Made by a program: the position numbers and the translations under genes
Shown: positions 1 through 64,000 of the stretch, in pieces
Layout: the number at the start of each line of letters is the position of its first letter
Position numbering within the stretch: position 1 is the stretch's first letter
Notes under the pieces: generated by a model
The model's input: the letters and a program-made list of their open reading frames with translations, nothing else
Database searches by the model: none
What the model was told of the DNA's origin: nothing
From: a virus
Length of the DNA stretch: 64,000 nt
IMG/VR virus record: IMGVR_UViG_3300027901_000001
Direction: 5' to 3' (one strand)

Positions 1-1759
1 TCCCGGCCGCGTCCGGAATGGCGATGTTGAGCAGCTCATCGGGCACCAACAGGGCGTACATGCCCTCTCTGGCCGTTTTCAGCGTCGGATCAGTCAGCTC
101 GTTACGGCCGATAGACGCCGTTCCGTCTGAACCGCCGTAGAAATCGTCTTCATTAAGGGTGTCGCCCGGCTCCACGTAGTGCTGAGCATCGACCTTCGAG
201 CCCGGAACCAGAGCTGTCGGCGGAGTCGCGTGCGAGGTCTCGGCCGCTGATACCGCTACAAGCGTCTTGAACGCGAACTTGCCGTTTTCGTAGTCGACCT
301 GATTGAAGCCCACCGGAGCCGCCGGATCGATATCGCCGATCAGGTTTCCGTTGCCATCGTCAGTGATGGTTCTAACCACTCCGGCCGTGTCGGTGTAGGT
401 GATCGACAGAGAGGTGGGCTGAACAGGGGTTTCCAATGCCGTCGACCGGATACCGACCGGAATGTCCGGGTAGCCGTCCGGATCGGCCGTACCAGTGGAA
501 CCGAACTCCGTGGCTGCGCCGTTACCGGCCCCGACCCATCGCGTTCGCTGCTTTCCGTCCAGGTTGCTCGGCTTGTTGTCATCGTTGGACGGGTCGACCA
601 GCTCCACCAGCTTCGAGCCCGTGGTCGGCTCATTCATCTTGGTGATCACGTAGTCGGCCGCCGTCGGATCGGTGAACTGGATGGCGTCGAAAATCTCCAG
701 GATCTCGTCATCCAGCACCACCAGCACGTCGTGCTTGGAATACGAAGCCGTCGCCCTGGTGAAGTAGTCCTCGTTGCCCCTGGTCTGGAGCTGGAGACCG
801 TTACCCCATTCACCCTCCGAGATCGGATCAGCGTCAAAGGCGTTCTGGATGTAGGCCGCCTGGATCGGGTTCAGATCGTGCGGGGCTGCCGAAGTCGCCG
901 CGATCGTAAAAGACACCGCACCGGTGATGTAATCGATGGTTGGTGCGGGAGCCGCCGCCACCGTCGGGCCTTGAAGCGCACCATCACCATCGTCGGTCAC
1001 GGTCTGCTCGGTGCCCACCGGCGTGTAATCGGCATCGATGGTCGAGGCCGCATCTGGCGCGGCGGTACCGACCGCTAGGTTGTAATGACCGGTCACGTAA
1101 TCGATGTAGCCCCGGACGTTTGCCGCACCATCCTTGAGCAAGCCGTCCTTGGCCGGGTCGGTGTAGGTCACCGGAGCCGCCGCCACCGTGGTGGTCAGCG
1201 TCACGGTGCCCGGTACGATAGGCGGACTCCCGGCGATCCGGCCAGTGAAGTCCACAGCCGCCGCGTTCGGAGCCGGATTGGCGTTCGTGTTCTCGCCCAC
1301 TACTGGCGTACCGGCCTCTTTGTAGGTGATGGACACGGAACCGGGCCGACAGGGAAGCTCGGTCAGAGTTCCGGAAATCGCCTTTGTTGCGCCGTCGCCG
1401 GTATCGATCGTCTCCTCGGAAATCGGGTTGCCGATACCGCTGCCGATCCGGGGATTGCTGGCCGTCACCGCCGGAGACAAAGCCTTCACCGCGTCCGATG
1501 CCACGACGCGCACGATATAGGCGCGCACGCCGTTGTTGGCGAAGAACGCGAACAACTGAGTCATCACCTGGCCCTTCTCGGTGAAGGAGCCGAAGGTGCG
1601 CTCAGCTTGCTCGAAACCGGTCGCCAGCGTCGCTATGTTGGTGGGGCCTTTGGGGGTGAAGCCAACGGTCCCGTAATTCGACGTTGAGACGCCCTGGATC
1701 GCGGTCAGACCACGCCGACGTTCTTCAACGTACACTCCTGGATGCAGTCGCTCTGCCAT
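1..1759 (-). CDS. Contractile tail sheath protein (3' end runs off the window)
   Basis: Manual translation from ATG at 1759: MAERLHPGVYVEERRRGLTAIQGVSTSNYGTVGFTPKGPTN, the typical sheath N-terminus (PGVYVEE). Frame open to the window edge, so it is absent from the ORF track. Confidence 0.9.
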   Translation of the reverse strand, partial: MAERLHPGVYVEERRRGLTAIQGVSTSNYGTVGFTPKGPTNIATLATGFEQAERTFGSFTEKGQVMTQLFAFFANNGVRAYIVRVVASDAVKALSPAVTASNPRIGSGIGNPISEETIDTGDGATKAISGTLTELPCRPGSVSITYKEAGTPVVGENTNANPAPNAAAVDFTGRIAGSPPIVPGTVTLTTTVAAAPVTYTDPAKDGLLKDGAANVRGYIDYVTGHYNLAVGTAAPDAASTIDADYTPVGTEQTVTDDGDGALQGPTVAAAPAPTIDYITGAVSFTIAATSAAPHDLNPIQAAYIQNAFDADPISEGEWGNGLQLQTRGNEDYFTRATASYSKHDVLVVLDDEILEIFDAIQFTDPTAADYVITKMNEPTTGSKLVELVDPSNDDNKPSNLDGKQRTRWVGAGNGAATEFGSTGTADPDGYPDIPVGIRSTALETPVQPTSLSITYTDTAGVVRTITDDGNGNLIGDIDPAAPVGFNQVDYENGKFAFKTLVAVSAAETSHATPPTALVPGSKVDAQHYVEPGDTLNEDDFYGGSDGTASIGRNELTDPTLKTAREGMYALLVPDELLNIAIPDAAG

Positions 1760-1819
1760 CGTCTTACCCTCTCATCCCCCTTTGCGGGGATGTCACTGAG
1801 AAAGAGATTTTGTTTCCGC

Positions 1820-2221
1820 TTACTGACGCCGCTGACCTGTCCTCCTTTTACGCGACGACTGCTCCTTCTCCTTCTCCGTGGGCTTCTTCGACGATGAGCC
1901 CTCTCCTTCTGTATCCTTCGGGGCATCTCCTGGCTGTGATGGTATCACAGCATCCGTCGACTCAGGCTCAGAACTGTCATCCTCTGCCGTCGTCTCGGGG
2001 GCACTTTTGGGCGGTGGTAAGGGCTTCTCCTCGGCCTCCTTCGGCCGTTCCTCCGGCGGAGGATCCGGAAGCCTGCGAACGAGCTTGATCTTCAATAGGT
2101 GGGACACGGCCGACTGCGGGGCAAAGAATTTCTGACGTGGCACCAGGACAACCGCCCCCTTCCCTGGAATGTCAATCGGCGTGGTGGTTCGACCTCTGTA
2201 GTACCAGTATGGAAGTGCCAT
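1820..2221 (-). CDS. Hypothetical virion-region protein with low-complexity acidic/basic tail
   Basis: 133-aa ORF, co-directional and tightly packed between tail genes. Confidence 0.6.
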   Translation of the reverse strand: MALPYWYYRGRTTTPIDIPGKGAVVLVPRQKFFAPQSAVSHLLKIKLVRRLPDPPPEERPKEAEEKPLPPPKSAPETTAEDDSSEPESTDAVIPSQPGDAPKDTEGEGSSSKKPTEKEKEQSSRKRRTGQRRQ

Positions 2222-2229
2222 TCAGAACC

Positions 2230-2904
2230 TCACAGACCGCCAAGACTGATCCTCGAAGATGTCGGCAAAATAACCGGCTCCTGGAAGTCTAACTCAGCCT
2301 CGACTCTCATTGAAATTGTATGTCCTTGCAACCTGTCCGCGATATCGGTGATCTCACTCAGATTATCAACACTTTCCACAAAAGCGTAATAACCGCGCTC
2401 CTCCCCCTCAGAGTCGATGAGAAAGATCTGCCCGTACGCCCAGTAATAGCGCCCCACGTATTGGAGCATGAGATCCGCCTGCCACCTCAGCCGCGCTCTG
2501 AGATGCAGGTCGTAGGTGATCTCGAAAGGAAGCGTCCAATACTTTTTCTCGATTTTATCCGGGAGCTGCCGTCCACCAGGTCCGTCAATCCACTTCGCGT
2601 TTACCGCCGGAACTTGGTACTCGTAGCCACCTGGAAACCAGCGCGCCATCGCGGGGGTGATGGAACCCCGCGAAATGACAATTTGCGGTAGGAACTGTTC
2701 CTGGAAGGCATCTTCTGGGTCCGCCATGCTGACAGGTATCAAGCCCTGGTACTCGTCGGGACCTGTGACTCCCTCGATTCCCACGGCATAGGTCTGTACC
2801 AGCTCCCCATCGCGCTCGATGTTTATCAACTCCGACCCGATGGTGGTGGCCACACCTATGTCGAAGTCCTCAAGCCGGACTCGACCTGTCCTTCCATCCG
2901 CCAT
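2230..2904 (-). CDS. Putative tail terminator/completion protein
   Basis: 224 aa, between neck genes and sheath; ends in a beta-rich 'HTISMRVEAEL' segment; function inferred mainly from synteny. Confidence 0.5.
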   Translation of the reverse strand: MADGRTGRVRLEDFDIGVATTIGSELINIERDGELVQTYAVGIEGVTGPDEYQGLIPVSMADPEDAFQEQFLPQIVISRGSITPAMARWFPGGYEYQVPAVNAKWIDGPGGRQLPDKIEKKYWTLPFEITYDLHLRARLRWQADLMLQYVGRYYWAYGQIFLIDSEGEERGYYAFVESVDNLSEITDIADRLQGHTISMRVEAELDFQEPVILPTSSRISLGGL

Positions 2905-2917
2905 TCACCAGGCGAGA

Positions 2918-3274
2918 CTAAGCTGAGAGGTGTTGAATCGTCTGCTCGACCAGATTCGATTTCTCAACCGCCTCCAACCAGGCTTCCACGTCCTGCTCGG
3001 TGGGACTGTCGAGCCCGAAAATCTCGGGCAGAGTGCCGTTGTCGGCCATGACTCCAGCAACCTCGACGATAGCGCTGATGGCCGCCTCGTCTTCCACCTC
3101 GCATTCGGCTACCAGCCGGTCCGCCAGATCCCCGATGATCGCCTCGAACCGAGTGGGCTCGTCATCGCCACTCTCGATGTCGGACAACACCAGGTCCCGG
3201 AGGGCTTGGGCCTCTCCTTCCTGGATCCGAACCAATGCCTTCGACAGAACCGAATTTACCTTGTCGATATTCAC
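2918..3274 (-). CDS. Hypothetical acidic protein
   Basis: 118-aa ORF in the structural operon. Confidence 0.6.
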   Translation of the reverse strand: MNIDKVNSVLSKALVRIQEGEAQALRDLVLSDIESGDDEPTRFEAIIGDLADRLVAECEVEDEAAISAIVEVAGVMADNGTLPEIFGLDSPTEQDVEAWLEAVEKSNLVEQTIQHLSA

Positions 3275-3285
3275 GGTCTTCCTCC

Positions 3286-4089
3286 TTAACGGCCACCAGC
3301 CGCTATATGGTCTTGAAATCCCTTAACCCTTCTCGCGGTAGATGCCTTTTCTCGCTGTTTCCTTACTCCCACCTTCCACCGGCGCTCCGATGGCACTGTT
3401 AGCCATCGTACCAATTTTCTCAGTACTCTCGTTACATATCTGCGCCTGGCAGCCCTTATTGCTGGACGCCAGTGTGCCTGATGTTTGGTGTTGATGCCAA
3501 ATTCTTTGCGTAACACCTCGAAGGCGATGTCCCTGGTAACACGCCTCTGAACCAGCGTGGGATGAAGACGTTTCGCCTCAACCCCGGCCTCCTTTAATTC
3601 CGCCTTAACCTGGGGGAGATCCGCCTTCCTACGAGCCTCTATTTTCTGAGCCTCCCGCATCGTCACCTTCCTGGATCGCATGGAGGCATCACGCCGCTCG
3701 GGCTCATAAGGCAGCGTGGTCATCGTCCAGGGATTCCTCTTGGCCAAGATAACCGCGCCGGGATCCAGGGGTCGCCCCTTATACTCCCTGGGCATGACGT
3801 ACAGAACGGTATCCTTCACATCCGCCGTCCGTAACCTCTGAGAATGTTCATAGCCAGGCACGATAATGCCCGTCGCCGAATCAACCCCTGGTATATCGAT
3901 CTGCCGCAGCTTGAGCATTTTCGGATACCCCTGGATATCCCTGGGGGCGTCCCTCTGAAGCTCCTCATATACCAGCTCCGCTATCAGCTCAGGGAAACGC
4001 ACTATAATGGCCTCCACTCGCAGCGGCAGCTCATCCACCAACTGGTAGACCTTCTTATTGTAGGCATCCTGCTTGACGAAAAATTCCAT
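3286..4089 (-). CDS. Hypothetical virion morphogenesis protein (basic C-terminus)
   Basis: 267-aa ORF; start overlaps the upstream stop. Confidence 0.6.
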   Translation of the reverse strand: MEFFVKQDAYNKKVYQLVDELPLRVEAIIVRFPELIAELVYEELQRDAPRDIQGYPKMLKLRQIDIPGVDSATGIIVPGYEHSQRLRTADVKDTVLYVMPREYKGRPLDPGAVILAKRNPWTMTTLPYEPERRDASMRSRKVTMREAQKIEARRKADLPQVKAELKEAGVEAKRLHPTLVQRRVTRDIAFEVLRKEFGINTKHQAHWRPAIRAARRRYVTRVLRKLVRWLTVPSERRWKVGVRKQREKASTARRVKGFQDHIAAGGR

Positions 4090-4436
4090 CAGCCAACTGC
4101 CTTACGGGGATCTTCCACCGGAATCAGGCGCTCCAAAGAAGGCAGATGCTTCTTACAAACCCCGACAAATCGATCGGGTTGCTGGCGCGAGGTAACCGCC
4201 TCCACCGCCGGTGCACCGCACCGAAAGCACATGGTCGCCAGGGAGGTGATGGTCAACGGCCCCTCGTACATGGGAAAGCTCATCCCGGCCATCGGACCGC
4301 CACAGTCCTTACCGGGCATAAAGGCCACCTCGCACATATCGAAGCCCTTGGCCTTGGCACGCCAAAGCCGTTTGCAGCAGGCACACGGGAAAGCAAACCC
4401 CTCCCTTAGAAACCTCTGTACGACTTCATCACTCAT
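4089..4436 (-). CDS. Cys-rich hypothetical protein (probable Zn-binding)
   Basis: Start re-assigned to MSDEVV (ATGA overlap with the upstream stop); CACC, CxxC and CFRC motifs. Confidence 0.6.
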   Translation of the reverse strand: MSDEVVQRFLREGFAFPCACCKRLWRAKAKGFDMCEVAFMPGKDCGGPMAGMSFPMYEGPLTITSLATMCFRCGAPAVEAVTSRQQPDRFVGVCKKHLPSLERLIPVEDPRKAVG

Positions 4437-4798
4437 GCTTGGAAAACCCGGTACCTCTTCCCCAAGGTCGCAGCCCCTGGGTTGGCCCCCCTCAAATTCA
4501 GCTCTGGCTGCCTGCTCGGTGTAGGAGCGCCACCAGGAATCTGCACGTCCCTGACCCATACGTCATACATACGGGGATCCACATCTACCTGAACATCAGA
4601 GCCAGACCCCAGATCGGCTACCCGGATGGTGTGCGTACGTGGATTTAATTGCTGAATGGTACCGGTGATCACCAGCTCCCCGGCACGGGTTCTCACCTCC
4701 ACGAATTGGCCAATACCCAGACGTACCTTCTCGGCATTCTTCGGAAGGGGCTCCTGGGGCTCCCAGACGGCCCGAGCGAGCTGTTCTGCAAGGCTCAT
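4433..4798 (-). CDS. Hypothetical protein with the capsid-leader motif (MSLAEQLARA)
   Basis: 121 aa, coupled to both neighbours; N-terminus matches the recurrent leader. Confidence 0.6.
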   Translation of the reverse strand: MSLAEQLARAVWEPQEPLPKNAEKVRLGIGQFVEVRTRAGELVITGTIQQLNPRTHTIRVADLGSGSDVQVDVDPRMYDVWVRDVQIPGGAPTPSRQPELNLRGANPGAATLGKRYRVFQA

Positions 4799-5388
4799 GT
4801 GGAGGTACCCTCCACCTTGCGGCCCGGCTCGAATTTGGTCCGCTGCTTCAGCTCAATCCGGTACTGGACGTATTCCGGTGTGGACATAATATGACCGTCC
4901 GGGTTGGCCCTGGTCACCTCCCAGTATTTGAACTGGCGCAGAAATGGCGTTGCCTTATCGCCCCAGAACTCGATCACGTCACCGATCTTCGGGTCGGGCG
5001 CGCCCACATCCTCAAACTCCTTGCGGGCAATCCAGAGCACCGCATTGGATGTCTTACCCAAACCTTCAGTCGTGGCCTCGGATTCGACCTCCTGGGCCTC
5101 ATCAAATTCCAGGCCCCCCGCCATTTCATACGGTCCGTTGAACGACCACTCCTTGCCACCAAATGACGGCTCACCATAAAGCGGATGACGGTGCTTAGCA
5201 CGCCGCAGCGACCACAGTTTCACGTCCACGCCCGATAGCTTGGCGGGCTCGGACGCGATGGAATCCCATAGCGGCCTCTCGCTTACATCCGCATCGGGGA
5301 ACAGCCGCCGGACATTATCGACACCGCCCCCGGTAAGGGTCGTGTCGCCGCCGTGGCAGCTCCCCAGAGTCTTGATCTTGCAGGTCAC
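4795..5388 (-). CDS. Neck/head-closure protein (T4 gp14-like position)
   Basis: 197 aa; 'PKIGDVIEF...YWEVT...YRIELKQ' beta-barrel pattern; downstream of the gp13-like gene. Confidence 0.55.
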   Translation of the reverse strand: MTCKIKTLGSCHGGDTTLTGGGVDNVRRLFPDADVSERPLWDSIASEPAKLSGVDVKLWSLRRAKHRHPLYGEPSFGGKEWSFNGPYEMAGGLEFDEAQEVESEATTEGLGKTSNAVLWIARKEFEDVGAPDPKIGDVIEFWGDKATPFLRQFKYWEVTRANPDGHIMSTPEYVQYRIELKQRTKFEPGRKVEGTST

Positions 5389-5633
5389 TGTCCTTCAACC
5401 ACCTGCCTGACGGGTATCCATCCCGGCCCCGACAAGGCCCCTGTAAGGGCCGCCCTCTGCCTGGCCAGGTTACTCCGCGCCACAGCGTCCTCAGCCGCCC
5501 GGCGCTTGCTACGCTTCTTGGATGGCCCGATCCGCCGGTGCTGCCGGACAACCTTGAACCGCTCGCCGCCCTTGCTCACCGAATGGGCAGAAACGGCCGA
5601 AGAGAACTTGCCGTCCTTGGCGTGATAGCTCAT
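5385..5633 (-). CDS. Small basic hypothetical protein
   Basis: 82 aa, 4-nt overlaps on both sides. Confidence 0.55.
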   Translation of the reverse strand: MSYHAKDGKFSSAVSAHSVSKGGERFKVVRQHRRIGPSKKRSKRRAAEDAVARSNLARQRAALTGALSGPGWIPVRQVVEGQ

Positions 5634-6286
5634 GTTCGCGCTCCCTTCGGGAGAAATTCGTTCTCCACATCCCTGAACATCTTGATGAATCTATTGTACT
5701 TGCTGATGCCGGTGCCCGGTAGTCCACCACCCAACGGCCCCTTTTCCATGCCGTGCTGGAAGGACCGGCGTACCCCCTTCTGGGTCTGTTTTACGGCTTT
5801 CGGCAGCTTCGTGTTCCGGCGATACGGTCCTGCCAGATAACCGTACTTTGTCATGGCCCATCGGCAAATATTCCAGGCCGCTTCCTTGGATTTTCCCCGC
5901 TTCTTGTGCACCGCCATCATGCAGTGTGCGATCTGGGCCGGAATCATATGCAGGCCGGGAGGCTTCGGGGGCTTCCGCTTTTCACGGGCTTTGGCTTGGC
6001 GCGCCCCGGCCGCTGCCTTACGGCCCATTCTCCCCTTCTCCAGAGCCTTGACCTTCTCCTTGCGCTTCTTCTCGGTCTCCTTCCTCTGCTTTTTGCGCTG
6101 TTTGGCGGCAGCATCCTTCTCCTTTTTGACCTGACGCTCCTTATCCTGCTGCCGTTTCCGCTGCTCCTTCTCCCTGCGAGCCTGGGCTTTTTTGCCAAAG
6201 ATCCTCTCATACCCACGACGGTACGCCGGAGTCGCCACCTGGGGCAGCCGGGCCTCAAAAAACGCGCTGATAGGCACCGGGTCCAT
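5630..6286 (-). CDS. Lys/Arg-rich hypothetical protein (probable nucleic-acid binding core protein)
   Basis: Start re-assigned to MDPVP just after the upstream stop; long K/R/E coiled-coil stretch. Confidence 0.6.
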   Translation of the reverse strand: MDPVPISAFFEARLPQVATPAYRRGYERIFGKKAQARREKEQRKRQQDKERQVKKEKDAAAKQRKKQRKETEKKRKEKVKALEKGRMGRKAAAGARQAKAREKRKPPKPPGLHMIPAQIAHCMMAVHKKRGKSKEAAWNICRWAMTKYGYLAGPYRRNTKLPKAVKQTQKGVRRSFQHGMEKGPLGGGLPGTGISKYNRFIKMFRDVENEFLPKGART

Positions 6287-6290
6287 AGAC

Positions 6291-7067
6291 TCACCCGATG
6301 AGAAAGGGAACACCCTCGTTCAGCTCCACAATTTCCGCGTCGAGCTTCTCGATTTCGCCCTGTGCCTCGCCCAACAGCGTGTCGCCGTCGAGGTTTTTCG
6401 TACCGCCCGCCGACGGAAATTCTGTGTACTTGGACCGAACGCGGCCGAGTCGCTCTTTCGCCTTGGCCACGGCGTACCGAAGAATCAGGTCACGATGCCG
6501 GAACCGCAGCCTCTTGAAATCGTTGACCGGTGTGGTGGCCGGGGAAACCGGATCTTCCACTCCCAGCGTCGTGCTGATATAGCGCGCCAAGGCCATCCCG
6601 ACACGCTGATTCCGTGGCGCGATATGGATGATGTTGGTGTCCTTGAAATACTCCCAAGCTGGCTCGGATCCCACGACACGCCGGGCCGTTTCCGCATGGG
6701 CAAGGATCTGGTTAAAAGTCCCGTAAAATGAACCACCCGGAATGCCCGTAATGGCCTGGTACGCTACCGGGAGCTGGTCGATGTCAATGAAGGCGTAAGG
6801 ATTGACCGCCGCGATGATGTCGATCTGGACACCGGGAAACCAAACCTCCAAGACTTCATCACAGTCCTGCGGCATCTCATATTCCTGAACACCGGGAGAC
6901 AGATTCTGGACAGCACGCCGCTTTATTCCCTTCCGGCCTATGTACCAGCGGATAGCATCATCAAAGGAATCGCAGAAGTGTTCCTCGCACAGCTCCAGGA
7001 CGACTGCTCCGCCGCCTATCGCTCGCCTAACCCACTCCAGGGCATCTGTTTTCGTAAGGGGATCCAT
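6291..7067 (-). CDS. Neck protein / head-tail adaptor (T4 gp13-like)
   Basis: N-term 'ALEWVRRAIGG..VVLELCEEHF.DSFDDAIRWY' and C-term 'GRVRSKY..FPSAGG..NLDGD.LL.EAQ.EIEKL' resemble gp13-family neck proteins. Confidence 0.75.
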   Translation of the reverse strand: MDPLTKTDALEWVRRAIGGGAVVLELCEEHFCDSFDDAIRWYIGRKGIKRRAVQNLSPGVQEYEMPQDCDEVLEVWFPGVQIDIIAAVNPYAFIDIDQLPVAYQAITGIPGGSFYGTFNQILAHAETARRVVGSEPAWEYFKDTNIIHIAPRNQRVGMALARYISTTLGVEDPVSPATTPVNDFKRLRFRHRDLILRYAVAKAKERLGRVRSKYTEFPSAGGTKNLDGDTLLGEAQGEIEKLDAEIVELNEGVPFLIG

Positions 7068-7094
7068 CCCCAGGCTACCTCCTGGGGGCTATTA

Positions 7095-7451
7095 CTACTG
7101 TGCCTCCAAGATGGCATCCACCATTTCGCCCTTGTTCATCGCAGCGTCCAGCTCCGCTCCCATCTTGGCACCGAGCGTGCCCAGCTCAGCCTTGGTCATC
7201 TTCTCCAGGTCTGCCTTGGAGAGCTTCGGAGCAGCCTTCTTCGCAGCAACCCTCTTCTTGGCCGCCGCTTCAGCAGCCTTCTGCTCTTTCTCCATGTCGA
7301 CCTGTTCAACAAAACCCATGCCGACATACCTGGCCAGACGGGAATCTGGATAAATCACGCCGTCCATGAGCTTCTTGTCAGCACGGCCGACCTGCACGGT
7401 CAGGTCCTTGCCAACGTACTTCGGTGCCTTCCTGTATCCGATTTTCGCCAT
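7095..7451 (-). CDS. Small protein with C-terminal HeH/Rho-N-like nucleic-acid-binding motif
   Basis: 'LEKMTKAELGTLGAKMG...MNKGEMVDAIL' pattern; Ala/Lys-rich linker. Confidence 0.55.
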   Translation of the reverse strand: MAKIGYRKAPKYVGKDLTVQVGRADKKLMDGVIYPDSRLARYVGMGFVEQVDMEKEQKAAEAAAKKRVAAKKAAPKLSKADLEKMTKAELGTLGAKMGAELDAAMNKGEMVDAILEAQ

Positions 7452-7464
7452 ATCAAATCCTCCC

Positions 7465-7478
7465 GGCAGTCGACTGCC
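7465..7478. repeat. 14-bp palindrome GGCAGTCGACTGCC, copy 1
   Basis: Exact; intergenic, just before an SD. Confidence 0.85.
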
Positions 7479-7495
7479 TCAGTAAGAATATCCTA

Positions 7496-8086
7496 TTACC
7501 GCTTGAGCCGCTTCTTCAATTCCGCCTTGATCGCCTTGGCCTCCGGCCCTCGAAAGGTCGCGGCATTGGCAAGGAAATAGTTAACGATGTGTGAGCCCGG
7601 ATCCATCATGTACTGCGCCTTATAAGGGTCCATCTCATCGAAGGTCGCCATCGCATCCAGATACGGCTTGGCCGCATAGTTGACCTTCTTCCAGGTACGG
7701 CGAATCACCCGCGCCAGTTCCCCCAAGGTCATCTGACTGTAGTTCTGAGCCAGTTCCTGAAGCTGTCTCAGCTCCGCCTTGACTTCCTGAATCCGGCGCT
7801 CGCGCACGTCGGGGAACAGTGATGTGGTAAATTCCAGCCGCGCCAGCTCTTCCTCGACCTCCTCCTTGCTCCGCACGCATTCTCCTGTACCTGGACCGAG
7901 GCCGGTACCACGAAACGGCCCTTTGCCACCACCCGGACCAAGCCCACGACCACCCGCAGGCTTGGCAGTCCGCAGTCCTCTACCTCCCGGCGTCTTACGC
8001 TTTCCCCGACCCATGCCCGCAACTTCTTCCAGTCGCATCTCCCGGTCGATATCCGGCGCACCATAAAACTCAAATCTTCCGTGCAT
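7496..8086 (-). CDS. Hypothetical protein (Gly-rich linker, several LxE sites)
   Basis: 196-aa ORF with an SD upstream. Confidence 0.6.
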   Translation of the reverse strand: MHGRFEFYGAPDIDREMRLEEVAGMGRGKRKTPGGRGLRTAKPAGGRGLGPGGGKGPFRGTGLGPGTGECVRSKEEVEEELARLEFTTSLFPDVRERRIQEVKAELRQLQELAQNYSQMTLGELARVIRRTWKKVNYAAKPYLDAMATFDEMDPYKAQYMMDPGSHIVNYFLANAATFRGPEAKAIKAELKKRLKR

Positions 8087-8095
8087 GGCTCTCCC

Positions 8096-8896
8096 TCACA
8101 GTATCCGTATCTTGTTCGAGGCGGGTTTCGCAGGGCTCCCTGTTTTCGCATCTACTAGCCGACGCGATTTCCCCTTCCGCAAAAGCTGAGACAGCTCCGC
8201 TTTCATCGCAAAAATCCACTCTTTTTCATCGTCCTTGTCGGTCAGCCACGGCGTCGAGATTTCGTACCGAAGACCTCTCTCTCCTGCCTCCAGTTTGGCA
8301 ACCAACATCACCTCGTCCTTGGGAGCCATCCCTGGACGCTTGGGGCCGCGACGGCTTTCCCATTTCTTAGAAACGACCTTTACATCTTTCGGCCACACCT
8401 CGTAAGTGAGCGGCCTATCCACGGCCTCTGCCTGCTGTTCACCCCTTTGAGAGACCTTTCCGAATGTCCTCAGTTTGCGATTGTGGTAGATGGCCATCGG
8501 CTTCAGCTTCTTGCCACCAGCCGTCATAAAATCTGAAATCCATCTGGGATCATACGCCGTGTACTTGGAGGTGGCTGACATCACGCCCTTCTCCTGCCGT
8601 ACGTCCCGCCATGCAGTGGTCTTTATCGCGGGCAGATTCCACCCTTTCACCACCATCCAAAAGGGCGTGTAGTACGACATGATGGTCGCCTCGTTCCGGC
8701 CACGCTTCGGAACGAAATCTACGGTGTGCTCACTGACCGAAGAAAGGTACCCTTCCACCTTGTCGATGGCTCCCATCGGCGACGAAAAGTAGATGGTGAC
8801 CTTCTCACCCTTGACGGCCGGTTTACGGCGGCCTCCCATGATGGCGAGGCTGCGGCGTTCTTGAAGCGCCGCTTCAAGCTGTGCCGAAAAGGTCAT
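8096..8896 (-). CDS. Hypothetical protein with the capsid-leader motif (MTFSAQLEAALQE)
   Basis: Start re-assigned to ATG 8896 with SD GGAGGTGAGG; directly after the major capsid gene. Confidence 0.65.
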   Translation of the reverse strand: MTFSAQLEAALQERRSLAIMGGRRKPAVKGEKVTIYFSSPMGAIDKVEGYLSSVSEHTVDFVPKRGRNEATIMSYYTPFWMVVKGWNLPAIKTTAWRDVRQEKGVMSATSKYTAYDPRWISDFMTAGGKKLKPMAIYHNRKLRTFGKVSQRGEQQAEAVDRPLTYEVWPKDVKVVSKKWESRRGPKRPGMAPKDEVMLVAKLEAGERGLRYEISTPWLTDKDDEKEWIFAMKAELSQLLRKGKSRRLVDAKTGSPAKPASNKIRIL

Positions 8897-8991
8897 TCCC
8901 TGCCTCACCTCCGTTAAAGCAAAACGGGAAGGGCAGATGCACCTTCCCGTCTCGCGTACGCGCCCGCCCGCGTAGACGGGCTTCTGAGGGC

Positions 8992-10500
8992 TTACAAGCC
9001 GCCCGTGATGGTCACCCGGCCGTACCACTCGTCACGCAGCCGCTTGGTCGCGTAACGGGTCCTCATACCCTTCTTGTAGGTCTGATCCTCCGGGTCGAGG
9101 AACGTGGGGGTCATCTGAAGCGGCACGTACGGCGCGAACACGAAGCCCGCGTCGAGGTAGCTCTGGCCCCGCAGACCGAGCATGATTTGGTTGAAGGTGA
9201 AGAACGGATCCTGATAGCCCCACCACTTGTTGGAGAGCAGGCCCAGCTTCAGGATGCCCTGGTGAGAGCTGATCGGACCGTACGAGGGCGGCGTCTGAAT
9301 GCCATCGAACGGACCGTACGGTTGCGGACCGGATACCCAGATGGGCCGGTAGTCACCGTGACTCTGGAGCTGCACCAGCTTGGCCGATACCTCCGGAGAG
9401 GTCACGAACCAGTTGGCGGGCGCACGCAAGGTCTTTTTGTGGATGAGGTAGCTGACCGCGCTCATCCTGGTTAGGCACGACCTGATGTGATCCAGCTCGT
9501 TGACACCGGCAGGTACGGTGAAATCGAACGTCGAGGTCGTGATAATCGAAGCCGCGAAAAGCTGGCTGAGGATGTCCCTGTCCAGCTCCAGCGCAATCTC
9601 CTGTGAAATACCGGCCACCAGCTCGGTTTCCGCATCGACCCCGTGGAATGCCCTCAAGTCGTCTGCGGCCTCTGCCGACCAGCGGCTCTTGAGCTTCCTG
9701 GTAGTCGCCCGGATTTCCTGGAAGCTGATGTCCAGGTAGACATCCGGCACCTGACGGTTAGCCTCGGAATCGTAGTAGTACGTCGTCACGATCTTCCGGT
9801 TACCCGCGCCCAACGCCGGGATATTCTGGAACTTGAAGTTGGTCACCTGGCCGGTTGCGTAATTGACGGAACCGGACACCGCACCGCCGGTCGGAACGAA
9901 GGTAAACCCGCCCGCACCATCATCGGTGGCCGTCTGAATCACCGTGCCGTCGGCATCCTGATCTTCTATCACCAGCGACAGACCCAGGGCCGCATTCAGA
10001 GGTCGGACCGGGCTGTACTGGAGAATCACCGACAGAGCTGCGCCGCCGCCGCCGTAGTTCACGCCATCGGGTACCGCAATCTGCTCCTCCGGGATCTTCT
10101 CTGACGAGTAGTTCTCATCGAAGTTCTGGATCAGATTGCTACCCGCAACGGTCGTACCCTTGCTCTTACCGTGCTTGTACTCGAAGTAGAACACGGCCCC
10201 GACCGGCGCGGTCATAGGCTGAACGCTCACGATCTCGTTGGCGATCAAGTTGGGAAAGACGCGCCGCAACACCGGGAAGATGTACTTGGTGTACGAACCC
10301 GCGTTCACGGACAGCGTATCCTCCTGCAACTGATAGCGCATGTCCTCGAACTGGTTTTCGTACATCATCGCCATCACGCGGCGAACGTACGGGTCGTGGA
10401 CACCTTCCAGGAAATTACCCCATTTGTCTTCCAGCAAGGCACCGTACGAATCGTCACGAACCGTCCTGGCACCTGCCGCCAGCATGTTTCGAGCTTCCAT
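8992..10500 (-). CDS. Major capsid protein (T4 gp23-like)
   Basis: 'VRRVFPNLIANEIVSVQPMTAPVGAVFY', 'RKLKSRWSAEAADDLRAFHG', 'YLDAGFVFAPYVPLQ' and 'GMRTRYA' are gp23-family motifs. Confidence 0.95.
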   Translation of the reverse strand: MEARNMLAAGARTVRDDSYGALLEDKWGNFLEGVHDPYVRRVMAMMYENQFEDMRYQLQEDTLSVNAGSYTKYIFPVLRRVFPNLIANEIVSVQPMTAPVGAVFYFEYKHGKSKGTTVAGSNLIQNFDENYSSEKIPEEQIAVPDGVNYGGGGAALSVILQYSPVRPLNAALGLSLVIEDQDADGTVIQTATDDGAGGFTFVPTGGAVSGSVNYATGQVTNFKFQNIPALGAGNRKIVTTYYYDSEANRQVPDVYLDISFQEIRATTRKLKSRWSAEAADDLRAFHGVDAETELVAGISQEIALELDRDILSQLFAASIITTSTFDFTVPAGVNELDHIRSCLTRMSAVSYLIHKKTLRAPANWFVTSPEVSAKLVQLQSHGDYRPIWVSGPQPYGPFDGIQTPPSYGPISSHQGILKLGLLSNKWWGYQDPFFTFNQIMLGLRGQSYLDAGFVFAPYVPLQMTPTFLDPEDQTYKKGMRTRYATKRLRDEWYGRVTITGGL

Positions 10501-10576
10501 TATTTTCCTCCAGTGAACACCGGCCTAATAATTGACCTACAGCAGCCGCCTTGGTTTTTGCAACTTTTCCGTACCG

Positions 10577-12211
10577 TCAGGCCCCTTTCCCGGTGCCAGC
10601 CAGTCTGTTGAAGTCACTCGTCTTGAGCCCGACTTCTTCCAGGGGGCTGCTTCCCCTTCCGTTATCAGGCCCGCCCTGTGGCTTTCCGTGCGTGTCCTCA
10701 TGGAGGTCACGCGGCTTACCTCTATTGATCCGCGCCCGTATGCGCTCGGCTTCATCGTCGTCTGGCGTGCGCTGAGGCACATACCTCTCGACAATGCGGT
10801 CCACCTCCTCAGTGGCCACGGCATTCTCGCATAGCTCGCGGAGAGTATCGCGGTCCTTGCCCGGAAAAGATCCGATTCGCTTTTCCAGATGAAGCTGAAT
10901 CTCCAGGCTTTCCGCCAGGTCGACGGCCTTGCGTGCGTTCTTCTCGGCCACTTCTGCCCTGTCGAGCGCGCCCGCCTTGGCCTTCTTCGCCTTCTCCAGA
11001 TCCCCCTCCAGCTCCTCCACGCGGCCTTGAAGCTCCTCGATGGTCTCGTCCTTGTTCTCCTCTTCTGGATCATCCTGCTCGGGAAGGGTTCCACCGCGCC
11101 GATCCAGCTCGGCCTTGACGGTCTCGATCCGCTGGTCCAGGGCTTCCTTGGACTCGAACTGAAGCACATCACCGACCAGGGCTTCGATGGCCTCGCGGGA
11201 CGGATGCTGACCGATGGCGCGCTCGATGTGCAGCTTGTAAGCCGCCTCCTTGGCCAGCTTCCTCATCTCCTCGGATTCTGCCTTGTACTTCTGAACCTCC
11301 AGCTCACGGTCGGCCAGCTTCTGTTGTAGCTCACCGATCGTATTCTCCTTGCCCATGAGCTGCTCCTTGGCCTCGGGATCGATGCCATAGGAACGGACCA
11401 TACTCACGATCTGCTCCAGCACCTGCCTGGCCCCGGCAACCTCCGGGTCGGACATCAGCTCACTGCGTACACTGGCGCGGGCTTCCTCATCGATCACTTC
11501 GAGACTCCGGCGGAGCTGGTCGGAAAACTGTTCGGTCAGCCGCTCCTCGGTCCGCTGTTCGGCCTCCATAATGGCCCTAGCCACATTGTCGCCACCGTTC
11601 GTCCCTGCGATGATCTGTTCGGTCAGCTCAGCCACCAGGCCGGGGTAATGCTGCTTCAGTTTCTCGATCGTCAGCTCCACTTCGGCCTCCTGAATAAATT
11701 GCCGCTCCTCTGCGAAAACCTGCGGATAGGCGGTCTTCGTCGCCGGATCGGCCACGAGATCGAAGGTATGCAGGCTGAAATCCTCCTGAACCTCTTGAGT
11801 GCCATCCGGCAACGTTTTGGTGCTGCCGTAACCACGGCTCGACACCCCCATCTGAGCATTGGCCTTCGCTACCGCCTTGGCAATTCGGCCATTTGGCGTG
11901 TCGAGAATTTCCGCCACGCCAAGCACCTCATTGCCTTCCACACGCAAGTCGGTGATAAGATGGCTGATACGCTGCAACTTGGTGCGGCCATCAGCCGGAT
12001 GATCCAGCTCGCCGAAAACCCGGCGACTCTTCATCGCCTCGCCCAGCTTGGTAAATTCGCGCCGCCACAGGTGTTCGCTGTACACGCGCTTGTTATCGGT
12101 AGCCACGCCAGCCTTGGCGAACTGTCCACGCAGAATGTACTTGCCAGGCTGAGCGGCGTCCTCCTCCAAGGAGAAGGTAACCGGCATTGAATCTATGAGC
12201 AGCTCGGGCAT
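10577..12211 (-). CDS. Prohead protease (gp21-like) fused to a long coiled-coil scaffold region
   Basis: 'GELDHP', 'GVSSRGYGS' and 'FDLVADP' protease motifs, then ~380 aa of acidic coiled coil. Confidence 0.9.
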   Translation of the reverse strand: MPELLIDSMPVTFSLEEDAAQPGKYILRGQFAKAGVATDNKRVYSEHLWRREFTKLGEAMKSRRVFGELDHPADGRTKLQRISHLITDLRVEGNEVLGVAEILDTPNGRIAKAVAKANAQMGVSSRGYGSTKTLPDGTQEVQEDFSLHTFDLVADPATKTAYPQVFAEERQFIQEAEVELTIEKLKQHYPGLVAELTEQIIAGTNGGDNVARAIMEAEQRTEERLTEQFSDQLRRSLEVIDEEARASVRSELMSDPEVAGARQVLEQIVSMVRSYGIDPEAKEQLMGKENTIGELQQKLADRELEVQKYKAESEEMRKLAKEAAYKLHIERAIGQHPSREAIEALVGDVLQFESKEALDQRIETVKAELDRRGGTLPEQDDPEEENKDETIEELQGRVEELEGDLEKAKKAKAGALDRAEVAEKNARKAVDLAESLEIQLHLEKRIGSFPGKDRDTLRELCENAVATEEVDRIVERYVPQRTPDDDEAERIRARINRGKPRDLHEDTHGKPQGGPDNGRGSSPLEEVGLKTSDFNRLAGTGKGA

Positions 12212-12212
12212 A

Positions 12213-12416
12213 TCACCACTTTCGCCAGCGCGTCCGAGAAGCGTAAGGGGTCCTGGCTATCAAACGCCCTGGCTTTTCTATAGGGGGTTCTCTCTTGGGT
12301 TTCACCTGCACCTTGGGAAGGTCATAGCCGATCAGCTTTTTCCTTCCACTTCTATAGGCAGTCCTCCGTTTTACCGCCCCTTCTCCGAGGAGCGCGCTGA
12401 GGGGAATAAGGATCAC
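12213..12416 (-). CDS. Small basic hypothetical protein
   Basis: 67 aa, 4-nt overlap with the upstream gene. Confidence 0.5.
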   Translation of the reverse strand: MILIPLSALLGEGAVKRRTAYRSGRKKLIGYDLPKVQVKPKREPPIEKPGRLIARTPYASRTRWRKW

Positions 12417-13267
12417 GCGGCCTGGGCGTCGGCCTCCGGCTCGTCCTCCGTGGCCTCGATAACATCCATCAGAGACGGAGCACCCATCGCCTCATAGACG
12501 CGCAGCGCCTTGATGACGCTTTCCAGGACGCGCTCAAGCTGGCCTTCCTGGTCCTCCTCCAGCTCGTCTTCGTCGTTCAGGTTGGCCCATGCCTCCGACA
12601 GTTCGGCAGCCTTGTCTGATACGTCGTACATGGTCTCGGCCGACTGAACTTCACCTGCGGCCTCGAAAATCTCGCCCAGGTACAGCGCCAGCATTCCAGC
12701 GCTGAACGCTGCCTCCTCGTAAGGATTGCTACCCTCCGCACCGCCGCCGGTGTTCAGGTCTTCCTGAAGATTGGCCAGGGCCTCGTTGCCCATGAAGATG
12801 CGCCTGCCCATCTTGTGGAGCTTCTCCAGCCCGGCCTTGCCGAACTTCTTGAGCTTGATCTTGGCGCGCTTCAGGATCTTCTTCTTGGCCTTCTTGTAGT
12901 ACATCTTCGCGGCGCGCTTGATCTTCGCCTTTCGCTTCTTGCGAACACGCTTGGCCGCGAGCCTTTCGGCCGCCGTCACACGCTTCTTCCTAACGATCTT
13001 TATGGCCTCTTCCAGGTCCTCACCACCACCGGACGCGGGCGCGGGAGTCCCGCCCGGTTGCTGGCTGACCTCCTGGAGACCTTGACGCGGTTGCTGCTGC
13101 TGAGACTGGGTGTAGCCCGGAGCACCACCGCCGTTCCCACCGCCCATACGTTTGTTAATGAGATCGGTGGTGCGCTGGATTTCGCCGATGGTCTTCTGGG
13201 GATCCAGCCCCATATCCTTCAGTTCCTCTTCGAGAGGCCGAACTTGCCGGTTTCTGTTGAGCGACAT
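12413..13267 (-). CDS. Prohead core protein-like (gp68/gp67-like composition)
   Basis: Acidic LxE-containing segments flank a very Lys/Arg-rich helix; lies between portal and protease. Confidence 0.55.
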   Translation of the reverse strand: MSLNRNRQVRPLEEELKDMGLDPQKTIGEIQRTTDLINKRMGGGNGGGAPGYTQSQQQQPRQGLQEVSQQPGGTPAPASGGGEDLEEAIKIVRKKRVTAAERLAAKRVRKKRKAKIKRAAKMYYKKAKKKILKRAKIKLKKFGKAGLEKLHKMGRRIFMGNEALANLQEDLNTGGGAEGSNPYEEAAFSAGMLALYLGEIFEAAGEVQSAETMYDVSDKAAELSEAWANLNDEDELEEDQEGQLERVLESVIKALRVYEAMGAPSLMDVIEATEDEPEADAQAA

Positions 13268-13277
13268 GGTTTTCCTC

Positions 13278-14210
13278 CTATGCTGCAACCGCCTCGAATC
13301 GTCGAGCGAGCTTTTCTGCGAAGGCCGCAGCTAGTGTCCATTCAAAAGCCTGGTCCGCGATCCCATCGTGAACCCTGGCCAAACATTTGACGCAACCATC
13401 CCCCGATACTGCCATAGCATCGTTGATAATCCCTAATACTCTGTCCAGGTCTTCGGTGTACCCGATGACGAATTCAACGAAGTCCGATGCCGTCATGCTA
13501 TCGCCGCCGCCGTCACGGAGACGATGGTTCTCGGTCACCTGACACGCTAACGCGGTCCGGCTCCGCATATTGGCGAACGCGGCCTTCAGCTTCTTGAGCG
13601 CCGCAATCACACTGTCACGATGATTCTCGGCTTGGTCCTCATCGACCCCATCCTTGAGGAGAGCTTCAAACTGGGGTTTCGGAACCTCCAACCGCACTAC
13701 TTCCGCCCCCAGAAATGACCGGATCTCATGCTTTTTCTCCTCAACAGCCTTGAACCAGTCCTCCTCGAACCAGGTCTGTTTGTTGAAAAGATCTTCCACA
13801 CCTTCGGCCGTCAGGCGCACTCCGGACTTCACCAACCGGTACAGCGCCCGCAGCCGCTCCTCCGGTACACGACCGGCCATTATCTCCTTGGTGGTTTGCA
13901 GGGCCTCGTCGCGGACCTGAGTACCCATCGTGTCGGCCTCATACACCGGCACCTCGATTTCCTGGATATCGGACAACACTACCTCGTTATCCTCATCCAG
14001 CGACCATTTCCCACGGAAAAATTCGCCTTCCTCATTGGCCACGATCATGTGATCGGGATAGGTGGCAATCGTCCGGATTGATTCGGCAGTGCCGTTGAAC
14101 AACTCAGCATTGGCCTCGACGGCCTCATCCACGGCCCCCACGGCGGTCTCGTAAGATCCGTCTACGAGCTTCGCCAGGAAGTCCGCATCCACTAATTTTT
14201 CCGTCGTCAT
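13278..14210 (-). CDS. Hypothetical head-module protein
   Basis: 310-aa ORF between portal and core protein. Confidence 0.65.
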   Translation of the reverse strand: MTTEKLVDADFLAKLVDGSYETAVGAVDEAVEANAELFNGTAESIRTIATYPDHMIVANEEGEFFRGKWSLDEDNEVVLSDIQEIEVPVYEADTMGTQVRDEALQTTKEIMAGRVPEERLRALYRLVKSGVRLTAEGVEDLFNKQTWFEEDWFKAVEEKKHEIRSFLGAEVVRLEVPKPQFEALLKDGVDEDQAENHRDSVIAALKKLKAAFANMRSRTALACQVTENHRLRDGGGDSMTASDFVEFVIGYTEDLDRVLGIINDAMAVSGDGCVKCLARVHDGIADQAFEWTLAAAFAEKLARRFEAVAA

Positions 14211-14309
14211 TTAGCCTCTTTTCCTGCTCGGCCAGAGATCTCGACAGATGAAACTCACGGTATTCCCCGCGAAAGTCCTATGTCAAGTTATTGGCCACGT
14301 AGGGTATCG

Positions 14310-16169
14310 TCACGCCATAGGACGCATTGTACCGCGAACATCCTTCAAAAGTCCCTGAATATGTCTGATACGTCTGGAGAGGTCGGGGTCGCCCTTCAGC
14401 GCCTCTATTAACCTCGCGTCAGCATGACGAGTCAGCCGCGCCTTCCGATCGAAGCTGCGCTCGATGTGATCCTGGTGCCTTTGCAGCATCCGACCAATAC
14501 GCTTTTCGAGCATCAGCATGTCCTTCGAGGTCACGAACTTCGACGCCATCTCCGGGCCACCGCCACCGCCGGGCTCAGCCTCAGCGCCTGCTTCGCCGCC
14601 GCCCCCAGCCTCACCTTCTGCCCCGGCTTCCGCACCTGCCGCACCCATTTCCGGCGGAGTCTGAGCCATAGTCAGCAACCGCTGAGATTCGGCTTCGATC
14701 TTGGCCTTCCGGATGGCGTCCTTATCCTTGTCCTTCATCAAATCTTCGGCCTCTTCCTCTGAATACTTGAACAGCGTGGTCAGGACCCATTTGGTGGACA
14801 AGAATTCGCCGGTCCGGGCCGCCAGGTCCGCCGTCGCGCTCATCACCTCTATCTTGGCCAGCTCCAGAATGGCGCTCGGCACGCTCATCTTCACGTCATA
14901 CTCATGCCGATTCACATCCGCCCCTTTCGCTATCAGATGGATGCGGCAAACCTTTCTCGTGCCGGTGCGCGTCTCGCGCTGAAGCCTCATCACTGTCCTG
15001 GCGAACCTGATATCCTCAGAGCTGAGGGCGCTCCGGCTCGATTCACCGCCGAATCCCATGTAGTTCTTCGGCACCTTGAGCGCGCTGACCAGGGCATCGC
15101 GGTGATACTCTACGGTATCCGTCTCGGAGTAGTCCGGCCCCTGGAGCACCTCGATCCTGGTGGAATCCTTGCCGCCCTTGCTGGGGATCCAAAAGTCCTC
15201 GTCATGGGCCAGCGGGTTATGGCGCATGTCCATCTTGCCCGTGGCCGGATTGATGAACTTCTTTTTCACAAACTGATTCTTAACCCGGTTGACATAGGCC
15301 AAACCGCGCTCGTTGTCGTACTCACCGATGTCCACGTAGAAAGCGTACCTGGCCGGGGCTCGGCTGAGCTTGTAAATAAGCAGCGCATCTTCCAGCAACA
15401 CTAGGCGTTTCCAGACCCAGCGCGCCGGATCAGCGACACCGTGACCATACGCAGAGTTCAGGTGCTTGCCACGCAACCTCCAGTGCACAACCTCCCAGTC
15501 CTCGAATACCGTCAGCACACCAGGGGGGCGTTTTTGTTCAGCCTCGGTGCCACGCTGAGCCGCCAGCTTATAGAAATCCTCGATAGAAAGATTGAACTCG
15601 CCCCGGATATCCTGAATAAATCCCAACAGACGACCCTGTGGGTCTTCCACACGCCGCATGGTAGGCGGCGGCAGAAAATTGAGACCGATCACCCCCTCCT
15701 CGGAAACGAGTATCTCCCCGAATCCGTTGCCGTATTTCCCTATGGTGCGTTCCAACCCCCAGATGTGCTCCTCAATAAGGACCCGCTTGTGGAGCATGTC
15801 GTTCAAATCGTTCTCAGTCGTTTTGTTATCCGATACGACCCAAATCGACTGACCGCGTTCCATGTCCGGCATCGCCGAATCGTCGGCATAGATATCGTAA
15901 GCCGTGCTGATGGCCCCGTATTCATCCATCTCCTCGTAATCGCTGTACCGGGCCTGGAGGCTTTGATCGATCCGGAGATGTTGAGCCAGGCTGTCGTATC
16001 CAAACTGGTTGGCCAAGCTGAAGGGCAGCCCAGCACGCTCGGCTGTTGGCGTACCACCACGTTGCAGCTCTGCGGCCTCGACCTCGGGAGCGCGGGCGAA
16101 GAAATGGCGGATGGCGTTCACAACGTCCGGGGAAAAACCCTCGGTGAGTCGGCTGAATGGGCTGGCCAC
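14310..16169 (-). CDS. Portal protein (T4 gp20-like)
   Basis: 'LEDALLIYKLSRAPARYAFYVDIG', 'EDFWIP.KGG..TRIEVLQG', 'ALKVPKNYM' and 'EDIRFARTVMRLQ'. Confidence 0.92.
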   Translation of the reverse strand: MASPFSRLTEGFSPDVVNAIRHFFARAPEVEAAELQRGGTPTAERAGLPFSLANQFGYDSLAQHLRIDQSLQARYSDYEEMDEYGAISTAYDIYADDSAMPDMERGQSIWVVSDNKTTENDLNDMLHKRVLIEEHIWGLERTIGKYGNGFGEILVSEEGVIGLNFLPPPTMRRVEDPQGRLLGFIQDIRGEFNLSIEDFYKLAAQRGTEAEQKRPPGVLTVFEDWEVVHWRLRGKHLNSAYGHGVADPARWVWKRLVLLEDALLIYKLSRAPARYAFYVDIGEYDNERGLAYVNRVKNQFVKKKFINPATGKMDMRHNPLAHDEDFWIPSKGGKDSTRIEVLQGPDYSETDTVEYHRDALVSALKVPKNYMGFGGESSRSALSSEDIRFARTVMRLQRETRTGTRKVCRIHLIAKGADVNRHEYDVKMSVPSAILELAKIEVMSATADLAARTGEFLSTKWVLTTLFKYSEEEAEDLMKDKDKDAIRKAKIEAESQRLLTMAQTPPEMGAAGAEAGAEGEAGGGGEAGAEAEPGGGGGPEMASKFVTSKDMLMLEKRIGRMLQRHQDHIERSFDRKARLTRHADARLIEALKGDPDLSRRIRHIQGLLKDVRGTMRPMA

Positions 16170-16171
16170 GC

Positions 16172-18277
16172 TTATCCTTTAATAAATGGCATCGGCTTCT
16201 TGCTGGGATCGTCCGGTCGTGTGCCCACAATACCCCCTTCAGAAGGGGTTTTGCTACTTTCCTGCCGAATCAGCGTCTGGCCGTCCGTTACCCAGGAGTG
16301 ATCCTCTACCTCTATTGTGTCCCTATCTGTCGGGCCTGCCTGAATCGGTACCGGCATACTCGGTGCTCGTTTGGTAAGATTGTACACCACCGCCGCCAAT
16401 GAATCGGCCACATCTTTCGTGCCAGGTTTGCCATCGGGACCAATCTTCGGGTGATCAATCTTAAAGCCCTTGCCGCGCAGCTTCGGCACGCGCTGGAGCT
16501 GCGTGATCTCCCGCTGGCACCAGGTGTGCAGGTGCATCCGCAGCCGTGACTCGTACATGGTGGTTTTTAATACATCGTATGGCTCCGTGGTCTTGTCCAC
16601 CGACAGCACCTCTGCCTCAATACCGCGCTTACGAAGCTGCTGAATGGCATCTGCCGACTGGTAAGAGTCCATCGTCACATACCGAATATTGAAGCCGTGC
16701 TCGGTAAACTGGTAAACGATGGCACGCACATCACTGAGCAGGATCTCGTCCCCCGGCGGCGGCACGACCCTCAGCACCAGGTCGGTCTCGATAAGGGGAG
16801 CCAGCTCGCTGTACTCTTCCATCGCTTTGTCGCGCCGTACCACTTCCGTCCAGCCGGAAATGTGGGCGATGGTCAGGCCGGTACAATCGCCACTCAACGA
16901 TGGGTCGATGTGCGCGTACCGGATGGCGTCAGGATGCCGGATCGGTCGCCAAGCCACCTCGGTATAACCACCAGGCAACCGCCGCGAAAAGCTCTTAGCA
17001 ATCTTTCCCCAGTGGATATCCAAAGGCGTGCTAGCCAGCCAGTTCTCCTGAATCTCTCCGGGGTCCGGACCGCCCATCGGACACACCAAAGTATCATCTG
17101 CGGCCTCGTACACCATCTCGGTACGGTGCATATACGGACTGACCGCCATCGTGGCATAGCCCGCGATATCCCGAATTGCGCCGTCCAGGTCACGCTCGAA
17201 ATCCCCCTTGTACTCCATCGGAACCTCAATAATTTGAAGTTCCAGCTTGCGAAATTTCTCCTCCTCCTCCGGATCGCCGCTCAGGATACGCGAATGGTGC
17301 TTCTCGTTGCCGACCACAACCTTGAAGGTCTCGGCCGTAAAGCTGCCCTTAGCCTTCACGTCCCAAGTGGCATACTCCCGGACGAAAAAGTGCGGGTCCG
17401 CTTGCTCCCGCGCCTGCTCGATCCGCTTCTCAACGAAAGCCGTCGGCCGCTCCTTTGAGGAGGCCAGCATCATCAGGCCAGGCAGTCGACCGACCTTCAG
17501 GAACCGCGACTTCATGCGCCGCAGAATCGACTTGTAGATAGCCTCGCCCTTGTCGGTGATGACCTCCCGGCCCATTCGGTCAATTTCCTTGACCGTACCC
17601 ATGAAGCTCGTCTCATCGATGAACCCAGCAAAGGCGTTCATGCCGATGATGGCCGATGAACCGGTCGAGCCCGCGACCACCATGATCTGCTTCGGGAACC
17701 GAATCTCCAGTAGGCTTGGAGCCGCTTTGGAGGGAAACTTCTCCTTAAAATACCGGGAATGGGTAATCTTTCCCAGCAGCTCGTTGACGGGCACACGCCG
17801 GGCCACGCGCTCGGTAACTGACAGCATGGCCAGGTAAATATGGGAGCCCGGAGCGATGCCATACGCGCTCTGCGGGTCCCGCAAACAGGACATCTGGTAC
17901 AGAACATAGCTCATCGCCGTGGTGGCAAAGAACGTCTTTCCCCAGCCCAGACTGCCACCCAGGGCCGCCTCGTGGTAGTCGCCCTCGAACAGCTCCACCA
18001 GGTCGTCCTTGAGCTGATCCCAAAGCGAACCGCCAGTTTCCCCCAAAAAGAACGGATCCGTCAGGTAGGTCCGGATGTCGGCCGGGGCCGTCTCATACTC
18101 AATGTTGGCTATCTGCTCATAGTCGTCCTGCTCGCCCGCTTGGAGCTGTTTGTACATCTCCATCAGGGCCTTGCGTTCCGATTCGGGTAATTGGCCAATA
18201 TCGCCCGCCAGAACCTGAACTTCCTCCTCGGGAGTCCGAACAGACCGTGGCCGCCCCTCCTTGTCGAGTATCGGCAC
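16172..18277 (-). CDS. terL: Terminase large subunit
   Basis: Walker A 'GGSLGWGKT', Walker B 'GFIDETSF', nuclease 'HIDPSLSGD' and 'KDVADSLA'; GTG start; adjacent to portal. Confidence 0.92.
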   Translation of the reverse strand: MPILDKEGRPRSVRTPEEEVQVLAGDIGQLPESERKALMEMYKQLQAGEQDDYEQIANIEYETAPADIRTYLTDPFFLGETGGSLWDQLKDDLVELFEGDYHEAALGGSLGWGKTFFATTAMSYVLYQMSCLRDPQSAYGIAPGSHIYLAMLSVTERVARRVPVNELLGKITHSRYFKEKFPSKAAPSLLEIRFPKQIMVVAGSTGSSAIIGMNAFAGFIDETSFMGTVKEIDRMGREVITDKGEAIYKSILRRMKSRFLKVGRLPGLMMLASSKERPTAFVEKRIEQAREQADPHFFVREYATWDVKAKGSFTAETFKVVVGNEKHHSRILSGDPEEEEKFRKLELQIIEVPMEYKGDFERDLDGAIRDIAGYATMAVSPYMHRTEMVYEAADDTLVCPMGGPDPGEIQENWLASTPLDIHWGKIAKSFSRRLPGGYTEVAWRPIRHPDAIRYAHIDPSLSGDCTGLTIAHISGWTEVVRRDKAMEEYSELAPLIETDLVLRVVPPPGDEILLSDVRAIVYQFTEHGFNIRYVTMDSYQSADAIQQLRKRGIEAEVLSVDKTTEPYDVLKTTMYESRLRMHLHTWCQREITQLQRVPKLRGKGFKIDHPKIGPDGKPGTKDVADSLAAVVYNLTKRAPSMPVPIQAGPTDRDTIEVEDHSWVTDGQTLIRQESSKTPSEGGIVGTRPDDPSKKPMPFIKG

Positions 18278-18285
18278 GCCAACTC

Positions 18286-19011
18286 CTATTCTTCAGAAGC
18301 AGGCCGTGGAAGGGGCAACGTCTCCGAGGGCAACGGGAATCTCGCCTTACCGAATCTGGTCATCCTCTCCAACAGAGACATGATCCGGTGCCGGGACTCT
18401 GGATTGCTCAACACCTCCATCGTCTCCTGACTGTAATTCTTGATGCTCAGGCTCATCTCGATGCCTTCCGGCTTCCCCTGGTTCAGCTTTGCCTGAGCTT
18501 GGATACGCTTCCAGAGCGTCTCATCCATGCTATCGAGCGCTCGCGTGGTAATATCGCTGAAGGCTCCGCTCAGGGCCTCCAGCTCCAGCATCCGGTCACA
18601 CCGATCTCGCTTCACCAGGTAGGACGCCTCCAGCTCCAACATATCCTTAACACCGCCTTCGGCGCGTTTGTAAAGGGACCTGGCTACTCTGCCAGGAGTC
18701 GCTGGCAATCGCCGGTATTTAATCATCGCCCGCAGGTCATCATCTTCGCCCCAGTCAGTGGACTGGGGCGCTCCCCACCAACCGTCTGTCTCTTGCTTCT
18801 GACGCCGCCGGACTGTCAGGGCATTGGCCAAGCTCTCAGGATTGATGTCCGTCAGCTCGCCTTTATCGTGCTGGATAAATTGCGCCACGATCGAAGAAGG
18901 AACGTTCTCGATGAGCATCTCATCGATCTCGCCCAGGAACGGTAACGCCTCAACGAGCTTCCCGACCTTTTGCTTGGCGCGTGGCCGTGCTGGTCGCTTG
19001 GCTGTGGCCAT
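18286..19011 (-). CDS. Candidate terminase small subunit
   Basis: Helical 241-aa protein immediately upstream of terL; assignment by position. Confidence 0.45.
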   Translation of the reverse strand: MATAKRPARPRAKQKVGKLVEALPFLGEIDEMLIENVPSSIVAQFIQHDKGELTDINPESLANALTVRRRQKQETDGWWGAPQSTDWGEDDDLRAMIKYRRLPATPGRVARSLYKRAEGGVKDMLELEASYLVKRDRCDRMLELEALSGAFSDITTRALDSMDETLWKRIQAQAKLNQGKPEGIEMSLSIKNYSQETMEVLSNPESRHRIMSLLERMTRFGKARFPLPSETLPLPRPASEE

Positions 19012-19068
19012 ACCCTCTCATTCTTGACGAATCAGGCTCGTATGGCAAGGACCGTTGGATCAAGGCGA

Positions 19069-19082
19069 TGCAGTCGACTGCC
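19069..19082. repeat. 14-bp palindrome variant (13/14)
   Basis: TGCAGTCGACTGCC directly after a stop codon. Confidence 0.7.
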
Positions 19083-19325
19083 TCATGTGGCCGCCAGCGC
19101 TTCCAACTTGCCCGCTATTGCCATCAGCTCGGCCCGGAGCTGGTTCTCAGGAATGGCGTCCAGGTCGGCGATCGACACAGCAACCGGAATCCCCCCTGGG
19201 TAAACCGGGCTCTCACCGCCCCCTGGATGCGCCTTCATTGGACACTCGATGTCCTTAATCCAGCTCTGAAGCTGCTCAACGGTCAGCCTTAATTCCGCCA
19301 GGACGTGTTCTCTGCTCACCTGCAT
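19083..19325 (-). CDS. Hypothetical protein
   Basis: 80-aa ORF, 1-nt overlap with the upstream gene. Confidence 0.55.
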   Translation of the reverse strand: MQVSREHVLAELRLTVEQLQSWIKDIECPMKAHPGGGESPVYPGGIPVAVSIADLDAIPENQLRAELMAIAGKLEALAAT

Positions 19326-20293
19326 CAGCCGCCCTCCTCCAGAATACGGTCGATGGTCTGCTCCCCAAAAATGGGCTTCATTGTCCCCCGATCAAAAACC
19401 ACCAGGTTCACGGCCAGAAGCCGCTCAACTGACCGCAACAGCTCATTGCGGAAGTTCACCTGGTGCTCCTTCTTGCTACTGCCGACGGTACCGCCGTACA
19501 CCGCCAAAAAAGTAGTAGCAACCAGGTCCAGCAAGACCCCTTTGCCGACATCTTCAACCTCGACCATCTCATTGGCCCGGTCAATGGCTTCCTCGACGTT
19601 TTTACGCTGAGGACCGTCCATGTAAATCGTCCAGCGCGTCCGGAACTCCTCCTCATCTTCCTCGCTCAACGGACTAACGCCCGTACCCTCCTGCCCGGAT
19701 TCCCCCGTGTCGGGCTGAGGCAGTGGCAACGATGCCCCATCGTCCAGAGAATCCTCCGCCATAGCAGCCTCTGTGGTTTTCTGAGGCTTCAATTTTTTTG
19801 CCTCGCTCCGTATCGATCGGCGGCTTTTGTTGGCAGCTTCAAGCGCCATCTTGCACGCTTCACCCAGTTGCTTGACTCCCAACGTTTTTGCCTTCTCAAC
19901 CCACACATCGACGTTATTGCTATCCACAACGCCCACCAAAATGGCCGCCTTGTTCCACCCCACTTCCCTTACCTTCTCAAACACATCCGGGTCCTTGAGT
20001 TCTCCCGCAAACCACCACCAGATGGACATCAAGTACTTGGCCTTGCGAAACGCGAAATTCACCTCGTGCTCCACATAGTCGCAGAAATTCTGGTACGGCT
20101 CGCCGTCCGGACCATTCCACTGGCGATAGAGTTGCTCCTCGTTCACCCGATAGAGCAGCCTCCCTAACTCGAAATACCCCTCCGTCATTTCATCGCGCAG
20201 CCGGAGCACGCGCACCCGGATCTTTTCCGATTCCGCGTGCTTGGAAGGAGTCATCGAGCGAGCCCCCTTCACCACCATCGCTGTCTCTGTCAT
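19325..20293 (-). CDS. Hypothetical DNA-binding protein (DUF3102-like N-terminus)
   Basis: 'YFELGRLLYRV..EQLY......Y.NF.DYVEHE.NF..RKAKYLM' pattern common in phage proteins. Confidence 0.6.
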   Translation of the reverse strand: MTETAMVVKGARSMTPSKHAESEKIRVRVLRLRDEMTEGYFELGRLLYRVNEEQLYRQWNGPDGEPYQNFCDYVEHEVNFAFRKAKYLMSIWWWFAGELKDPDVFEKVREVGWNKAAILVGVVDSNNVDVWVEKAKTLGVKQLGEACKMALEAANKSRRSIRSEAKKLKPQKTTEAAMAEDSLDDGASLPLPQPDTGESGQEGTGVSPLSEEDEEEFRTRWTIYMDGPQRKNVEEAIDRANEMVEVEDVGKGVLLDLVATTFLAVYGGTVGSSKKEHQVNFRNELLRSVERLLAVNLVVFDRGTMKPIFGEQTIDRILEEGG

Positions 20294-20859
20294 TCCGAAA
20301 CCTCCTTCTCCCGTGCGGCCACCATGTCGAACATATACCTTGCAACAATTGTGGCATCGACTTCCAGATCGTTATCCACCGAAACCCCCAATCCCGTCTC
20401 TACCACGTCCCTCAGCTCCTCCCGGTTGACACGCCCTCCACGATCCATCACGTGCCTCCTGGCAACCCTGGGCGCAACCACCTCCGTCAGCATCCTATTT
20501 TTAGACCAGAGGTAGGCTTTTATCACCCCACAGACCTCTCCAAGCTGGTGCACCTGCCACTTCGCATCGTGCGCGTATCCCTTAATGCCGACATGCCGAA
20601 TTTTGAACAATTCCACCGTTTTGAGAACCTCCTTGGCAATCTCGACCATCGCACCGATAGATTCCAGCGGCGAAACAGCAGGTTCGTTCTTGTTACTCCG
20701 GGAAAACTTCTCCCTGACCGTAATGCAACGCTGATGATGACCGTGGGCCGTATAAATGGAGAGCGCCGCGCCCTCAAGTGATAGGGCGACCCCCATTACT
20801 GGCCCAGAGCATCGCCACCTCGACGCAATTGCACTCCCCGTACGGGCTTTTTCCTCCAT
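20290..20859 (-). CDS. RuvC-like Holliday junction resolvase homologue, catalytic residues degenerate
   Basis: Segments 'MGVALSLEG', 'VGIKGYAH', 'LGEVCGVIK', 'VVAPRVARR' and 'DNDLEVDA' align with the RuvC layout, but the first Asp and the Glu are replaced. Confidence 0.6.
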   Translation of the reverse strand: MEEKARTGSAIASRWRCSGPVMGVALSLEGAALSIYTAHGHHQRCITVREKFSRSNKNEPAVSPLESIGAMVEIAKEVLKTVELFKIRHVGIKGYAHDAKWQVHQLGEVCGVIKAYLWSKNRMLTEVVAPRVARRHVMDRGGRVNREELRDVVETGLGVSVDNDLEVDATIVARYMFDMVAAREKEVSE

Positions 20860-21688
20860 ACGGACAATCCGGGATCGGCTTGGTTTTATCCGCGAGCGCT
20901 TCTCTGAGACCACGAAATTTCTCCTTCTCCTTGTGCATCAATTTTGGGTCGAAACTGACCTTATGCTCCACCACTCCTTCCTCCAGGGTCTTGGCCCCAG
21001 GGTTCACATACAACAACCGCCCGCGCCGACATTTACTCGGCCCCATGTACCACTGAAGCTGGGTGACATCGGCTGGCCACGGTGCCGTCCGCACCCGATC
21101 CAGGTTACCAGTCGTCTTTATATCGAGAAACTCGGGGTAGTACGCCGGGAGCTTCAGCAGACCGTCCGTACGGCCCCGAACCTTTAGATGAGGGTCGTGC
21201 ACCCAGGGCTCCACGTAATGAAACGGCTCCATCGGATGGTTCTTGAACTCGCACTGCGAGCACTCGTCCGGCATCTTCACAGAGGTCTGCGGCGTCACCC
21301 AGGTCGCCCGGTCCGCTATCCAGAAAGGCGGCTCCGTTTCAAAATCCGTCCCGTGCACGTGCCCGCACGCGGGGCACCGCCAGCCGCCCAGAAGCCAGCC
21401 CAGCGGCCCCAGCCACAGCTCCTGGATAACCGCGTGCATGGCCGTCCCCTTGTCCATACGCCAACGACCCAGGGCGTCTACCTCATCCACCATCGGCACC
21501 CTGAGCCGGTTAACCATCACCATTGCGCGGGGACACAAGACGGGAGCTTTACTTATGCTGAACCAGGTGTCCGGCCCCGGTGGGGGCACCTCCCGGCTGC
21601 TGTACAGGTTCTCCAACAAGAGCGGCAGCAGAAACTCGCTGTCCTGCCGCTGCGCCCTCACGTCATCGAGTACATCTGCAATACCCAT
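20774..21688 (-). CDS. Cas4-like PD-(D/E)xK exonuclease with Zn-ribbon insertion
   Basis: 'LCPR', 'GTAMHAVIQ', 'GRTDG', 'DIKT', 'QLQWYM' and a C-terminal Cys cluster. Confidence 0.8.
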   Translation of the reverse strand: MGIADVLDDVRAQRQDSEFLLPLLLENLYSSREVPPPGPDTWFSISKAPVLCPRAMVMVNRLRVPMVDEVDALGRWRMDKGTAMHAVIQELWLGPLGWLLGGWRCPACGHVHGTDFETEPPFWIADRATWVTPQTSVKMPDECSQCEFKNHPMEPFHYVEPWVHDPHLKVRGRTDGLLKLPAYYPEFLDIKTTGNLDRVRTAPWPADVTQLQWYMGPSKCRRGRLLYVNPGAKTLEEGVVEHKVSFDPKLMHKEKEKFRGLREALADKTKPIPDCPYGGKSPYGECNCVEVAMLWASNGGRPIT

Positions 21689-22062
21689 CAGTCCGCCTTC
21701 CTCTTCTTAAGCAGTCCGAGCCGCTCCATCACCTTCCGGGTGTGGTTGTCCTTCTTCTCAGCATACTGCTCGGCCAGAATTCTGGCACTCGTCAGCCACA
21801 GCGCCGTCGTATGCAGAGCCATCAAGAGTTTGTCCGACTTGTCAGCGTCCGCCTTCAACGCCTCTTTCATAGCCCACTCCTGGAGGGCCGCCAGGGGCCT
21901 GCCAACGCCGTGCCCTTTCATCTCGTCCAGCTCACTCACGATAATTTTCGACACGCGCTCCCAGGGCTCACCCACAAGCTCATAAGCATTCCAATCCGGC
22001 TGCTTTCCTTTGGAAATCTTCTGCACAACCTTCTGGAGGCTATCCGATACAACGGCGCTCAC
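21688..22062 (-). CDS. Hypothetical protein
   Basis: GTG start overlapping the upstream stop (GTGA). Confidence 0.55.
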   Translation of the reverse strand: MSAVVSDSLQKVVQKISKGKQPDWNAYELVGEPWERVSKIIVSELDEMKGHGVGRPLAALQEWAMKEALKADADKSDKLLMALHTTALWLTSARILAEQYAEKKDNHTRKVMERLGLLKKRKAD

Positions 22063-22502
22063 AAATCCAGCCCCTTCTCCCCAAGGGCCTCCAGCATCGC
22101 CTGGAAGGTCATCAACGGCACCGCAATCCAATCTGTGCTAGCCGGTTCTTCACCACGATGCCGGGCTACCCCGCCTACTATGTGCTCATCAAACTGGACA
22201 GCGAGCGCCGGGTGCCTCCCGGAGGCCAGCGCCTCATTGGTAATCTTTGTCAGGTGCGAAACCTCCAGACGCAAGCTCAATTTCCCCGTCCGTTTGCACT
22301 CGACCAGCAGCGGGAACCCTTCATGCTCGCGTTTCACATCGCCCTTGAGCGAACCAAACGCGCCGGACCCCGGCTGCCGTCGGCCGCCCAGGGCCTTGGC
22401 AACCTTTTTCTCCTGCTTCCGGGGCCGCCGGTGATAGGACTCGCGCCGCTTCTGCTCCCCCTCATCTTGAAGAAGAGGGGGAACCTTTCCCTTCGAGATC
22501 AT
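22059..22502 (-). CDS. Hjc-type (PD-(D/E)xK) Holliday junction resolvase
   Basis: 'QEKKVAKALGGRRQPGSGA...KGDV...LVECK'. Confidence 0.75.
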   Translation of the reverse strand: MISKGKVPPLLQDEGEQKRRESYHRRPRKQEKKVAKALGGRRQPGSGAFGSLKGDVKREHEGFPLLVECKRTGKLSLRLEVSHLTKITNEALASGRHPALAVQFDEHIVGGVARHRGEEPASTDWIAVPLMTFQAMLEALGEKGLDL

Positions 22503-23770
22503 CGCTCCCCCTCCAGAAGTTCTCTGAGCAGCTCCTTTTTCACGGCATCGAAAAAAGCCGGGTCGTCCTTCAAGTCAATCTTGAGAGCTTTTTGAGTAGT
22601 GTATTCCCGATCCAGTAAGTAGTACCTCTTCACTTTCTTATTCTGCCGGACCAACGGAGAGTGCATAAGGCGCTTGAAAACGTCATCTTCTTCAATCACA
22701 CGCCCCATATCCTTGGCCCGCATCGACTGGGTATAGAACCCGTTGACCTTCTTCGTGCCAGCGGTCTTGTTCTTGGTCACCTCGAAGTAAAAGGTCTCCT
22801 CAACCGGAACCCGATCAATCTCTTTCTTGTCCGTACTGCCATACACGTCCTCGACATATTTCACTGCGCCATCAGCGAATTTAATTTCGGCACAGACCGC
22901 GAATTCCTGACCCTTACCACCGGGCTTCACGGTGGGATCACGAAATCTGGTACCGATCTTCTCGCGCATCTGGTTAACCCAAATCTGCGTAATGGCCCGC
23001 TTCTCCCGCGCCACCATCGATGAGCCGGACACGAGCTTGCGCACAGCTTTGTTCATCAACCGCGCATGGAGACCTTGCTGCCATTCCGTTGTCGATTCCA
23101 CCAGCTCCGCCGTCGGCACAAGCTGAGCTATCGAATCCAGAGCCAGGAAATCGGCCTCGACGGTACACACCACAGCGTGCATGAGATCGATGCCTTCTTC
23201 CGCCGACTCCGGCCGGATGTAGAGCACACGCCGGGTATCCAGCCCGAGCTTGGCAGCGTACTTTTTATCGAATGTCCCCTCTGGATCGATCCAGACACAC
23301 ACCAACTCCTCATAGCTGTTTTTCTCCAGCTTCTTGCGCCATTTGGCCACGCGCTCCTTGTAACTTTTCTCCTTCTCGTCCTTCTCCTTTTGCGGTTCAT
23401 CGGGTTTGTAAAGCCCATCCGCGAAGCAAGTACACTCCCCTTTGGCGCTCCACCTGGCCTCCGGATCCTCTGCCAAATCCTCCTTACTGGGAGGTACCGC
23501 CTCGACATTCTGAGCTAGCCGGTAACAGTTGCGACAGTGATCCTGTGCGATGGCGAGCGCTCGGATGGTGGTGGTGGTCTTACCGCCAGACTTCGCGCCG
23601 TACACCGAATGCGCCCAACCTACACGCCAGCCGCCACCAAGAGCACGGTCGAGCGCAAACGATCCAGATGGCAACCGCCGGTCATCGGAAGGCGTTGTAT
23701 CGGCCCGGCCCACAACTCCGCCGTACTTCTTCTTCGCGTTCTTGGCGAAGATTACGAGCTTCCCCGGCAC
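22499..23770 (-). CDS. recA: RecA/UvsX-like recombinase
   Basis: 'LPSGSFALDRALGGG', Walker A 'GAKSGGKTT', 'LDSIAQL', 'ARLMNKAVRKL', 'IWVNQMREKIG' and 'PGGKGQEF'. Confidence 0.92.
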   Translation of the reverse strand: MPGKLVIFAKNAKKKYGGVVGRADTTPSDDRRLPSGSFALDRALGGGWRVGWAHSVYGAKSGGKTTTTIRALAIAQDHCRNCYRLAQNVEAVPPSKEDLAEDPEARWSAKGECTCFADGLYKPDEPQKEKDEKEKSYKERVAKWRKKLEKNSYEELVCVWIDPEGTFDKKYAAKLGLDTRRVLYIRPESAEEGIDLMHAVVCTVEADFLALDSIAQLVPTAELVESTTEWQQGLHARLMNKAVRKLVSGSSMVAREKRAITQIWVNQMREKIGTRFRDPTVKPGGKGQEFAVCAEIKFADGAVKYVEDVYGSTDKKEIDRVPVEETFYFEVTKNKTAGTKKVNGFYTQSMRAKDMGRVIEEDDVFKRLMHSPLVRQNKKVKRYYLLDREYTTQKALKIDLKDDPAFFDAVKKELLRELLEGER

Positions 23771-23785
23771 CTGGACTCTCCCTGG

Positions 23786-24121
23786 CTAGATAGGCCCCGT
23801 CTTTCCTTTGTGTCCCCGTGCTTCCGCAACCTCTTTCCGAACGCGGTCCTCGCAGAATTGGGCAGCCCATTTATCAGCCTTGGCTATATCCGACAGGTAG
23901 CAGGGCACTTCCACACTCACGTCAATCCTGGCCGACTCGTAGTTCCCCTGGTTCAGTGTGAGGCCGTATCCCCGTCGCACAACAGCGGGCGTGGTCTCGA
24001 ACTTCTTGACCTCGACCACTTCATCTTCTGCCGTGATACAGGTCTCGGTACCGTCACCGTGGACAAATCGGTTGTCCACTCTGACAATCACCAGTCGCTC
24101 CTGCTCTTTCGCCTTCGCCAT
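23786..24121 (-). CDS. Hypothetical protein
   Basis: Start MAKAKE (TAATG overlap); 'GLTLNQGNYESARIDV' motif seen in phage replication modules. Confidence 0.6.
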   Translation of the reverse strand: MAKAKEQERLVIVRVDNRFVHGDGTETCITAEDEVVEVKKFETTPAVVRRGYGLTLNQGNYESARIDVSVEVPCYLSDIAKADKWAAQFCEDRVRKEVAEARGHKGKTGPI

Positions 24122-24660
24122 TATGATGCCTTCTCCTTCACTACCGTCGCCTTCAACGCCGGTTTGAGTTTTTTCCTTTGATAGTTCACGGGCACACCAA
24201 GCTCGCGCCACCTCCTCTTGATCTCGTGATACATCGCCTCATCCACAGGAAACAGGCGGCGCTTTTCACCGATCACGTCCTTCACCACCTGCATCATCTC
24301 GATGGTGTAGTACCGGAAACCTCTCCTATCCCGGTACGGCGTAATCGGCAGGAGCTTAGGCTTCGTCTTCTCCCAGTGGTTGATAGACTGCACACTACGA
24401 CCCAGAAACAAGGCAAAGAAACCAACGGATAGAAGCTGAATCTTCCCTCCCTGAACATCGAATTCCCGAGGAACCTGATACCGAGGCACCCTTGCCGGAA
24501 CCTCCTTCTCGCTCCGCTTCCTGTCCCGGTAATTCTGGGAAGCCTTCAACACACGCTCCCGATATTCTGGATCTGTGTGATACCGCTTCTTCCTTTTCCT
24601 GTTTATTTTGCGCTTGTTCTTCTCGTAATAGTCCTCGAAGTAACCGGGTGGGTTCGCCAT
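24121..24660 (-). CDS. MerR-like HTH DNA-binding protein
   Basis: 'SVGFFALFLGRSVQSINHWEK...LP..PYRD.RGFRYYT'. Confidence 0.55.
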   Translation of the reverse strand: MANPPGYFEDYYEKNKRKINRKRKKRYHTDPEYRERVLKASQNYRDRKRSEKEVPARVPRYQVPREFDVQGGKIQLLSVGFFALFLGRSVQSINHWEKTKPKLLPITPYRDRRGFRYYTIEMMQVVKDVIGEKRRLFPVDEAMYHEIKRRWRELGVPVNYQRKKLKPALKATVVKEKAS

Positions 24661-24685
24661 CCAGTGAAGCCTCCTTTTTCAAGAT

Positions 24686-24713
24686 ATCTTAGCGTATGGG
24701 ATGCGACTGTCAA
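24686..24713 (-). promoter_or_regulatory. Sigma70-like promoter
   Basis: TTGACA-N16-TAAGAT, intergenic. Confidence 0.55.
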
Positions 24714-26539
24714 GATATCGCACCGCCAACCTTGGCCTTCACCGAACGATAGAATTCCATCCGGCTTTTTCGACGCTTCTGGGCCAACAAGATATTTCTG
24801 TCCACGATGTCAAAAACCATTGTCCTGGGCTTAGCCTTGCACTCCCCGGCACGCCACGAGCAATAGTGCTCGCACATCTCCGGCGTCGATTCTCCGCCTT
24901 CGGACACCGGTACGCAGAACCGACGCACACGGCCAAAAGCCTGCTCCGCGTCGCTAACCGGCGAGGCAAATCCCAGGGTATCTACCGCTGGCTGGTCGAT
25001 GCCCTCGCCGCACATTTGGTAGGTAACCCACATGACCCTGGCGCGTTCGGCCTCGTACAGCTCTGCCTCAGTCACCGGCCGCTTCTTCTCGACCTTTTTC
25101 TGGGCGATCCCGAACTCCTTGGCGATTTTGAACAAGAGAGAATCCGCCGCCAGCACAATCTTTTCCCTCTTCTCTCCCCACTGCTCCGGGTTTATGCCGT
25201 TAGGCGGCTCTGGATTCCACTCGTACAGGCCGTCCAGATCAAGCCACCGGTCTTTTTCCAGCAAGATGTGTCTGCGACCGTTCTCATCCTTCTCACCCCT
25301 CAAAGCCCGGCGACGCTTGAAGCTCTCGAAAATGGTCTTAATGGCGCGCTCACGGCCTTCGTCATCCATCGTCCAATAGCCCTTCATCAGACGCGGGGGC
25401 TGCTCACCGGTAAACCACTCACCGACGTAGAAGCCCGTGGTAACATCCTTCAGGTCCTCCCCCTCGCAGGCTTCCCGCAACATCTGGTCCAGTTCCCGAA
25501 GATGCTCCAGACGCTCGGACAATACCATCAGCTTCCTCTGATGAGGTGATCTCAGGGCCTTCACAATCTCGGAGATGATCACCCTGTTGCGCCAGGTCAG
25601 CCTGGTCAGGATGTTGATGACAATCGGGATGGCGGCATTCTTCTCCCGCATGATGCCCGGCCCTCTGGACCTGCTCTCAACCATCCGCACGTTCGGAATC
25701 GGCATTTTAGTCTCGGCGGAATACCGGATCTGGCCAATGTGCCACCAGAACACATCATCCGCGCCATCGTTACGCCGGGGCGTCGCCGACAGCCCGAGCC
25801 GGAACTGGGACCCGAACATCTTTGGAATCGGAGACCAGGTAGGCGCGCCGATTCGGTGCACCTCATCGACCACCAGGATGCCGGGCCAATTGTAGAACTC
25901 CTGCGGATACCGGCGCTTGCCATTCTGCCCCTCCAGGGCAAGCGACTGGGCCATCGCTACCACAATATCCCGGTCCTCGAACTGGCACTTGCTCTCCTGG
26001 ACAATGCCTACCCGCGCCCCCGGCAGAAACTTCTCGACGCGCTGCTGCCACTGCACCATCAGACGCTCTTTGTGGACAATCACCACTGCCGTCATCCCGA
26101 GCCGGTGAACGATCGACAACGCCGTGTTGGTCTTCCCGAAGCCGGGATCGGCCCGGACAATCGCCCCCAGGTGCTTCCCGACGGTCATCGGGTTTACCGC
26201 CTGGACGCCCTCAAACCAATCCAGAACGGCCTCGACAACGCGGCCCTGCTCCGCGTACACCCCCTCATGGAGAATCCGGCTTTCGTACTCCACAAAGTCC
26301 CCGCAGGCCATGTCCCACACGATGTCGTGCTCCTGCTGGGCCGTGGCGAAGAAGTAGTCCCTCGGAATGCCGAACTCGGTGGGGGTCTCCGACCAGCACT
26401 CGATGGGCGTCGGCGGCGTATCATCGAAAGCCAGCGACTTGCGCGGCACGATACGGAGCGCCTTCTTGAAGTAGGCAACACCCTCTGCTCCCAGGTCGGT
26501 CTTCGGGAGCCACGCCATTCCTGCGATCCGTACTTTCAT
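24710..26539 (-). CDS. SF2 helicase (UvsW/XPB-like)
   Basis: 'ADPGFGKT', 'DEVH', 'GLSATP', 'GEGID' and 'QAFGRVRR'. Confidence 0.88.
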   Translation of the reverse strand: MKVRIAGMAWLPKTDLGAEGVAYFKKALRIVPRKSLAFDDTPPTPIECWSETPTEFGIPRDYFFATAQQEHDIVWDMACGDFVEYESRILHEGVYAEQGRVVEAVLDWFEGVQAVNPMTVGKHLGAIVRADPGFGKTNTALSIVHRLGMTAVVIVHKERLMVQWQQRVEKFLPGARVGIVQESKCQFEDRDIVVAMAQSLALEGQNGKRRYPQEFYNWPGILVVDEVHRIGAPTWSPIPKMFGSQFRLGLSATPRRNDGADDVFWWHIGQIRYSAETKMPIPNVRMVESRSRGPGIMREKNAAIPIVINILTRLTWRNRVIISEIVKALRSPHQRKLMVLSERLEHLRELDQMLREACEGEDLKDVTTGFYVGEWFTGEQPPRLMKGYWTMDDEGRERAIKTIFESFKRRRALRGEKDENGRRHILLEKDRWLDLDGLYEWNPEPPNGINPEQWGEKREKIVLAADSLLFKIAKEFGIAQKKVEKKRPVTEAELYEAERARVMWVTYQMCGEGIDQPAVDTLGFASPVSDAEQAFGRVRRFCVPVSEGGESTPEMCEHYCSWRAGECKAKPRTMVFDIVDRNILLAQKRRKSRMEFYRSVKAKVGGAIS

Positions 26540-26554
26540 GTTTCACGTGAAACA
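26539..26554. promoter_or_regulatory. parS: parS centromere site (perfect consensus)
   Basis: TGTTTCACGTGAAACA, a perfect 16-bp palindrome abutting the SF2 helicase start codon. Confidence 0.85.
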
Positions 26555-26618
26555 CCCCCCGCCACCGAGCAGGCGCTGGGGGGGGAAACGCCTATGGGCT
26601 CAGGTGACGGGGAGCGAA

Positions 26619-27191
26619 TCATTTTAACCGCGTCTCTTCCGCCAACAAGTTCGTTGCGTCCAGAAAAGCCGCATACTTTCCCAGCCCCTCCAGCGTTGAC
26701 GGCATCATAGATATTGTCGTTACACGGGCTTTTTCAGCGGGAACAATGAACCGTGCCAGGAGCCTGTCGTCCTCGATGCACAGAAGGTCCAGAAAATCGC
26801 AGTCCTCGCACCTTTTGATGCTCCCGAACTGATACCACCCGGTGCTGTTCAGCGTAGAGGTCTTAACGTCGACACGGCTTCCATTCACGAGAAGATCGAA
26901 AGGAGACTTTGTGGTCTGGCGCTCGACCTCAAAACCCATCTCAGCAAAAAAATCCGCCTCACGATCTTCCCATTTAATACCCCGATGCGTCTCTGACTCT
27001 TTCACACCAACCCCGATTCGAGATGCCCAAAACCGAAAACCACCGTGACGAGAAAGGGCACATGCCAGATCGTTGCCCCCGCGCTCCCTTAGCTCACTCG
27101 CTGAAGGCATCCTCCCAAACTCAGCCACGTGTAACGCGAGCTGCTGTCGTATCTCCGCTTCAGACCACTGCTTACCGTGAGACCATCCCAT
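26619..27191 (-). CDS. Free-standing endonuclease (N-terminal DNA-binding repeat plus PD-(D/E)xK domain)
   Basis: 'PFDLLVNGSRVDVKTS'; more AT-rich than the flanking genes. Confidence 0.55.
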   Translation of the reverse strand: MGWSHGKQWSEAEIRQQLALHVAEFGRMPSASELRERGGNDLACALSRHGGFRFWASRIGVGVKESETHRGIKWEDREADFFAEMGFEVERQTTKSPFDLLVNGSRVDVKTSTLNSTGWYQFGSIKRCEDCDFLDLLCIEDDRLLARFIVPAEKARVTTISMMPSTLEGLGKYAAFLDATNLLAEETRLK

Positions 27192-27228
27192 AACCAGAGA
27201 TGGTAACACGACGTTTTATAGAAAACTA

Positions 27229-28017
27229 CTAATACGGGATGTCATCGTCAAGGCCCGCATTGTCTTCGGGCTCATCGGGCGGCCCGTCCTCACCGGCTGC
27301 GGTCGCGCCGCCGCCCTTGGAAAACATCTCCTTTAGCTTCTCGATGGGAAGCGGATTGATGACCTCGCTGAAATCGAACGGTTCCCAGGGATTGCGCTCC
27401 CAGAGCTTCTCCGTGGTAGTCCGCTTGTCCTTCTCCACGTTCTCGTTGAGCCGCTTGGCGTAGGCATTAAGCTGGTCCATCGCATACGTCTTAATATCGC
27501 CTGGCTCGATCACCTCCACCAGCTCAAACTCGCTGCCGCAGCTTTCGGTCTTCTCGCCCGGCCGTTCAACATCGTAAACGTAGCCGCGCAATCGACCCTG
27601 CTTCTCGCACATCTTCCGGACCTTCTTGAGCACGCCGGGCTTCTTGTCGCCGCCCAACTTCGGCGCGAAAATCTCCCGCTGAAAGTTGACCTCCACCTTG
27701 GTTTTCTTGGTGAACCAGGCCGTCATATTGATAACGGTCAACAGCCCCGCGAAGTAGGGATAACGGTCGTCCCACGCATCACAAATCGGACACTCCGGCC
27801 CGAGCTTGTTGCGCGTAACGCACGGCTCCCAGTTACGCCACTTCCGGTTCCCCCACTTGTAGTTGTGTTCCCACAGAGTGGTTGGATCGTCTTCCAGGAA
27901 CAACAACCGGTTTGTCTGCGTAGGCGGTATCCACACACGCCGTTGCCCCCGGTCACCATTACCTACATTGTCCCATGCTGAGTCGAGACTACCCCAGCCA
28001 GACCCCATCCAGCTCAT
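27229..28017 (-). CDS. Single-stranded DNA-binding protein (gp32-like)
   Basis: 'EH...C......CPIC' Zn motif, acidic tail ending DDDIPY, next to primase. Confidence 0.75.
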   Translation of the reverse strand: MSWMGSGWGSLDSAWDNVGNGDRGQRRVWIPPTQTNRLLFLEDDPTTLWEHNYKWGNRKWRNWEPCVTRNKLGPECPICDAWDDRYPYFAGLLTVINMTAWFTKKTKVEVNFQREIFAPKLGGDKKPGVLKKVRKMCEKQGRLRGYVYDVERPGEKTESCGSEFELVEVIEPGDIKTYAMDQLNAYAKRLNENVEKDKRTTTEKLWERNPWEPFDFSEVINPLPIEKLKEMFSKGGGATAAGEDGPPDEPEDNAGLDDDIPY

Positions 28018-28087
28018 ATTGTTCCTCCTTGTACGTGTTCAACCAGAACAGCTTTGCAACGTTTGCAATCTGCAAACAGAATAACGA

Positions 28088-28115
28088 TTATTATAGCATA
28101 TAAGCCCTTTGTCAA
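28088..28115 (-). promoter_or_regulatory. Sigma70-like promoter upstream of SSB
   Basis: TTGACA plus an extended -10 TGCTATAAT. Confidence 0.6.
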
Positions 28116-29302
28116 GCAGCCTTTGCAAAGGGCGGAGGCCCCAGCAGGGCTAAAAATTGGTCGTCAGTCATCTTGCCCGGATCGAGGTTGTTTTCCAGCT
28201 TTTTAACTGTCACCGGCACTCTCTTCGCAACCATCTTCTCGATACGCTGCCCCATCTCCCAGCCCGCTTCGTTACCGTCTGGCACCACGATGATCTTCGA
28301 CCACATCCTGATCAGCTTCTCCACCTGGAGCGGACTCGGATGCGAGCCCAGAAGCGCCACCACTGGCCGGTACCCGGCCTGCCACATCTTGATCATGTCC
28401 AGGTGCCCTTCAACCACGTACACCCGGCCGTCCGGGGCCGTTTCCTGGCGGTGCTCGCCGTACAGGATGACCCGGCGCGGAAAGCCCTTGGAGTGCAAAT
28501 ACTTCGGCGGCTGCATCATCCCGCACCGCGAGCAGCACGGCCGCGTCGGTCGGTAGGTGCCTCCGTCAGCGCACCGCAGCTCCTCCTCCATAAAATGTGC
28601 CGATTCAGGCTCCCCACAGCTCTCGCATGGCCGAATCCAGGCCCCGCCGCACCGTGGACAGTCATCGACATAGATCCGGCCGGAAATGGCCACCAGACGG
28701 CCCTTCCGATCCCGGATGGGAAAGAGCAGCCGCTTCATCTCCTTGTCGTGGCCCAGCTCCCACTCCTTGCAGGTCTCGATGGTCAGGCCCCGGTCGTCCA
28801 GGGCGTAGCGGGGCACACTACCGGCGTATGGCTCGTAGACCTCCCAGGACACCTCCCGGACCTCTTTCTCGGCTTCTTCGACCGCCTGGTAGTCATAAAA
28901 TGGTCTCTCCGGAGCCTGCCGGTGTCGGACCGTCAGCGGGTTGAAGCCCTGCCTGGAATCGCGCTTGAACTCCGCCCTCAGCTTCTCGGCCTTCGACCGC
29001 GCCTTCTCAATTGAGGCATCGCCGTCGAGCACCTCGATCCACCGGAACGTATCTTTCCCTCGCGTCCAGAGAAACAGCAGCATGTCCCGCAGCGAGCCCC
29101 GGTCGTGACAGGACAGGCACGTGTAAATAGGTCGGCCGCGCTCCCCTTCAGTGAAGACCACCATTGACGGCCGACTGTCCCGCCCCTTCGGATGCGTCCA
29201 CCAGGCGAGCGGGCAACAGCAGGTCACCTTCTCATGGGACACGACCCTCACCTGCTCCGCGCCTACACCACGGAGGATGGCTGCTACGGTATCGACCTCC
29301 AT
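28112..29302 (-). CDS. DNA primase (Zn finger plus TOPRIM)
   Basis: N-terminal C..H..C..C finger, 'LFPIRD..GRLVAISGR', 'VVEGHLD' and 'PDGNEAG'. Confidence 0.88.
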   Translation of the reverse strand: MEVDTVAAILRGVGAEQVRVVSHEKVTCCCPLAWWTHPKGRDSRPSMVVFTEGERGRPIYTCLSCHDRGSLRDMLLFLWTRGKDTFRWIEVLDGDASIEKARSKAEKLRAEFKRDSRQGFNPLTVRHRQAPERPFYDYQAVEEAEKEVREVSWEVYEPYAGSVPRYALDDRGLTIETCKEWELGHDKEMKRLLFPIRDRKGRLVAISGRIYVDDCPRCGGAWIRPCESCGEPESAHFMEEELRCADGGTYRPTRPCCSRCGMMQPPKYLHSKGFPRRVILYGEHRQETAPDGRVYVVEGHLDMIKMWQAGYRPVVALLGSHPSPLQVEKLIRMWSKIIVVPDGNEAGWEMGQRIEKMVAKRVPVTVKKLENNLDPGKMTDDQFLALLGPPPFAKAA

Positions 29303-29303
29303 G

Positions 29304-29750
29304 CTAGCCCGTCATCACACCGGCAGGGTCGAGCTGGCTTTCCTGAACGTTCCACCAGGGCTGAAAACCATCGTCCACCGCCTGGCACTTCTCCGGGTCG
29401 AGCACACGGATCAAAAGGCCATCGGCCGCCGGACCACTCGAATACTTGGGGTGCTTGAACCGCATATCCCCCGGCAGCCGCGTTCCGTGCTTCCGGCTGA
29501 ACATCACCACCTCTCCCAGTTTAATATCCGGCATAGGCAGTCGACTGCCATCCGGCCCTATCCGACCGGGACCGATGGCGATCACTTCTCCGTACCGCCA
29601 CTCACTTGCCCGGTACCTGCCGAACTGGGTTTTACTATCGCCGTAGTAGATACCGCCGCTCGTCATATCCGGCTGACCATAATCGCACACGAAAACGAAA
29701 TCGTGCAGGGGCCGTATATTGAACCCCTCCACCATAATCCCCTTCTCCAT
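29304..29750 (-). CDS. groES: Co-chaperonin GroES/Cpn10
   Basis: 'IRPLHDFVFV', 'TSGGIY', 'GEVIAIGPGR' and 'IKLGEVVMF'. Confidence 0.88.
   Translation of the reverse strand: MEKGIMVEGFNIRPLHDFVFVCDYGQPDMTSGGIYYGDSKTQFGRYRASEWRYGEVIAIGPGRIGPDGSRLPMPDIKLGEVVMFSRKHGTRLPGDMRFKHPKYSSGPAADGLLIRVLDPEKCQAVDDGFQPWWNVQESQLDPAGVMTG
29536..29549. repeat. 14-bp palindrome, copy 2
   Basis: Exact; inside groES. Confidence 0.8.
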
Positions 29751-29751
29751 C

Positions 29752-30297
29752 CTACTTCTCCTTCTTCTCCTTCGTCTTCAGCTTTCCCTGGTGCACCGGC
29801 GGCTTTTCCGCCGCTCGCGCCGCTTTGACTGCTTCAGCGGCCTCTTCCTTACCGCCTATCATCGCATGGGCTTCATCTTCGGACAGCGGTCTATCGCTGG
29901 GCACCACGATAGTGTCCTCCGGCGGCTCACCCTCGTCCGCTGGTGGCGGCTGCATCATCGATATAGGCATCGGCGGTGGGCCGCCTCCCCTCGCCACCTT
30001 ACGAACCCCGGCGTCCACCAGGGCCAGTCCCTCGTCAGCGGCATAGGCAACCAGGCTAATGAAACCACCCATGATGATGACAGCCGACCAGGGAGCGGCT
30101 TGCTCCAGTTTCCAGAGCGCGCCGACCACGAAACCCACCGATATGGTGCACGTCAACAGCTCCCCGAGCAGCCGCAGCGGATTAGCCCGGACCGTGAACC
30201 CCATCAACCATTCCCGGAACCCGCTGAGCCATTTGCCCACCGAAATGAACAGCGTCAGCCCGACTAGGCCCGCGATCGTCAGAACATCTCCCTCCAT
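29752..30297 (-). CDS. Membrane protein (about 3 hydrophobic helices, Pro/acidic tail)
   Basis: Three hydrophobic stretches in the first ~95 aa. Confidence 0.55.
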   Translation of the reverse strand: MEGDVLTIAGLVGLTLFISVGKWLSGFREWLMGFTVRANPLRLLGELLTCTISVGFVVGALWKLEQAAPWSAVIIMGGFISLVAYAADEGLALVDAGVRKVARGGGPPPMPISMMQPPPADEGEPPEDTIVVPSDRPLSEDEAHAMIGGKEEAAEAVKAARAAEKPPVHQGKLKTKEKKEK

Positions 30298-30311
30298 GTC
30301 TCCTTCTCCTT

Positions 30312-31646
30312 CTAATAGGGCACTGCTCCAGCCTCAGCATCCTTGTAATCGTCTACCGACACCCGCGTACCGATCTCATCAAAATCCATCGTCACCATAT
30401 CCCACTTCACCACCAGGCTGGATAGCTTAGCCATCCGTCGAGCCTTCAACGGCACGTACATGAGCTGATTATCCTGTTTCATGTACTCGTCCTGGTACAT
30501 AGCGAACAGGTTGTGACAGGCCCAAAAAACCTCATCGGAAATGGCGACGGTATCCTCCAGGCCGCCAGTGCCGCGCCCGGCTTTTATCGCTCGCGCCGCC
30601 TCCTTCTTGAGATGGCCACCGGTCCGGGCAAGCTGACTAATACCCACCAACGGAATTCCTTTCCGGCGGCTGAGACCCCGGAACCACTCTACCGTGTCGA
30701 TGATTCTGTCCCGGCGGTCGCCTCTACTACCCGGCCCTTTTTTCACCCGCCCCAGAATCACCTTCAGCATGTAGATGGAGTCAATCACAGTCAGATGCGG
30801 CCCAAAGGCGTCGATGGCCTGCTCGATATTATCCGGATTCAGCCGCTCCTCATCGTCCAGAATAGCGATCCCTTGACCTTTTTCCTCCAGCTCCTTGATC
30901 GCCTCCTTAAACTTCTTCTCGGCCAGCGACCCCAAAGTCGCCCCTACAATGTCCCGGTGGGAAAACTGGCCGTACTTGGCGACCATACGCTCCGCCAGCT
31001 CCACGCGGCTCATCTCCGGTGTTACGAACAGCACCTTCAGCCCCTTCTGCCAGGCATGGAGCGCCAGGATCACCCCGGTCCAGGTCTTGCCCATCCACGG
31101 CCGCGCCACGAAAAAAGTCACTGTTCCGGGCCACATCCCCAGGGTCATATCGGTCATCGTCTGCCAGGGAAACGGAACACCGGTCTCGCCCTTCTTCACA
31201 CGCTCGTACAGGTCGAGCACTTCTGGAGCTACTATCGAAAGAGGATGAATCTGGAGCTGGGCGAACTTGCTGGACCGTAGGTGATCGGCCAGCCTCAGCA
31301 CCTCCTGGACCGCCGCCTCCTGATTGCCATTCTCCAACTCCTCTTCGGATTTTCCCAAACCGTACTGGAGAGCGCGAAACTGAGCGCGGCCATACAACTG
31401 TTCGGCCAGGTAAGTGAGCTGAACACGCTCCACCTCTTCCGGCGGCTGTATAAGACAACCGCTGTTGGCAGTAATGATATCGGTGCTGGGGATGCTGCCG
31501 TGCGCGGTCTGGTATTCGTCAATAAAAGACCAGGCAGCCTTAGCGTTCCCCAGAAACAGTGCCGCATTGATCCCCAGTTCTTTAGCCTGTTTCAACGCCG
31601 CTTCACTGCGCGTAGCAAGCCAAATAGTAGACGCATCTATGTCCAC
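30312..31646 (-). CDS. dnaB: DnaB-like replicative helicase
   Basis: Walker A 'ARPWMGKT', 'PEMS', 'VIDSIY' and 'ISQLAR'. Confidence 0.9.
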   Translation of the reverse strand: MDIDASTIWLATRSEAALKQAKELGINAALFLGNAKAAWSFIDEYQTAHGSIPSTDIITANSGCLIQPPEEVERVQLTYLAEQLYGRAQFRALQYGLGKSEEELENGNQEAAVQEVLRLADHLRSSKFAQLQIHPLSIVAPEVLDLYERVKKGETGVPFPWQTMTDMTLGMWPGTVTFFVARPWMGKTWTGVILALHAWQKGLKVLFVTPEMSRVELAERMVAKYGQFSHRDIVGATLGSLAEKKFKEAIKELEEKGQGIAILDDEERLNPDNIEQAIDAFGPHLTVIDSIYMLKVILGRVKKGPGSRGDRRDRIIDTVEWFRGLSRRKGIPLVGISQLARTGGHLKKEAARAIKAGRGTGGLEDTVAISDEVFWACHNLFAMYQDEYMKQDNQLMYVPLKARRMAKLSSLVVKWDMVTMDFDEIGTRVSVDDYKDAEAGAVPY

Positions 31647-31699
31647 AAAAGCTCCCTGTCCCTCGTCCCTGGCATAAAGGCGGGAATTACAGTTCTACA

Positions 31700-32311
31700 C
31701 TAAATAGCGAGGGCTTTGCCAAGTTTTTGCTGCGCCTCGTTACGATAGTTTTCCCCCTCGACCTTCACCGGCAACATCATCTCCTTCATCACTTCCAGCA
31801 TAGACATTTTATATCGCTCTTTTAGCCCCTCATAACCCATGTTGGTTGTCATAAAGGTCGTGAGACGCGCTGCACTACGCTCACGCAAAAGATTCTCCAG
31901 CGTCCGTTCGGCAAACCCGCTCCTGCCCGGATGCTCCTTGCCCAGATCGTCCAGCAGCAAAAAATCGACTGTCCGCGCCCGGTCGAGCAAGAGCCCTTCT
32001 TCCACCTCGGTCTTCTCCAGCACCGACTCGATGAGCGACGCGGCGGTGAGCATCAACACCGATGCACCGGTACGCCGCACCTCGCGAGCCACAAAAACGG
32101 CCGCACACGTCTTGCCGTGACCACTCTTGCCCCACAGCAGTAAACCGTCGCCGTTATCCAACATCTCATCGAGGTTTTGGAGGTAATTCCGTATAACCCC
32201 TTTCACATCCGGCTCGATCTGATCAAACGTCACCTCCCAGAAGCGACGCGGAATCCGCATCAGCAGGAAGTGTTCGGCCGTCAGGCGGCCTCTTTGACCA
32301 ACGATTCTCAT
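31700..32311 (-). CDS. dnaC: DnaC/IstB-like helicase loader ATPase
   Basis: 'GLLLWGKSGHGKT', 'LLLDDLGKE' and 'MTTN'; upstream of DnaB. Confidence 0.85.
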   Translation of the reverse strand: MRIVGQRGRLTAEHFLLMRIPRRFWEVTFDQIEPDVKGVIRNYLQNLDEMLDNGDGLLLWGKSGHGKTCAAVFVAREVRRTGASVLMLTAASLIESVLEKTEVEEGLLLDRARTVDFLLLDDLGKEHPGRSGFAERTLENLLRERSAARLTTFMTTNMGYEGLKERYKMSMLEVMKEMMLPVKVEGENYRNEAQQKLGKALAI

Positions 32312-32362
32312 CTTATAATTGTATTGTAATGCAACGTCACGGCACACGCCATCCTACATATC

Positions 32363-32797
32363 CTACCCCCAACCAATCTTAGGCTGCTCGCCATCACGCT
32401 CATCATCGTATTCGTCTATATTTATCTGCTTATGCTGGATGGAAGCCTGTCCCCTAATCGTCGCCAACACCGACACCCTATGTGCCCACAGAAACGAAAA
32501 AACGGGCAAACCGGGTTCGTCCCACGACGTAATGAAATGCTGCACCATCTTCACAGCAACATCGTAACCAACCTCTTTCATCAATAGCCTGGCCAGGCTC
32601 TGTTCCTTCTTGCTCCACTGCACCATGCGAACATCTTTATCGAAACGCGCCCAAATCGCCTCTTGCCAATCCTCCGCCAGGGCTTCCACGGGCCGCACCT
32701 TGATATTCTTCTGGTGCTTCTTTTCCTTGCTGGCACGTGTCTGTTCCCGCCCAAACCTCTTCGCCCCCACCAGCTTCTTCTCGCGTGCGGCGTCCAC
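32363..32797 (-). CDS. Hypothetical protein
   Basis: 144-aa ORF upstream of the loader. Confidence 0.55.
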   Translation of the reverse strand: MDAAREKKLVGAKRFGREQTRASKEKKHQKNIKVRPVEALAEDWQEAIWARFDKDVRMVQWSKKEQSLARLLMKEVGYDVAVKMVQHFITSWDEPGLPVFSFLWAHRVSVLATIRGQASIQHKQINIDEYDDERDGEQPKIGWG

Positions 32798-32841
32798 AAT
32801 GACCTTTTCTATTTCACACTATAAAACGCGATAGTCAAGAA

Positions 32842-33144
32842 CTAATCGCGCTCGACAATCTCTTCTACATCAATCGGTGTAACCGTCTGCTGAATCATCG
32901 TTCCGGGCACCTGCACAATGGCTTCGTAGTAGATATCCAGCCAGTGAATACCGTAGAGCGCCTGGCACCTGGGACCCATCAACAGCGCATTCATTTCGGT
33001 CATCCCCTTGAGCACATCGCGGGCCTTGGTCACGGTAATAACTTCCGCGACTTTACCGTTCTTCTTGAGCCTGACGCATTGCCCTATACGCGGTCTGGGC
33101 CACATTTTTTTCATGGCCGCCAAGCCGGGCTTCTCAAGTTCCAT
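32842..33144 (-). CDS. Hypothetical protein
   Basis: 100-aa ORF overlapping its neighbour. Confidence 0.55.
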   Translation of the reverse strand: MELEKPGLAAMKKMWPRPRIGQCVRLKKNGKVAEVITVTKARDVLKGMTEMNALLMGPRCQALYGIHWLDIYYEAIVQVPGTMIQQTVTPIDVEEIVERD

Positions 33145-33535
33145 CCTCCGACTCCATCTTGCGCCGCTTGCGCGCCAACCGACCGAGAGGTCCTTTCTCC
33201 AAAATGCGGCTGGTAAAGATAATGCCCATCATGTACCGCTCGGCATCGAACGGTGATAGGCGGTGCCGCTCGTCCAACATCGGGATAACGGTGTTTTTGC
33301 TCTTCGATGTCGCACCAACACCCTGAACATAGCGACCGGCCCACACCAGCTCCTCCCGGTTCAGGTGTCCCCACTGGGAGCCGCCATATAAAACACACCA
33401 GCCACAAAACGGCTGCCACTCTCCGCCACTTTTGGGCTCCATCCTGTAGGAAGCCGTGCGCTCCTTGCAGTGCACGCACTGAATCCCGTCCCTAGCCGGG
33501 ATTATCTCGATCTCTTTGGAGCTGATGTACAGCAC
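33134..33535 (-). CDS. Hypothetical Zn-finger protein
   Basis: CVHC...CGWC. Confidence 0.55.
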   Translation of the reverse strand: MLYISSKEIEIIPARDGIQCVHCKERTASYRMEPKSGGEWQPFCGWCVLYGGSQWGHLNREELVWAGRYVQGVGATSKSKNTVIPMLDERHRLSPFDAERYMMGIIFTSRILEKGPLGRLARKRRKMESEDGT

Positions 33536-33536
33536 G

Positions 33537-34370
33537 TCAGCGGGTAGTCGCGTGGGCTACATTGGCCGCCTCAATAATACCGCGCCCGAAAGGAGTTAGT
33601 CGAACGTGCTCCCGATCACCGCACACATCGATAAAACCAGCAACGCGCTCATCAAATTCCCGAAGGCCGATCTTGCATCGGTTCCCGCAGTTCCCCTCAA
33701 CCGTATTGAACTCGGTATTGTCCTCCGATGCCCGAAGCACAAACCCGATATGGCCGTGACACTTACCTTTCTTGTCCGTCCACAGCATCACGAAGGCATC
33801 ACCAGGCACCAGACCTTTGGCTCGATTCCAGGGCACCCAAATCCCCTTTTCCTTTGCACGCTCGGACGCCTTGGTACATGACCCCTCGCGCCTACCGATC
33901 GGATAGCATCCCAACGCCTCCTTACAGACCCAGGAAAAATAGAAGCAGCACCAGGCCGGACCCGGCATCTTCAGCCACCACTTCGGTAGATATTTGTCAA
34001 TCTTTGGCCCCCGGTTCGAGCCCGGCGGCTTCTCCCTGGCCCCATGCTGCGATAGGGCAACGGTCAGCACCTTCTGGCGCGCCTCCGATAGCCCCGCTGG
34101 AATCGGTGCGATGATATTGCTGCGCTGGGCCTTGCCGCTCGGGTGCTTCAGCGCCCACCACGTCTCGGGGCCTACTTCGCCATCGACGCCGCACGGCTTC
34201 CCGTGCTTGTTGAGGTGCGTCTGCTGGAAATAGACGACCGCCTTGGTCAACTTCGGACCGAACGCCGAACTGATCGGCCCCTTCCAATACCCCTGCTCCT
34301 GCAATATCTGTTTAACTCTGATGACCGCTTCGTGCTTCATCCCTTCGCGTAGATATGGCTCCTTCTCCAT
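33537..34370 (-). CDS. Endolysin: peptidoglycan-binding domain plus CHAP amidase
   Basis: PG-binding 'V..FQ......L.VDG.VGPETW' pattern; CHAP 'AWCCFYFSWV', 'GHIGFV' and 'TVEGN'. Confidence 0.85.
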   Translation of the reverse strand: MEKEPYLREGMKHEAVIRVKQILQEQGYWKGPISSAFGPKLTKAVVYFQQTHLNKHGKPCGVDGEVGPETWWALKHPSGKAQRSNIIAPIPAGLSEARQKVLTVALSQHGAREKPPGSNRGPKIDKYLPKWWLKMPGPAWCCFYFSWVCKEALGCYPIGRREGSCTKASERAKEKGIWVPWNRAKGLVPGDAFVMLWTDKKGKCHGHIGFVLRASEDNTEFNTVEGNCGNRCKIGLREFDERVAGFIDVCGDREHVRLTPFGRGIIEAANVAHATTR

Positions 34371-35139
34371 CGTCCTTCTCCTTCTCTAGCCAGGACCAAA
34401 AGTAATTCCTGGCACACGTTGTACTGTTGAGCAGCTCTGCTCTGCTCAACATATTACAATCCTCATCCGGGTTCTCTAGGTTAGGCCGGTCACAATGTAT
34501 CTCCAGCCAACCGTTTTCATGCGGACCGCCCGGCCGGTATATGTCCGGCTTACTTCCCCACGTGGTCGGCTGGTTGTCGCAGTAGCTCCTCATCCTGCCT
34601 TTGAGAAACGCTCTGGTGGTCTCCACCACCAACTGGCACCGCTTTCCGTAGTGCGACTTCCACGGATCCATGCGACGCGACCCGTCGAGCTTTTTCTGCG
34701 GCCAGCCTTTCGGCTCGGAACAGTCGAGCTGCAACGTCGAGGTCCAGCGGTTCTGCCGGGTCTGCTGCCCCTTCAACAAAGAACGCTCCGCAGAAGTCAT
34801 CACCAAGAATTTGCTGTTGGATGGAAAGGTGCGCGTTGAATGTGATGCCATCCGCTTCATAAATAATCGGTAATCGAGACCGTAACCGTGCCCCTTCTTA
34901 TTACGTCCTTTCTTCCTGCCGCCACCGTTCCATAACAGTGCCTGCAAAATACCATCCTGATCGGCCAAACTCCGGAAGCCGGACTCGTTCACAGCAATCC
35001 TCATGTACGCACGATGCACATCGGCAAAGGTGGGCACCGGCATTATCGCTGATGCTACGCGGGCCGAAATTCCTTCAGCATGAACGTGGGCTGCCGCTGT
35101 CCCCAACAACAAAAATGCAAGTAAGATTGACCATCTCAT
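34312..35139 (-). CDS. Secreted Cys-rich protein, possible lysozyme-fold hydrolase
   Basis: Signal peptide MRWSILLAFLLLGTAAAHVHA; 'IAVNESGF' resembles a lytic-transglycosylase Glu motif. Confidence 0.55.
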   Translation of the reverse strand: MRWSILLAFLLLGTAAAHVHAEGISARVASAIMPVPTFADVHRAYMRIAVNESGFRSLADQDGILQALLWNGGGRKKGRNKKGHGYGLDYRLFMKRMASHSTRTFPSNSKFLVMTSAERSLLKGQQTRQNRWTSTLQLDCSEPKGWPQKKLDGSRRMDPWKSHYGKRCQLVVETTRAFLKGRMRSYCDNQPTTWGSKPDIYRPGGPHENGWLEIHCDRPNLENPDEDCNMLSRAELLNSTTCARNYFWSWLEKEKDDGEGAISTRRDEARSGHQS

Positions 35140-35252
35140 ACACCAACCCCTTGCTGAAATGCCTGCCTGGCAGCGTACTTTTACCTGCTGGCCTTATGTC
35201 GCTGCTGTGAAACGGTACTCAATCAAAACTCCATCGTCCAGCCATCGTCCTT

Positions 35253-35615
35253 TTATGGAAATGCCAGCGACTCAGATAGATCTGTTACGGACATCGCCGA
35301 TACAGCGAAATGTTCTGTAAGTACGTCTTTCACAGATTCATTCGGAAACGACCGACATGAAAAAAGATCTAGGACAAAAAAGCCGTACGTGATCTCCTTC
35401 ACCTTCCGCATCTGCGTATGAATCACGACGTGGCTAGTACTGAGTACTGCGATTCCAGATACGCCGCCATGCTCCTCCTTGTAGACGTGTGGCGAGCCCA
35501 AAATTCTCATTCCAATACGGGCTACCAGCTTTTGTAAAAAAGATTCCACCATTTTTGAGCTGCCCAGAGACACAGGATCTCCCTGGCCTACGGCCTTTAT
35601 ATGCCGCCCTTCCAT
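35253..35615 (-). CDS. AdoMet decarboxylase (SpeD/SpeH)-like pyruvoyl enzyme, TSH variant
   Basis: 'GVSGIAVLSTSHVVIHT...LDLFSC'. Confidence 0.7.
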   Translation of the reverse strand: MEGRHIKAVGQGDPVSLGSSKMVESFLQKLVARIGMRILGSPHVYKEEHGGVSGIAVLSTSHVVIHTQMRKVKEITYGFFVLDLFSCRSFPNESVKDVLTEHFAVSAMSVTDLSESLAFP

Positions 35616-35650
35616 AATCGGAATAGGGTAGCAGCGCGAGCCTCGACCGC

Positions 35651-36883
35651 CTACTCCTCCGCCGCCTCTTCACGCCAGTTTCCGGGTGCCCACATCTGCC
35701 AACCATCTCGCGGCTCTGTGGCGAACATCTCCAGCTTCGAGCCCGGACAGAGCTTATCGACCATCTTGTAGAACTCCTCCGGCTTGCGACTGTGTTCGCG
35801 GACCTTTGCCTCCATGTACGTGGTCTCGTTATCCAGATCCACGACGGGCTTGCCGCGCACGGCCAGAATGCAGTGCTCAGTAATCCCGCGCAGCCAGTCG
35901 CCGGTCCCCATCTTCGGCTTCTTCCAGGTCAGAACCGTCTTGCCGTTGAAGCCCCAGGCATCGAGCACCCCCGCCGCCGTTCCATCCGCCAGGTGCGCGT
36001 TGGTCACCCATAGCCACAGGATGCAATCACCGTCCTCCCCGACAAAGCCGTCAAGCATCTCCGCCAACTTGCATATCTCGTCGATGCTCATGGACGGATA
36101 GGGCGTCTGGCCGCGCTGCGTGCCGTCATCCGGGCGTTTTTCGTAAGGCCACGGGGGGTCGGCCACGATCACCCGGAACGGGCCTTCTGGAGGCGGCTGG
36201 GGCTCCTTCTTGATCTTGGCGATGATCTTGTCCTTGTCGTGCTGCCGAAGCACCGACTTGGCGCTCTGCTTCGGGTTCTGCTCGATCTTCTTCAAGATCT
36301 GCTTCTGCTCCTTCACCGGGCGCTGCGCGATCTTCTCCGCCACGTCCACGGAGAGCTTCTTCTGATTCACTGCGGCTTGCAGTTCATCGCAGCCACCGGC
36401 GATGACCTTCTCGGCCTTGGAGATCGACCGGCCCGAGACGCTCACGGCAGCCCCCGCCTGGTCGCGGGCATCGCCCTTTTCCCGTTCCGGAAAATTTGCC
36501 GGAACGGGAGCCTCGTCCCCTTTCTTGAGTCCGGCGAGCTGCCGTTTTTTGGCCTCCGCCTCCAGATACACCTTGATCCTGGCCCCGACCATCGCCCGCT
36601 GGCTCTCGTCCAGGTGCCGCCGATGCAGGTTGGCGGAGAGGACATAGCCGAGCGGATCGTCCCCCTCGTACATCACGGTTTCCACGGAAACCCCTACCCG
36701 ATCAGCCCCCCGAATCCGATTCCGGCCATCCAGGAGCTGCTTCTCCTCGCCGACCTGGATTAGGACGATGGGTTCACGCACTCCGTGTTCCTCGATGTCC
36801 TTGCACAAGGCATCGAACTCCGGCCCCTCCAGCAAGGGAAAAACCTCTGCTGCGGGATGCACCTCGAAATCGCCTATTTTCAC
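35651..36883 (-). CDS. ParB-like N-terminal domain fused to MT-A70 adenine methyltransferase
   Basis: 'HPAAEVFP', 'LLDGRNR', 'ANLHRRHL'; 'VIVADPPW', 'LWLWVTN', 'TEHCILA' and 'HSRKP'. Confidence 0.88.
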   Translation of the reverse strand: MKIGDFEVHPAAEVFPLLEGPEFDALCKDIEEHGVREPIVLIQVGEEKQLLDGRNRIRGADRVGVSVETVMYEGDDPLGYVLSANLHRRHLDESQRAMVGARIKVYLEAEAKKRQLAGLKKGDEAPVPANFPEREKGDARDQAGAAVSVSGRSISKAEKVIAGGCDELQAAVNQKKLSVDVAEKIAQRPVKEQKQILKKIEQNPKQSAKSVLRQHDKDKIIAKIKKEPQPPPEGPFRVIVADPPWPYEKRPDDGTQRGQTPYPSMSIDEICKLAEMLDGFVGEDGDCILWLWVTNAHLADGTAAGVLDAWGFNGKTVLTWKKPKMGTGDWLRGITEHCILAVRGKPVVDLDNETTYMEAKVREHSRKPEEFYKMVDKLCPGSKLEMFATEPRDGWQMWAPGNWREEAAEE

Positions 36884-36897
36884 CTTCGCCTCCTTCT

Positions 36898-37311
36898 TCA
36901 GTTTCCAAATCTTCCCGCTATCTTCTTCCGATATACCTTCTCACCGACAACCAACGTATGAAATACCCACCCTAAACCGGGATGCTTCTCAATGACCGGA
37001 TGAACGTCAACGCCATCACGCTCATCGCCCTCAAAAACACGCTTCCAACTCCTACTGAACTTTCCGGTACATAATTCTCTGAGATACTCCACATAGCTAC
37101 TGCTAACAAAGGTAGTGTCCTTCCACCACGAAAGGGGCGATATAAAGGAAGCATCTCCTGTCCGAACCGCCTTAGTGAATTGCCGAAGGACCTCCGCATT
37201 CTTCCTCCCTATCACCTCCAGATCCCTCTTTTCTTCCGCTGTTAGTAGCTCCGGCGGAATTACTACAAACGGCATTTTTTTAAGTGCGATTTTTGCTCTT
37301 TCGCTAACCAT
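36898..37311 (-). CDS. Hypothetical protein
   Basis: 137-aa ORF, AT-richer than its neighbours. Confidence 0.5.
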   Translation of the reverse strand: MVSERAKIALKKMPFVVIPPELLTAEEKRDLEVIGRKNAEVLRQFTKAVRTGDASFISPLSWWKDTTFVSSSYVEYLRELCTGKFSRSWKRVFEGDERDGVDVHPVIEKHPGLGWVFHTLVVGEKVYRKKIAGRFGN

Positions 37312-37319
37312 AACCCCCT

Positions 37320-37586
37320 CTATTCCACCACCACTGGAATCCCGTCGAACGGGAATCCTAGCTGGCCCGGCAACGGCTCGCCCCTCTTGACGGCCGCCCT
37401 AATCCTACGCCATCTCGCCCGTTCTCGTTTCTTGGCGCGACGCTCCTGCTGGTCGAGACACGCGCTCTCGTGCAGCTCCAAGTTGCGCTTGGCCAGCCCG
37501 TGATCAGCGTATATCCCTCGACCCTTGTAGGCATATCCACAGTATCGGCAGGGCCGCGTGCACCGCTGCATCCCCCCTTCTATCAC
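37320..37586 (-). CDS. Hypothetical Zn-binding protein
   Basis: CRYC...H...C. Confidence 0.5.
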   Translation of the reverse strand: MIEGGMQRCTRPCRYCGYAYKGRGIYADHGLAKRNLELHESACLDQQERRAKKRERARWRRIRAAVKRGEPLPGQLGFPFDGIPVVVE

Positions 37587-37623
37587 ACGCGCTTGTTACC
37601 GCACAAGAATGAATAGACAAACC

Positions 37624-38199
37624 CTACGTCTTGGGCTCCTTTTGACGCGCCTCGATATACCCGTGTTTCCGAATCACCACCTTGAAAAACCTTTTGATTT
37701 CAGAAACATACGTTTCCAGCTTCCGGTTCTCCTGCCAGCCCTTGGGCGTTACCTTCCCCACCCCGGAGCGATCTCCCTCGTACACCTGAAAATAGGCAAC
37801 GCCATCCTCCCCCACCGCGTCGGCTGCACGCCGGATAGTCTTGGCCCGATCTGCCTTGTTTCGGATGACGTTGAGAACGTTCGCTACGGTGGCCGTCTGC
37901 GCCTTGCCTCCCTTGATCGCCGCCGCCGCCTTCTGATTGTGCTTCGGCGACCTGGTGAAGGGATCCCAAACGATATTGATGACCCCCTTCTCCCTGGCCA
38001 GGAATTTCGTCGCCCGGTCATACGCCCCACCGCCGATATCGGCGTTGACGGTGCCCGGCTCGAAGGCCGCCCTCTTGTGCACCGAGGGGATGATGTTGAT
38101 GGAAGTCCCCGCGCTGGTGATGGCCTGCTTGCCGACAGCCCAGAGGTCCTTCTTCTTCCGCTCGGTCAGCGCCTCCCCGAGTTGCTCCGAAATCAGCAT
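37624..38199 (-). CDS. Class I SAM-dependent methyltransferase-like protein with capsid-leader motif
   Basis: 'ADIGGG', 'VWDPF' and 'VANVLNVI'; N-terminus MLISEQLGEALTE. Confidence 0.65.
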   Translation of the reverse strand: MLISEQLGEALTERKKKDLWAVGKQAITSAGTSINIIPSVHKRAAFEPGTVNADIGGGAYDRATKFLAREKGVINIVWDPFTRSPKHNQKAAAAIKGGKAQTATVANVLNVIRNKADRAKTIRRAADAVGEDGVAYFQVYEGDRSGVGKVTPKGWQENRKLETYVSEIKRFFKVVIRKHGYIEARQKEPKT

Positions 38200-38201
38200 G
38201 A

Positions 38202-38215
38202 GGCAGTCGACTACC
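38202..38215. repeat. 14-bp palindrome variant (13/14)
   Basis: GGCAGTCGACTACC, 2 nt before a start codon. Confidence 0.7.
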
Positions 38216-38221
38216 TGGCGT

Positions 38222-38473
38222 TCACTCCCACTGCTTCCTGAACCACGCCTGAAGATACCGGCTGGCCCCACTATCATCGTAATTGAACTTGGTCTTGAGC
38301 AACTTCTTAGCCTCGTTCACGAGCTGTTGAGCCTTGGCCTCTTCACCATCGGTCAGCGCCAAGAGAGCCTTCTCCAGAACCGGATCAACGACCTCAAAAG
38401 GAGCAGGGGCCTCATTCGACTCCTCGCCCGACGCACCCTTTGCCTCCCGAAGTTGTGCCGCAATACCCATCAT
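38222..38473 (-). CDS. Small protein with capsid-leader motif (MGIAAQLREA)
   Basis: ORF plus recurrent leader. Confidence 0.6.
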   Translation of the reverse strand: MMGIAAQLREAKGASGEESNEAPAPFEVVDPVLEKALLALTDGEEAKAQQLVNEAKKLLKTKFNYDDSGASRYLQAWFRKQWE

Positions 38474-38478
38474 CCACC

Positions 38479-38775
38479 TCAGTAGTTGAGACCGTATCCG
38501 GTAACAAGAACGGTGATCTCAGGATGCGGCGTGCCGATACCGCCCCTCGTTATGAGCTGATTCCGAAGCGTGAATTTCTTGAACCGCCTCCCCTCCTTCT
38601 TCAGCTCCTTCGCCCTGGCATCCCGCGCCTGCATGGCCTTCTTGTGGGCTTCTTTGCTGTCGAACTCATACCAGTCCTTCGTCCACCGAAACCCGTAATT
38701 GGCCGGATTAAATATCTCCTGCGACTCCCCAAGAGGAGCCGCCATCGCCTCCTGAAGCTGCGCTGCCAGTCCCAT
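38479..38775 (-). CDS. Small protein with capsid-leader motif (MGLAAQLQEA)
   Basis: ORF plus recurrent leader. Confidence 0.6.
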   Translation of the reverse strand: MGLAAQLQEAMAAPLGESQEIFNPANYGFRWTKDWYEFDSKEAHKKAMQARDARAKELKKEGRRFKKFTLRNQLITRGGIGTPHPEITVLVTGYGLNY

Positions 38776-39287
38776 CAGCCCTTCCGTCCGCGACCCGCAG
38801 CAGCCATCTTCTGGAACCGGCCCTTGCCGTACTTCTTCCGACCGATCCAGGCGGCCACCGCACCGGGATCCCGAATCTCCTTCCGCTTGGCCAGTTCACC
38901 CTTCAACCTGGCAAATCGCTCACCGCTACCCACTCTCTGCTCGAACAACGTCTCCCACTCCCGAAGGAGCTGCTCCAGATGCTCCAGGGTCTCCTCGATC
39001 CTCTCTTCCCGTATCTCAGGAAAAGGTGAGGGGCAGCACTCCATGTTCTCCAGCTCAAGCAGGATCTCTACGATGTTATCGAGCATGAAATCCACGTCTT
39101 CAGCCCGACGTTTCCGCCCCCTAACGGCCAACTTCTGGAACCTCTCTTTGCCATACTTCTTCCGGCCGATCCAAGCCGCGAGCCCTTTGGGATCGAAAAC
39201 CCCTTTGCGGCCCTTCAACTCCTTCACCAGCGCGGCGAACCGCTCACCGGTGCCCAGCCTGGCCTTTTTTTCCGCCAAATTTTCCAT
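38775..39287 (-). CDS. Basic protein with two tandem ~55-aa repeats
   Basis: 'G.GERFA.L..EL......DP...AAWIGRKKYGK.RFQK.A..GR' present twice. Confidence 0.65.
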   Translation of the reverse strand: MENLAEKKARLGTGERFAALVKELKGRKGVFDPKGLAAWIGRKKYGKERFQKLAVRGRKRRAEDVDFMLDNIVEILLELENMECCPSPFPEIREERIEETLEHLEQLLREWETLFEQRVGSGERFARLKGELAKRKEIRDPGAVAAWIGRKKYGKGRFQKMAAAGRGRKG

Positions 39288-39295
39288 AATTCACC

Positions 39296-40060
39296 TCACG
39301 CCTTCGGACGATTACCGATAGCGGTTCCGTACGACCGACCGATCTTCAACAATAGATTGATCGGCATTGGAATGTGCAGAACCTTGAGCTTTAGGTTGGG
39401 ATCGGCGAGCACCGCTTGGCCAAAACGATGGTGGCCATCCAGGATGTAACCGTCACTGGAAACGATGATGGTCTGCTTGAGTATCGGCGAGCCCGGTCCC
39501 GGTTTGCCGAACTTGAGAATGTTTTTCACCAACGTGTCCAGCCAAATCTGGCTCTGGGTCGGCTTGAGATTTTTCACGGCCATCGAGGTCCGTTTACCCT
39601 TGATCACATCGTCCTTCGGGTGGCCATCTTTGACGCCCAGTTCGATCCATTCCTCTCCCTTAGCCTTAGAGAGCCTGGTCGGCGTGGTGAGCTTGCCTTT
39701 AGCATAGGGCGGAAAAATATCGATACGGCCTGCCTTCAACCGCTCGTCAAAGGTCTTCATGTCCTTGGGCTCAATGACCGGCATCTGGATACGAGGCACG
39801 TCCAGGGCCACCGCACACTTCTTCTTCAGCATCGAGTAGTTGTCGTTGAAATCCGGCAGCTCGGTACTGAGATCTTTACCCGCTTTGGTGAATTGTTCCT
39901 CAGCAAACGCCCTGGCCTTGGCCAGCGGCGTCTTGGCACTGTTCAACCTGGCGGCAGCCTCGGTAATCGGCACCCTGGACGAGGGAGAAGCCGCATCGAA
40001 AATCGGCCCCATCACCCCTCCGGTGATGGCCTCCGCAAGCTGGTCTGCCAAGCCGCCCAC
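39296..40060 (-). CDS. ParB/Srx-like domain protein with capsid-leader motif
   Basis: 'LKPTQSQI', 'IIVSSDGYILDGHHRF'; N-terminus MGGLADQLAEA. Confidence 0.65.
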   Translation of the reverse strand: MGGLADQLAEAITGGVMGPIFDAASPSSRVPITEAAARLNSAKTPLAKARAFAEEQFTKAGKDLSTELPDFNDNYSMLKKKCAVALDVPRIQMPVIEPKDMKTFDERLKAGRIDIFPPYAKGKLTTPTRLSKAKGEEWIELGVKDGHPKDDVIKGKRTSMAVKNLKPTQSQIWLDTLVKNILKFGKPGPGSPILKQTIIVSSDGYILDGHHRFGQAVLADPNLKLKVLHIPMPINLLLKIGRSYGTAIGNRPKA

Positions 40061-40062
40061 GA

Positions 40063-40581
40063 CTACTTCTGTTCCGCGATAAGATTGAGGGTCGGCAGAG
40101 CCGCATCACCAGCCTGGTCCGCGATGGACGCCGCAAACTGGATGGCGGTCACGTCCTCCAGGAATGAGTTGCGGTCAAACTTCTTCCAGGGATCGGTATT
40201 GCCGAACCGGTACTCCAGGCTGATATCGGCGTTCGCTACCGGCGAATTGCCACTGGAGCCAACGTGCCCCGGCAGAAAACCACGTTCGCCCAGACCTCCG
40301 TTGATGTCCACCGGCACCGAAAAAGTCATAGCGTTCCAGATGACCCGGTTATTGCCAGTCGCGCCGGTCGCCACCTCGATGGACCGATTCAGCTCGTCCA
40401 CTGAAACCTGCCCGGCCACGCTCTCCACGTTGGAGTAGTCGAGCAGCAGTGCAACGTCCTCGGTCATGTCATCGATCCGGGCCAGCATCGATGCCCTGGT
40501 GGTGTCGTCCAGGGTAGTGTCAGCGTTGACCGATTTGGTCAGAAGCTGTTTGAAAATTGCCAACGTGGTGACGGTAGACAT
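40063..40581 (-). CDS. Hypothetical protein
   Basis: 172-aa ORF with SD GAGGTGAGG. Confidence 0.6.
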   Translation of the reverse strand: MSTVTTLAIFKQLLTKSVNADTTLDDTTRASMLARIDDMTEDVALLLDYSNVESVAGQVSVDELNRSIEVATGATGNNRVIWNAMTFSVPVDINGGLGERGFLPGHVGSSGNSPVANADISLEYRFGNTDPWKKFDRNSFLEDVTAIQFAASIADQAGDAALPTLNLIAEQK

Positions 40582-40663
40582 TCCTCACCTCATGTTACTG
40601 GTTTACCTGCGAGAATACGTCCCCGAATCTCTCAGGTCCACTCTTTCGTCCCAAGGGTTTTAG

Positions 40664-41041
40664 TCAATCCGGGGGCAACACCTCCAGATAAGGAGCTTCT
40701 GTAAGCCCGCGCCGGATCCTCATCATGGCATGGCGCTTGGCCCGCAATCTCTTGACCAGAACCTCGTGGGCACGTCGGGGATCACACTGCCCGCAGGTGT
40801 AGGAATCAACGGCCGCATAGCCCTTCTCGGGCCAGGTATGAATAGACAGATGCGACTCCTCGATTACCACCACGCCGGTGACGCCCTGGGGCACAAATGG
40901 CTCGAAAATCGACCCCACAATCCGCGCCCTGGTAGCGCGGGCGGCCTCGGTCATCGCCTCCTTGATGCCCACCAGATCATCCAGCACCCCAACATCACAG
41001 CCCCAGTATTCGAGCAGGAGGTGGATGCCCGTGGTGTGCAT
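40664..41041 (-). CDS. speH: S-adenosylmethionine decarboxylase proenzyme
   Basis: 'GIHLLLE', 'PQGVTGVVVIEESHLSIHTWPEKGYAAVDSYTCG' with the canonical E|SH cleavage site. Confidence 0.92.
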   Translation of the reverse strand: MHTTGIHLLLEYWGCDVGVLDDLVGIKEAMTEAARATRARIVGSIFEPFVPQGVTGVVVIEESHLSIHTWPEKGYAAVDSYTCGQCDPRRAHEVLVKRLRAKRHAMMRIRRGLTEAPYLEVLPPD

Positions 41042-41062
41042 GAAACCCTCCTGTGAGTGGCC

Positions 41063-41476
41063 CTAAAAACGAAGGCCCCTCAGCGCAGTGCCGCCCTTGC
41101 CGCCGTACTTCGGAAGCGTTCCCTTTGCGATGTACTGGTCGATACCTTTCTTCACATAGTCGACGGGCGACAATGCGCCCGGAATAAAATATTTGTCCAA
41201 CGCTGCCTTCAGCTTTTTGAGCGACGCCGGATCATCGTTGTTCTCGATTTTCTTCGTGGCCTTCTCGACATCCTGTTTCGCCTTTAGCAAATGCCCCAGG
41301 CGGTAAATGTTCACGTGGCCGCGCCGAGCTTCCGCCTTACTCACACGCTGATCGTACTGGGTGAGTTTGCCGCTCAGTATAATCAGCCACAGCTTGACCG
41401 GTGCCTTCCCGGCAATAGAAGCCTCGGTCAGCTCCTCACCGCCAGCCGCTTCCTGCAATTGCTGTGCTATCGACAC
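41063..41476 (-). CDS. Protein with capsid-leader motif (MSIAQQLQEA)
   Basis: ORF plus recurrent leader. Confidence 0.65.
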   Translation of the reverse strand: MSIAQQLQEAAGGEELTEASIAGKAPVKLWLIILSGKLTQYDQRVSKAEARRGHVNIYRLGHLLKAKQDVEKATKKIENNDDPASLKKLKAALDKYFIPGALSPVDYVKKGIDQYIAKGTLPKYGGKGGTALRGLRF

Positions 41477-41488
41477 AAGCTCACCTCC

Positions 41489-41941
41489 CTAGTCGCTCCA
41501 TTTACATAGTACGCCCAGCTCGATCGTGTACTGAATGTTTTGTTTTCTGGAGTCCACCTTCGCGGTCCAATAGCTGGTGTCTTCCGAAAATTCCATTTGC
41601 TTGATCTGCGCGCCACGCTCGAAGTGCTGCGCCGCATGAGAGTTTATCAGCCTGCTAACCTTGCCCCTCAGAGCAGCCAGGATCGGACGCACCGCTCGGC
41701 TGCTACCATGCGAGATCAGCCTGATGGCCTCCTTGTTGTTCATCTTCTTGAGCGCAGCTTCCAGTACACGCTGCTGTCTGCCCATTAATTGGGCGAGCGT
41801 CCTGCCGGAAATTGTGAAGGTGGCCTCGACATCGGTAACGAATTCCGGATCAAGGTCATCAGCGGGCTCCTGGCCACTAACAAAATCCACATCGCTAACC
41901 CGAACATCAGCAGCCTCTTGTAGCTGTTGCGCAATCGACAT
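41489..41941 (-). CDS. Protein with capsid-leader motif (MSIAQQLQEA)
   Basis: Start re-assigned to ATG 41941; first 11 residues identical to those of 41063..41476. Confidence 0.6.
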   Translation of the reverse strand: MSIAQQLQEAADVRVSDVDFVSGQEPADDLDPEFVTDVEATFTISGRTLAQLMGRQQRVLEAALKKMNNKEAIRLISHGSSRAVRPILAALRGKVSRLINSHAAQHFERGAQIKQMEFSEDTSYWTAKVDSRKQNIQYTIELGVLCKWSD

Positions 41942-41985
41942 CTGCCCACCATAACACGGCCGTTTCAGGCCGGTATAATATTCTG

Positions 41986-42753
41986 TTACGCCTCCCTGAT
42001 GCCCTTCACGGCCCGTGAATGCCAAACTACAAGCTGAGGCGTGCTGCTGAACCCACCAGAAAAGAATGCCCCGTCAACACCTCGCTTTCGGAGCGCACGA
42101 AGAGTCTTGCCAGGAATCACCGCAAAACCCTGGATCTTTGCAAATTTCCCCTGAACCTTGACCTCAAATTCCTTCGGTGGTGCAGCAGGTTCGATGCCCA
42201 ACGGCCGAAGAAACTCCTCCTGCCAGAACCAGATATTGTACGGCTGGTCCGCCAGCGATCTCAGTATCCCCCTGTCCGTTTTTCCCTCACGCACGTACCG
42301 AATATCCCGGAGCGCATATCCGGCTTCGGCCGTCGAAATGGCCACTTTCTTCTTCTCCTCCACGGCTTTTCCAAGAGCGCTCAGGAGTTTGTTGAGCTGC
42401 GGCTTGGTCAGGGCCTCCAGAAAATCCCACTTGCCTCGCGCTCGGCTCATCCAGAGCTGCGGGGCCGCGCTGATGTAGAATCCCGGCCCCAGCTCCGCGT
42501 GCGCGCCACGCGGCCCGTACGCAGCCATCAGCGACCGCTTCTTCTTTACGATCTCCCTGATGGCCTTAATACTGTCGGCCACGTGGATACCGAAAATCGA
42601 CCCGCCCCGTAACGTCCCGGCGTGTCCCAGCTCGTGCTGATCGGTCGGCCTGGGATTCCTGGTGTCGATGATGAGCTTGACGCCCTCCAGGGCTTCCAAC
42701 GGCCCCTCGTACCTCTCGTACAGGGCATCGGCAAGCTGCGCAGCGATGGACAT
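41986..42753 (-). CDS. Possible ADP-ribosyltransferase-fold protein with capsid-leader motif
   Basis: 'LGPGFYISAAP' and a C-terminal 'QLVVWH' resemble ART-like strands; N-terminus MSIAAQLADALYE. Confidence 0.45.
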   Translation of the reverse strand: MSIAAQLADALYERYEGPLEALEGVKLIIDTRNPRPTDQHELGHAGTLRGGSIFGIHVADSIKAIREIVKKKRSLMAAYGPRGAHAELGPGFYISAAPQLWMSRARGKWDFLEALTKPQLNKLLSALGKAVEEKKKVAISTAEAGYALRDIRYVREGKTDRGILRSLADQPYNIWFWQEEFLRPLGIEPAAPPKEFEVKVQGKFAKIQGFAVIPGKTLRALRKRGVDGAFFSGGFSSTPQLVVWHSRAVKGIREA

Positions 42754-42812
42754 GAAGGCAGGCTATCACAGGGAACAGCACGCCAGTGACTTTCCCGTGT
42801 TATTCTCCTGGC

Positions 42813-43136
42813 ATGGAGCGCCTGCCGGAAAATCCGCGCCGCTATTTCAAATCGACCCGTGGGGCGGTGATGATCCCGCTCTCGAAGTTGAAGCCTAGCC
42901 GCCGCCGCGAGAAAGGCGTTGCGAAAGCCCGACGCGCCATGCGGCTGGCCTATGACGGCAAGATCGGACGGCGCGAGCCCCTGTCAGTCAAGAAAAATCC
43001 AGACGAAACCTACTCCATCCTGGACGGCAACTCGACCTACGCCGTCGCCAAGGGAAACGGCTGGAAGCGGCTGCCCGCCATCGTCCAGGAAAGCCAGTCC
43101 GTCGCGGAGCAGCTCCATGAAGCCGTCAGCTCTTAG
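42813..43136 (+). CDS. Small ParB/Srx-like domain protein
   Basis: 'IPLSKLKPS', 'PLSV', 'YSILDGNSTY'; ends in SVAEQLHEAV. Confidence 0.55.
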   Translation: MERLPENPRRYFKSTRGAVMIPLSKLKPSRRREKGVAKARRAMRLAYDGKIGRREPLSVKKNPDETYSILDGNSTYAVAKGNGWKRLPAIVQESQSVAEQLHEAVSS

Positions 43137-43392
43137 CGCGTTTTGCCTGCTCCAAATACTCGTAAAAACCAGCAGAAAAAAGAGTATCTACCCCACTTCG
43201 CTCATCCTCTACATCTGCGTCCCCACTAGGAAAAAGCCCGAGTTGTACGGTACCTCCAACCTCTTCGGCTTCCTTTAAGGTTGCTTCGCCTATGTCAATC
43301 GCCGCCTGAGCGATGCGCTTCCGAGAAACATCTACCCACTGCCACTCCCGATCAATAATCACAGCGCTCACGCCTTCCATGCGCGCTGCCAT
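43126..43392 (-). CDS. Hypothetical protein containing QLGLF
   Basis: 88-aa ORF; start uncertain. Confidence 0.4.
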   Translation of the reverse strand: MAARMEGVSAVIIDREWQWVDVSRKRIAQAAIDIGEATLKEAEEVGGTVQLGLFPSGDADVEDERSGVDTLFSAGFYEYLEQAKRAKS

Positions 43393-43534
43393 ACCCGTTG
43401 TTCCCGAACCACCAAAGGAATCCAGAACAACCCCCCCCTGGCGGCGTCACCAAACGCACAAGCCACCGTACTACTCGATATGATGATAGGGCTCTGCGTG
43501 TACCACAATCACCCCGCCAAGTAGGTCCCGGCAA

Positions 43535-44365
43535 TCACCGTGTAGAATTTGCAACATCGCTCCTCTCTGCCAACTGTATCAACTTTTCCAGTGCCGTGTG
43601 CGCGTCGCGGGCCTCTTTCAAGAGCTTCTCGGCCTGAATCCGGGCTACTCGTTCCATCCACTTCCGCACAGCCTCGACCGTCACGTGCTTCATCGGCTCA
43701 CGATGAATGTCTCTACGCTCACGCCAATCTGGGACCACCTCGTCCGCCAACACCATGAAAGGCGCGGCCAGCTCCTCCTGAGCCCGCCGTAACCGCCGCT
43801 GGTTCCGGTGGGCTTCCTTGACCTGATCATCAAGCACCTCGCGCTGAGCATCGAGCGTCTCGTGCACGTACCGATCAATGTCTTCCCGCGTTACCATCCG
43901 ACCCTCAAATTTGAACGGAATGGTGAACGAGTGCATCCGCTGAGCCATCGACCGGATGGTGGCCAGCGCCAGCGACTCGGGCAGCGGCGGTAGCTCCCGG
44001 TGCCGGGCGACCTTCACACGCCGCAAGTTGTTCCCGGCTTTGGTCGCCACCAGCAACCCCCAGCCGTCCGGAACCTCCTCCGGCTTGATAACCCCCGGCG
44101 GAGCCACGAAAAACGTCTGGTGGAAGTTCTCCTCCAGCCAGGCGCGCTTTTTGGGGTAGTCCAGTTCCTTCAGAAAATCTCCCCGGCCGGTCTTCATCTC
44201 GAAGGCCAGCCGGTGGTAGCCCTTGCTCGGGTAACAGTTAAACGCCGCCGCGTCACAGCGCCCCTCCTGGCCGCTCCAGCCGGTACCCTTGGACAGCTCG
44301 AAGATCAGCGCCCACTCGGGAAGCGGATATCGTTCCTCCAAGAGTCCGCCCAGGCCAATGCTCAT
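43535..44365 (-). CDS. MmcB-like PD-(D/E)xK nuclease-fold protein
   Basis: 'RCDA', 'FEMKTGRGDFLKEL..PKK' and 'FVAPPGVIKPEEVPDGWGLL'. Confidence 0.6.
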   Translation of the reverse strand: MSIGLGGLLEERYPLPEWALIFELSKGTGWSGQEGRCDAAAFNCYPSKGYHRLAFEMKTGRGDFLKELDYPKKRAWLEENFHQTFFVAPPGVIKPEEVPDGWGLLVATKAGNNLRRVKVARHRELPPLPESLALATIRSMAQRMHSFTIPFKFEGRMVTREDIDRYVHETLDAQREVLDDQVKEAHRNQRRLRRAQEELAAPFMVLADEVVPDWRERRDIHREPMKHVTVEAVRKWMERVARIQAEKLLKEARDAHTALEKLIQLAERSDVANSTR

Positions 44366-44375
44366 CCGCTCACCT

Positions 44376-44389
44376 GGCAGTCGACTGCC
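44376..44389. repeat. 14-bp palindrome, copy 3
   Basis: Exact; between a stop codon and an SD. Confidence 0.85.
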
Positions 44390-44710
44390 TTACTCCTGGG
44401 GCTGGGGCTCCACCGCCTTCTGCTTGGCCGTCTCGATCTGGACATCCGCGAACAGCATGGTGCACTCAGTCTCGGCCCGCCTCACAGTCGCCTTCAGCAG
44501 CTTTTTCTGGTCGCTCTTTTTCCTGACCAGCTCAGCCTTCTGAGCATCCATCCTCCGGATCTCTTCATCGAAGGCATCCATCATCGCCGCCGTCTCGCGC
44601 ACGGTGTTGGTGATGCCCTTGCCCCACTCGCCGCCTTCGTTAGGCAAATGCTGGACCCACGCCACCTGTTGAACAAACGACTCCTCCACCATCTCCTTCT
44701 CCTTCTCCAA
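44390..44710 (-). CDS. Hypothetical coiled-coil protein
   Basis: 106-aa ORF. Confidence 0.55.
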   Translation of the reverse strand: MEKEKEMVEESFVQQVAWVQHLPNEGGEWGKGITNTVRETAAMMDAFDEEIRRMDAQKAELVRKKSDQKKLLKATVRRAETECTMLFADVQIETAKQKAVEPQPQE

Positions 44711-44797
44711 AAGGTCAGAACCACTCTTTTACCACAATTGGGTTTCGATGACGTACACTAAAAACGCCAGGGACACAGAAGGCGAAGGAGAAACCGT

Positions 44798-45109
44798 ATG
44801 CCCGAACCCGCGATGTCCCCAGAAAACGATCCAATCAGCCCCATCGAGGAGCTACAGAAGATGCTGGAGACGATGGCAAAAGGCATCGTCGACGAGCCGG
44901 AAGAGATCGTCATCTTGCCCGCCTCCGGCGAAGGATTCGTTCACTTTGAGGTCCGGTGCGACAACAAGGACGCGGGCACCCTCATCGGCACACGCGGCAA
45001 GCACGCCGAAGCGATGCGAACGCTGATGATGGCCGCCGGTGCCGTCCGCAAAATCCGAGTCACGCTGCAAATCCTGGGCCGTGACGGAAACCAGTTCATT
45101 CCCAGATAG
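44798..45109 (+). CDS. khpA: KH-domain RNA-binding protein (KhpA/UPF0109)
   Basis: 'MAKGIVDEPEEI', 'DAGTLIGTRGKHAEAMRTLM' (GxxG loop); SD AAGGAG. Confidence 0.88.
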   Translation: MPEPAMSPENDPISPIEELQKMLETMAKGIVDEPEEIVILPASGEGFVHFEVRCDNKDAGTLIGTRGKHAEAMRTLMMAAGAVRKIRVTLQILGRDGNQFIPR

Positions 45110-45820
45110 ATGGCACGCAGAACCTATTACGCTCACAGGACATCGAACATCCTGGCCACCGTTCCATCCGAGCCGGAGGTGATCGCCGTGTTCCCAGAAC
45201 TCAGCTCTACCATCATCACCCATGAGCAAGATATCCGGCTGCGCCGGGGCGATACGGCCGATATCCATGTGCAGGTACAGAACGATGAAGACCCGCCGGA
45301 GGAGTATCCCATCGGCGGCTGCGTGCTGCGCTTTGGCGTCAAGCAGGGCTACGGTGACACTGAAACCGACGGTGTAACTCTGGGCAACGAAGCCGCACTC
45401 ATCCTCAAACGGAGCTACGATCCCAAAGAAATCAAGATCAATGGCAGCCATGCCACCATCTACCTCAAGAAGGCCGACACCGCCGGGCTATCGTTCTCAC
45501 CTGTGGTCTGGGACCTGGAGCTAACCAAGCCCGTCGAGCTGCTGGCGCAGCCTCCCGGCGTCAGCGTCCGACTCCTGGCCAACAGCGCGATAGTCCGCGC
45601 CAACGGATTTGTGTGGTCCGACATCGGTATTCAGGCAGGAGATCTTTTCAAGGCCCAAGACCACCTAGTGGTAGTCAACCGGCTCATCGGCTACCTGGAC
45701 ATCGAGGTGGATTATCAGAAATGGACTTCAAATCCGGTCGCCGGTTTTGAGGCACAGCGCGCCAACGTCAAAACCATCGCGGGGGGAACCTTCAGGCTCC
45801 TTGGAGATGTCGTCATGTAA
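45110..45820 (+). CDS. BppU N-terminal-like (baseplate upper) domain protein
   Basis: 'LRRGDT..I.VQV', 'TIYLKKADTA.L....VWDLEL' and 'IAGGTFRL'. Confidence 0.5.
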   Translation: MARRTYYAHRTSNILATVPSEPEVIAVFPELSSTIITHEQDIRLRRGDTADIHVQVQNDEDPPEEYPIGGCVLRFGVKQGYGDTETDGVTLGNEAALILKRSYDPKEIKINGSHATIYLKKADTAGLSFSPVVWDLELTKPVELLAQPPGVSVRLLANSAIVRANGFVWSDIGIQAGDLFKAQDHLVVVNRLIGYLDIEVDYQKWTSNPVAGFEAQRANVKTIAGGTFRLLGDVVM

Positions 45821-45870
45821 ACCCCCGTAGGGATTGACAAACCGAACTCTCCCGTCAAAATGTAATAGAT

Positions 45871-46107
45871 ATGGCATCAACCAATCACAATCCCGTCTGC
45901 CGTGGGTGCGGCGGCGACCTGATAGAGGGCGAGAGGCGCGTAGTCCGGATTCGTATAGGACAGCTCGTGGCGGTCCCGAACAAGAGCCCGGTCTGGAAAG
46001 CTCCGCCGCCCGACAAATCCATCTGGGGACACATGCACGAAAGGTGCTTCTTGATCGCCATCGGTGACCCCCAGGGCGTTCAGATGATGGTCGCCAAAGC
46101 CTCATAA
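45871..46107 (+). CDS. Small Cys/His hypothetical protein
   Basis: CRGC...H.RC; preceded by a promoter-like element. Confidence 0.55.
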   Translation: MASTNHNPVCRGCGGDLIEGERRVVRIRIGQLVAVPNKSPVWKAPPPDKSIWGHMHERCFLIAIGDPQGVQMMVAKAS

Positions 46108-46188
46108 TTACAAAGGCTTAGCGGACATATAACGATTTTCTACCGGTTTTCTGGAAATCGGTAGATGGTGATTCTTCCCTTCTCCTTC

Positions 46189-46217
46189 TTGACAATCTTT
46201 CCGGATGGTATTAGATT
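46189..46217 (+). promoter_or_regulatory. Sigma70-like promoter
   Basis: TTGACA-N17-TAGATT. Confidence 0.6.
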
Positions 46218-46237
46218 GAATAGTGGAAGGAGGGATA

Positions 46238-46465
46238 ATGCCGCTCAAACGTTTTAAGGACGTTCGGAAGAGCGACCGCTTCACAGACCGTGAAGGGCAC
46301 CTCTGGTTCGTCAACAAAATTCACCGCAAGACCAAAGAGGTCACAGCCTGGCGGCACACGACATTCCACGAGCATCTACACTTCGCTGGTCGGCTTCTTC
46401 ACCCACTGGAGATCAGGTTCCGCATCAGCGAAATCAACCACTTCAAATGGGAAAGACCCGCATGA
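46238..46465 (+). CDS. Hypothetical protein
   Basis: ATG with SD GGAGGG. Confidence 0.55.
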   Translation: MPLKRFKDVRKSDRFTDREGHLWFVNKIHRKTKEVTAWRHTTFHEHLHFAGRLLHPLEIRFRISEINHFKWERPA

Positions 46466-46710
46466 ACAATCACAAGTCTTGCAGAACACTCCTCAAAGAC
46501 GTGATGAAGGATGTCCGGAAGGCTGTCCCGGCCGAACAGATCAAAGCCGCCTGGGGCAACCGGTCCAAGACCAAGATGTTTTTCAAAAACCACGTGGAGT
46601 TCCACGGCCCCAACGATTTCTACTGGCACGACCTGGGTTGCTGCGTCTGGCGCGCCAAGGCCCACGGCTGGCGAGCATATCTGAGAAGAATCGGATTCTA
46701 CAATGCCTGA
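46462..46710 (+). CDS. Hypothetical protein
   Basis: ATGA-coupled ORF. Confidence 0.55.
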   Translation: MNNHKSCRTLLKDVMKDVRKAVPAEQIKAAWGNRSKTKMFFKNHVEFHGPNDFYWHDLGCCVWRAKAHGWRAYLRRIGFYNA

Positions 46711-47224
46711 AGGCGACCGCTACATCGACGTTCCAGCCACCAAGCTGCTGGCGGAGCTGCGCGCCATCGGCGCGGCCATCAAGAACAAGGGAGGCGTCGC
46801 AAGTGAAGGGCTCACCGGCCAGGAGGTTCACTTCAACTTCACACCGCCCAACCGGCAAGCCTGCGTGCGTGTCTACACGTCGCTGGGCGTCGGTCGCACC
46901 AAGGTCCGCGATCTCGGCCGAGACGCCATCCGGATCACGGTCGGCGCGGAGCATAAAGGCCGCTTCAAGCTCGTTATCGAGAAACGCCGCCTCTACCGTA
47001 CCGCTCCGAAAGGCGAGCCTGAAGAGCGCGTTGCGGCCTTCCTAGAGCGCTTGAAGTCCGCCATCCGTGAAGCGTACCGCGCCGCACTGCACGTGCCCTC
47101 GTGCCCGGCCTGCAATCGACCGATGGCTCTGCGGAAGAACAAAAAGGATAGCCAAAAATTTTACGGTTGCATCGATTTCCCGGAATGTAAGGTAACCAGA
47201 TCAGCCAATAGAACAACTCGATGA
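46703..47224 (+). CDS. Protein with C-terminal topoisomerase-type C4 zinc ribbon
   Basis: 'CPACNRPMALRKN.....FYGCIDFPECK'. Confidence 0.7.
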   Translation: MPEGDRYIDVPATKLLAELRAIGAAIKNKGGVASEGLTGQEVHFNFTPPNRQACVRVYTSLGVGRTKVRDLGRDAIRITVGAEHKGRFKLVIEKRRLYRTAPKGEPEERVAAFLERLKSAIREAYRAALHVPSCPACNRPMALRKNKKDSQKFYGCIDFPECKVTRSANRTTR

Positions 47225-47484
47225 GAACCGTTGCCGACATCGAAAAAGACATCGACCGAATCTGCGCTATTGGACGCGCCAGAATGGACGCAGCCGATCC
47301 GTCTATCAGGGGCCTGCGTCCAGCAAAAACCGATTGGATGGAGCCAGATGAACTGGATGCTCTCGGTCACCTTCAGACAGAATGGACGCTGGCTCAACCC
47401 ACACTCGCAGAGATTCGTGAGCGCGTGCGGCAAAAGCGCGCCGCTCGGCTTGCAGCAGTGAACAACGGAAGGAGGGAAGTATGA
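47221..47484 (+). CDS. Hypothetical protein
   Basis: Coupled 87-aa ORF. Confidence 0.55.
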   Translation: MRTVADIEKDIDRICAIGRARMDAADPSIRGLRPAKTDWMEPDELDALGHLQTEWTLAQPTLAEIRERVRQKRAARLAAVNNGRREV

Positions 47485-48092
47485 ATTTCACAGGAACCAA
47501 GTACCAGCGCGACCTCGATGTGAAGGAAATCGCCAAGCTGGTCCGCGCCGACATCAAGGAGGCCATCCGGAAAAAGCGGCTCCCGAAAGGTACCAAAGTA
47601 TCGGTTCGCATCAGCCGCTACTCGGGCGGCCGGTCGGTCGACGCCTACATCAAACATCTGGGCGGCGAGCGCGTCATCAACCCGGCCTGGGTAAAGTGGC
47701 ACGATGAAAATCCAAACGGATATTTCGGCGATGCCCCACCGCGCTATACAGCCACGGCCACGCACGCGCTGAAAACCGTCGCAGCCCTCATCGCGGCCTA
47801 CAACTTCGATGACAGCGACCATCAAACCGATTACTTCTGCGTCAACTTCCACTCGAACACGGAGTTCGATTACGACTTCCGCCAAGCAGATGAAGCGCTG
47901 ATCCGACGCGAGGACCTGTACGCGGACGAGAGCGAGGAAGCGGTTGAAGAAGCCGTGACAAAGGGCAGCGCAATCACCTGCACGGGCGACGATAATTGCT
48001 CGGCCTGCCAGGTGCTCAAGGCCACGCAACCGAAGCCGAAACCTCTTGTTTCATATCCAGTTTTCAATCAGCGCGAGCCGTATCGGTGCTGA
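47481..48092 (+). CDS. LPD29-like (polyvalent-protein-associated) domain protein
   Basis: 'IAKLVRADIK', 'KVSVRISRYSGGRSVD' and 'YNFDDSDHQTDYF.VNF'. Confidence 0.55.
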   Translation: MNFTGTKYQRDLDVKEIAKLVRADIKEAIRKKRLPKGTKVSVRISRYSGGRSVDAYIKHLGGERVINPAWVKWHDENPNGYFGDAPPRYTATATHALKTVAALIAAYNFDDSDHQTDYFCVNFHSNTEFDYDFRQADEALIRREDLYADESEEAVEEAVTKGSAITCTGDDNCSACQVLKATQPKPKPLVSYPVFNQREPYRC

Positions 48093-48120
48093 TTGACAGA
48101 TGCTTCTCATAGGCTATATT
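48093..48120 (+). promoter_or_regulatory. Sigma70-like promoter upstream of the UvrD-like helicase
   Basis: TTGACA-N16-TATATT. Confidence 0.6.
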
Positions 48121-48181
48121 GACATCGAAAACACCGGCATGAGCCGGATAAAACGCAGGCAAGAGCCGCAGGAGGAGATAC

Positions 48182-50263
48182 ATGAGTATCGGGAATATCT
48201 TGAGTGAAGCAAAGGGGGAAACCGTCGCCGTCGCGGACGTGGAAGCAAAGCTCCTGGACGGTCTGAATCCGGAGCAGGAGGCCGTTGTCAAGCACGACAA
48301 AGGGCCGCTGCTCGTGGGCGCGGTCGCCGGAGCCGGGAAGACACACGCGCTGGTACGGCGTGTTGGCTACCTAGTCGCCGTGCGCGGCGTGCATCCGTCC
48401 AGGGTCCTAGCCGTCACCTTCAGTAAGAAGGGCGCGGACGAGATGCAGGAACGCCTGGACGCCCTCATTGGAAAGAGCGACGCCCGGATCGGCACATTCC
48501 ATTCCCTGGCCTATGAGATTCTCCGCATGGAGGTCCCCGCGTACCGTGAATGGAAGGTCGATGACCGTAACCGCTACCGCATCTGCCTGAAGGACGCCAC
48601 GGGCTACAAGGAAATGGACTGGAAGGCCGCCGACGTGACGGTCCTGGAGCATTTCGTGTCGCTGTGCAAGTGCGATATGGCACGGCCGGAATCCGATGTC
48701 GCCGCCGCCATCGCCCAGGGCATCTACCAGAAAAATCCCAAGGCCGCGACCAACCCGCGCATGATGCTGGAAGCGTATTCACGGGCAGAGGAAATCCGGC
48801 GCGAGCGCCAACTTCTGGGCTTCGATGACATGCTCATGGAGGCTGTGGAGCTGCTGCGCGATGACAACGATCTACGTCACCGCTGGGCCAGCAAGTACGA
48901 CTACGTGCTCCAAGATGAGGCCCAGGACCAGAATCTGTGCCAGCTCCTGATGGGCGAGCTGCTGGCTCAAGACCACCGAAACTACATGCTAGTGGGCGAC
49001 CCGGCGCAGACCATCTACACCTGGCGCGGCGCGAAGCCGGAAAAGCTGCTGGGCTTCGAGAAGACGTGGGAAGCCCATCTCATCACCATGAATCGGAACT
49101 ACCGAAGCGGTACCGAAATCATAGCCGCCGCCAACCTGGCACTGGAAGCGATGGCCCCCGAAACCAAGCTCGACATGGAAATGGTCGGCGAACGCGGCGC
49201 GGGAGGCGAAATCAGCGCCACAGAATATAGCGACCTGGACGAGGAAGGGGCCTGCATCGCGGACCAGATCAGGGAACTGCTGGCCGATGGCAAGCAGGCC
49301 CGCGACTTCGCCGTCCTGTACCGGACCAATGCCCAGTCGCGTGCACCCGAAGAAGCCCTCATCAGCGCCCGCATCCCTTACCGGATCATCGGCGGGGCGA
49401 GCTTCTACGAACGCAAGGAGGTCCGAGACCTGCTTGCCTATCTGCGGCTGGCCGAAGGCCGGGGCGACCTGGACGATATCGGCCGCGCCATCAACTCACC
49501 CTTCCGGTTCCTGGGCCGTGCCTTCCTGGACCGTATCCGCGACGCTGCCAAAGAGACGAAAGTTCACAAGGGCAAGGAGGGGACCTCCTGGAGCCAAGTC
49601 GTGCGCGATGTCTGCCGCCAGGCAGGAATCCAGCGCCGCCAGGTGTATAGCGCGGAGGACTGGGCCACCATGATCGAGGACCTGAAGTTCCGGATCGATC
49701 GTGCCAAGAATGCGGAGCCAGAGACCGATACCAAGGCCGCCGGGATGCCCGCCAGGGTCCTGGAGGACATCATCCGGCAAACCCAGTACACCGAATGGCT
49801 CCAGAAGGATGAAGGTGAGGAGAGCACCGAGAACAGCCGCGTCTCGAACGTCAGGGAGATGGTCCGGGCCGCTGGCCGGTTCACGTCGGTCGCCGACCTG
49901 CTGGACTACGTGGATGACACGCTGGCCGCCTCTAAGAAGCAGCGGCGCGAGGAAGGGGACAACCCCAACAAGGTCGTTCTCTGCTCCCTGCACCGCGCCA
50001 AGGGCTTGGAATGGCCCTGCGTGTTCCTGGCCGGGGCCTCCGAGAACATCCTACCGCACGGCCGGTGCGAGGACATCGAGGAAGAACGCCGCCTGTTCTA
50101 CGTGGGCGTCACCCGCGCCCGCGATCGGCTGGCCGTGAGCTGCGTCCGTAACGTGGCCTTCGGAGCCAAGGTGCTGTTCGTAGAACCCAGTCGGTTCATC
50201 GAGGAAGCGGGCCTGATACTTCAAAAATCAAATTTCGAGGGCGAGCAGGATATGGTATCCTAA
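48182..50263 (+). CDS. uvrD: UvrD/PcrA-like SF1 helicase
   Basis: 'LNPEQ', 'AVAGAGKT', 'LQDEAQD', 'VGDPAQTIY', 'NYRS', 'LYRTNAQSR', 'HRAKGLEW' and 'EERRLFYVGVTRAR'. Confidence 0.95.
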   Translation: MSIGNILSEAKGETVAVADVEAKLLDGLNPEQEAVVKHDKGPLLVGAVAGAGKTHALVRRVGYLVAVRGVHPSRVLAVTFSKKGADEMQERLDALIGKSDARIGTFHSLAYEILRMEVPAYREWKVDDRNRYRICLKDATGYKEMDWKAADVTVLEHFVSLCKCDMARPESDVAAAIAQGIYQKNPKAATNPRMMLEAYSRAEEIRRERQLLGFDDMLMEAVELLRDDNDLRHRWASKYDYVLQDEAQDQNLCQLLMGELLAQDHRNYMLVGDPAQTIYTWRGAKPEKLLGFEKTWEAHLITMNRNYRSGTEIIAAANLALEAMAPETKLDMEMVGERGAGGEISATEYSDLDEEGACIADQIRELLADGKQARDFAVLYRTNAQSRAPEEALISARIPYRIIGGASFYERKEVRDLLAYLRLAEGRGDLDDIGRAINSPFRFLGRAFLDRIRDAAKETKVHKGKEGTSWSQVVRDVCRQAGIQRRQVYSAEDWATMIEDLKFRIDRAKNAEPETDTKAAGMPARVLEDIIRQTQYTEWLQKDEGEESTENSRVSNVREMVRAAGRFTSVADLLDYVDDTLAASKKQRREEGDNPNKVVLCSLHRAKGLEWPCVFLAGASENILPHGRCEDIEEERRLFYVGVTRARDRLAVSCVRNVAFGAKVLFVEPSRFIEEAGLILQKSNFEGEQDMVS

Positions 50264-50357
50264 GCCCTTGAATCCCCCTCGGTCGCGCTGCGGCGTCGAG
50301 TCACCCTCCTTCCAAGTCGGTAACTCAAAAAGACTCCGCCAGGCGGCCGGGGGGCTT

Positions 50358-51329
50358 TTATTTCTGCGCCAGCAGCTTCGCCCGGTGAGCGTCGAACTTC
50401 CTCTCCGGCACAAATCTCAGCTTGTACTTCTTGTCGAGACCGTACTTGTCAATTAGGTCGATCACCGTGAGAAATGATTTGGGAAAACGATAACCCTGAG
50501 CCGCCAGCTCCAGCTCCTTTGTCGGCAGGGTTCCTTCCCGATGCTTCTTAATGACCTCGGGCGTCACCCTCTCATCTTTCAGCACAAGCAGCCTCGTTTT
50601 GGGGGGCACCCTGAAGGTATCCCCCTTCATTATCCACTCCCCCTCGTCCTTGTAGATGTCCCCGATCCTCTTCAGGGTCCTATGGGCGATACGATAAAAA
50701 TCCTTGATCGGAATCTTCTGGAGAAGGTCAAGGTAAAATTCTCCGATATCCCTCTTCTTCGCTATCTCGATAGAAGCGTTCCGAATCCATTTGGCCAAAT
50801 CCCTGATGGAATTTATCCGAGGGTTTTGGCCCCGAAATAACTCCCCGTATTTCGACCGGCTCAAGTACCCATAGTCTATCGCGTGCCCGATCTTGGCCAA
50901 CGGCGAGCCCATCGGCTCCTTCTGGAGAAACATCCGAAAGTAATCCATGAAATTCATCATCACGCCGTCACGGCCAAGCCCGCTCTCGGGATCTTTCTGC
51001 CATATCCGGTAGAGGCAAATGAGGTTCTTGGACACCAGGTACTCCGGCTTTTCGTAAAGTACCCTGGTCAACTTGTTCAGCTTCGCCACGTCCTTGCCGG
51101 GCATCACCAGCATCGCGTTACGCGCCACGCCCAGAAATTGCCTCACAATTCGCCTGTCGCCGGAGATGCCCTTCACCCCTTTCAAGACTCCGGATGCCAA
51201 CTGCTTCACCTGGTCCTCGTTGATATCGTCGATGTCGGTCACCAGCCAGAAGACGCCAGGCACGTCGGCGGGACCGTAGCTGCGCTCGATGAGAAAGAGC
51301 GCCCAGTCAAGCTGCTCGGAAATTCTCAT
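50358..51329 (-). CDS. Hypothetical protein with leader-like N-terminus (MRISEQLDWAL)
   Basis: 323-aa ORF with SD GGAG. Confidence 0.65.
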   Translation of the reverse strand: MRISEQLDWALFLIERSYGPADVPGVFWLVTDIDDINEDQVKQLASGVLKGVKGISGDRRIVRQFLGVARNAMLVMPGKDVAKLNKLTRVLYEKPEYLVSKNLICLYRIWQKDPESGLGRDGVMMNFMDYFRMFLQKEPMGSPLAKIGHAIDYGYLSRSKYGELFRGQNPRINSIRDLAKWIRNASIEIAKKRDIGEFYLDLLQKIPIKDFYRIAHRTLKRIGDIYKDEGEWIMKGDTFRVPPKTRLLVLKDERVTPEVIKKHREGTLPTKELELAAQGYRFPKSFLTVIDLIDKYGLDKKYKLRFVPERKFDAHRAKLLAQK

Positions 51330-51402
51330 CCATACTCTCCAGCTTCAAACGACCCGGTAAGATATTCCGCGATGAGCATGGCCCCAGAGTATCACCCGCC
51401 CA

Positions 51403-51418
51403 CGTTTCACGTGAAACA
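51403..51418. promoter_or_regulatory. parS: parS centromere site (15/16)
   Basis: CGTTTCACGTGAAACA, intergenic, at the end of the tRNA array. Confidence 0.82.
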
Positions 51419-51420
51419 TT

Positions 51421-51497
51421 CGGCACGGGCGGCTGGGGTCGAACCAACACCAACTCGGGTCAAAGCCGAGCGCCTCTACCAATTGGGCTACGCCCGT
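51421..51497 (-). tRNA. trnQ: tRNA-Gln(UUG)
   Basis: Cloverleaf; loop CTTTGAC. Confidence 0.92.
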
Positions 51498-51498
51498 G

Positions 51499-51575
51499 TA
51501 GCACTCCCACAGGGACTCGAACCCCGATTCCCGGCTCCGGAGGCCGGTGCTCTAATCCACTTGAGCTATGGGAGC
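51499..51575 (-). tRNA. trnR: tRNA-Arg(CCG)
   Basis: Cloverleaf; loop CTCCGGA. Confidence 0.92.
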
Positions 51576-51576
51576 C

Positions 51577-51652
51577 TGGCACCCGCGAGAGGACTCGAAC
51601 CTCCAGTGACCGGTTCCGTAGACCGGCGCTCGTCCAATTGAGCTTCGCGGGC
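51577..51652 (-). tRNA. trnR: tRNA-Arg(ACG)
   Basis: Cloverleaf; loop CTACGGA; CCA encoded. Confidence 0.93.
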
Positions 51653-51653
51653 C

Positions 51654-51727
51654 TGGATCGGGTGGCTGGAATCGAACCAGCGTTGACGGCGTCAGAGACC
51701 GTTGCCCTACCACTGGGCCACACCCGA
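51654..51727 (-). tRNA. trnQ: tRNA-Gln(CUG)
   Basis: Cloverleaf; loop CTCTGAC; CCA. Confidence 0.93.
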
Positions 51728-51728
51728 A

Positions 51729-51805
51729 TGGCGTCCCATCCCGGATTTGAACCGGGGTCTCCGGATTGAGGGTCCGACGGCCTGGGCCAGCTAGCCGAAT
51801 GGGAC
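51729..51805 (-). tRNA. trnE: tRNA-Glu(CUC)
   Basis: Cloverleaf; loop CCCTCAA (C33); CCA. Confidence 0.88.
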
Positions 51806-51806
51806 T

Positions 51807-51881
51807 TGGTGCACCTGGTGGGAATCGAACCCTACATCCCCGGCGTGAAAGACCGGTCGCCTACCATTAGCAGACAGGTGC
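51807..51881 (-). tRNA. trnE: tRNA-Glu(UUC)
   Basis: Cloverleaf; loop CTTTCAC; CCA. Confidence 0.92.
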
Positions 51882-51897
51882 AAGGGAGCGTTTCGAG

Positions 51898-51957
51898 TTA
51901 GCGGCGCTGCCGCTCTCGTTCTCGCTCTACCTCGCGCTGTCGTTGCCGTCGGAACAT
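51898..51957 (-). CDS. Leader peptide for the Glu/Gln/Arg tRNA block (MFRRQRQREVERERERQRR)
   Basis: 16 of 19 codons are E/Q/R; all Arg codons are CGN. Confidence 0.85.
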   Translation of the reverse strand: MFRRQRQREVERERERQRR

Positions 51958-51966
51958 GATGCTTTT

Positions 51967-51995
51967 ACCTTGCGGCCGACCGCAGGAATTGTCAA
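51967..51995 (-). promoter_or_regulatory. Sigma70-like promoter ahead of the E/Q/R leader
   Basis: TTGACA-N17-CAAGGT. Confidence 0.5.
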
Positions 51996-51997
51996 CC

Positions 51998-52074
51998 CGG
52001 AGTCGGTAGTGGGAATCGAACCCACGGCCTCCTGCTTACCATGCAGGCGCTCTACCAGCTTGAGCCATACCGAC
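51998..52074 (-). tRNA. trnT: tRNA-Thr(GGU)
   Basis: Cloverleaf; loop ATGGTAA. Confidence 0.92.
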
Positions 52075-52077
52075 AAA

Positions 52078-52091
52078 GGCAGTCGACTGCC
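52078..52091. repeat. 14-bp palindrome, copy 4
   Basis: Exact; spacer between two Thr tRNAs. Confidence 0.85.
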
Positions 52092-52168
52092 CGGAGCTGG
52101 TGACAGGAATCGAACCTGCGTCCTTCCGCTTACAAGGCGGATGCTCTGCCAACGCGAGCTTCACCAGC
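52092..52168 (-). tRNA. trnT: tRNA-Thr(UGU)
   Basis: Cloverleaf; loop CTTGTAA. Confidence 0.92.
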
Positions 52169-52169
52169 G

Positions 52170-52244
52170 CGGAGCCCCCGGTGGGAGTCGAACCCACGCC
52201 TCCTGAGTACGAAACAGGTGTGCTGCCGTTAGCACCACGGGGAC
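52170..52244 (-). tRNA. trnT: tRNA-Thr(CGU)
   Basis: Cloverleaf; loop TTCGTAC. Confidence 0.88.
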
Positions 52245-52378
52245 AGGGAAGCGGGCGTTACCCGCCTGCTGGTCCCTGTCGTGGTGCAGTGGTGGAACCG
52301 ACAGGACTCGAACCTGCAACCTTCTGGCTGCCAGCCAGACGCTCTCCCGAGTTGAGCTACGGACCCAAACACTTTCAT
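52229..52378 (-). promoter_or_regulatory. Thr-sensing leader ORF reading through tRNA-Ala(GGC)
   Basis: ATG 52378 with SD; 50 codons; spacer codons ACC ACG ACA GGG ACC ... ACG; stops inside tRNA-Thr(CGU). Confidence 0.65.
52290..52366 (-). tRNA. trnA: tRNA-Ala(GGC)
   Basis: Cloverleaf; loop CTGGCAG; G3:U70; CCA. Confidence 0.93.
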
Positions 52379-52426
52379 CTCCGTTCCTCTCCGGACATAA
52401 GACGATTTTTTATGTCCGATTATCCT

Positions 52427-52503
52427 CAGTGGACCCGGTGGGATTTGAACCCACGACCCTCTGCTTGCAAGGCAGACGCTCTCCCTGGCTGAGCTACAAG
52501 CCC
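52427..52503 (-). tRNA. trnA: tRNA-Ala(UGC)
   Basis: Cloverleaf; loop CTTGCAA. Confidence 0.9.
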
Positions 52504-52562
52504 ATGTGCCGTTTTACCGGCGTTGTCCTCTTCTATGTCTCCGACCTCCGATTATCCCTCAA

Positions 52563-52598
52563 AAAAAATGCCCCGTTTTTCACCGCGACGGCGGGGCC
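52563..52598 (-). terminator. Rho-independent terminator-like element between tRNA-Val and tRNA-Ala(UGC)
   Basis: GCCCCG ... CGGGGC stem followed by A and an 8-T run on the minus strand. Confidence 0.55.
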
Positions 52599-52638
52599 AC
52601 CCGCCGAAACCAAACCCCGCTGAAAAGCGTGAGTCCGA

Positions 52639-52714
52639 TGGTACGGGGAAGTGGAGTTGAACCACTGGCCTCCTGCTTGTAAGACAGGCGCTCTCCCAGT
52701 TGAGCTATCCCCGC
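52639..52714 (-). tRNA. trnV: tRNA-Val(UAC)
   Basis: Cloverleaf; loop CTTACAA; CCA. Confidence 0.92.
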
Positions 52715-52715
52715 A

Positions 52716-52790
52716 TAGTGCGAGCGCCGGGAATCGAACCCGGATTTCCGCCGTGGCGGGGCGACATGCTGCCGGTTGCATCACACTCGC
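52716..52790 (-). tRNA. trnG: tRNA-Gly(GCC)
   Basis: Cloverleaf; loop CCGCCAC (C33). Confidence 0.88.
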
Positions 52791-52792
52791 AT

Positions 52793-52866
52793 CGGAGAGC
52801 CGGGTGGGAGTCGAACCCAAACCTCGACGGGGTTGCAACCCGCCTCCATCCCGGATGGACCGGCTC
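52793..52866 (-). tRNA. trnC: tRNA-Cys(GCA)
   Basis: Cloverleaf; loop TTGCAAC; U73. Confidence 0.88.
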
Positions 52867-52916
52867 ACAAGTCCGCCCGAGCTTCTACAGAGTGGGTCTG
52901 GTTTGCGTTCGTACAT
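52867..52916 (-). promoter_or_regulatory. Cys leader (MYERKPDPLCRSSGGL...)
   Basis: SD GAGGAG plus ATG; one TGT codon; reads into tRNA-Cys. Confidence 0.5.
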
Positions 52917-52927
52917 GAGAGTCTCCT

Positions 52928-53000
52928 CGGCAGGCCAGGTGGGAATCGAACCCACTACAGTCGGATTTGGAATCCGACCGGCTACCTCAGCCTCTGACCT
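52928..53000 (-). tRNA. trnW: tRNA-Trp(CCA)
   Basis: Cloverleaf; loop TTCCAAA. Confidence 0.88.
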
Positions 53001-53023
53001 ATCTCTTACTTGGCGGGCCTGCC

Positions 53024-53146
53024 TTATCGCCAAGCGAGCACGGCCAGAGGCTCCATACCGATCGCGGCAGTCGCCTCCGCACACACGACGGCCGCGCAAC
53101 CAGCGGTTGCTGTCGCGGCGACCAGGGTCGTGTAGCGCATACGCAT
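53024..53146 (-). CDS. Leader peptide for the Trp/Cys/Gly/Val/Ala/Thr tRNA block
   Basis: MRMRYTTLVAATATAGCAAVVCAEATAAIGMEPLAVLAWR; 26 of 40 residues are T/A/V/G/C/W; SD AAGGTGAGG. Confidence 0.8.
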   Translation of the reverse strand: MRMRYTTLVAATATAGCAAVVCAEATAAIGMEPLAVLAWR

Positions 53147-53152
53147 ATCCTC

Positions 53153-53180
53153 ACCTTAAGGGATCTACTGCCGTTGTCAA
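53153..53180 (-). promoter_or_regulatory. Sigma70-like promoter ahead of the W/C/G/V/A/T leader
   Basis: TTGACA-N16-TAAGGT. Confidence 0.6.
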
Positions 53181-53182
53181 GC

Positions 53183-53272
53183 CGGTGCGGGTAGCAGGAC
53201 TCGAACCTGCACGGCCACAAGGACCAGCGGATTTTAAGTCCGCCATGACTACCAAGATTCCATCATACCCGC
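53183..53272 (-). tRNA. trnL: tRNA-Leu(UAA)
   Basis: Long variable arm; loop CTTAAAA. Confidence 0.92.
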
Positions 53273-53273
53273 G

Positions 53274-53366
53274 TAGCGGAAGGGACAGGGATCGAACCTG
53301 CAAGGGACGCAATGCCTCACCCGGATTCCAACCGGGCTCCATCGCCAACCGTTGGATTGCCCTTCC
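53274..53366 (-). tRNA. trnS: tRNA-Ser(GGA)
   Basis: Long variable arm; loop TTGGAAT. Confidence 0.9.
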
Positions 53367-53367
53367 T

Positions 53368-53455
53368 TGGTGCGAGTGAGAGGATTTGCACCTCCACGCC
53401 CATAAAGGGCACCTGGGTTTGAGCCAGGCTCGTCTGCTGATTCCGACACACTCGC
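53368..53455 (-). tRNA. trnL: tRNA-Leu(CAA)
   Basis: Long variable arm; loop CTCAAAC; CCA. Confidence 0.92.
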
Positions 53456-53456
53456 G

Positions 53457-53543
53457 TGGCGGAGGACGGAGGGCTCGATCCCCAGACCTTTCGGTCCGCA
53501 CTGCTTTCGAGACAGGCTTGATCCCACGACCAATTCATCCTCC
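53457..53543 (-). tRNA. trnS: tRNA-Ser(CGA)
   Basis: Long variable arm; loop CTCGAAA; CCA. Confidence 0.88.
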
Positions 53544-53544
53544 T

Positions 53545-53632
53545 TGGCGGAAAGCAGAGGTCCTGAGCCCCACACCTCTCGGTGCACACCGCTTTCAAGG
53601 CGGGTCCGGCGCGCCTGTCCGGTTTGCCTTCC
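53545..53632 (-). tRNA. trnS: tRNA-Ser(UGA)
   Basis: Long variable arm; loop CTTGAAA; CCA; atypical T-loop. Confidence 0.85.
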
Positions 53633-53633
53633 G

Positions 53634-53724
53634 TGGTACAGGTGACTGGACTCGAACCAGCACGGGGCTCTCGCCCCACCGGATCCTGAATCCGGCGTGT
53701 CTACCAAGATTCCACCACACCTGC
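53634..53724 (-). tRNA. trnL: tRNA-Leu(CAG)
   Basis: Long variable arm; loop TTCAGGA; CCA. Confidence 0.92.
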
Positions 53725-53725
53725 A

Positions 53726-53812
53726 TAGTACGGGTGAAGGGACTTGCACCCCCACGGCCCGAAGGCCACTGGATCCTTAGTCCAGCGCGTCTGCTGATTC
53801 CGCCACACCCGC
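53726..53812 (-). tRNA. trnL: tRNA-Leu(AAG), rare A34 anticodon
   Basis: Long variable arm; stem CTGGA/TCCAG, loop CTAAGGA. Confidence 0.88.
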
Positions 53813-53854
53813 GTGCGCCAGCCCTCTATGAGCTGCTGCGGGCGCTGGGCTGGA

Positions 53855-53932
53855 TTACTGGACAGACGGGTGCGCCCGCAGCTCGATTAAAAGCAACGAT
53901 GACAGGGATAGGCTGTGGACGCAGTAAAACAT
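53855..53932 (-). CDS. Leader peptide for the Leu/Ser tRNA block (MFYCVHSLSLSSLLLIELRAHPSVQ)
   Basis: Nine consecutive, all different Leu/Ser codons: AGC CTA TCC CTG TCA TCG TTG CTT TTA; downstream of a promoter-like element. Confidence 0.85.
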   Translation of the reverse strand: MFYCVHSLSLSSLLLIELRAHPSVQ

Positions 53933-53974
53933 GGTTCTTCCGTACTTCGATTCCCGGCGGCACCCCCTCAGAGG

Positions 53975-54002
53975 ATCTTAAGCGTAGAGGGGAAAAAGTC
54001 AA
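53975..54002 (-). promoter_or_regulatory. Sigma70-like promoter ahead of the Leu/Ser leader
   Basis: TTGACT-N16-TAAGAT. Confidence 0.6.
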
Positions 54003-54003
54003 C

Positions 54004-54159
54004 CTACTCTTGGAGCTGCTCTTTTTCAGATATCCGCGCCTTGCGCTCTTGCCAGGTCTGAGACTTTAAGCCTCCTTTGGCTCCGTTCTTCTTCCACGGT
54101 TTGCACATCAGACAACCGGCCCGCCTGCTTTTCGGACGCCTTCTCTTGTGATGGCCCAC
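54004..54159 (-). CDS. Small basic CxxC protein (MGHHKRRRPKSRRAGCLMCKPWKK...)
   Basis: 51-aa ORF, GTG start with SD GGAGGT; below the ORF-track cutoff. Confidence 0.55.
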   Translation of the reverse strand: MGHHKRRRPKSRRAGCLMCKPWKKNGAKGGLKSQTWQERKARISEKEQLQE

Positions 54160-54204
54160 GGTCACCTCCAGCGGCCTCCCGCCGCGTGTAAGGGATTTCA
54201 GCCA

Positions 54205-54516
54205 TCACAGCCTCCGTTTCTTCCGTTTCAGGGTGTACCGGGCCTCCACGGGCCGGTCCTTCACCCACTCAATGTACCGCCAAACCTTGGGGCTCGCCAA
54301 GAGCTTCTTCAGAGTGTTGTACTGGGTGCGCAGCTCCTGGTTCGTGAACATGAGGTGAATCTGGTCGCCACACTGATGGCAGACCTTGATCCCCTCCTTA
54401 GTACGCCGCCGCCGCTTGCCCGGCTCTAGGTGATGGAACACCAGATGGTCCGTCTCCCTGGAGCAGAGCGCGCAGCACAGCTTGTGCTTATTTTCCGGAC
54501 AGGCAGAGGGACGCAT
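54205..54516 (-). CDS. Small HNH-like endonuclease
   Basis: CALC...HHL...CHQC..QIH. Confidence 0.6.
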   Translation of the reverse strand: MRPSACPENKHKLCCALCSRETDHLVFHHLEPGKRRRRTKEGIKVCHQCGDQIHLMFTNQELRTQYNTLKKLLASPKVWRYIEWVKDRPVEARYTLKRKKRRL

Positions 54517-55450
54517 ACAGCACTTCGTCCCCCTCACCAACGAACTGGCCCGACAGCAACCTGCTGGCCACCGTCCGCAGGGAGAAGCCGCCCATCTTTT
54601 CGTCCGGCCGGGCAGCCGCCTCAAGCTGGAGTGCCTGGGTTTCGCCAACCACGGTGCTGGTCGTCTCCTGGTCCTTCTCGGTTGCCTCCTTCAGAGCCGC
54701 CTGGAGCCCCTCCAGGGACCGTTCTCCCACGGTAAGGGCCGACCTAGTAGCCGGAGGCAGCGGGTTGCCCTTGGCCACCTGGAGCGACAGGGAGCCGTAG
54801 CACACCCGAATCAGAGGCACCCACAGACGCTCCCAGAAGGCCACGGAGGGAGCGCGCTCGACGCCCACCACCTTGCCGCCTACCAGGATGATGCTGCCCA
54901 CCTGCCGGGGCACCAGCTCGAACTCGGCCACGAACTCATCGAGCTGCTTCTTGAAGTGCCGCAAGAAGTCCGCGATGTTGCCGCTGCCGGACAGGCCCAC
55001 GGACCGCTTGAAAGCGCGGATGAAGGTCCACAGCCGATCGTACTTATCCTCCAGCCGAGTCGCCAGCGCCTGAGCACGCAGCGCCGCCGGAAGGATGATC
55101 ATGCTGCCCTGCTGATCACGGATAAGCCCGCTCTGGGTCTCCTGGATGCAGCACGCCCGGTCCATGTCCCGCTCGCTCTTGGGAGCCATGAGCGCGCCCC
55201 CGCACACCGCGTGGTCCTGAGCCGCGTCCTTCACGCACCAGCCCGCGCCGGGCGACACAATAGAAGGCCGGTCGGCCGTGTTCCGAAGGTGCACGGAACC
55301 GTACTCGTGGGTCGAGGCGTGGAAATCCGGCGGAGCGAACCGATCGTCGTCTTCGTCGCTCAGCAGCGGAATCACCTCCATCTGTCCGACGCTCTGGCGA
55401 GCACCGGTCCTGGTTCCTTTAAGGATCTGTTCTACGGTCAGTGTAGGCAT
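54488..55450 (-). CDS. ARPP/DUF6569-like domain protein
   Basis: 'QSVGQMEVIPL', 'AAQDHAV', 'ACCIQETQSG'; coupled to the vWA gene; family call from memory of the motif pattern. Confidence 0.5.
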   Translation of the reverse strand: MPTLTVEQILKGTRTGARQSVGQMEVIPLLSDEDDDRFAPPDFHASTHEYGSVHLRNTADRPSIVSPGAGWCVKDAAQDHAVCGGALMAPKSERDMDRACCIQETQSGLIRDQQGSMIILPAALRAQALATRLEDKYDRLWTFIRAFKRSVGLSGSGNIADFLRHFKKQLDEFVAEFELVPRQVGSIILVGGKVVGVERAPSVAFWERLWVPLIRVCYGSLSLQVAKGNPLPPATRSALTVGERSLEGLQAALKEATEKDQETTSTVVGETQALQLEAAARPDEKMGGFSLRTVASRLLSGQFVGEGDEVLYASLCLSGK

Positions 55451-57036
55451 TACACACCTCCTCTCCCGAGCACCGGGAGCGCCCTGCCGATCAGGACGTT
55501 GATACCGCGCACCGGATCCGCCTCCAGCATCCCCCGGATGAACGTCAGCCCGATGGACGCCGGATCCTTCACCGGCATGGTGGAAGCCAGCTTGGGAGCC
55601 AGCTCCCGGACACTTCCAACCTCAGCCGCGAAAACCGGGTTGATGTGGTAGACCGGCGTTTCGATGCCGATCTCGCGTGCCTGGCCGAGCACCTCTGCAA
55701 ACCGTCCGGCCGGTCGGTTCTCATACCCATCGCTGAGCACAAAGATAACATCCGGCCCATCGGCCAGCAGCTCCAGGAGTCCCGAGGCCAGCTCGGTATC
55801 TCCGGACGGCCGGGGAGACTCGGCCCCCAGATTACCTCCACGGGTAACCTCAAAGGCGCGCTTCGTGGCTGTCCGCCTCAGCATATCGCGCATGGCCAGC
55901 ACGGCCGCCATCGGCCGCAGCGGCTGGGTCTTGTCCCCGGCCATCGACTTCGAGGCATCCACCAGGATGCCAACGTTCTCGTAGCTCACCGGGAACGCCT
56001 TGGCCGCCTTCCGAGCCTTGGCCAGAAGAGCCTCCTCGATCTCTCCAGTCATGCCCATCTCGAAGGCGTACAGGTAAAGCCGGACCGCATCGTAGTCCTT
56101 CGGATCCATCTCGACCTTGACCCCAGCCTTCTTCGCCTGACGCTGCACCGTCATCTTCTGCTTCTTGCTGAGAGTGCCTTCCTTCGCAGCGTGCTTCAGC
56201 ACCTCATCCTTGGAGACCTCCTGGTGGTAGGTGCTCCGCAGGCCCTCCAGAACCTCCGGCGGCAGTCGACTGCCTTCCGCCAGGTCCTTCTTGGCCGCCT
56301 CCCGAGCCTTGAGCAGGGGGGTCTTCCAGGTCCGCGTGCCACCGAGCACGAAGCACACGTACTCGTACACGTCGGACGGCTTGCCCTGGTGGTACTTGTC
56401 GATGCTGTCGCGGAGAATCTTCTTCTCCTTGTCCGTCCAGGTCCGGGCGCTCCGGCTCAGGATCGTCCGGATCACCGTGGTGCGCTTCTGGCCCCAGGCG
56501 TGGGTCAGGGCCTCGCTCATCTTGCTGCGGTACTTCACGGCCCACCAGTCCAACTTCCTGGAGCTGAGGATGGTCCGCAGCATCAGCTTCCGGGTCCGGG
56601 CGTTGTTGGCCTTCGGCGTCTCCTGGGTGCCCACGCGGAATCCCTGGAAGAGCTTGAACACCATCTGCGGAGGCATCTCGCGCATGTAGTGGTAGAGCAC
56701 CTCGCGCTCCATCTTGGCGTCGAGCAGGCCATCGGTCTGGCTGTTACGCGGGGTACCGAGCAGATTCTTGGTGCCGATCTGCACGGCGCGCTCCATCACG
56801 CCCGGCAGCACCAACAGCAAGGCGTACAGGTCACGGTCGAGCTTCATCATGGCCTGGTGCGCAGCCAGCTCCGCCTTCTGCTGCTCCTGGCGCGTGTTGT
56901 AGTGGGTAGCCCGGCCAAACGAGGTCGAGGCCGTGTCCAGGAAATGGCACACGATCTCCCCCGCCTTCTTCGCAGTCACACGCTGCGGAGGCTTCCACCT
57001 GATTTCATCGCTGTCCCTGGTAACGATGTCCGGCAT
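55450..57036 (-). CDS. TROVE/Ro60-like helical domain plus vWA (MIDAS) protein
   Basis: 528 aa; MIDAS 'VDASKSM' and 'VLSDGYEN'; helical N-terminal two-thirds with 'PPEVLEGL'; size and architecture as in Ro60. Confidence 0.65.
   Translation of the reverse strand: MPDIVTRDSDEIRWKPPQRVTAKKAGEIVCHFLDTASTSFGRATHYNTRQEQQKAELAAHQAMMKLDRDLYALLLVLPGVMERAVQIGTKNLLGTPRNSQTDGLLDAKMEREVLYHYMREMPPQMVFKLFQGFRVGTQETPKANNARTRKLMLRTILSSRKLDWWAVKYRSKMSEALTHAWGQKRTTVIRTILSRSARTWTDKEKKILRDSIDKYHQGKPSDVYEYVCFVLGGTRTWKTPLLKAREAAKKDLAEGSRLPPEVLEGLRSTYHQEVSKDEVLKHAAKEGTLSKKQKMTVQRQAKKAGVKVEMDPKDYDAVRLYLYAFEMGMTGEIEEALLAKARKAAKAFPVSYENVGILVDASKSMAGDKTQPLRPMAAVLAMRDMLRRTATKRAFEVTRGGNLGAESPRPSGDTELASGLLELLADGPDVIFVLSDGYENRPAGRFAEVLGQAREIGIETPVYHINPVFAAEVGSVRELAPKLASTMPVKDPASIGLTFIRGMLEADPVRGINVLIGRALPVLGRGGV
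56261..56274. repeat. 14-bp palindrome, copy 5
   Basis: Exact; inside the TROVE-like gene. Confidence 0.8.
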
Positions 57037-57057
57037 GGTTGTACCTCCAGAAAAATA

Positions 57058-57189
57058 CCGGGGGTAAGTTGCTCGTCATTTGTCTCGCGCCTTTACCAGT
57101 TAGGCCACGCCCCCGCTTGGTGGGGGCGGCAGGACTCGAACCTGCAATCTCGGGATTCCATATCCGAAAATGACGCGACAGTTCCCCGG
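57058..57189 (-). ncRNA. Y-RNA-like RNA with a circularly permuted tRNA-like domain
   Basis: Outer stem CCGGGG/CCCCGG plus GCGUCAUUU/AAAUGACG encloses, in order, a T-arm (GCAGG-TTCGAGT-CCTGC), a loop-closed acceptor stem (CGCCCCC-ACCAAGC-GGGGGCG) and a D-arm (GCC-TAACTGGTAAA-GGC); directly upstream of the TROVE-like gene. Confidence 0.75.
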
Positions 57190-57199
57190 ATAAATTAAG

Positions 57200-57271
57200 C
57201 CCCGGTCACGGTGACTGTCGCGGAGTAAAGGGGTTAACCAAAATCCTAAAACGACAGCGCAGTTCCCGAGG
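57200..57271 (-). ncRNA. Short GAACU-motif hairpin RNA
   Basis: CCUCGG-GAACU-gcgCUGUCG ... CGACAG ... CCGGGG. Confidence 0.5.
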
Positions 57272-57285
57272 TCTAATCTTTCGCC

Positions 57286-57442
57286 TGTTCGTAGCGACCG
57301 GCCTGAGACAGGGGGGTTGTCAGGTTTTTTGAAAGAAAACAGGAATCGGACCTGTACCTTCTGTTGGTAAAACAGACGTGCTACCGTTGCACTATCTCTT
57401 CCGAAACTAGCAACCTAGTTCTCAGGTCCGTCGCTACGAACA
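57286..57442 (-). ncRNA. Long-stem RNA enclosing a degenerate tRNA-like cloverleaf
   Basis: TGTTCGTAGCGAC/GTCGCTACGAACA and CCTGAGA/TCTCAGG stems; the inner 57331..57402 has D-, anticodon-like (TCTGT/ACAGA) and T-like arms with a poor acceptor stem. Confidence 0.6.
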
Positions 57443-57480
57443 AGCTCCTTTCATTCATACCCTCCTTCCGAGTATCTCCA

Positions 57481-57508
57481 TTATTAGCCTATGTTTTCCG
57501 TTTGTCAA
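57481..57508 (-). promoter_or_regulatory. Sigma70-like promoter ahead of the Y-like RNA/TROVE-like operon
   Basis: TTGACA-N16-TAATAA(T). Confidence 0.55.
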
Positions 57509-57527
57509 ATCCTGTCTTGATTTTTTC

Positions 57528-57613
57528 TGGCGGAAGGCAGAGGTCCCGACCCTCAGACCCGGAGGCCCCAACGGCTTAGCAGGCCGCGCCTGTCCCCGAC
57601 AGGTTTACCTTCC
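57528..57613 (-). tRNA. trnS: tRNA-Ser(GCU)
   Basis: Long variable arm; loop CTGCTAA; CCA. Confidence 0.87.
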
Positions 57614-57662
57614 CAAGGTTCCTGCTCGGGCGCGTACTGCTCTCTGTTGCTCTGCCTCTCAT
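57614..57662 (-). promoter_or_regulatory. Ser(GCU) leader (MRGRATESSTRPSRNL...)
   Basis: AGC AGT ... AGC and no TCN codons. Confidence 0.7.
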
Positions 57663-57671
57663 CGCTTTCCT

Positions 57672-57745
57672 CGGTGGGTCTGAAGGGAATCGAACCCCTG
57701 TAGTCCGGTTAAGAGCCGGATGCTCGGCCACTGAGCGACAGACCC
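57672..57745 (-). tRNA. trnK: tRNA-Lys(CUU)
   Basis: Cloverleaf; loop CTCTTAA. Confidence 0.92.
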
Positions 57746-57809
57746 TCGCGTGCGCGCACCTCCGCGTGCGCGTGCGCTTGAGCCTGGTCTGTCGATTTAC
57801 CGAAATCAT
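57746..57809 (-). promoter_or_regulatory. Lys(CUU) leader (MISVNRQTRLKR...)
   Basis: SD AGGAG; single Lys codon is AAG; CGACAGACC pairs with the tRNA 5' strand. Confidence 0.65.
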
Positions 57810-57820
57810 CGTGAAACTCC

Positions 57821-57895
57821 TGGTGGGCGCGGTGGGAATCGAACCCACGGATTCCGGGTTAAAAGCCCGGTACCCTGCCATCGGGTGCCACGCCC
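57821..57895 (-). tRNA. trnK: tRNA-Lys(UUU)
   Basis: Cloverleaf; loop CTTTTAA; CCA. Confidence 0.9.
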
Positions 57896-57933
57896 TCGAT
57901 GGGACGCGGCGATCGTTTCAGTCTCCTATTCAT
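57896..57933 (-). promoter_or_regulatory. Lys(UUU) leader (MNRRLKRSPRPI...)
   Basis: Single Lys codon is AAA; GCCGCGTCC pairs with the tRNA 5' GGGCGTGGC. Confidence 0.62.
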
Positions 57934-58008
57934 AGCTCCAGGGGCAGGCGTCGAACCCGCATAGTCTCGGTTAACAGCCGAGCGCCTTACCAGTTAGGCT
58001 ACCCTGGA
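57933..58008 (-). tRNA. trnN: tRNA-Asn(GUU)
   Basis: Cloverleaf; loop CTGTTAA. Confidence 0.92.
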
Positions 58009-58053
58009 AGAACACCGCTGGGGCCGACCGTTGGCCGACCCGGTGGTATTCAT
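58009..58053 (-). promoter_or_regulatory. Asn leader (MNTTGSANGRPQRCS...)
   Basis: AAT and AAC codons. Confidence 0.55.
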
Positions 58054-58058
58054 TCCAG

Positions 58059-58134
58059 TGGCAGGAGTGGAAGGACTCGAACCCTCATCACCGGGGTAGA
58101 AGCCCGGTGCTCTCATCCGTTGAGCTACACTCCC
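58059..58134 (-). tRNA. trnR: tRNA-Arg(UCU)
   Basis: Cloverleaf; loop CTTCTAC; CCA. Confidence 0.92.
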
Positions 58135-58136
58135 TC

Positions 58137-58211
58137 GGGCGGGAGCGGCGGGAGTCGAACCCGCACAGACCAGCTTAGGAGGCCGGTACCCATCCATTAG
58201 GCGTCGCTCCC
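58137..58211 (-). tRNA. trnR: tRNA-Arg(CCU)
   Basis: Cloverleaf; loop CTCCTAA. Confidence 0.88.
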
Positions 58212-58260
58212 AGATGCTGTCCTGGAATCTTCGCCTGTATCTGTGCTCGATCCGTTCCAT
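58212..58260 (-). promoter_or_regulatory. Arg(CCU/UCU) leader (MERIEHRYRRRFQDSI...)
   Basis: CGG AGA AGG CGA AGA; contains both AGG and AGA. Confidence 0.72.
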
Positions 58261-58271
58261 CTTCTTCTTCC

Positions 58272-58348
58272 TGGTAGGCCCGGTCGGATTTGAACCGACG
58301 ACCACGCCCTTATCGGGGGCGTGCTCTACCTATCTGAGCTACGAGCCC
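58272..58348 (-). tRNA. trnI: tRNA-Ile(GAU)
   Basis: Cloverleaf; loop CCGATAA (C33); CCA. Confidence 0.9.
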
Positions 58349-58398
58349 ATCACCCTTGCGCGCCGGTCTCAACCGGCCCGGTAATGAGCACAGCCTGT

Positions 58399-58911
58399 TT
58401 ACGCAACACTCGCATACGTTCTCCTGTTCACAATGTAAGATACGGTGGTCTTTGGAACCCCATACTTCTCCATCAGCTCTTTATACGACATGCCCCGATC
58501 CCGATCTTTTCTCAGGTTTCGCACCTCATCTTCGGAAACCTTGCTTCTAACCCTCCCTGCCTTCCGAGCATCCAAGGTCCTCTTTCTTTTGTCCTTATCT
58601 AACGTGTTCTGAGAATGCGTCCCGATTGCGATGTTCCCTTTGCTATTGTTCAGTGGGTTTCCGTCCAAGTGTCGCGCCTCCACTCCTTCAGCAAACGCAT
58701 CTTCTCCGAACCACTGATAGGCCGCCAACAGATGGACGGCGACATTATATTCTACCCCTTTGTCCTTTATCTTAAATGACAAGTACCCTTTTCTGTCGTC
58801 GTAAAGACTCCTTTTCTTGCCTGACGCTGCTGTTACCTCTCCTGCCTCTGAAACCCTGTATCCTTTACGAAAAGCAATCAACACTGCGGTAATCTTTTTT
58901 GACCGCCTCAT
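58399..58911 (-). CDS. HNH homing endonuclease with C-terminal HTH, inserted in the tRNA array
   Basis: 'VHLLAAY', 'ARHLDGNPLNNSKGNI...THSQN'; AT-rich. Confidence 0.85.
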   Translation of the reverse strand: MRRSKKITAVLIAFRKGYRVSEAGEVTAASGKKRSLYDDRKGYLSFKIKDKGVEYNVAVHLLAAYQWFGEDAFAEGVEARHLDGNPLNNSKGNIAIGTHSQNTLDKDKRKRTLDARKAGRVRSKVSEDEVRNLRKDRDRGMSYKELMEKYGVPKTTVSYIVNRRTYASVA

Positions 58912-58912
58912 T

Positions 58913-58991
58913 TTGCGCTCCGGGGCAGGATCGAACTGCCGACACCTCGGGCTTCAACCGAGTGCTCTACCAACGCCTGAGCTACCGGAGC
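58913..58991 (-). tRNA. trnF: tRNA-Phe(GAA)
   Basis: Cloverleaf; loop TTGAAGC. Confidence 0.9.
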
Positions 58992-59048
58992 AGAATCGCT
59001 ACGGCAGCCCGTAAAGCCCTCATCGTATGTCCTCTTCCTGTCCATCAT
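58992..59048 (-). promoter_or_regulatory. Phe leader (MMDRKRTYDEGFTGCRSDS...)
   Basis: TTT followed by GGCTGCCGTAGC, which pairs 11/12 with the tRNA 5' end; start uncertain. Confidence 0.58.
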
Positions 59049-59053
59049 CTCCT

Positions 59054-59127
59054 CGGTGCGGGCAAAGGGAATCGAACCCATTTCTCCAGGGTGGAAACCT
59101 GGCATCTCACCGTTGGACCGTACCCGC
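59054..59127 (-). tRNA. trnG: tRNA-Gly(UCC)
   Basis: Cloverleaf; loop TTTCCAC. Confidence 0.9.
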
Positions 59128-59165
59128 ATGGCCAGCAGCAGGCTCTCCCTGCACGGTCCCTCCTC
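59128..59165 (-). promoter_or_regulatory. Gly(UCC) leader
   Basis: In-frame GGA GGA GGG ACC GTG CAG GGA; GGACCGTGC pairs with tRNA GTACGGTCC. Confidence 0.62.
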
Positions 59166-59243
59166 CGGTCCACCCGGTCGGACTCGAACCGATCATCGCT
59201 CGCTTATAGGGCGAGTGCTCTACGCAGATTGAGCTACGGGTGG
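59166..59243 (-). tRNA. trnI: tRNA-Ile(UAU), rare anticodon
   Basis: Cloverleaf; stem CTCGC/GCGAG, loop CCTATAA; A73. Confidence 0.85.
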
Positions 59244-59298
59244 TCACCGTAACGGGCGCGACCCGTGCGCCTATCTGCCTATCCGCTCGCCTTGCCAT
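59244..59298 (-). promoter_or_regulatory. Ile(UAU) leader (MARRADRQIGARV...)
   Basis: The only Ile codon is ATA; SD-like GGAGG upstream. Confidence 0.62.
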
Positions 59299-59539
59299 GC
59301 CTCAGTCCCTCCATGTACCACTGGTATTCGTGACCTCTGACCGTTCCTCCGCACTTCTTACAACGATACTGCGCCCTGAAATGTAATCCGTCGTTTTCCT
59401 TTTCAAATTCGTGCGGCCCTTCACACTCCCTGAGCTTCTTGTGGTTGGCCTTCACCTCTTCCCAGATTTGATTGATTTCCTTTTTCTTCAGCCCCGATAC
59501 GTTCGCTAGCGCGTCTAGTGCCTTGTCAACCATGCTCAC
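59279..59539 (-). CDS. Small Zn-finger hypothetical protein
   Basis: C...H.F...Y.CKKCG. Confidence 0.6.
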   Translation of the reverse strand: MSMVDKALDALANVSGLKKKEINQIWEEVKANHKKLRECEGPHEFEKENDGLHFRAQYRCKKCGGTVRGHEYQWYMEGLRHGKASG

Positions 59540-59540
59540 C

Positions 59541-59629
59541 TGGTGCGCCGGGAGGGAATCGAACCCCCATAGCCCGTCAGGACACCTGGGTTACAGCCAG
59601 GCCCCCGTACCAATTCGAGGAACCGACGC
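59541..59629 (-). tRNA. trnY: tRNA-Tyr(GUA)
   Basis: Long variable arm; loop CTGTAAC; CCA. Confidence 0.9.
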
Positions 59630-59691
59630 ATACCGGTTTCCGCCGCCTCTCGCGGCCCGGTATAGCGCCTGTCTGTCCTGCACCCTGTCAT
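59630..59691 (-). promoter_or_regulatory. Tyr leader (MTGCRTDRRYTGPREAAETG...)
   Basis: SD AGGAG; one TAT codon; alternative hairpins. Confidence 0.5.
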
Positions 59692-59721
59692 CGTTTCCAT
59701 CTCCTGTTCCGCAACAAGCAA

Positions 59722-59879
59722 GTAAACCGAGGCAAGGGCTCTCGTTGGTTTTGGCTTTTGAGTTACCCCGGCGATAAAAAAGGCTTGCGCCTAGCGCCGG
59801 GGGCTGGACTCGAACCAGCAACGTTCAGTCTATCAAACTGATACTCTTCCTATAACAACGCGATAGTTCCTCGGTTTAC
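59722..59879 (-). ncRNA. Second Y-RNA-like RNA with permuted T-arm/acceptor domain
   Basis: 11-bp outer stem GTAAACCGAGG/CCTCGGTTTAC, GAACU, CGTTG/CAACG; T-arm GCTGG-TTCGAGT-CCAGC followed by the CCCCGGCG/CGCCGGGG stem. Confidence 0.68.
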
Positions 59880-59907
59880 CTCCTTGCTGCGAGCTGAAAC
59901 AAACAGG

Positions 59908-60034
59908 TGATCTGAGACAGGTTGAACGTCAGTTTTGGTAAAGGGGGTCTGCACGACCTACACGGACTTATGCGTGTCCGTCATTGGTTTTCAGCCAATG
60001 GCATTCCTAGACTGGCGGTACAGTTCTCAGATCA
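59908..60034 (-). ncRNA. GAACU-motif long-stem RNA, paralogue of 57286..57442
   Basis: TGATCTGAGA/TCTCAGATCA stem; shares CTGAGAACT ... CTGAC ... CCTGTCTCAG with 57286..57442. Confidence 0.55.
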
Positions 60035-60058
60035 ACTCTTTCTTCCAACACCTCCTTT

Positions 60059-60136
60059 TGGGCTGGCCGACGGGACTCGAACCCGCAAAAAACACGGCCC
60101 ACAACCGTGTGCCTCGTCCGGCTGGCTCCGACCAGC
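60059..60136 (-). tRNA. trnH: tRNA-His(GUG)
   Basis: 8-bp acceptor stem with G-1:C73; loop TTGTGGG; CCA. Confidence 0.9.
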
Positions 60137-60174
60137 ATAATATGGCCGGAGCCCGTATGTCTTTCGCCCTTCAT
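60137..60174 (-). promoter_or_regulatory. His leader (MKGERHTGSGHI...)
   Basis: Two CAT codons flank GGCTCCGGCCA, which pairs 11 bp with tRNA TGGTCGGAGCC. Confidence 0.75.
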
Positions 60175-60184
60175 CTTCCTTCTC

Positions 60185-60258
60185 CAGCGCCCCGTACGGG
60201 ACTCGAACCCGTCTCATTGGATCGACAGTCCAACTGCATCCCCGATGCACAACGAGGC
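60185..60258 (-). tRNA. trnD: tRNA-Asp(GUC)
   Basis: Cloverleaf; loop CTGTCGA; G73. Confidence 0.87.
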
Positions 60259-60296
60259 ATCAGATCGTCAGCCGGTTCTGTATCTATCCAGGTCAT
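60259..60296 (-). promoter_or_regulatory. Asp leader (MTWIDTEPADDL...)
   Basis: SD AGGAG; GAT, GAC, GAT in 12 codons. Confidence 0.68.
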
Positions 60297-60307
60297 CGTC
60301 TTCTCCT

Positions 60308-60386
60308 TGGTAGCGGGAGCGGGATTTGAACCCGCGATCTTCGGGTTATGAGCCCAACGGGGACGACCAGACTCCCCTATCCCGCA
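60308..60386 (-). tRNA. trnfM: Initiator tRNA-fMet(CAU)
   Basis: GGG/CCC anticodon stem, 1:72 mismatch, loop CTCATAA; CCA. Confidence 0.9.
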
Positions 60387-60394
60387 GCAATCCT

Positions 60395-60471
60395 TGGTCC
60401 GGGCGGTGGGATTTGAACCCACGACTACGTGGTCCCAAGCCACGTGGGCTACCAGCCTGCCCTACACCCGG
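60395..60471 (-). tRNA. trnP: tRNA-Pro(UGG)
   Basis: C1:G72, A73; loop CTTGGGA; CCA. Confidence 0.92.
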
Positions 60472-60537
60472 TCGTGTTAACGGATCCGTGCCCCGAACGC
60501 ACGGTCGACCGGGTTGTGGTGGGTACCAGTAAAACAT
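60472..60537 (-). promoter_or_regulatory. Pro leader (MFYWYPPQPGRP...)
   Basis: SD AGGAGG; CCA CCA, 5 Pro in 22 codons; ACCCGGTCG pairs with CGACCGGGT at the tRNA 5' end. Confidence 0.75.
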
Positions 60538-60757
60538 CTTGCCTTCCTCCTTCTAGCCCACCAGGAACGCAAGATTTCGTGGCGGGCTCTTTATGACCCG
60601 CCTGGATATGGACGGGTCAGAAGCGAAAAATATCACTCCCGTTATGCCTATACATCGGCTTGGGTATGTCTTTTCTGCTTGGCATCTCCGTCTCTTAGGT
60701 GCCCCTCGGGACTCGAACTAATCCGAGCCCGAAGGCCCCGCTCTTTTGAAGGTGATC

Positions 60758-61093
60758 CTATCCGGAAAGATTGTCAAGCGCCCCCCTCAACAAAAGAGGC
60801 AGATTGCTGACGATTCTTCTTGCCGACGATCCGAGTGCCAGTGCAGTGGCTTCATCACCGACATCCGGCTCACGAAAAAGCGACGCCGGGCAGCCGTTCG
60901 CCTGGTCCCGGAGCGCCAGCAGCGCCTTCTCGTCCGGCACCTGGAGGAGCACCAGGTTGTTCGATCCTTCGTACCAGGCGCGGTCCTCTTCGGGGTGCTC
61001 GGCCGAAAAAAGCCGCAGGGCATGGCACGCCTGGGCCGCCTGGAGACCCGGCTTCAGGTCAGCCCGGACCACGATATAGAGCTTTGCATCAAT
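60758..61093 (-). CDS. Peptidyl-tRNA hydrolase, PTH2-like (start codon ambiguous)
   Basis: 'KLYIVVRADLKPGLQAAQACHA', 'LVLLQV' and 'FREPD.G...TALA'; the in-frame region upstream of GTG 61072 has no ATG. Confidence 0.75.
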   Translation of the reverse strand: MDAKLYIVVRADLKPGLQAAQACHALRLFSAEHPEEDRAWYEGSNNLVLLQVPDEKALLALRDQANGCPASLFREPDVGDEATALALGSSARRIVSNLPLLLRGALDNLSG

Positions 61094-61159
61094 GGGACTG
61101 TTTCATTTCAACACCTCTTTGGTTTGATGGCTAAATTAAGCCTTTCTCATGGCTTAAAT

Positions 61160-61245
61160 TGGTCAGCCGGGAGGACTCGAACCCCATACTCCTGACCCGT
61201 ACCGCGAATCGGGGTCAGTTGCTCTACCAGTTGAGCTACCGGCCG
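61160..61245 (-). ncRNA. tRNA-like RNA (Pro-like body) with a 17-nt region in place of the 7-nt anticodon loop
   Basis: Normal acceptor, D and T arms plus CCA; CTGAC-[CCCGATTCGCGGTACGG]-GTCAG. Confidence 0.75.
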
Positions 61246-61355
61246 ATAAGTCATGTGGGAGGAGCCATCCACTCGGGATCTACCGCGAATCAACCCCAAG
61301 TTGCCCAGGACCCTTCCGGGCTGGCAGTCCCTACTCAGTATCCTGGACACCCACA

Positions 61356-61442
61356 TGGCACGCGGGGATGGACTCGAACCACCGACCTCCGAGCAAGCTC
61401 GGTGCTCTTCCTGGAGCAAAGCTCTCTCTGAGCTACCCGCGT
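61356..61442 (-). ncRNA. tRNA-like RNA with a CUUG tetraloop instead of an anticodon loop and an enlarged D-loop
   Basis: ACGCGGG/CCCGCGT acceptor, G73, CCA; CCGAG-CTTG-CTCGG; 22-nt D-loop containing a GAGC-TTT-GCTC hairpin. Confidence 0.75.
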
Positions 61443-61574
61443 ATGGCGCGTCCCCTGCCCGTTGCTCATCTTCCGTGGAGAGGATGGACTGGACGACAGG
61501 GGGCGCAAAAAAGGCCGGTTTGTTTTCCGCCCTGATAATAATGAGAGCGGGGGACAAAACCGGCTCGGAAAACC

Positions 61575-61652
61575 CGGCGCGCAGGGTGGGGGTCGAACCC
61601 ACAACCTCCAAGGTCATTACCCTTGGTGCTCGACCAACCGAGCTGCCCGCGC
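61575..61652 (-). ncRNA. tRNA-like RNA with a 9-nt anticodon loop (or 6-bp stem with an AAU loop)
   Basis: CCAAG-[GGTAATGAC]-CTTGG; canonical D and T arms. Confidence 0.72.
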
Positions 61653-61753
61653 ATAATCCTATGGAGACACAAAACGCCCCGAACGCAAACAGAACGCTCA
61701 GGAGCACCCCCCAAAAACAAAACCGGCAAAGCCCGCCTTGGCTAGGGCCGCCG

Positions 61754-62332
61754 TTAATGAAGACTCTTCATAATATCTCCTGAAATCCTATAAGAGTCCC
61801 CTCGAACAATCTTACCGATGGTGGCAGGACATACCGAAAATTTATCGGCCAAACTCCTAAACGAATGCCCTCCCCCTCTATACAGAGAACGCACACTTTT
61901 CGCCTCGGCAAAAGTCAATTTTCTCTGCTTAGAAACCGCGTGCAGAGAATGCCTCACCCTCTCTTCTCTGGGAATATCGAAAGAGTTGTCCGACTTGGAA
62001 CCGAGAACAATGTTCTCTCTTGAATTGTTACGCTTATCCCCGTCCAGGTGCCTTACTTCTATCCCCTCACCAAGAGCCATTTCCCCAAACCAGTAATAAG
62101 CCGCCAACCGATGGACCATCACCACGCCCCGGTTGCCGTCCCCATTCGTCCCCACACTAAAATGGAGGTACCCATTGGTACCCTCCTGGAGCTTCAGCCT
62201 CTTGTGGTTCCTCGGAGAAACTACTTCTCCCCCTTCGTTTACCACGTATCCCAAAAAGGCCGCCAACCTTACTCGACCATTACCCGTCGTGCTATCAAGT
62301 GGAGGCGTCTTCATAATCTCTACGATAGCCAT
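61754..62332 (-). CDS. HNH homing endonuclease with C-terminal HTH
   Basis: 'VHRLAAY', 'VRHLDGDKRNNSRENI...SKSDN'; paralogue of 58399..58911. Confidence 0.85.
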   Translation of the reverse strand: MAIVEIMKTPPLDSTTGNGRVRLAAFLGYVVNEGGEVVSPRNHKRLKLQEGTNGYLHFSVGTNGDGNRGVVMVHRLAAYYWFGEMALGEGIEVRHLDGDKRNNSRENIVLGSKSDNSFDIPREERVRHSLHAVSKQRKLTFAEAKSVRSLYRGGGHSFRSLADKFSVCPATIGKIVRGDSYRISGDIMKSLH

Positions 62333-62349
62333 CCCTCAGAAACTGTCAA
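62322..62349 (-). promoter_or_regulatory. Sigma70-like promoter
   Basis: TTGACA-N16-TATCGT. Confidence 0.5.
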
Positions 62350-62366
62350 CGGTCGACACCCGGATT

Positions 62367-62708
62367 CTATTCCTCTGCCGCTCGTTTTAATGCGCCCGTC
62401 GCCCGATTCCAATTCACTGTCACGCCCAGCAAGCTGATCACCAACTCCTCGACCGCCCGAGTGTGCTCCCGCAGAAAAGCCGTGTCCCTGGGATACTTCC
62501 GCATCAGATTGTTCACGACCTTCTCGTGCTTCTTCATCTTCCCTTCCAGCGCCTGCACCTCCCGGATCAGCGCCGCGAACTTCTCCTTGTCCGGGAAGGT
62601 CTTTTTCACCTTGTCGATGACCTGCTGCTTGCTGTCAAAATGGATACCGGCAAAGTCGCCGCCCTCCATTACTTCGGTGGCCTCCTGAAGCTGTTTACTC
62701 AGTCCCAT
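62367..62708 (-). CDS. Protein with capsid-leader motif (MGLSKQLQEA)
   Basis: ORF plus recurrent leader. Confidence 0.6.
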   Translation of the reverse strand: MGLSKQLQEATEVMEGGDFAGIHFDSKQQVIDKVKKTFPDKEKFAALIREVQALEGKMKKHEKVVNNLMRKYPRDTAFLREHTRAVEELVISLLGVTVNWNRATGALKRAAEE

Positions 62709-62710
62709 GT

Positions 62711-63652
62711 TCAATCCCCTACGTCATATCGTTTCACGGTAAGGTCCGGAGAAACCGATAACAGCCGCCTCCCCGAGTTGTTGATTGGATTCAACGCATC
62801 CGACTGTTTAGCGGTCACACGCCATATCGCGTGGCCGAAAGAATCACCGGCATAAACGTACATGGTCTGCCCCCACTTCTTAGCGTAGTACCCGGCGGAG
62901 ATGACCGCGCTGCTGAGGTCCCCTTGGTTTTTCGCCTTCAGCTTCACCTTCCGCAGCGACCCGGTGGCCTTGGCGTCCACCTTCTCGCCGCTCATCTTTA
63001 GCTTGCCCTCCTGGAGGGCCGCCTCCGTAACGCCAGCGGTCGAAGTATGCACCAAAATTGGCGGCAAACGCCCAGCGAACCCCGTCGGGCCTATACCCGG
63101 CTGGCTGACATTCAAACTCACTTTTCGCACCCTTGTCTTTGGCGGACCCATCTTTTGGAGCCACTCATCCCCTTTCGATTTCCATGCCACACGCGCCGCT
63201 TCGGAAGGAGAACCGGCTTTGACCTTCACTTCATCCCAGACGTCACTCATCGCGTATTTCGTTGGTTGAGTTCCGTGCGGAAAATAGGCTTTGCTTATCT
63301 GAACACGATAAGTCCGCTGCTTCCCTTCTTGGAGAGCCGCTGCAAGCTGCGCACTCATGGATTCACCCAACGATCGATGGTGTTCAGCCGCCTTTTTCAC
63401 GCCTTCCTCTGCCGTCTTTACGTCGCCCAGCTCTTTCCTGCCCTTCGCGAGAATCTTCCTACTCAGCCTACCCATCGGAGCGAACTTCAACGTGTAGCCC
63501 GCCAGCTCAAAGCCTCCCGTCGGCGTCCTCCGACTGAAGGGCACCATCTGGTAGGCCCCCCTGTCCGTAACGACGTTATACTCCGTCTGTCCACCAGCCC
63601 ATTTACTGGTCTTCCATCTGGACAACTCCGGGACGCGCTTGAAAAATGCCAT
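62711..63652 (-). CDS. Multi-module protein with internal leader/cleavage-like motifs
   Basis: Internal 'ESMSAQLAAALQEGK' and 'TEAALQEGK'. Confidence 0.6.
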   Translation of the reverse strand: MAFFKRVPELSRWKTSKWAGGQTEYNVVTDRGAYQMVPFSRRTPTGGFELAGYTLKFAPMGRLSRKILAKGRKELGDVKTAEEGVKKAAEHHRSLGESMSAQLAAALQEGKQRTYRVQISKAYFPHGTQPTKYAMSDVWDEVKVKAGSPSEAARVAWKSKGDEWLQKMGPPKTRVRKVSLNVSQPGIGPTGFAGRLPPILVHTSTAGVTEAALQEGKLKMSGEKVDAKATGSLRKVKLKAKNQGDLSSAVISAGYYAKKWGQTMYVYAGDSFGHAIWRVTAKQSDALNPINNSGRRLLSVSPDLTVKRYDVGD

Positions 63653-63655
63653 CGC

Positions 63656-64000
63656 CTACCACTTCGGCAGTCGCGCTTTCTTGGTTGTAGCCGGATGAGT
63701 ACTGATCAACCTCGGTGGACTCGGGGCTGGTTTCCACTTCCCCCATCTGTACCCGTACCTTGGGTGCCGCTCCTGGAACCGCTTGAACCAGTGGCCCTCT
63801 TTGTCGTGCGCCCACTCGATCTGGGTCCTATAGTCGGCCGTGAACGTCCGGTAAATCGCGTATGCCTCCGTCGGTAACTTGGACGCATCGGTCCCTACCG
63901 TCTCATCCAGGGCCTCTCCGATTGCTACCTTCGGGAACCGCCGCTTGAGCACTTGGATAAACTGCTCCGGCGTCATCTTCCGAATATCCAGGTCATAGGC
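63656..64000 (-). CDS. Hypothetical protein (5' end probably beyond the window)
   Basis: Frame open to the window end. Confidence 0.55.
   Translation of the reverse strand, partial: AYDLDIRKMTPEQFIQVLKRRFPKVAIGEALDETVGTDASKLPTEAYAIYRTFTADYRTQIEWAHDKEGHWFKRFQERHPRYGYRWGKWKPAPSPPRLISTHPATTKKARLPKW

Follow-up and report, generated by a model that had tools for sequence, protein, structure and literature searches.

In DNA of an uncultured marine-sediment phage, nearly all tRNA genes follow a tiny candidate leader ORF that contains a codon of that same tRNA, and release of each tRNA is probably reserved for times when ribosomes pause for want of it. It is the combination of a codon-bearing leader ORF with a stretch that can pair with the tRNA and block its folding that makes release upon pausing probable. 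The parts of this model that we computed are the sequence anatomy, its statistics, conservation, co-evolution and model thermodynamics.

The phage genome is 191.6 kb, and the window is the whole stretch of 64,000 nt that was analyzed. The tRNA genes all lie on the minus strand; ARAGORN identified 37 and Infernal added 2. They are arranged as follows.

53184..53812, minus strand: tRNA block 1 (Leu-AAG, Leu-CAG, two decayed Ser-like, Leu-CAA, Ser-GGA, Leu-UAA)
53633..53456, minus strand: decayed Ser-like tRNA pair of block 1
51999..53000, minus strand: tRNA block 2 (Trp, Cys, Gly-GCC, Val-UAC, Ala-UGC, Ala-GGC, Thr-CGU, Thr-UGU, Thr-GGU)
51422..51881, minus strand: tRNA block 3 (Glu-UUC, Glu-CUC, Gln-CUG, Arg-ACG, Arg-CCG, Gln-UUG), by ARAGORN
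57330..61652, minus strand: tRNA cluster B, 18-19 tRNAs with embedded genes
61245..61163, minus strand: odd tRNA, by Infernal
61072..60758, minus strand: PTH2-like (peptidyl-tRNA) hydrolase gene, inside cluster B
59539..59279, minus strand: 86-aa ORF, inside cluster B
59127..59057, minus strand: Gly-UCC tRNA, by Infernal
58911..58399, minus strand: HNH endonuclease gene, inside cluster B

For comparison we used four metagenomic phages, which form one small clade with 63-82% identity in a neighbouring protein. In one of these (L007), the place homologous to the decayed pair of block 1 holds intact tRNA-Ser(CGA) and tRNA-Ser(UGA).

Each block is preceded by a leader, L1 to L3.

53932..53855, minus strand: L1, 25-codon ORF before the Leu/Ser block, 8/24 codons cognate
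53911..53888, minus strand: L1 run of 8 different Leu/Ser codons
53975..54002, minus strand: L1 promoter-like site (TTGACT, 16 nt, second hexamer), 9/12 matches in a consensus scan
53882..53872, minus strand: L1 seg1, within the ORF
53845..53835, minus strand: L1 seg2, past the stop
53146..53024, minus strand: L2, 40-codon ORF before Trp-Cys-Gly-Val-Ala-Ala-Thr x3, 24/39 codons cognate
53180..53175, minus strand: TTGACA upstream of L2
53032..53030, minus strand: L2 TGG codon, 32 nt upstream of tRNA-Trp
51957..51898, minus strand: L3, 19-codon ORF before Glu x2, Gln, Arg x2, Gln, 16/18 codons Glu, Gln or CGN-Arg
51995..51990, minus strand: TTGACA upstream of L3

When 1121 short ATG ORFs were scored genome-wide, 12, 3 and 1 reached the cognate fractions of L1, L2 and L3, respectively, the leader itself counted. 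The L1 count rises to 10 when the two decayed Ser-like tRNAs are included. The eight codons of its run are all distinct (P=0.014 given phage codon usage) and include the rare TTA, CTA and TCA; the run is kept in L002, L007 and L008, and in L007 7 tRNAs match 7/8 of its codons. TGG is the final or penultimate sense codon of L2 in all relatives. AGA and AGG are absent from L3, and among its homologues (L007, L002, L165) residues vary while the Glu/Gln/Arg make-up is constant. The first-pass annotation had placed each block leader behind a TTGAC-type promoter. A TTGACA or TTGACT hexamer does lie directly 5′ of all three, but the L1 site alone passes a consensus scan; the second hexamers are weak at L2 and L3, which would be nearly leaderless if started from these hexamers. 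In L002 and L008 a different promoter-like site lies ~10 nt upstream of the L1 ATG.

Within block 2 and cluster B, smaller leaders precede single tRNAs or short runs of them.

60472..60537, minus strand: Pro leader, SD + ATG at 60537; CCA, CCA, CCG; anti-tRNA segment 60513..60492
60259..60296, minus strand: Asp leader, SD + ATG at 60296; Asp codons at 60284, 60269, 60266
60136..60174, minus strand: His leader, SD + ATG at 60174; CAT at 60159 and 60144; anti-tRNA segment 60168..60142
59244..59298, minus strand: Ile-AUA leader, ATG at 59298; ATA at 59274; anti-tRNA segment 59282..59260
58992..59045, minus strand: Phe leader, SD + ATG at 59045; TTT at 59015; anti-tRNA segment 59024..58997
58213..58260, minus strand: Arg-AGR leader before Arg-CCU and Arg-UCU, SD + ATG at 58260; AGA, AGG, AGA; anti-tRNA segment 58252..58222
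57896..58053, minus strand: Asn leader (ATG at 58053) and Lys-AAA leader (ATG at 57933; AAA at 57918), flanking tRNA-Asn
57614..57809, minus strand: Lys-AAG leader (SD + ATG at 57809; AAG at 57779) and Ser-AGY leader, flanking tRNA-Lys(CUU)
57662, minus strand: SD + ATG of the Ser-AGY leader; AGC and AGT at 57641..57636; anti-tRNA segment 57634..57617
52867..52916, minus strand: Cys leader inside block 2, SD + ATG at 52916; TGT at 52889; anti-tRNA segment 52893..52870
52378, minus strand: start of the Ala/Thr leader inside block 2

The codon match claimed in the first pass was confirmed and proved stronger than stated there, in the single leaders as well as in the block fractions given above. 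Single leaders were picked by rule, as the first ATG or GTG with a preceding SD in the spacer, which gave 16 leaders with 235 codons. These held 26 cognate codons, versus 7.25 ± 2.8 when leader-tRNA pairings were shuffled (p<5e-6), and 15 of the 16 had at least one; most single leaders have one cognate codon each. All 26 lay in the leader frame, versus 3 and 8 in the other frames. A frame-free test found a cognate triplet in 16/22 spacers, versus 7.1 expected. Because merely 3/97 cognate triplets pair with the anticodon, they are not a by-product of anticodon antisense. A ribosome-binding site with a start was present in 8/12 short spacers, compared with 0.71 ± 0.81 in shuffles. An uncurated pipeline recovered the codon match in the relatives L002 (p=3e-4) and L008 (p=2.5e-3), p-values that are not independent because the relatives form one small clade.

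The position of the sensor codon was as regular as its identity. In 11/11 leaders a cognate codon lay 22-34 nt upstream of the tRNA 5′ end, versus 5.25 expected, the 22-34 nt range having been picked after data inspection; the distance rule repeats in L002, L006 and L008, where the histogram peaks at 21-29 nt. In start-less spacers the cognate codon was in the frame left open by the previous leader in 12/12 cases. The Ala-leader ORF, for example, runs through tRNA-Ala in frame into three consecutive Thr codons, one per Thr tRNA. Within the window 12/13 single leaders have no stop ahead of the tRNA, a property also frequent in a control phage, where open frames likewise cross tRNAs.

The leader features are retained in the four related phages, apart from start-less Tyr, Gly-UCC and Thr and partial Asn. 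ORF and cognate codon are kept for Pro, Asp, His, Ile-AUA, Phe, Arg-AGR, Lys-AAA, Lys-AAG, Ser-AGY and Cys. The three Asp codons are present in 4/4 genomes compared, as are the ATA of the Ile-AUA leader, even where the tRNA anticodon is CAU, and the TGT of the Cys leader, 22-23 nt upstream of tRNA-Cys. The Asn ORF is retained in 3/5 genomes, its spacer consisting chiefly of a conserved, covarying hairpin; in the relatives, Tyr and Gly-UCC lack an independent start, as does Thr in every genome compared. The first-pass list of about 13 single leaders was thus slightly generous, because as independent ORFs Tyr, Gly-UCC and Asn make a weak case; Thr is start-less. Run through the same scripts, four unrelated phage tRNA arrays had none of these leader features.

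Besides its codons, the leader carries a segment antisense to tRNA nt 1-25; it is specific for the leader's own tRNA, and the two co-evolve among the relatives. Leaders formed a better duplex with their own tRNA than with other tRNAs from that genome (p=0.007, 0.001, 1e-4, 0.0035), and within the family own-genome pairings were better than cross-genome ones (p=1e-4). Compensatory leader:tRNA pairs are present, including three for His. In Phe the segment is antisense to tRNA-Phe nt 1-15, forming 15-16 contiguous pairs in L002 and L008, again with compensatory pairs, and in Cys it varies jointly with the tRNA. In L1, seg1 and seg2 form an 11-bp helix (11 conserved pairs by RNAalifold), and seg2 has an alternative partner in the 5′ acceptor strand of tRNA-Leu(AAG); in the predicted MFE structure of the leader-tRNA RNA, seg2 is paired to tRNA nt 1-8. 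The L1 duplex with its own tRNA ranked 3, 1 and 1 across three genomes. Missing from the first-pass annotation were the read-through relay, the fixed codon-tRNA distance and the co-evolution of the antisense segment with the tRNA.

We used folding models to predict the effect of these segments; the models describe equilibrium and leave out tertiary structure, modifications and kinetics. The own leader pushed the predicted acceptor-stem probability below 0.05 for 16/22 window tRNAs and for 50-82% in relatives, versus 23-32% with shuffled leaders and 0-15% with leaders of the four unrelated phages; GC-rich leaders, even shuffled, still disturbed the stem in ~30% of trials. Masking a ribosome footprint at the cognate codon returned the predicted stem to 0.6-1.0 for Asp, His, Ile-AUA, Phe, Arg, Ser-AGY, Cys, Lys-AAG and Thr. 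The values for tRNA alone, with leader and with footprint were 0.93, 0.00 and 0.96 for His; 1.00, 0.02 and 1.00 for Phe; 0.92, 0.00 and 0.89 for Arg-AGR; 1.00, 0.01 and 0.99 for Lys-AAG; 1.00, 0.00 and 0.90 for Ser-AGY; and 0.99, 0.00 and 0.58 for Pro. The footprint also returned the modeled stem for L2 and L3: for tRNA-Trp, placing TGG in the A site raised the predicted acceptor-stem probability from 0.00 to 0.99, and the L3 switch appeared solely with the full leader folded. Just 2/8 run codons of L1 returned the stem. A 45-nt leader gave no predicted switch for Asn, Ala-GGC or Glu-UUC.

The reading that we favor, and consider reasonably probable from the sequence and folding models, is that a ribosome pausing at a specific codon allows the tRNA to fold and mature; translation, pausing, dependence on RNase P and the sign of the response are the parts that we infer. 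The arrays would be made as long precursor transcripts that are also translated. Each regulated tRNA would have a ribosome-binding site and start codon, or a frame incoming from the previous leader; 1-3 codons for that tRNA, 22-34 nt upstream of its 5′ end; and, at or just past these sensor codons, an antisense segment complementary to the 5′ acceptor strand and the D arm. With no paused ribosome, the antisense segment would capture the 5′ half of the nascent tRNA, and RNase P would be left without a substrate because the cloverleaf is blocked by this pairing. When the charged cognate tRNA is scarce, the ribosome would wait with the sensor codon in its A site. A ribosome footprint extends ~12-13 nt downstream, and the paused footprint would cover the antisense segment and end ~10 nt before the tRNA; with the segment hidden, the tRNA could fold and become excisable. 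If the cognate tRNA is plentiful, the ribosome would continue through the tRNA body to the next sensor. The expected outcome would be individual negative feedback for each tRNA species. Such feedback may serve, as the first pass proposed, to counter host anticodon nucleases. L1-L3 would work in this way on the leading tRNA of their block, while listing codons of the whole block. The leader anatomy thus lends in silico support to the first-pass idea of a codon-specific ribosome sensor wired to the decoding tRNA, and the PTH2-like gene within the array may count in its favor. Against it, the model gives no route from one leader to block tRNAs 2-9, and one cognate codon per leader would be a weak pause signal compared with classical attenuators.

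It is rather unlikely that the leaders instead act by classical transcription attenuation, with ribosome position setting intrinsic or Rho-dependent termination before the tRNA genes and the leader:tRNA pairing secondary. Each block leader does have its own promoter-like site and conserved terminal hairpins (the L1 seg1:seg2 helix and the ends of L2 and L3), and the 3′ part of L1 is C-rich by eye, like Rho sites. However, neither sequence reading nor a scan found a hairpin with a U-tract between any leader and its tRNA, at 39-75 nt the single-tRNA spacers are too short for a terminator pair, the L3 ORF stops 19 nt upstream of the tRNA (12-13 nt in relatives), and it is the tRNA itself with which the leader pairs specifically and co-evolves. 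The first pass had left the choice between licensing of transcription and of maturation; the antisense segments, with their specificity, co-evolution and predicted release, speak for maturation, and the missing hairpin and U-tract against transcription. We also regard it as unlikely that the spacers are processing or stability elements (RNase-target or protective helices), with translation coupling the embedded genes and the codon match having no sensing role. The Gly-UCC, Tyr, Asn and Ile-GAU spacers, kept as hairpins and not as ORFs, would fit such a role, as would stop-start overlaps that link a leader ORF with the cistron behind it (Asp with His, Tyr with the 86-aa ORF, Phe with the HNH gene), but by a hand estimate these junctions (~7/~13 vs ~4 expected) are marginal. 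Left unexplained would be the in-frame codon match to the very next tRNA, the fixed codon-tRNA distance and the retention of sensor codons amid changing neighbours.

That the block leaders encode working micropeptides and match their tRNAs by coincidence is very improbable. L3 would be an arginine-rich RNA-binding peptide, and its product resembles such motifs; L1 and L2 would be small hydrophobic or lipoprotein-like peptides, and the L2 peptide is fairly conserved between the window and L007. Yet homologues of L2 and L3 swap residues while retaining codon classes, the L1 run spells eight different codons including rare ones, the joint chance of three independent matches is ~1e-7, and the single leaders are not covered at all. 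Chance combined with selective reading has a negligible probability: short ORFs are plentiful in GC-rich spacers and most single leaders offer one cognate codon, but rule-based, automatic and frame-free tests reject it, and the unrelated arrays (n=4) were null with the same scripts. The permutation tests rule out a chance origin of the codon match.

Release of tRNAs by paused ribosomes would have partial counterparts in known systems. A literature search found no published description of such leader control of tRNA genes, in agreement with the first-pass annotation. Like a T-box, the phage leader would be a 5′ element sensing one tRNA species codon-specifically, but T-boxes bind uncharged tRNA directly, with no ribosome, and control synthetase or amino-acid genes; Rfam detected no T-box or other cis-regulatory family in 50500..63000. 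The bar minigenes of lambda deplete a host tRNA as a side effect and are linked to peptidyl-tRNA hydrolase. They too are phage mini-ORFs whose translation touches one tRNA pool, and the hydrolase link suits the PTH2-like gene, but they are not wired to tRNA genes. The trpL, hisL, pheL, thrL, leuL, ilv and pheST leaders resemble the phage leaders in having a ribosome-binding site before a short ORF, regulatory codons that match the controlled pathway, a choice among mutually exclusive pairings by ribosome position, and multivalent forms as in L1-L3. In the phage, by contrast, no terminator hairpin followed by a U-tract was seen, the tRNA strands themselves would make up segments three and four, the controlled product decodes the sensor codon, and sensors are mostly 1-3 codons instead of runs, placed serially in one transcript. 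In the ermC, cat and cmlA leaders, leader-peptide stalling brings about translational attenuation: as proposed here, a ribosome paused on a short ORF hides a helix arm and frees a downstream element with no terminator involved. In those leaders a drug induces the pause and a ribosome-binding site is set free, whereas in the phage the tRNA 5′ half would be freed and the pause would follow the supply of that tRNA. If read rightly, the system would amount to attenuation without a terminator.

The genome that holds the window is a single contig of 191.6 kb whose genes include those for a major head protein, a head maturation protease and a portal, and with its clustered tRNAs (37-39) alongside these head genes it has the makeup of a tailed phage tRNA array. 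The full stretch was present in one sequencing run only, a marine-sediment metagenome that may be its sample of origin, and in no listed RNA run. Every tRNA gene lies on the (-) strand in one of two clusters; ARAGORN called 37 tRNAs, to which Infernal added Gly-UCC and one odd tRNA. The clusters and the block leaders, which are short ORFs each 5' of one tRNA block, are as follows (cognate codons counted with wobble rules).

53812..51422, (-) strand: tRNA cluster A
61652..57330, (-) strand: tRNA cluster B
53932..53855, (-) strand: block leader L1, Leu/Ser block, cognate codons 8/24
53146..53024, (-) strand: block leader L2, Trp, Cys, Gly, Val, Ala, Thr block, cognate codons 24/39
51957..51898, (-) strand: block leader L3, Glu, Gln, CGN-Arg block, cognate codons 16/18

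The first-pass annotation had claimed three block leaders that match the tRNA blocks downstream and stand behind TTGAC-type hexamers, and all three were borne out. Each leader directly follows a TTGACA or TTGACT hexamer and directly precedes a closely packed tRNA run. When 1121 short ATG ORFs from all six frames of the genome were scored, the cognate fractions of L1, L2 and L3 were reached or exceeded by 12, 3 and 1 of them, the leaders themselves counted. L1 contains a run of eight Leu/Ser codons with no repeats, the phage's rarest included (P=0.014), and a conserved 11-bp helix between a segment within the ORF and an anti-acceptor segment gives it a four-segment layout. L2 and L3 appear leaderless-like, because they start ~6-10 nt past a likely second promoter hexamer.

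The single leaders, short ORFs 5' of individual tRNAs, were picked by rule as the first ATG or GTG after a Shine-Dalgarno-like tetramer and read as far as the tRNA. In the 16 leaders so chosen, 26 of 235 codons were cognate to the downstream tRNA, compared with 7.25 +/- 2.8 when the leader-tRNA pairings were shuffled (p<5e-6), the permutation that had been proposed as a check; the remaining two frames of the same spacers held only 3 and 8 cognate codons. Shine-Dalgarno and start signals were present in 8 of 12 short spacers versus 0.71 in shuffles, with no more than 5 in any of 5000 shuffles. A frame-free test that involves no choice of ORF found a cognate triplet 20-36 nt upstream of the tRNA in 16/22 cases (7.1 expected). 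Measured from tRNA +1, a cognate codon lay 22-34 nt upstream in all 11 of the window leaders examined, against 5.25 for random placement, in a distance window picked post hoc after inspection of the data. The distance in relatives was likewise 22-34 nt, and the histogram peaked at 21-29 nt. Twelve of 13 single leaders in the window have no stop before the tRNA.

Start-less spacers (Thr, Tyr, Gly-UCC, Ile-GAU) hold their cognate codon in a frame that is open from the start of the previous leader and runs through the upstream tRNA, an arrangement that we call a relay. The frame and the codon matched in 12/12 cases across five genomes, despite varying tRNA lengths and start positions. Of the three frames of a whole tRNA, ~1.3-1.5 are open, also in a control phage, and read-through alone is therefore no evidence; the evidential part of the relay is the frame/cognate-codon match only. 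Leader ORFs that run through tRNA-Asp, tRNA-Tyr and tRNA-Phe were also seen to terminate at a stop codon overlapping the following cistron's start.

60171-60174, (-) strand: stop-start overlap into the His leader
59536-59539, (-) strand: stop-start overlap into an 86-aa ORF
58908-58911, (-) strand: stop-start overlap into an HNH gene

The same neighbours in relatives are joined in frame or through another overlap. By a rough count, such overlaps are only marginally above chance.

Whether the leaders recur in related phages, a search that the first-pass annotation had called for, was addressed through the neighbouring vWA-domain protein (57036..55450). It has hundreds of homologues, and the five closest (63-82% identity) include four metagenomic phages (contigs L002-L005, L006, L007 and L008/L165), all four of which carry syntenic tRNA arrays. 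L165, a near-copy of L008, was the sole contig added by a metagenome motif scan. L1-L3 recur in these relatives with different amino acids and preserved codon classes, and ten single leaders (Asp, His, Ile-AUA, Phe, Arg-AGR, Lys-AAA, Lys-AAG, Ser-AGY, Cys and Pro) are likewise found there as ORFs that hold the cognate codon. In L007, the seven block-1 tRNAs fit seven of the eight codons of the L1 run. An uncurated pipeline gave p=3e-4 for L002, 2.5e-3 for L008, 0.04 for L007 and 0.06 for L006 in the codon test, values that are not independent trials because all of these phages belong to one clade. The comparisons nevertheless show leaders maintained across considerable divergence.

Among INPHARED phages no relative was found, only tRNA matches, and the 323-aa downstream gene had no match in IMG/VR. 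Two leader motifs searched against IMG/VR returned chance matches only, none beside tRNAs. L001, an IMG/VR relative by the vWA protein, has no tRNAs, and the more distant L009 (~51% identity) is poor in tRNAs and lacks arrays at the equivalent locus. The same scripts were run on four unrelated arrays, those of a Streptomyces phage, DSS3_MAL1, a T5-like Providencia phage and Caulobacter phage CcrBL9; in that order, the codon signal was absent at p=0.54, 0.74, 0.29 and 0.05 (borderline for CcrBL9), and the signal for pairing between a leader and its own tRNA was absent at p=0.89, 0.88, 0.71 and 0.81. In CcrBL9 (L169, positions 75428-89494), cognate triplets were observed 20-36 nt before the tRNAs in 7/12 cases (p=0.05), without an anti-tRNA signal.

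At the sensor codon or just 3' of it, the leader has a segment antisense to tRNA nt 1-25. In each of four genomes, leader duplexes with the own tRNA were stronger than those with the remaining tRNAs of that genome (p=0.007, 0.001, 1e-4 and 0.0035), and within a family, leader:tRNA pairs from one genome exceeded cross-genome pairs (p=1e-4). RNAalifold identified compensatory changes in the pairing for His, Phe and Ser-AGY. We considered that the cognate triplet might arise only because the leader is antisense to the anticodon and rejected this, as only 3/97 pair with the anticodon in the folds.

In folding models, the acceptor stem of a tRNA by itself had a probability of about 0.9-1.0. Addition of the tRNA's own 45-nt leader lowered this to <0.05 in 16/22 window tRNAs and in 50-82% of those in relatives, versus 23-32% of trials with shuffled leaders and 20-39% with other leaders from the same genome. 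Native leaders of the four unrelated phages did so in 0-15% (median probability 0.82-0.95). When a ribosome with its A site on the cognate codon was modeled as a 29-nt footprint kept unpaired, the stem came back for His, Phe, Arg, Ser-AGY, Cys, Lys-AAG, Thr, Asp and Ile-AUA. The full block leaders abolished the modeled stem of the first tRNA of their blocks (0.00, 0.00 and 0.01); placing the TGG of L2 in the A site returned it to 0.99 and codons 4-9 of L3 to 0.85, while just two codons of the L1 run brought it back.

The arrays have several further features. At 53456-53633 (-) there are two tRNA-Ser-like sequences with anticodons UGA and CGA (by eye) and degenerate T-loops, missed by both ARAGORN and Infernal; the counterpart of these decayed copies in L007 is an intact tRNA-Ser(CGA) and tRNA-Ser(UGA), and TCA and TCG are still in L1. 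The head of cluster B holds two odd tRNA-like genes (61163-61245 and 61356-61442, (-) strand), one with a long anticodon-arm extension and one with a two-base anticodon by ARAGORN. The strongest promoter-like site of the region (TTGACA, 17 nt, 11/12 matches) precedes a lone tRNA at 57330-57508 (-), which is Val-UAC in the window and Ala-UGC or Ile-GAU at the equivalent place in relatives. HNH_3 homing-endonuclease-like genes lie within the arrays (58399-58911 and 61754-62332, (-) strand; 8848-9366 in L002), and their insertion places vary among relatives. The Thr-UGU/Thr-GGU spacer contains a copy of a 14-bp palindrome (52075-52092, (-) strand), and L002 carries a variant that differs by one base at the equivalent position. 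At 57055-57189 (-), Rfam gave a sub-threshold match to the Y RNA-like family YrlA (31 bits vs a gathering score of 69), directly upstream of the vWA-domain protein (CDS 55450-57036) and an ARPP-1 protein (CDS 54488-55450), and together these could form a Ro-like RNA-protein module; the vWA-domain protein had no match to the TROVE domain.

The simplest account of the leaders is ribosome-mediated attenuation acting on the tRNA cloverleaf as its regulated structure, with a sign and output that we infer. A ribosome reaches 12-13 nt downstream of its paused position. One awaiting its cognate charged tRNA would cover the antisense segment and end ~10 nt before the tRNA, which would allow the tRNA to fold and leave room for RNase P, and a ribosome that does not wait would enter the tRNA and continue to the next sensor. 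A ribosome-gated cloverleaf, as proposed here, would explain the start signals, codon identity, distance, missing stops, antisense co-evolution and relay. The PTH2-like hydrolase gene in the array may help ribosomes on cut precursors. More speculatively, and with rather less than even confidence, we suggest that the array is a translated store of folding-blocked pre-tRNAs, each species being released only at a pause for it, and so a per-isoacceptor, translation-coupled homeostat. Ribosomes would thread the tRNA bodies from sensor to sensor, in frame or via stop-start overlap, and release would be post-transcriptional, within seconds, and confined to a pause caused by shortage of that tRNA. Such a homeostat could make the phage less vulnerable to codon-specific loss of tRNA, as caused for instance by host anticodon nucleases.

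Almost nothing is known of how phages regulate their own tRNA genes, and tRNA genes in general are regarded as lacking product-specific feedback. If the account is true, a ribosome can serve as the sensor for maturation of the very tRNA that it awaits, the tRNA cloverleaf stands where classical attenuation has its terminator, each isoacceptor has a feedback loop of its own within 40-75 nt, and tRNA precursors are open to translation. There would also be a direct handle on the debated question of why large phages carry near-complete tRNA sets, whether for codon supply or for escape from tRNA-targeting defences, along with compact, portable parts that sense decoding capacity for each codon. At its size the module could be tested in a cell-free system.

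Full-text literature searches turned up no description of tRNA genes under the control of leader ORFs. A leader-like region may lie near E. coli tRNA-Phe genes. T-box elements (specifier loop, T-box sequence, antiterminator bulge) were not found, and an Rfam search of 50500..63000 (E<=1) returned tRNA-clan matches and weak chance matches only. No intrinsic terminator (hairpin and U-tract) was found between the leaders and the tRNAs. The sole hairpin with T8 seen by eye is inside block 2 (~52597..52561, (-) strand) between Val-UAC and Ala-UGC, a spacer that in relatives is just 17-26 nt and without hairpin and T8; it may split block 2 in the window phage. Amino-acid operon attenuators are closest in logic, and the terminator that defines them was looked for and not found here. 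Shared with attenuation are leader ORFs with a start and ribosome-binding site (8/12 short spacers), regulatory codons cognate to the controlled function and, in silico only, mutually exclusive pairings at or next to those codons, in the form of a co-evolving leader:tRNA pairing that is specific to the own tRNA and competes with the acceptor and D stems. By mechanism, among known cases, ermC/cat-type translational attenuation comes closest.

Follow-up and report, generated by a model that had tools for sequence, protein, structure and literature searches.

Introduction

Multivalent leader-peptide attenuators are familiar from thrL, the ilvGMEDA leader, trpL, hisL and pheM of pheST. A leader-peptide transcription attenuator has also been described for pheL (PMC3082878). 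The leaders of ermC and cat act as translational attenuators. The same role has been assigned to the polycysteine leaderless sORFs of mycobacteria (10.1101/834739). Regarding tRNA genes, T-box-controlled examples exist. In addition, the Anabaena trn operon, a tRNA array under TrcR, is expressed under translational stress (PMC10272220). It has long been asked why phages carry tRNA arrays, and phage tRNAs have been reported as a counter-defence against anticodon nucleases (PMC10264068; PMC11555353).

Here we describe the analysis of a 64,000-nucleotide stretch of phage DNA (the window) in which a 19-codon ORF rich in Glu, Gln and Arg codons (E/Q/R leader) precedes a block of six tRNA genes. This leader resembles leader-peptide attenuators in that a short ORF is rich in the monitored codons and the position of the ribosome is predicted to set alternative pairings; it differs from them in its inferred control of tRNA genes at the isoacceptor level, in lacking a hairpin plus U-tract terminator, and in having the tRNA itself as the predicted 3′ arm of the switch. 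With the polycysteine sORFs and the ermC and cat leaders it shares a predicted arrangement in which a stalled ribosome blocks a duplex hiding a downstream element, without a terminator, and with the mycobacterial sORFs also a leaderless sensor ORF at the start of the transcript. Unlike these translational attenuators, the phage lock would hide the acceptor/D strand of a tRNA and the RNase P site, not an RBS, and only one leader of the array, that of the Pro block, is predicted to hide a Shine-Dalgarno sequence (SD) as they do. As judged from the models, the phage leader fails the defining output test of transcription attenuators and of the polycysteine-sORF type alike. The likeness to TrcR and T-box tRNA systems would lie in an accessory tRNA array expressed only in translational stress; those systems act on transcription through a labile repressor or a tRNA-binding riboswitch, whereas the phage would use codon-specific ribosome stalling. 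The biological purpose is likely the same as that of the tRNAs counteracting anticodon nucleases, but no sensor or conditional release is described in the abstracts of those reports. The literature searched, which did not cover most subscription journals, gave no example of tRNA genes controlled by a leader peptide, nor did we meet there the variant that our models predict, a ribosome-mediated attenuation with tRNA folding or maturation as its output.

Genomic context of the tRNA array

The window is part of a circular virus contig of 191.6 kb (58% GC) originating from a marine sediment metagenome, and its phage carries T4-like major head, portal and protease genes. No cultured relative of this phage was found, the best capsid match (34%) being also uncultured. 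Homologues of a 528-aa gene neighbouring the tRNA genes occur in Minicystis and in Deltaproteobacteria bins, a weak lead to the phage host. The minus strand of the window carries about 40 tRNA genes between 51.4 and 61.7 kb. Only five TTGAC-type promoters face this array region (that at 62349, like a weak TTGCCT site, is outside it). Four of them stand at the head of a tRNA block with its own inventory leader, that is, an ORF listing codons of the tRNAs behind it. Related arrays, designated L034, L035/L036/L037, L038 and L039, were found via the 528-aa gene, with neighbours 63-82% identical. The array includes anticodons that are unusual in bacteria: Leu-AAG (53728-53812), Ile-UAU (59167-59243) and Ile-AAU (61576-61652), all on the minus strand.

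Codon content of the Glu/Gln/Arg leader

The elements of the Glu/Gln/Arg block are as follows.

51967..51995, minus strand: sigma70-type promoter (pattern scan: TTGACA, 17 nt, CAAGGT; predicted +1 A51960, 3-nt 5′ UTR)
51898..51957, minus strand: 19-codon Glu/Gln/Arg sensor ORF (ATG 51957, TAA end 51898; no SD)
51930..51947, minus strand: predicted anti-tRNA arm, codons 4-10
51886..51927, minus strand: predicted inner lock hairpin (codons 11-19, stop and post-stop spacer)
51807..51881, minus strand: tRNA-Glu(UUC), the first tRNA, predicted to be locked (tRNA gene call and folding)
51422..51805, minus strand: tRNA-Glu(CUC), Gln(CUG), Arg(ACG), Arg(CCG) and Gln(UUG), in tandem with 1-3 nt gaps

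Counting on the minus-strand ORF gave CGA (four), CGC (three), CGG (two), GAG (three), GAA, CAA and CAG (two), the remaining codons being ATG, TTC and GTA; AGA, AGG and CGT are absent. An earlier note on this locus had claimed that 16 of the 19 codons specify Glu, Gln or Arg, that the six tRNAs downstream are Glu-UUC, Glu-CUC, Gln-CUG, Arg-ACG, Arg-CCG and Gln-UUG, and that the two sets match exactly. The first two claims were confirmed, and the third held for the genome of the window, where each of the six tRNAs (51881-51422) has at least one cognate codon in the leader; in L034 and L035 one block tRNA is missing in each. Sixteen of the 18 post-start codons are cognate to the six tRNAs of the block, compared with a fraction of 0.16 in the long ORFs of the genome (P = 2.6 × 10−11), and the corresponding values for the tRNAs of the three remaining blocks are only 0/18, 1/18 and 1/18. 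The note had also pointed to the lack of AGA and AGG in this leader and to the location of Arg-CCU and Arg-UCU in the other cluster, behind a leader with those codons. Both observations held, the second one corresponding to an SD-led ORF at 58260 with AGA, AGG and AGA. The lack of AGR is weak evidence on its own, since AGR makes up only 21% of the Arg codons of the genome and the chance of finding none among nine is P ~0.12. The use of CGA, at 8% genome-wide vs four of nine in the leader, is more telling.

The distance from the −10 element to the ATG is 9 nt in the window, L034 and L035, and TTGACA and an A at the 7th position of this gap are also kept in the two homologues. Given the lack of an SD and the position of the ATG 9 nt past the −10 element, the message is nearly leaderless. 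Translation of the leader, which is enriched in codons of the tRNAs it would monitor, is inferred from the conserved start and, in the sister leaders, from open frames. A spacer of 16 nt separates the stop codon from the first tRNA in the transcript.

Conservation of codons in homologous leaders

The leader, its promoter spacing and the block are retained in L034 and L035, and in L038 the leader is retained up to the contig end. The register of these repetitive peptides was set manually; automatic protein alignment misregistered them. Among the leaders of the window, L034 and L035, 11 of 12 shared codons are identical, as are 6/6 shared Arg codons, compared with 7 of 37 invariant Arg residues with the same codon in all three in two neighbouring protein genes used as control (P ~5 × 10−5). 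A fourth leader variant, from the source run, keeps the codons, and its shorter post-stop spacer still pairs; this variant is less certain, having been rebuilt from the difference tables of a 440-nt, depth-4 contig. The L034 block is devoid of Gln-UUG and CAA is still in its leader; the L035 block is devoid of Arg-CCG, its Glu-UUC gene lacks the anticodon arm, and CGG and GAA are still present. Further E/Q/R leaders were not recovered: pattern scans gave chance matches or none, and the leader-peptide search gave L034 only.

The tRNA-Glu-like gene of L035 (L035:12107-12166), located directly under the E/Q/R lock, lacks the whole anticodon arm and keeps the acceptor, D and T arms and the CCA.

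An alternative explanation for the codon content is that a functional helical peptide of basic/acidic character is made from the ORF, or that the match with the tRNAs arose by chance. The E/R/Q composition is like that of a charged single helix, and the sequence is of low complexity. On the contrary, residues and length change while codons stay identical, which makes a functional peptide unlikely, and both the probability of the match (3 × 10−11) and its replication across the array argue against chance. We consider this alternative very unlikely and largely refuted. The earlier note had proposed that the codon choice reflects sensing and not peptide function, and that a conserved peptide with free synonymous variation would refute it; checked across the window, L034 and L035, no such variation was found, and the proposal is supported by fixed codons together with variable N-terminal residues and length. 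Codon conservation alone cannot separate sensing from structure, because RNA pairing also constrains those nucleotides; both can be separated because the four leaders are block-specific and read-through frames are open, as described below. Altogether, the E/Q/R leader is very likely a real, conserved codon-sensing leader.

Predicted RNA lock on tRNA-Glu(UUC)

Codons 4-19, the spacer and nt 1-13 of tRNA-Glu(UUC) were predicted to fold as one long hairpin, with −40, −41 and −37 kcal/mol in the three phages. Its anti-tRNA arm pairs with nt 1-13 of the tRNA and the 4 nt before it (the MFE and centroid structures coincide), and the same arm is predicted in L034 and L035. The sequence of the post-stop spacer differs among the four variants, and it pairs with E/R codons in all of them. 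When 14 nt of the tRNA were included, z values were −4.1, −4.5 and −4.1 in the three phages, no shuffle being equally stable, whereas the leader without the tRNA was unremarkable (z −1.1). Since the stability is exceptional only with tRNA nucleotides included, it is the tRNA that completes the hairpin.

In the folding model with the full tRNA present, the probability of the acceptor stem of tRNA-Glu(UUC) was 0.01 without a ribosome. Placing the A site of a ribosome on codons 4-17, with its footprint masked, resulted in values of mostly 0.7-1.0 in the window and L034; near codons 11-13 the values dipped, depending on the size of the modelled footprint. Codons 2-3 are non-cognate in the homologues, and an A site placed there did not release the tRNA. 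The lock hairpin and the cloverleaf are predicted (prediction only) to be mutually exclusive structures set by the position of the ribosome. The lock is favoured by only ~3-5 kcal/mol, and the model omits tertiary structure and modifications. Pairing of the leader near the cleavage site is known as a strong anti-determinant of RNase P, capable of slowing it by orders of magnitude (PMC10731613). As the stop codon sits within the hairpin, a terminating ribosome partly keeps it open. Discrimination must come from dwell time; by inference, this agrees better with an irreversible cut by RNase P than with intrinsic termination.

Regarding other possible outputs, no T-box features (stem I specifier loop, antiterminator bulge) were found, Rfam matches in the window being tRNA only, and RBS sequestration of a protein gene is not supported, with no ORF after the E/Q/R leader and tRNA nt 1-13 as the target. 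Transcription attenuation of the whole block remains possible but is rather unlikely. According to it, the hairpin would trigger Rho-dependent termination or intrinsic termination at a degenerate U-tract, the pairing of the tRNA 5′ end being merely the way in which the hairpin is built. In its favour, the inventory of six tRNAs implies polar control, and in more distant relatives, with capsids 49-77% identical, inventory leaders precede terminator-like hairpins, of which some have poor U-tracts. Furthermore, the leader and lock persist in L035 over an armless first tRNA, so the switch must matter there for the downstream genes. Against it, none of the four block leaders, that of the E/Q/R block included, is followed by a U-tract terminator in the window or its homologues, despite the existence of canonical terminators in the genome (81 vs 39 in the shuffle); an intrinsic terminator at the spacer would not discriminate, since ribosomes stalled mid-ORF or at the stop both block the hairpin; there is, as a weak argument, no evident C-over-G skew in the exposed part of the first tRNA (C 23, G 24) resembling the rut sites of Rho-dependent attenuators of the tnaC and mgtL type; and the serial single-tRNA locks described below are left unexplained. 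Rho termination is compatible with our preferred explanation and may be its last step.

Sister leaders and single-tRNA locks

The remaining leaders of the array are as follows.

53024..53180, minus strand: Trp/Cys/Gly/Val/Ala/Thr block leader (promoter 53180; 40 codons, covers 9/9 tRNAs)
53855..54002, minus strand: Leu/Ser block leader (promoter 54002; 25 codons, covers 7/7 tRNAs)
60617..60777, minus strand: Pro-to-Ser(GCU) block leader (promoter 60777; 22 codons, covers 15/15 tRNAs, 19/21 cognate)
57528..60537, minus strand: second-tier, single-tRNA mini-leaders for Pro, Asp, His, Tyr, Ile-UAU, Gly-UCC, Phe, Ile-GAU, Arg-AGR, Asn, Lys (two) and Ser-GCU
52245..52928, minus strand: second-tier Cys mini-leader (52916) and Thr mini-leader (cognate-codon and pairing scans)

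Each block leader covers all tRNAs of its own block (6/6, 7/7, 9/9 and 15/15, all 37 block tRNAs), without enrichment for those of other blocks, and these inventories are conserved in homologues. Two Ser genes of the Leu/Ser block, at ~53632-53459, were missed by ARAGORN with default settings. The Trp-block leader has an 11-bp anti-tRNA-Trp arm beside its TGG codon, and the acceptor-stem probability of tRNA-Trp went from 0.00 to 0.68-0.98 with a modelled ribosome. In the Leu/Ser and Pro-block leaders the first tRNA is not switched at equilibrium in the folding model, and the codon lists sit in segments that do not pair with any tRNA. For the Pro-block leader (60685), the prediction is that a ribosome arriving at its stop codon causes the SD of the following mini-ORF, the Pro mini-leader, to be hidden, which might give ordinary polarity if the model is correct.

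These data bear on a second alternative, in which gating is restricted to tRNA-Glu(UUC) and tRNAs 2-6 are expressed constitutively, the Gln and Arg codons being largely a by-product of complementarity to the 5′ end of tRNA-Glu and the spacer. Complementarity to the tRNA 5′ end dictates part of codons 4-8, no polar mechanism was found, and codons persist where the matching tRNA of a homologue is absent. On the other hand, the other two frames of the leader are not E/Q/R-rich, the three other block leaders list all their own tRNAs, with the Leu/Ser and Pro lists in segments unpaired with tRNA, and the leader is intact in L035, where the first tRNA is armless. We regard this alternative as unlikely.

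In the mini-leaders of 57528..60537 the cognate codon lies 22-48 nt 5′ of the tRNA, mostly with an anti-tRNA arm, and there are no internal promoters. An in-frame cognate codon, in most cases 22-48 nt before the tRNA and next to an anti-tRNA arm, was present in 57 of 61 single-tRNA units from five phages, compared with 29 ± 4.7 by label permutation (maximum 46 in 20,000); in the window only, the result was 14/15 units (p = 2 × 10−5). This last figure is the conservative one, because orthologous units are not independent and pooled p-values overstate certainty. Single-tRNA leaders paired best with their own tRNA among all phage tRNAs in 32/72 units, and more strongly with their own tRNA than with its orthologue from a relative in 52/72 (Wilcoxon p = 9 × 10−5); the mini-leaders follow sequence changes in the 5′ end of their own tRNA between phages. 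The mean acceptor-stem probability was 0.88 for the tRNA alone, 0.09 with the leader, 0.41 with a shuffled leader and 0.58 with a ribosome at the cognate codon, about one third of the units not being rescued by the modelled ribosome. The cognate frame was open through the upstream tRNA gene in 18/18 cases vs 9/36 for other frames, suggesting real translation; the Thr mini-leader ORF, for instance, starts at 52378 and passes through tRNA-Ala(GGC) to ACC ACG ACA. Thirteen locks are arranged in series behind one promoter, and these cannot each be terminators, so the output is likely post-transcriptional.

Several particular features were observed within the array. Neither the Ser-GCU leader (57614-57672) nor the Asp leader (60259-60307), both on the minus strand, pairs well with the 5′ end of its tRNA; judged by eye, the pairing is with the 3′ acceptor strand or the anticodon arm, with the sensing codon opposite its own anticodon. 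An HNH gene (58399-58911, minus strand) is inserted between tRNA-Phe and tRNA-Ile(GAU). In L035 and L038 the ATT sensor codon is reached via read-through of tRNA-Phe; in the window its translation is restored by a new, overlapping start at 58415. An insertion at 52504-52638 (minus strand), absent from homologues, carries a U-tract terminator (~52568) and a possible antiterminator; it is situated midway through the Trp-Thr block and is not followed by a promoter, and a second terminator-like site occurs at 59781. A small hairpin between two Thr tRNAs (52092-52075), a 14-bp palindrome, was not treated as a terminator.

A model for ribosome-dependent release of tRNAs

The best explanation for these results is a ribosome-dwell sensor gating tRNA supply, to which we assign a probability of roughly 0.62 on the basis of folding models, with no RNA or ribosome data. 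As seen in the sequence, the promoter yields a near-leaderless RNA with the 19-codon ORF, the 16-nt spacer and six tRNAs. The ribosome-free ORF is predicted, in a conserved manner, to fold onto the spacer and nt 1-13 of tRNA-Glu(UUC), which would leave neither acceptor stem nor RNase P substrate; a ribosome whose A site lies on codons 4-17 is predicted to mask the arm so that the cloverleaf forms. We infer that when charged Glu, Gln and Arg(CGN) tRNAs are plentiful the ribosome would be gone in a second or two and the lock would re-form, and that if any such tRNA were cleaved or uncharged the ribosome would dwell long enough for the irreversible RNase P cut. The weakest step, also inferred, is a polar effect by which the locked state would silence tRNAs 2-6. 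Its most likely basis would be either factor-dependent termination by Rho or decay of a precursor left naked and misfolded. Repeated across the array in two tiers, the same logic would have block leaders act as OR gates over the codons of the block, and single-tRNA locks as specific gates, the putative purpose being to replace host-destroyed or depleted tRNAs without otherwise unbalancing the pool.

The E/Q/R leader lists six tRNAs and, in the models, locks only the first. The induction of the whole block implied by the earlier note is not borne out so far, as the only visible switch acts on the first tRNA and is not a transcription terminator. Block-wide control is nevertheless suggested by the complete list, by the L035 leader kept over an armless tRNA and by the inventory leaders with terminator-like hairpins of more distant relatives. 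The models lead us to favour, by a modest margin, maturation of tRNA-Glu as the direct output together with some block-wide effect. Domino misfolding, in which the freed 3′ part of one tRNA would spoil the next, was not supported (0.40 vs 0.45 in control pairs), and equilibrium folding of the whole block was uninformative, tandem tRNAs mispairing even without the leader.

As most phage tRNA genes have a leader, their tRNAs are probably released only under shortage, although there are no expression data. A bolder reading, which could equally prove right or wrong, is that almost every phage tRNA is pre-locked and matures only when ribosomes stall on its own codon. Evenly balanced too is the view that the output of this attenuation is RNA folding and RNase P processing, not termination or initiation, allowing codon-by-codon repair. 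If true, tRNA maturation gated by ribosome speed would be a third attenuation output beside termination and initiation, the replacement of what the host destroys or depletes would become testable codon by codon as the reason for phage tRNA arrays, the leader inventories would reveal the shortages that the phage expects, and the lock would provide a compact part for self-balancing tRNA supply.

Neighbouring elements and distant relatives

The 528-aa gene (55450-57036, minus strand) had no Pfam hit, and its top 11 Foldseek rows were all Ro60/TROVE (TM 0.33-0.43). It is preceded by a YrlA-like permuted tRNA-like RNA (57055-57189, minus strand; E 8 × 10−4, below the family cut-off) and followed by an ARPP-domain gene; the Ro60-fold gene and the YrlA-like RNA are located between the two tRNA clusters. 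A Pth2-family peptidyl-tRNA hydrolase gene (60758-61072, minus strand) precedes the array, just upstream of the promoter of the largest block. From context only, it is possible that the Ro60-fold/YrlA-like pair and Pth2 handle misfolded precursors and dropped peptidyl-tRNA.

An AU-rich tRNA-like element (57330-57402, minus strand) has its own promoter at 57508. Its called identity is Val in the window and Ala, Ile or Pro in homologues, so that a role in decoding is improbable. The window further includes another permuted tRNA-like RNA, the second one found, and two tRNA-like genes whose anticodon arms are abnormal (59755-59850, 61163-61245 and 61356-61442, minus strand). Among the distant relatives, inventory leader peptides followed by terminator-like hairpins were located in L048 (upstream of 810 and 2711) and in L040 and L047 (upstream of tRNA-Tyr). 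These relatives are mostly devoid of single-tRNA locks; L040 has one on Lys-UUU.

Follow-up and report, generated by a model that had tools for sequence, protein, structure and literature searches.

Why should a short open reading frame (ORF), rich in Thr, Ala, Val, Gly, Cys and Trp codons, stand between a promoter and a block of phage tRNA genes? Genes for tRNAs are textbook cases of control by promoters and processing, not by translation. The ORF lies in a stretch of viral DNA of 64,000 nucleotides (hereafter the window), and all coordinates given for the leader and the tRNAs refer to the minus strand. Nine tRNA genes, not amino-acid biosynthesis genes, lie downstream of it. These tRNAs are tRNA-Trp (cca) at 52929-53000, the tRNA predicted below to be locked; tRNA-Cys (gca), tRNA-Gly (gcc) and tRNA-Val (tac) at 52639-52866, spaced by 3 nt; tRNA-Ala (tgc) at 52503-52429 and tRNA-Ala (ggc) at 52366-52290; and tRNA-Thr (cgt), (tgt) and (ggt) at 51999-52244. 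We give about even odds to the view that the stretch acts in cis as a translated leader of this tRNA transcription unit, and as one part of an arrangement of short ORFs (sORFs) that extends over the whole array.

A promoter, a Shine-Dalgarno (SD) sequence and an ORF had been proposed from the letters alone, and all three are present. The promoter-like site TTGACA-N16-TAAGGT spans 53153-53180 (TTGACA at 53180-53175, TAAGGT at 53158-53153). Its -35 hexamer is invariant in three relatives (L003, L004 and L237), and its -10 hexamer is weak, matching TATAAT at 3 of 6 positions, which is why the promoter is missing from a consensus promoter scan. Motifs of this class occur 15 times in the 191.6-kb genome, the promoters of two other leaders included. 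The ORF (53024-53146) consists of 40 sense codons and a TAA stop, offers another in-frame ATG at 53140 and is kept in L003, L004, L237 and P0126. The SD sequence GAGGA (53152-53148) is spaced by only 1 nt from the ATG at 53146 and by 7 nt from that at 53140, so that translation would start either with a 38-codon version or with a nearly leaderless 40-codon one. Both the SD and the start context vary among lineages, of which four were compared as DNA and one more (P0126) as protein only.

The residue counts of the sequence-only reading (12 Ala, 5 Thr, 4 Val, 2 Gly, 2 Cys and 1 Trp) proved exact on recount and make up 26 of the 39 residues of the peptide; the Thr codons are ACG, ACC, ACA, ACC and ACT, and both Gly codons are GGT. 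Codons cognate to the nine downstream tRNAs account for 24/39, compared with a fraction of 0.26 in phage genes (binomial P=3e-6). Frames +1 and +2 of the leader hold 14/39 and 13/39 block-cognate codons (33-36%), which is also above the 26% background. The match between leader and block exceeds what is expected from chance and nucleotide composition, a conclusion that these counts support. The match is also retained in related genomes, where the earlier reading had suggested looking for it. More specifically, the amino acids of the block make up 62-68% of the leader residues in four lineages and 29 of 38 in the fifth, P0126 (hand count), and the two other leaders of the genome behave likewise. 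Two GGT codons, two Cys codons and one UGG adjoining the stop are constant in the leaders of the four lineages, while the ATG, the open frame and the stop directly after UGG are retained in all five. Conservation of the leader is at the nucleotide level, and compensatory changes in the RNA alter the peptide. Homologues of the peptide away from tRNA genes, which the earlier reading had named as evidence against its proposal, were not found: among 1.84 billion representatives, there was none outside these tRNA arrays and their syntenic phage contigs. Searches of viral contigs with conserved 15-mer words of the leader gave chance matches only, none adjoining tRNAs, and a 22-letter gapped pattern searched in metagenome contigs returned the known lineages and one chance match.

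What could such a leader do to the RNA that follows it? Neither the acceptor stem nor the D stem of tRNA-Trp is predicted to form in the complete precursor, because an invariant 11-nt segment in codons 32-35 of the leader (53042-53052), situated between two hairpins, pairs with nt 2-12 of the tRNA (52999-52989). The core of this pairing had been noticed from the letters: GCCTCTGGCC at 53051-53042, 9-18 nt before the TGG codon, indeed complements tRNA-Trp nt 2-11, and an extra A-U pair brings the helix to 11 bp. The duplex of GCCTCTGGCC with the tRNA-Trp 5′ strand is computed at -28.7 kcal/mol and ranks 1/17 in a comparison with the other tRNA 5′ ends. Over all units, the duplex between a leader and the 5′ end of its own tRNA has a mean of -20.0 kcal/mol, compared with -16.8 kcal/mol for permuted pairs (p=2e-5). 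In equilibrium folding, which takes no account of co-transcriptional kinetics, tRNA tertiary structure or modifications, tRNA-Trp by itself forms its acceptor stem with a probability of 0.98. This value drops to 0.69 behind shuffled leaders and to 0.00 behind the real one, and 0/30 shuffled leaders bring it as low as the real one. The minimum free energy of leader plus tRNA-Trp is -109.8 kcal/mol (z=-4.3), and RNAalifold predicts the clamp unaided.

Two hairpins accompany the clamp. Hairpin I (53083-53133) lies within codons 5-22 and has an invariant outer stem of 7 bp and an inner stem of 6 bp with 3 compensatory pairs. Hairpin II (53009-53034) has a 7-bp stem with 2 compensatory pairs and is nested inside the clamp; its 5′ arm contains the only UGG (53032-53030), its loop the stop codon (53026-53024). 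The total of five compensatory pairs was reached by 1/500 shuffles. As for the anti-tRNA helix, 97.7% of cells are paired across lineages, with two changes from U-A to U-G and no double change, as judged on only 4-5 fairly close lineages. A second pairing had been proposed between GGCAGGCC (53023-53016) and the 3′ end of tRNA-Trp; the complementarity exists in the window but is not conserved, as the segment varies among lineages and the helix is absent in L004, is 81% paired across lineages and shows one double change, in L237. The corresponding locks for Ala and Thr(cgt) were indistinguishable from shuffled spacers.

A locked tRNA-Trp precursor would be a poor substrate for RNase P, and translation of the leader may unlock it. 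With its A site anywhere in the final nine or so sense codons, a ribosome would cover the anti-tRNA segment, and the tRNA could fold and be excised. UGG occurs once, as the last codon of this releasing stretch, and a ribosome at the stop codon would already be off the segment. When little charged tRNA-Trp is at hand, UGG would be decoded slowly, the ribosome would dwell longer and more phage tRNA-Trp would be released. In the folding model, with UGG in the A site, the acceptor-stem probability is 0.99, 0.45, 0.78 and 0.96 in the four lineages, values that depend on the footprint, as they fall to 0.02-0.10 if the ribosome is taken to cover just 12 nt 5′ of its A site. Release is common to any of about nine last codons, UGG among them, and the presence of UGG within this stretch is therefore weak evidence by itself. 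Across all units, cognate and other codons do not differ as lock releasers (0.37 vs 0.31).

A local switch on tRNA-Trp, as the earlier reading had proposed, thus finds computational support in the contrast between real and shuffled leaders (0.00 vs 0.69) and in the modelled release at UGG (0.45-0.99), and sensing of Trp via the leader is plausible. The same reading had also proposed sensing at the level of the whole block. For this part the model offers no mechanism: a modelled ribosome on codons 1-30, where most of the Thr, Ala, Val, Gly and Cys codons lie, alters nothing downstream and never releases tRNA-Trp, and no terminator stands behind the leader. The main codon content of the leader is accordingly not explained by the tRNA-Trp lock.

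The genome has three promoter-proximal leaders (Leu/Ser; Thr/Ala/Val/Gly/Cys/Trp, i.e., 53146-53024; Glu/Gln/Arg), and the two sister leaders also have a composition matched to their blocks and are not hydrophobic. About 14 mini-ORFs with an SD and an ATG occur in the tRNA array, and on our proposal short ORFs holding the codons of downstream tRNAs would precede those tRNAs throughout. An in-frame cognate codon is present in 17/17 sORF units (null mean 7.8, p<2e-5), and the frame controls are null, since the same 17 units read in frames +1 and +2 yield 7 and 9 with a cognate codon. The pattern recurs in relatives, where the positions of cognate codons are conserved at 72%, compared with 49% for other positions. 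SD cores precede 12/19 sORF starts as against 16% of all ATGs. Codon choice in the sORFs extends to the level of isoacceptors (AGA/AGG vs CGN, GGT vs GGA, ATA vs ATT and AAA vs AAG).

Several of these frames continue into and through the tRNAs themselves. A second ORF of 127 codons (feature 52533-52928) starts from the ATG at 52916, behind the SD GAGGAG (52928-52923). It carries TGT and GGC before tRNA-Cys and continues in frame through tRNA-Cys, tRNA-Gly and tRNA-Val and across a U-run, and its homologues in L003, L004 and L237, of 139-151 codons, run through Cys, Gly, Val and Ala to a Thr tRNA. A third ORF (52229-52378), with an SD and an ATG at 52378, passes through tRNA-Ala (ggc) and enters an in-frame ACC ACG ACA (52285-52277), the frame being open in all four lineages. 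Overall, mini-ORF frames are open through whole tRNAs in 33/43 cases vs 19/86, and mini-ORF stops overlap the next start (ATGA, GTGA). The downstream tRNAs have putative local sensors of their own, in ORF 52916 and in the Thr codons before the Thr tRNAs. We propose that the tRNAs other than tRNA-Trp may be served by such further ORFs, one starting 13 nt after tRNA-Trp and leading through Cys, Gly and Val, another leading through Ala into three different Thr codons, and that the Thr, Ala, Val, Gly and Cys codons of the leader would be under selection. Extended to the entire array, this suggests a translated polycistronic RNA in which ribosomes would move along chains of coupled mini-ORFs and across the tRNAs themselves. 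With every passage, the spacer would again pair with, and lock, the 5′ strand of the following tRNA, and a tRNA would be freed for RNase P only by a ribosome dwelling on the codon of that tRNA just upstream. We put this extended version forward tentatively, as a possibility that we would not yet favor. If true, it would provide tRNAs on demand and resolved by isoacceptor, for example when host tRNAs are cut or short.

Other explanations of the locus have to be set against a translated, cis-acting leader. A short ORF rich in regulatory codons behind a promoter, with alternative helices present, recalls the classical attenuator, where stalling at those codons would block a terminator hairpin and polymerase would proceed into the tRNA genes. 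Here, only 23 nt separate the leader stop codon from tRNA-Trp, and no hairpin followed by a U-run was found there or behind the two sister leaders. The sole U-run element lies 430 nt downstream, between Val and Ala (52561-52605), where two competing hairpins precede a U8 run (52568-52561): a 6-bp stem with a 16-nt loop (52597-52570) and a stronger competing hairpin (52605-52590). A terminator-like hairpin with a T-run, as the sequence-only reading had described, is thus present, but it is weak, was not called in a terminator scan and belongs to an insert specific to this genome, being absent from the relatives L003, L004 and L237. As no terminator stands behind the leader, it is not a classical attenuator, and we consider this explanation extremely improbable. 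The product could instead be a small hydrophobic or lipoprotein-like functional peptide that stands before tRNAs by coincidence, a membrane peptide having been the alternative named in the earlier reading. The peptide of the window fits such a role with its basic N-terminus, Ala/Thr-rich core and invariant lipobox-like Gly-Cys. The N-termini of the L004 and L237 versions are acidic and polar, and lipobox position -3 is Asp in L237. Together with the lack of homologues outside the arrays, the nucleotide-level conservation, the variation of the peptide where RNA pairs compensate and the non-hydrophobic sister leaders that follow the same block logic, this makes a functional peptide very unlikely.

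Alternatively, the element could act purely as RNA. A structured 5′ leader would then govern the order of processing, access of RNase E/P or stability, and the ORF and its composition would be by-products of GC-rich hairpins, with ribosomes uninvolved. The conserved hairpins I and II with compensatory changes that alter the peptide, the conservation at the nucleotide level, the excess of block-cognate codons in frames +1 and +2 and an SD that is inconsistent among lineages all agree with this. Yet the reading frame of the ORF is enriched nearly twice as strongly as the other two, and five lineages have retained the ATG, the open frame and a stop after UGG. Across the array, the codon match is specific to the frame, SD cores stand before the starts, and the frames are open through the tRNAs; we rate an RNA-only element as unlikely. 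In a further alternative, the leader is translated but senses no supply: ribosomes would shield the precursor from Rho and RNases or reset folds, and cognate codons would only tie their traffic to the tRNAs being made. The excess of whole-tRNA read-through, the ORFs of 127-151 codons through three or four tRNAs, the stop/start overlaps and the equal performance of cognate and other codons in the release model agree with such traffic. It leaves unexplained the choice of codons at isoacceptor level and the specific pairing of each leader with its own tRNA at the 5′ end, and we regard it as unlikely as well.

A translated leader that gates tRNA folding would resemble several known systems without coinciding with any of them. 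Enterobacterial amino-acid operons have attenuator leaders (trpL, hisL, pheL, leuL), some of them multivalent (Thr/Ile in thrL; Ile/Leu/Val in ilvL). As in thrL, ilvL and trpL, we find a short promoter-proximal ORF, here putatively translated, enriched in regulatory codons, and as in thrL and ilvL, the position of the ribosome would select between helices and several amino acids share one leader. Unlike these, the phage leader precedes tRNAs rather than biosynthetic enzymes and lacks an intrinsic terminator and hence also an antiterminator helix, there being no terminator to exclude; the competing helix is instead formed by the 5′ strand of the first tRNA, and what is controlled would be how the tRNA folds and matures, not transcription termination. 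In the translational attenuation of ermC, cat and cmlA, a paused leader ribosome frees a sequestered downstream element without transcription termination. The phage leader RNA is likewise predicted to sequester a downstream functional element by base pairing, as in ermC and cat, but this element is a tRNA acceptor strand and not a ribosome-binding site, and the presumed trigger is a scarce tRNA and not an antibiotic-bound ribosome. In pyrBI and pyrE attenuation, a leader ORF crosses the terminator, which is suppressed by a closely following ribosome; ORF 52916 similarly spans the U8 element, although this element is weak and genome-specific and has no apparent link to nucleotide pools. T-box riboswitches bind uncharged tRNA directly and control aminoacyl-tRNA synthetase or amino-acid genes, and the pheM leader of pheST senses tRNA charging and controls the synthetase via a terminator. 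The proposed sensing of the supply of a particular tRNA, with feedback on the translation apparatus, is akin to both, whereas the phage leader has no T-box match and no terminator.

If the proposal is true, ribosomes would read directly how much of a given tRNA is available and would control on that basis how the matching phage tRNA matures, and tRNA folding would be a third output of leader peptides beside transcription termination and exposure of ribosome-binding sites. It would account for the regulation of costly tRNA arrays in large phages, would bear on the arms race around tRNA-cleaving host defences and would provide a compact, portable sensor of codon-specific decoding speed. Literature searches returned no paper on leader peptides before tRNA genes and no description of a tRNA-supply sensor of the leader/tRNA-Trp clamp type. 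E. coli pheV has no Phe-rich leader, the 100 nt upstream of that gene holding only a promoter and a leader of 3-4 nt. Rfam families searched over positions 50000-62500 matched tRNA models and, below threshold, YrlA, with no T-box or other leader family, and a 528-aa vWA-like protein had no sequence match to solved Ro60/TROVE structures. The source of the window is the 191.6-kb (~192-kb) genome of an uncultured marine-sediment phage. Megablast of its tRNA array against cultured phages gave no match, and its major capsid protein is below 34% identity to that of any cultured phage.

The virus record spans 191,623 bp with direct terminal repeats, and the window is its end. Among its products are a portal, a major head protein and a head protease. 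Identity of its capsid protein to those of cultured phages stays below 34%, and a marine-sediment metagenome is the only DNA source in which it was found. ARAGORN called 37 tRNAs between 51.4 and 61.7 kb, all on the minus strand, to which Rfam and inspection by eye added tRNA-Gly(tcc) (59130-59057; Rfam only) and two tRNA-Ser (tga, cga; 53632-53457) with unusual T arms, which ARAGORN missed or misread. An 83-nt tRNA-like match (61163-61245) and an 87-nt 'tRNA-???' with a 2-nt anticodon (61356-61442) may both carry anticodon-loop insertions. Syntenic arrays were retrieved through homologues of a vWA-like protein (55450-57036), with protein identities of 82% (contig L003), 76% (L004, with L005 and L006), 75% (L237) and 63% (L008).

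The match between leader codons and downstream tRNAs is much wider than the single leader under study. In this leader (40 codons, minus strand, 53146..53024), which precedes the nine-tRNA block W-C-G-V-A-A-T-T-T, 24 of 39 codons are block-cognate against a background of 0.26 in phage genes (P=3e-6), while the same letters read in frames +1 and +2 give 14/39 and 13/39. Two further TTGAC promoters in the array also precede block-matching leaders: at 53932, 10 of 24 codons are Leu/Ser-cognate ahead of Leu, Leu, Ser, Ser, Leu, Ser and Leu tRNAs, and at 51957, 16 of 18 are Glu, Gln or CGN-Arg codons ahead of Glu, Glu, Gln, Arg, Arg and Gln. Almost all longer spacers from 57.4 to 60.6 kb contain a mini-ORF with SD and ATG. 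Using a single fixed rule for units (the ATG-started ORF with 8 or more codons that ends nearest the tRNA), we found an in-frame cognate codon in 17 of 17 units (null mean 7.8, permutation p<2e-5), compared with 7 and 9 in the other two frames. The match holds at the isoacceptor level (AGA/AGG vs CGN, GGT vs GGA, ATA vs ATT, AAA vs AAG, AGC/AGT vs TCN), and an SD core stands before 12 of 19 starts vs 16% of all ATGs.

The relatives keep all three leaders and most of the mini-ORFs; conservation is 72% at cognate positions and 49% at the others. Across four lineages (the window, L003, L004 and L237), block residues make up 62-68% of the leader under study, which always has two GGT and two Cys codons and a single UGG adjoining the stop; a fifth lineage known as protein only (P0126) has the same synteny and, by hand count, 29 of 38 block residues. 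When 1.84 billion representative proteins were searched with a profile, no other homologue turned up, so the refuting condition set by the sequence-only reading, homologues away from tRNA genes, did not come about. Block content is nearly constant among lineages; two Ala tRNAs occur in the window only, and its leader has the most Ala codons (12 vs 9, 8 and 5). The Thr/Ala/Val/Gly/Cys content of the leader is probably under selection.

The leader stop codon lies 23 nt from tRNA-Trp. When leader plus tRNA-Trp was aligned across the four lineages, pairing in hairpins I (53133-53083) and II (53034-53009) came to 97.5%, and five pairs had changed on both sides, a count matched by 1 of 500 shuffles; the stem of hairpin II contains UGG and its loop the stop codon. 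An invariant 11-nt segment (53052-53042) between the two hairpins pairs with nucleotides 2-12 of tRNA-Trp; pairing in this helix is 97.7%, and it shows two U-A to U-G changes but zero double changes. The 218-nt precursor (MFE -109.8 kcal/mol, z=-4.3) is predicted to form a clamp enclosing hairpin II, and RNAalifold gave the same clamp unprompted, plus a 4-bp helix with the tRNA-Trp 3' end. Complementarity of GGCAGGCC to that 3' end, noted earlier, is present in the window but is not conserved across lineages.

For tRNA-Trp, the predicted acceptor-stem probability was 0.98 alone, 0.00 with the real leader, 0.50 with other leaders and 0.69 with shuffled leaders, none of 30 shuffles being as low as the real one. 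Means over all units were 0.95 alone, 0.07 real, 0.39 shuffled and 0.37 with other leaders. Duplexes between leader and own-tRNA 5' end averaged -20.0 kcal/mol in 17 units vs -16.8 permuted (p=2e-5); the effect was weak with middle and 3' tRNA parts and absent with the reverse complement.

To mimic a ribosome, a ribosome-sized stretch was held unpaired during folding and shifted by single codons. In this model, tRNA-Trp stays locked in the four lineages with the ribosome on codons 1-30 and is released with the A site on about the last nine sense codons; UGG in the A site gives acceptor-stem values of 0.99, 0.45, 0.78 and 0.96. Given realistic footprints, tRNA-Trp is no longer freed from the stop-codon position in L004 and L237; when the footprint extends just 12 nt 5' of the A site, release fails. 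Computation thus supports the predicted lock on tRNA-Trp well. A stall at the cognate UGG is a plausible opener of this putative lock; over all units, cognate codons were no better releasers than others (0.37 vs 0.31).

A classical attenuator would need a terminator, and no intrinsic terminator was found behind any of the three leaders; because it has none, the leader under study fails the defining tests. The nearest working analogue is translational attenuation of the erm/cat type, with a tRNA strand here replacing the RBS. The most likely reading, which we hold with middling confidence, is that the leader is translated and that its RNA locks tRNA-Trp until a ribosome dwelling near UGG frees it. 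This switch would be part of a translation-gated control of tRNA maturation across the whole array. The Thr/Ala/Val/Gly/Cys codons could possibly act through a ribosome that stalls close to the 5' end and stabilises the precursor, or through pausing at hairpin I. A literature search found no published account of such leaders before tRNA genes, and one is absent from E. coli pheV.

Translation probably extends into the tRNAs themselves. A second ORF (SD GAGGAG, ATG 52916) begins 13 nt past tRNA-Trp; it contains TGT and GGC and has no stop for 127 codons, across tRNA-Cys, -Gly and -Val plus the U-run. The homologous ORFs are 139-151 codons long, read through Cys, Gly, Val and Ala and on past conserved in-frame Thr codons, and end inside the first Thr tRNA; in the window, an insert splits the counterpart, and a third ORF (52378) reads through tRNA-Ala(ggc) into ACC ACG ACA, one codon per Thr tRNA. 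Across five lineages, 33 of 43 mini-ORF frames are open across the entire first tRNA vs 19 of 86 other frames, and mini-ORF stops often overlap the following start. Given these open frames and overlaps, ribosomes probably traverse tRNA sequences.

The features listed by the sequence-only reading for the leader stretch are all present, with three caveats, one of them the unconserved GGCAGGCC complementarity. The promoter (TTGACA-N16-TAAGGT) and SD are there, but the -10 is weak, and GAGGA suits the second ATG (53140) unless the mRNA is almost leaderless. Genome-wide, 15 sites combine TTGAC[AT], 15-18 nt and a TTAGAT or TAAGAT-like -10, several followed by GGAAGGAGGG; this class, including the three tRNA leaders, probably represents phage early promoters read by host sigma-70. 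The proposed Val/Ala terminator does consist of a 6-bp stem, 16-nt loop and U8, but a stronger hairpin competes, and it sits with the extra tRNA-Ala(tgc) in an insert that relatives are without. This insert (52414-52605: tRNA-Ala(tgc) and flanks, preceded by the weak terminator-like element) is absent from L003, L004 and L237; near-identical 13-14-nt words flank the tRNA (GAGGGATAATCGGA, 52560-52547; GAGGATAATCGGA, 52426-52414), and it looks like an inserted cassette.

Elsewhere in the array, the stretch 57330-57508 holds an AT-rich tRNA-Val(tac) that has the region's best sigma-70-like promoter (TTGACA, 17 nt, AATAAT) and occupies a variable slot where relatives have Ala or Ile tRNAs; it looks recently acquired. 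At the tRNA-Ile(tat) position (59167-59243), L237 (2828-2903) and L008 (1289-1362) have Met-called CAT-anticodon tRNAs, and in all four lineages the mini-ORF in front retains ATA in frame, which suggests lysidine-type Ile tRNAs reading ATA. Two HNH endonuclease genes lie within the array (58399-58911 and 61754-62332); the start of the former overlaps (ATGA) the stop of an ORF reading through tRNA-Phe and may be translationally coupled to it. A conserved mid-array gene pair (54488-57330, minus strand) encodes the vWA-like protein (528 aa, no Pfam match) and an ARPP-1/ARPP-2 protein. Upstream is a structured, gene-free 290-nt stretch containing pieces that resemble tRNAs; at 57055-57189 a YrlA (Y-RNA-like) match scores below threshold (31 bits vs a gathering score of 69). 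Together these could form a Ro/Y-RNA-like RNA quality-control module; comparison of the vWA-like protein with solved Ro60 structures gave no sequence match. Finally, tRNA-Thr(tgt) and tRNA-Thr(ggt) are separated by an 18-nt spacer that holds a 14-nt palindrome, GGCAGTCGACTGCC (52078-52091), and L004 has a variant with one letter changed in the same place.
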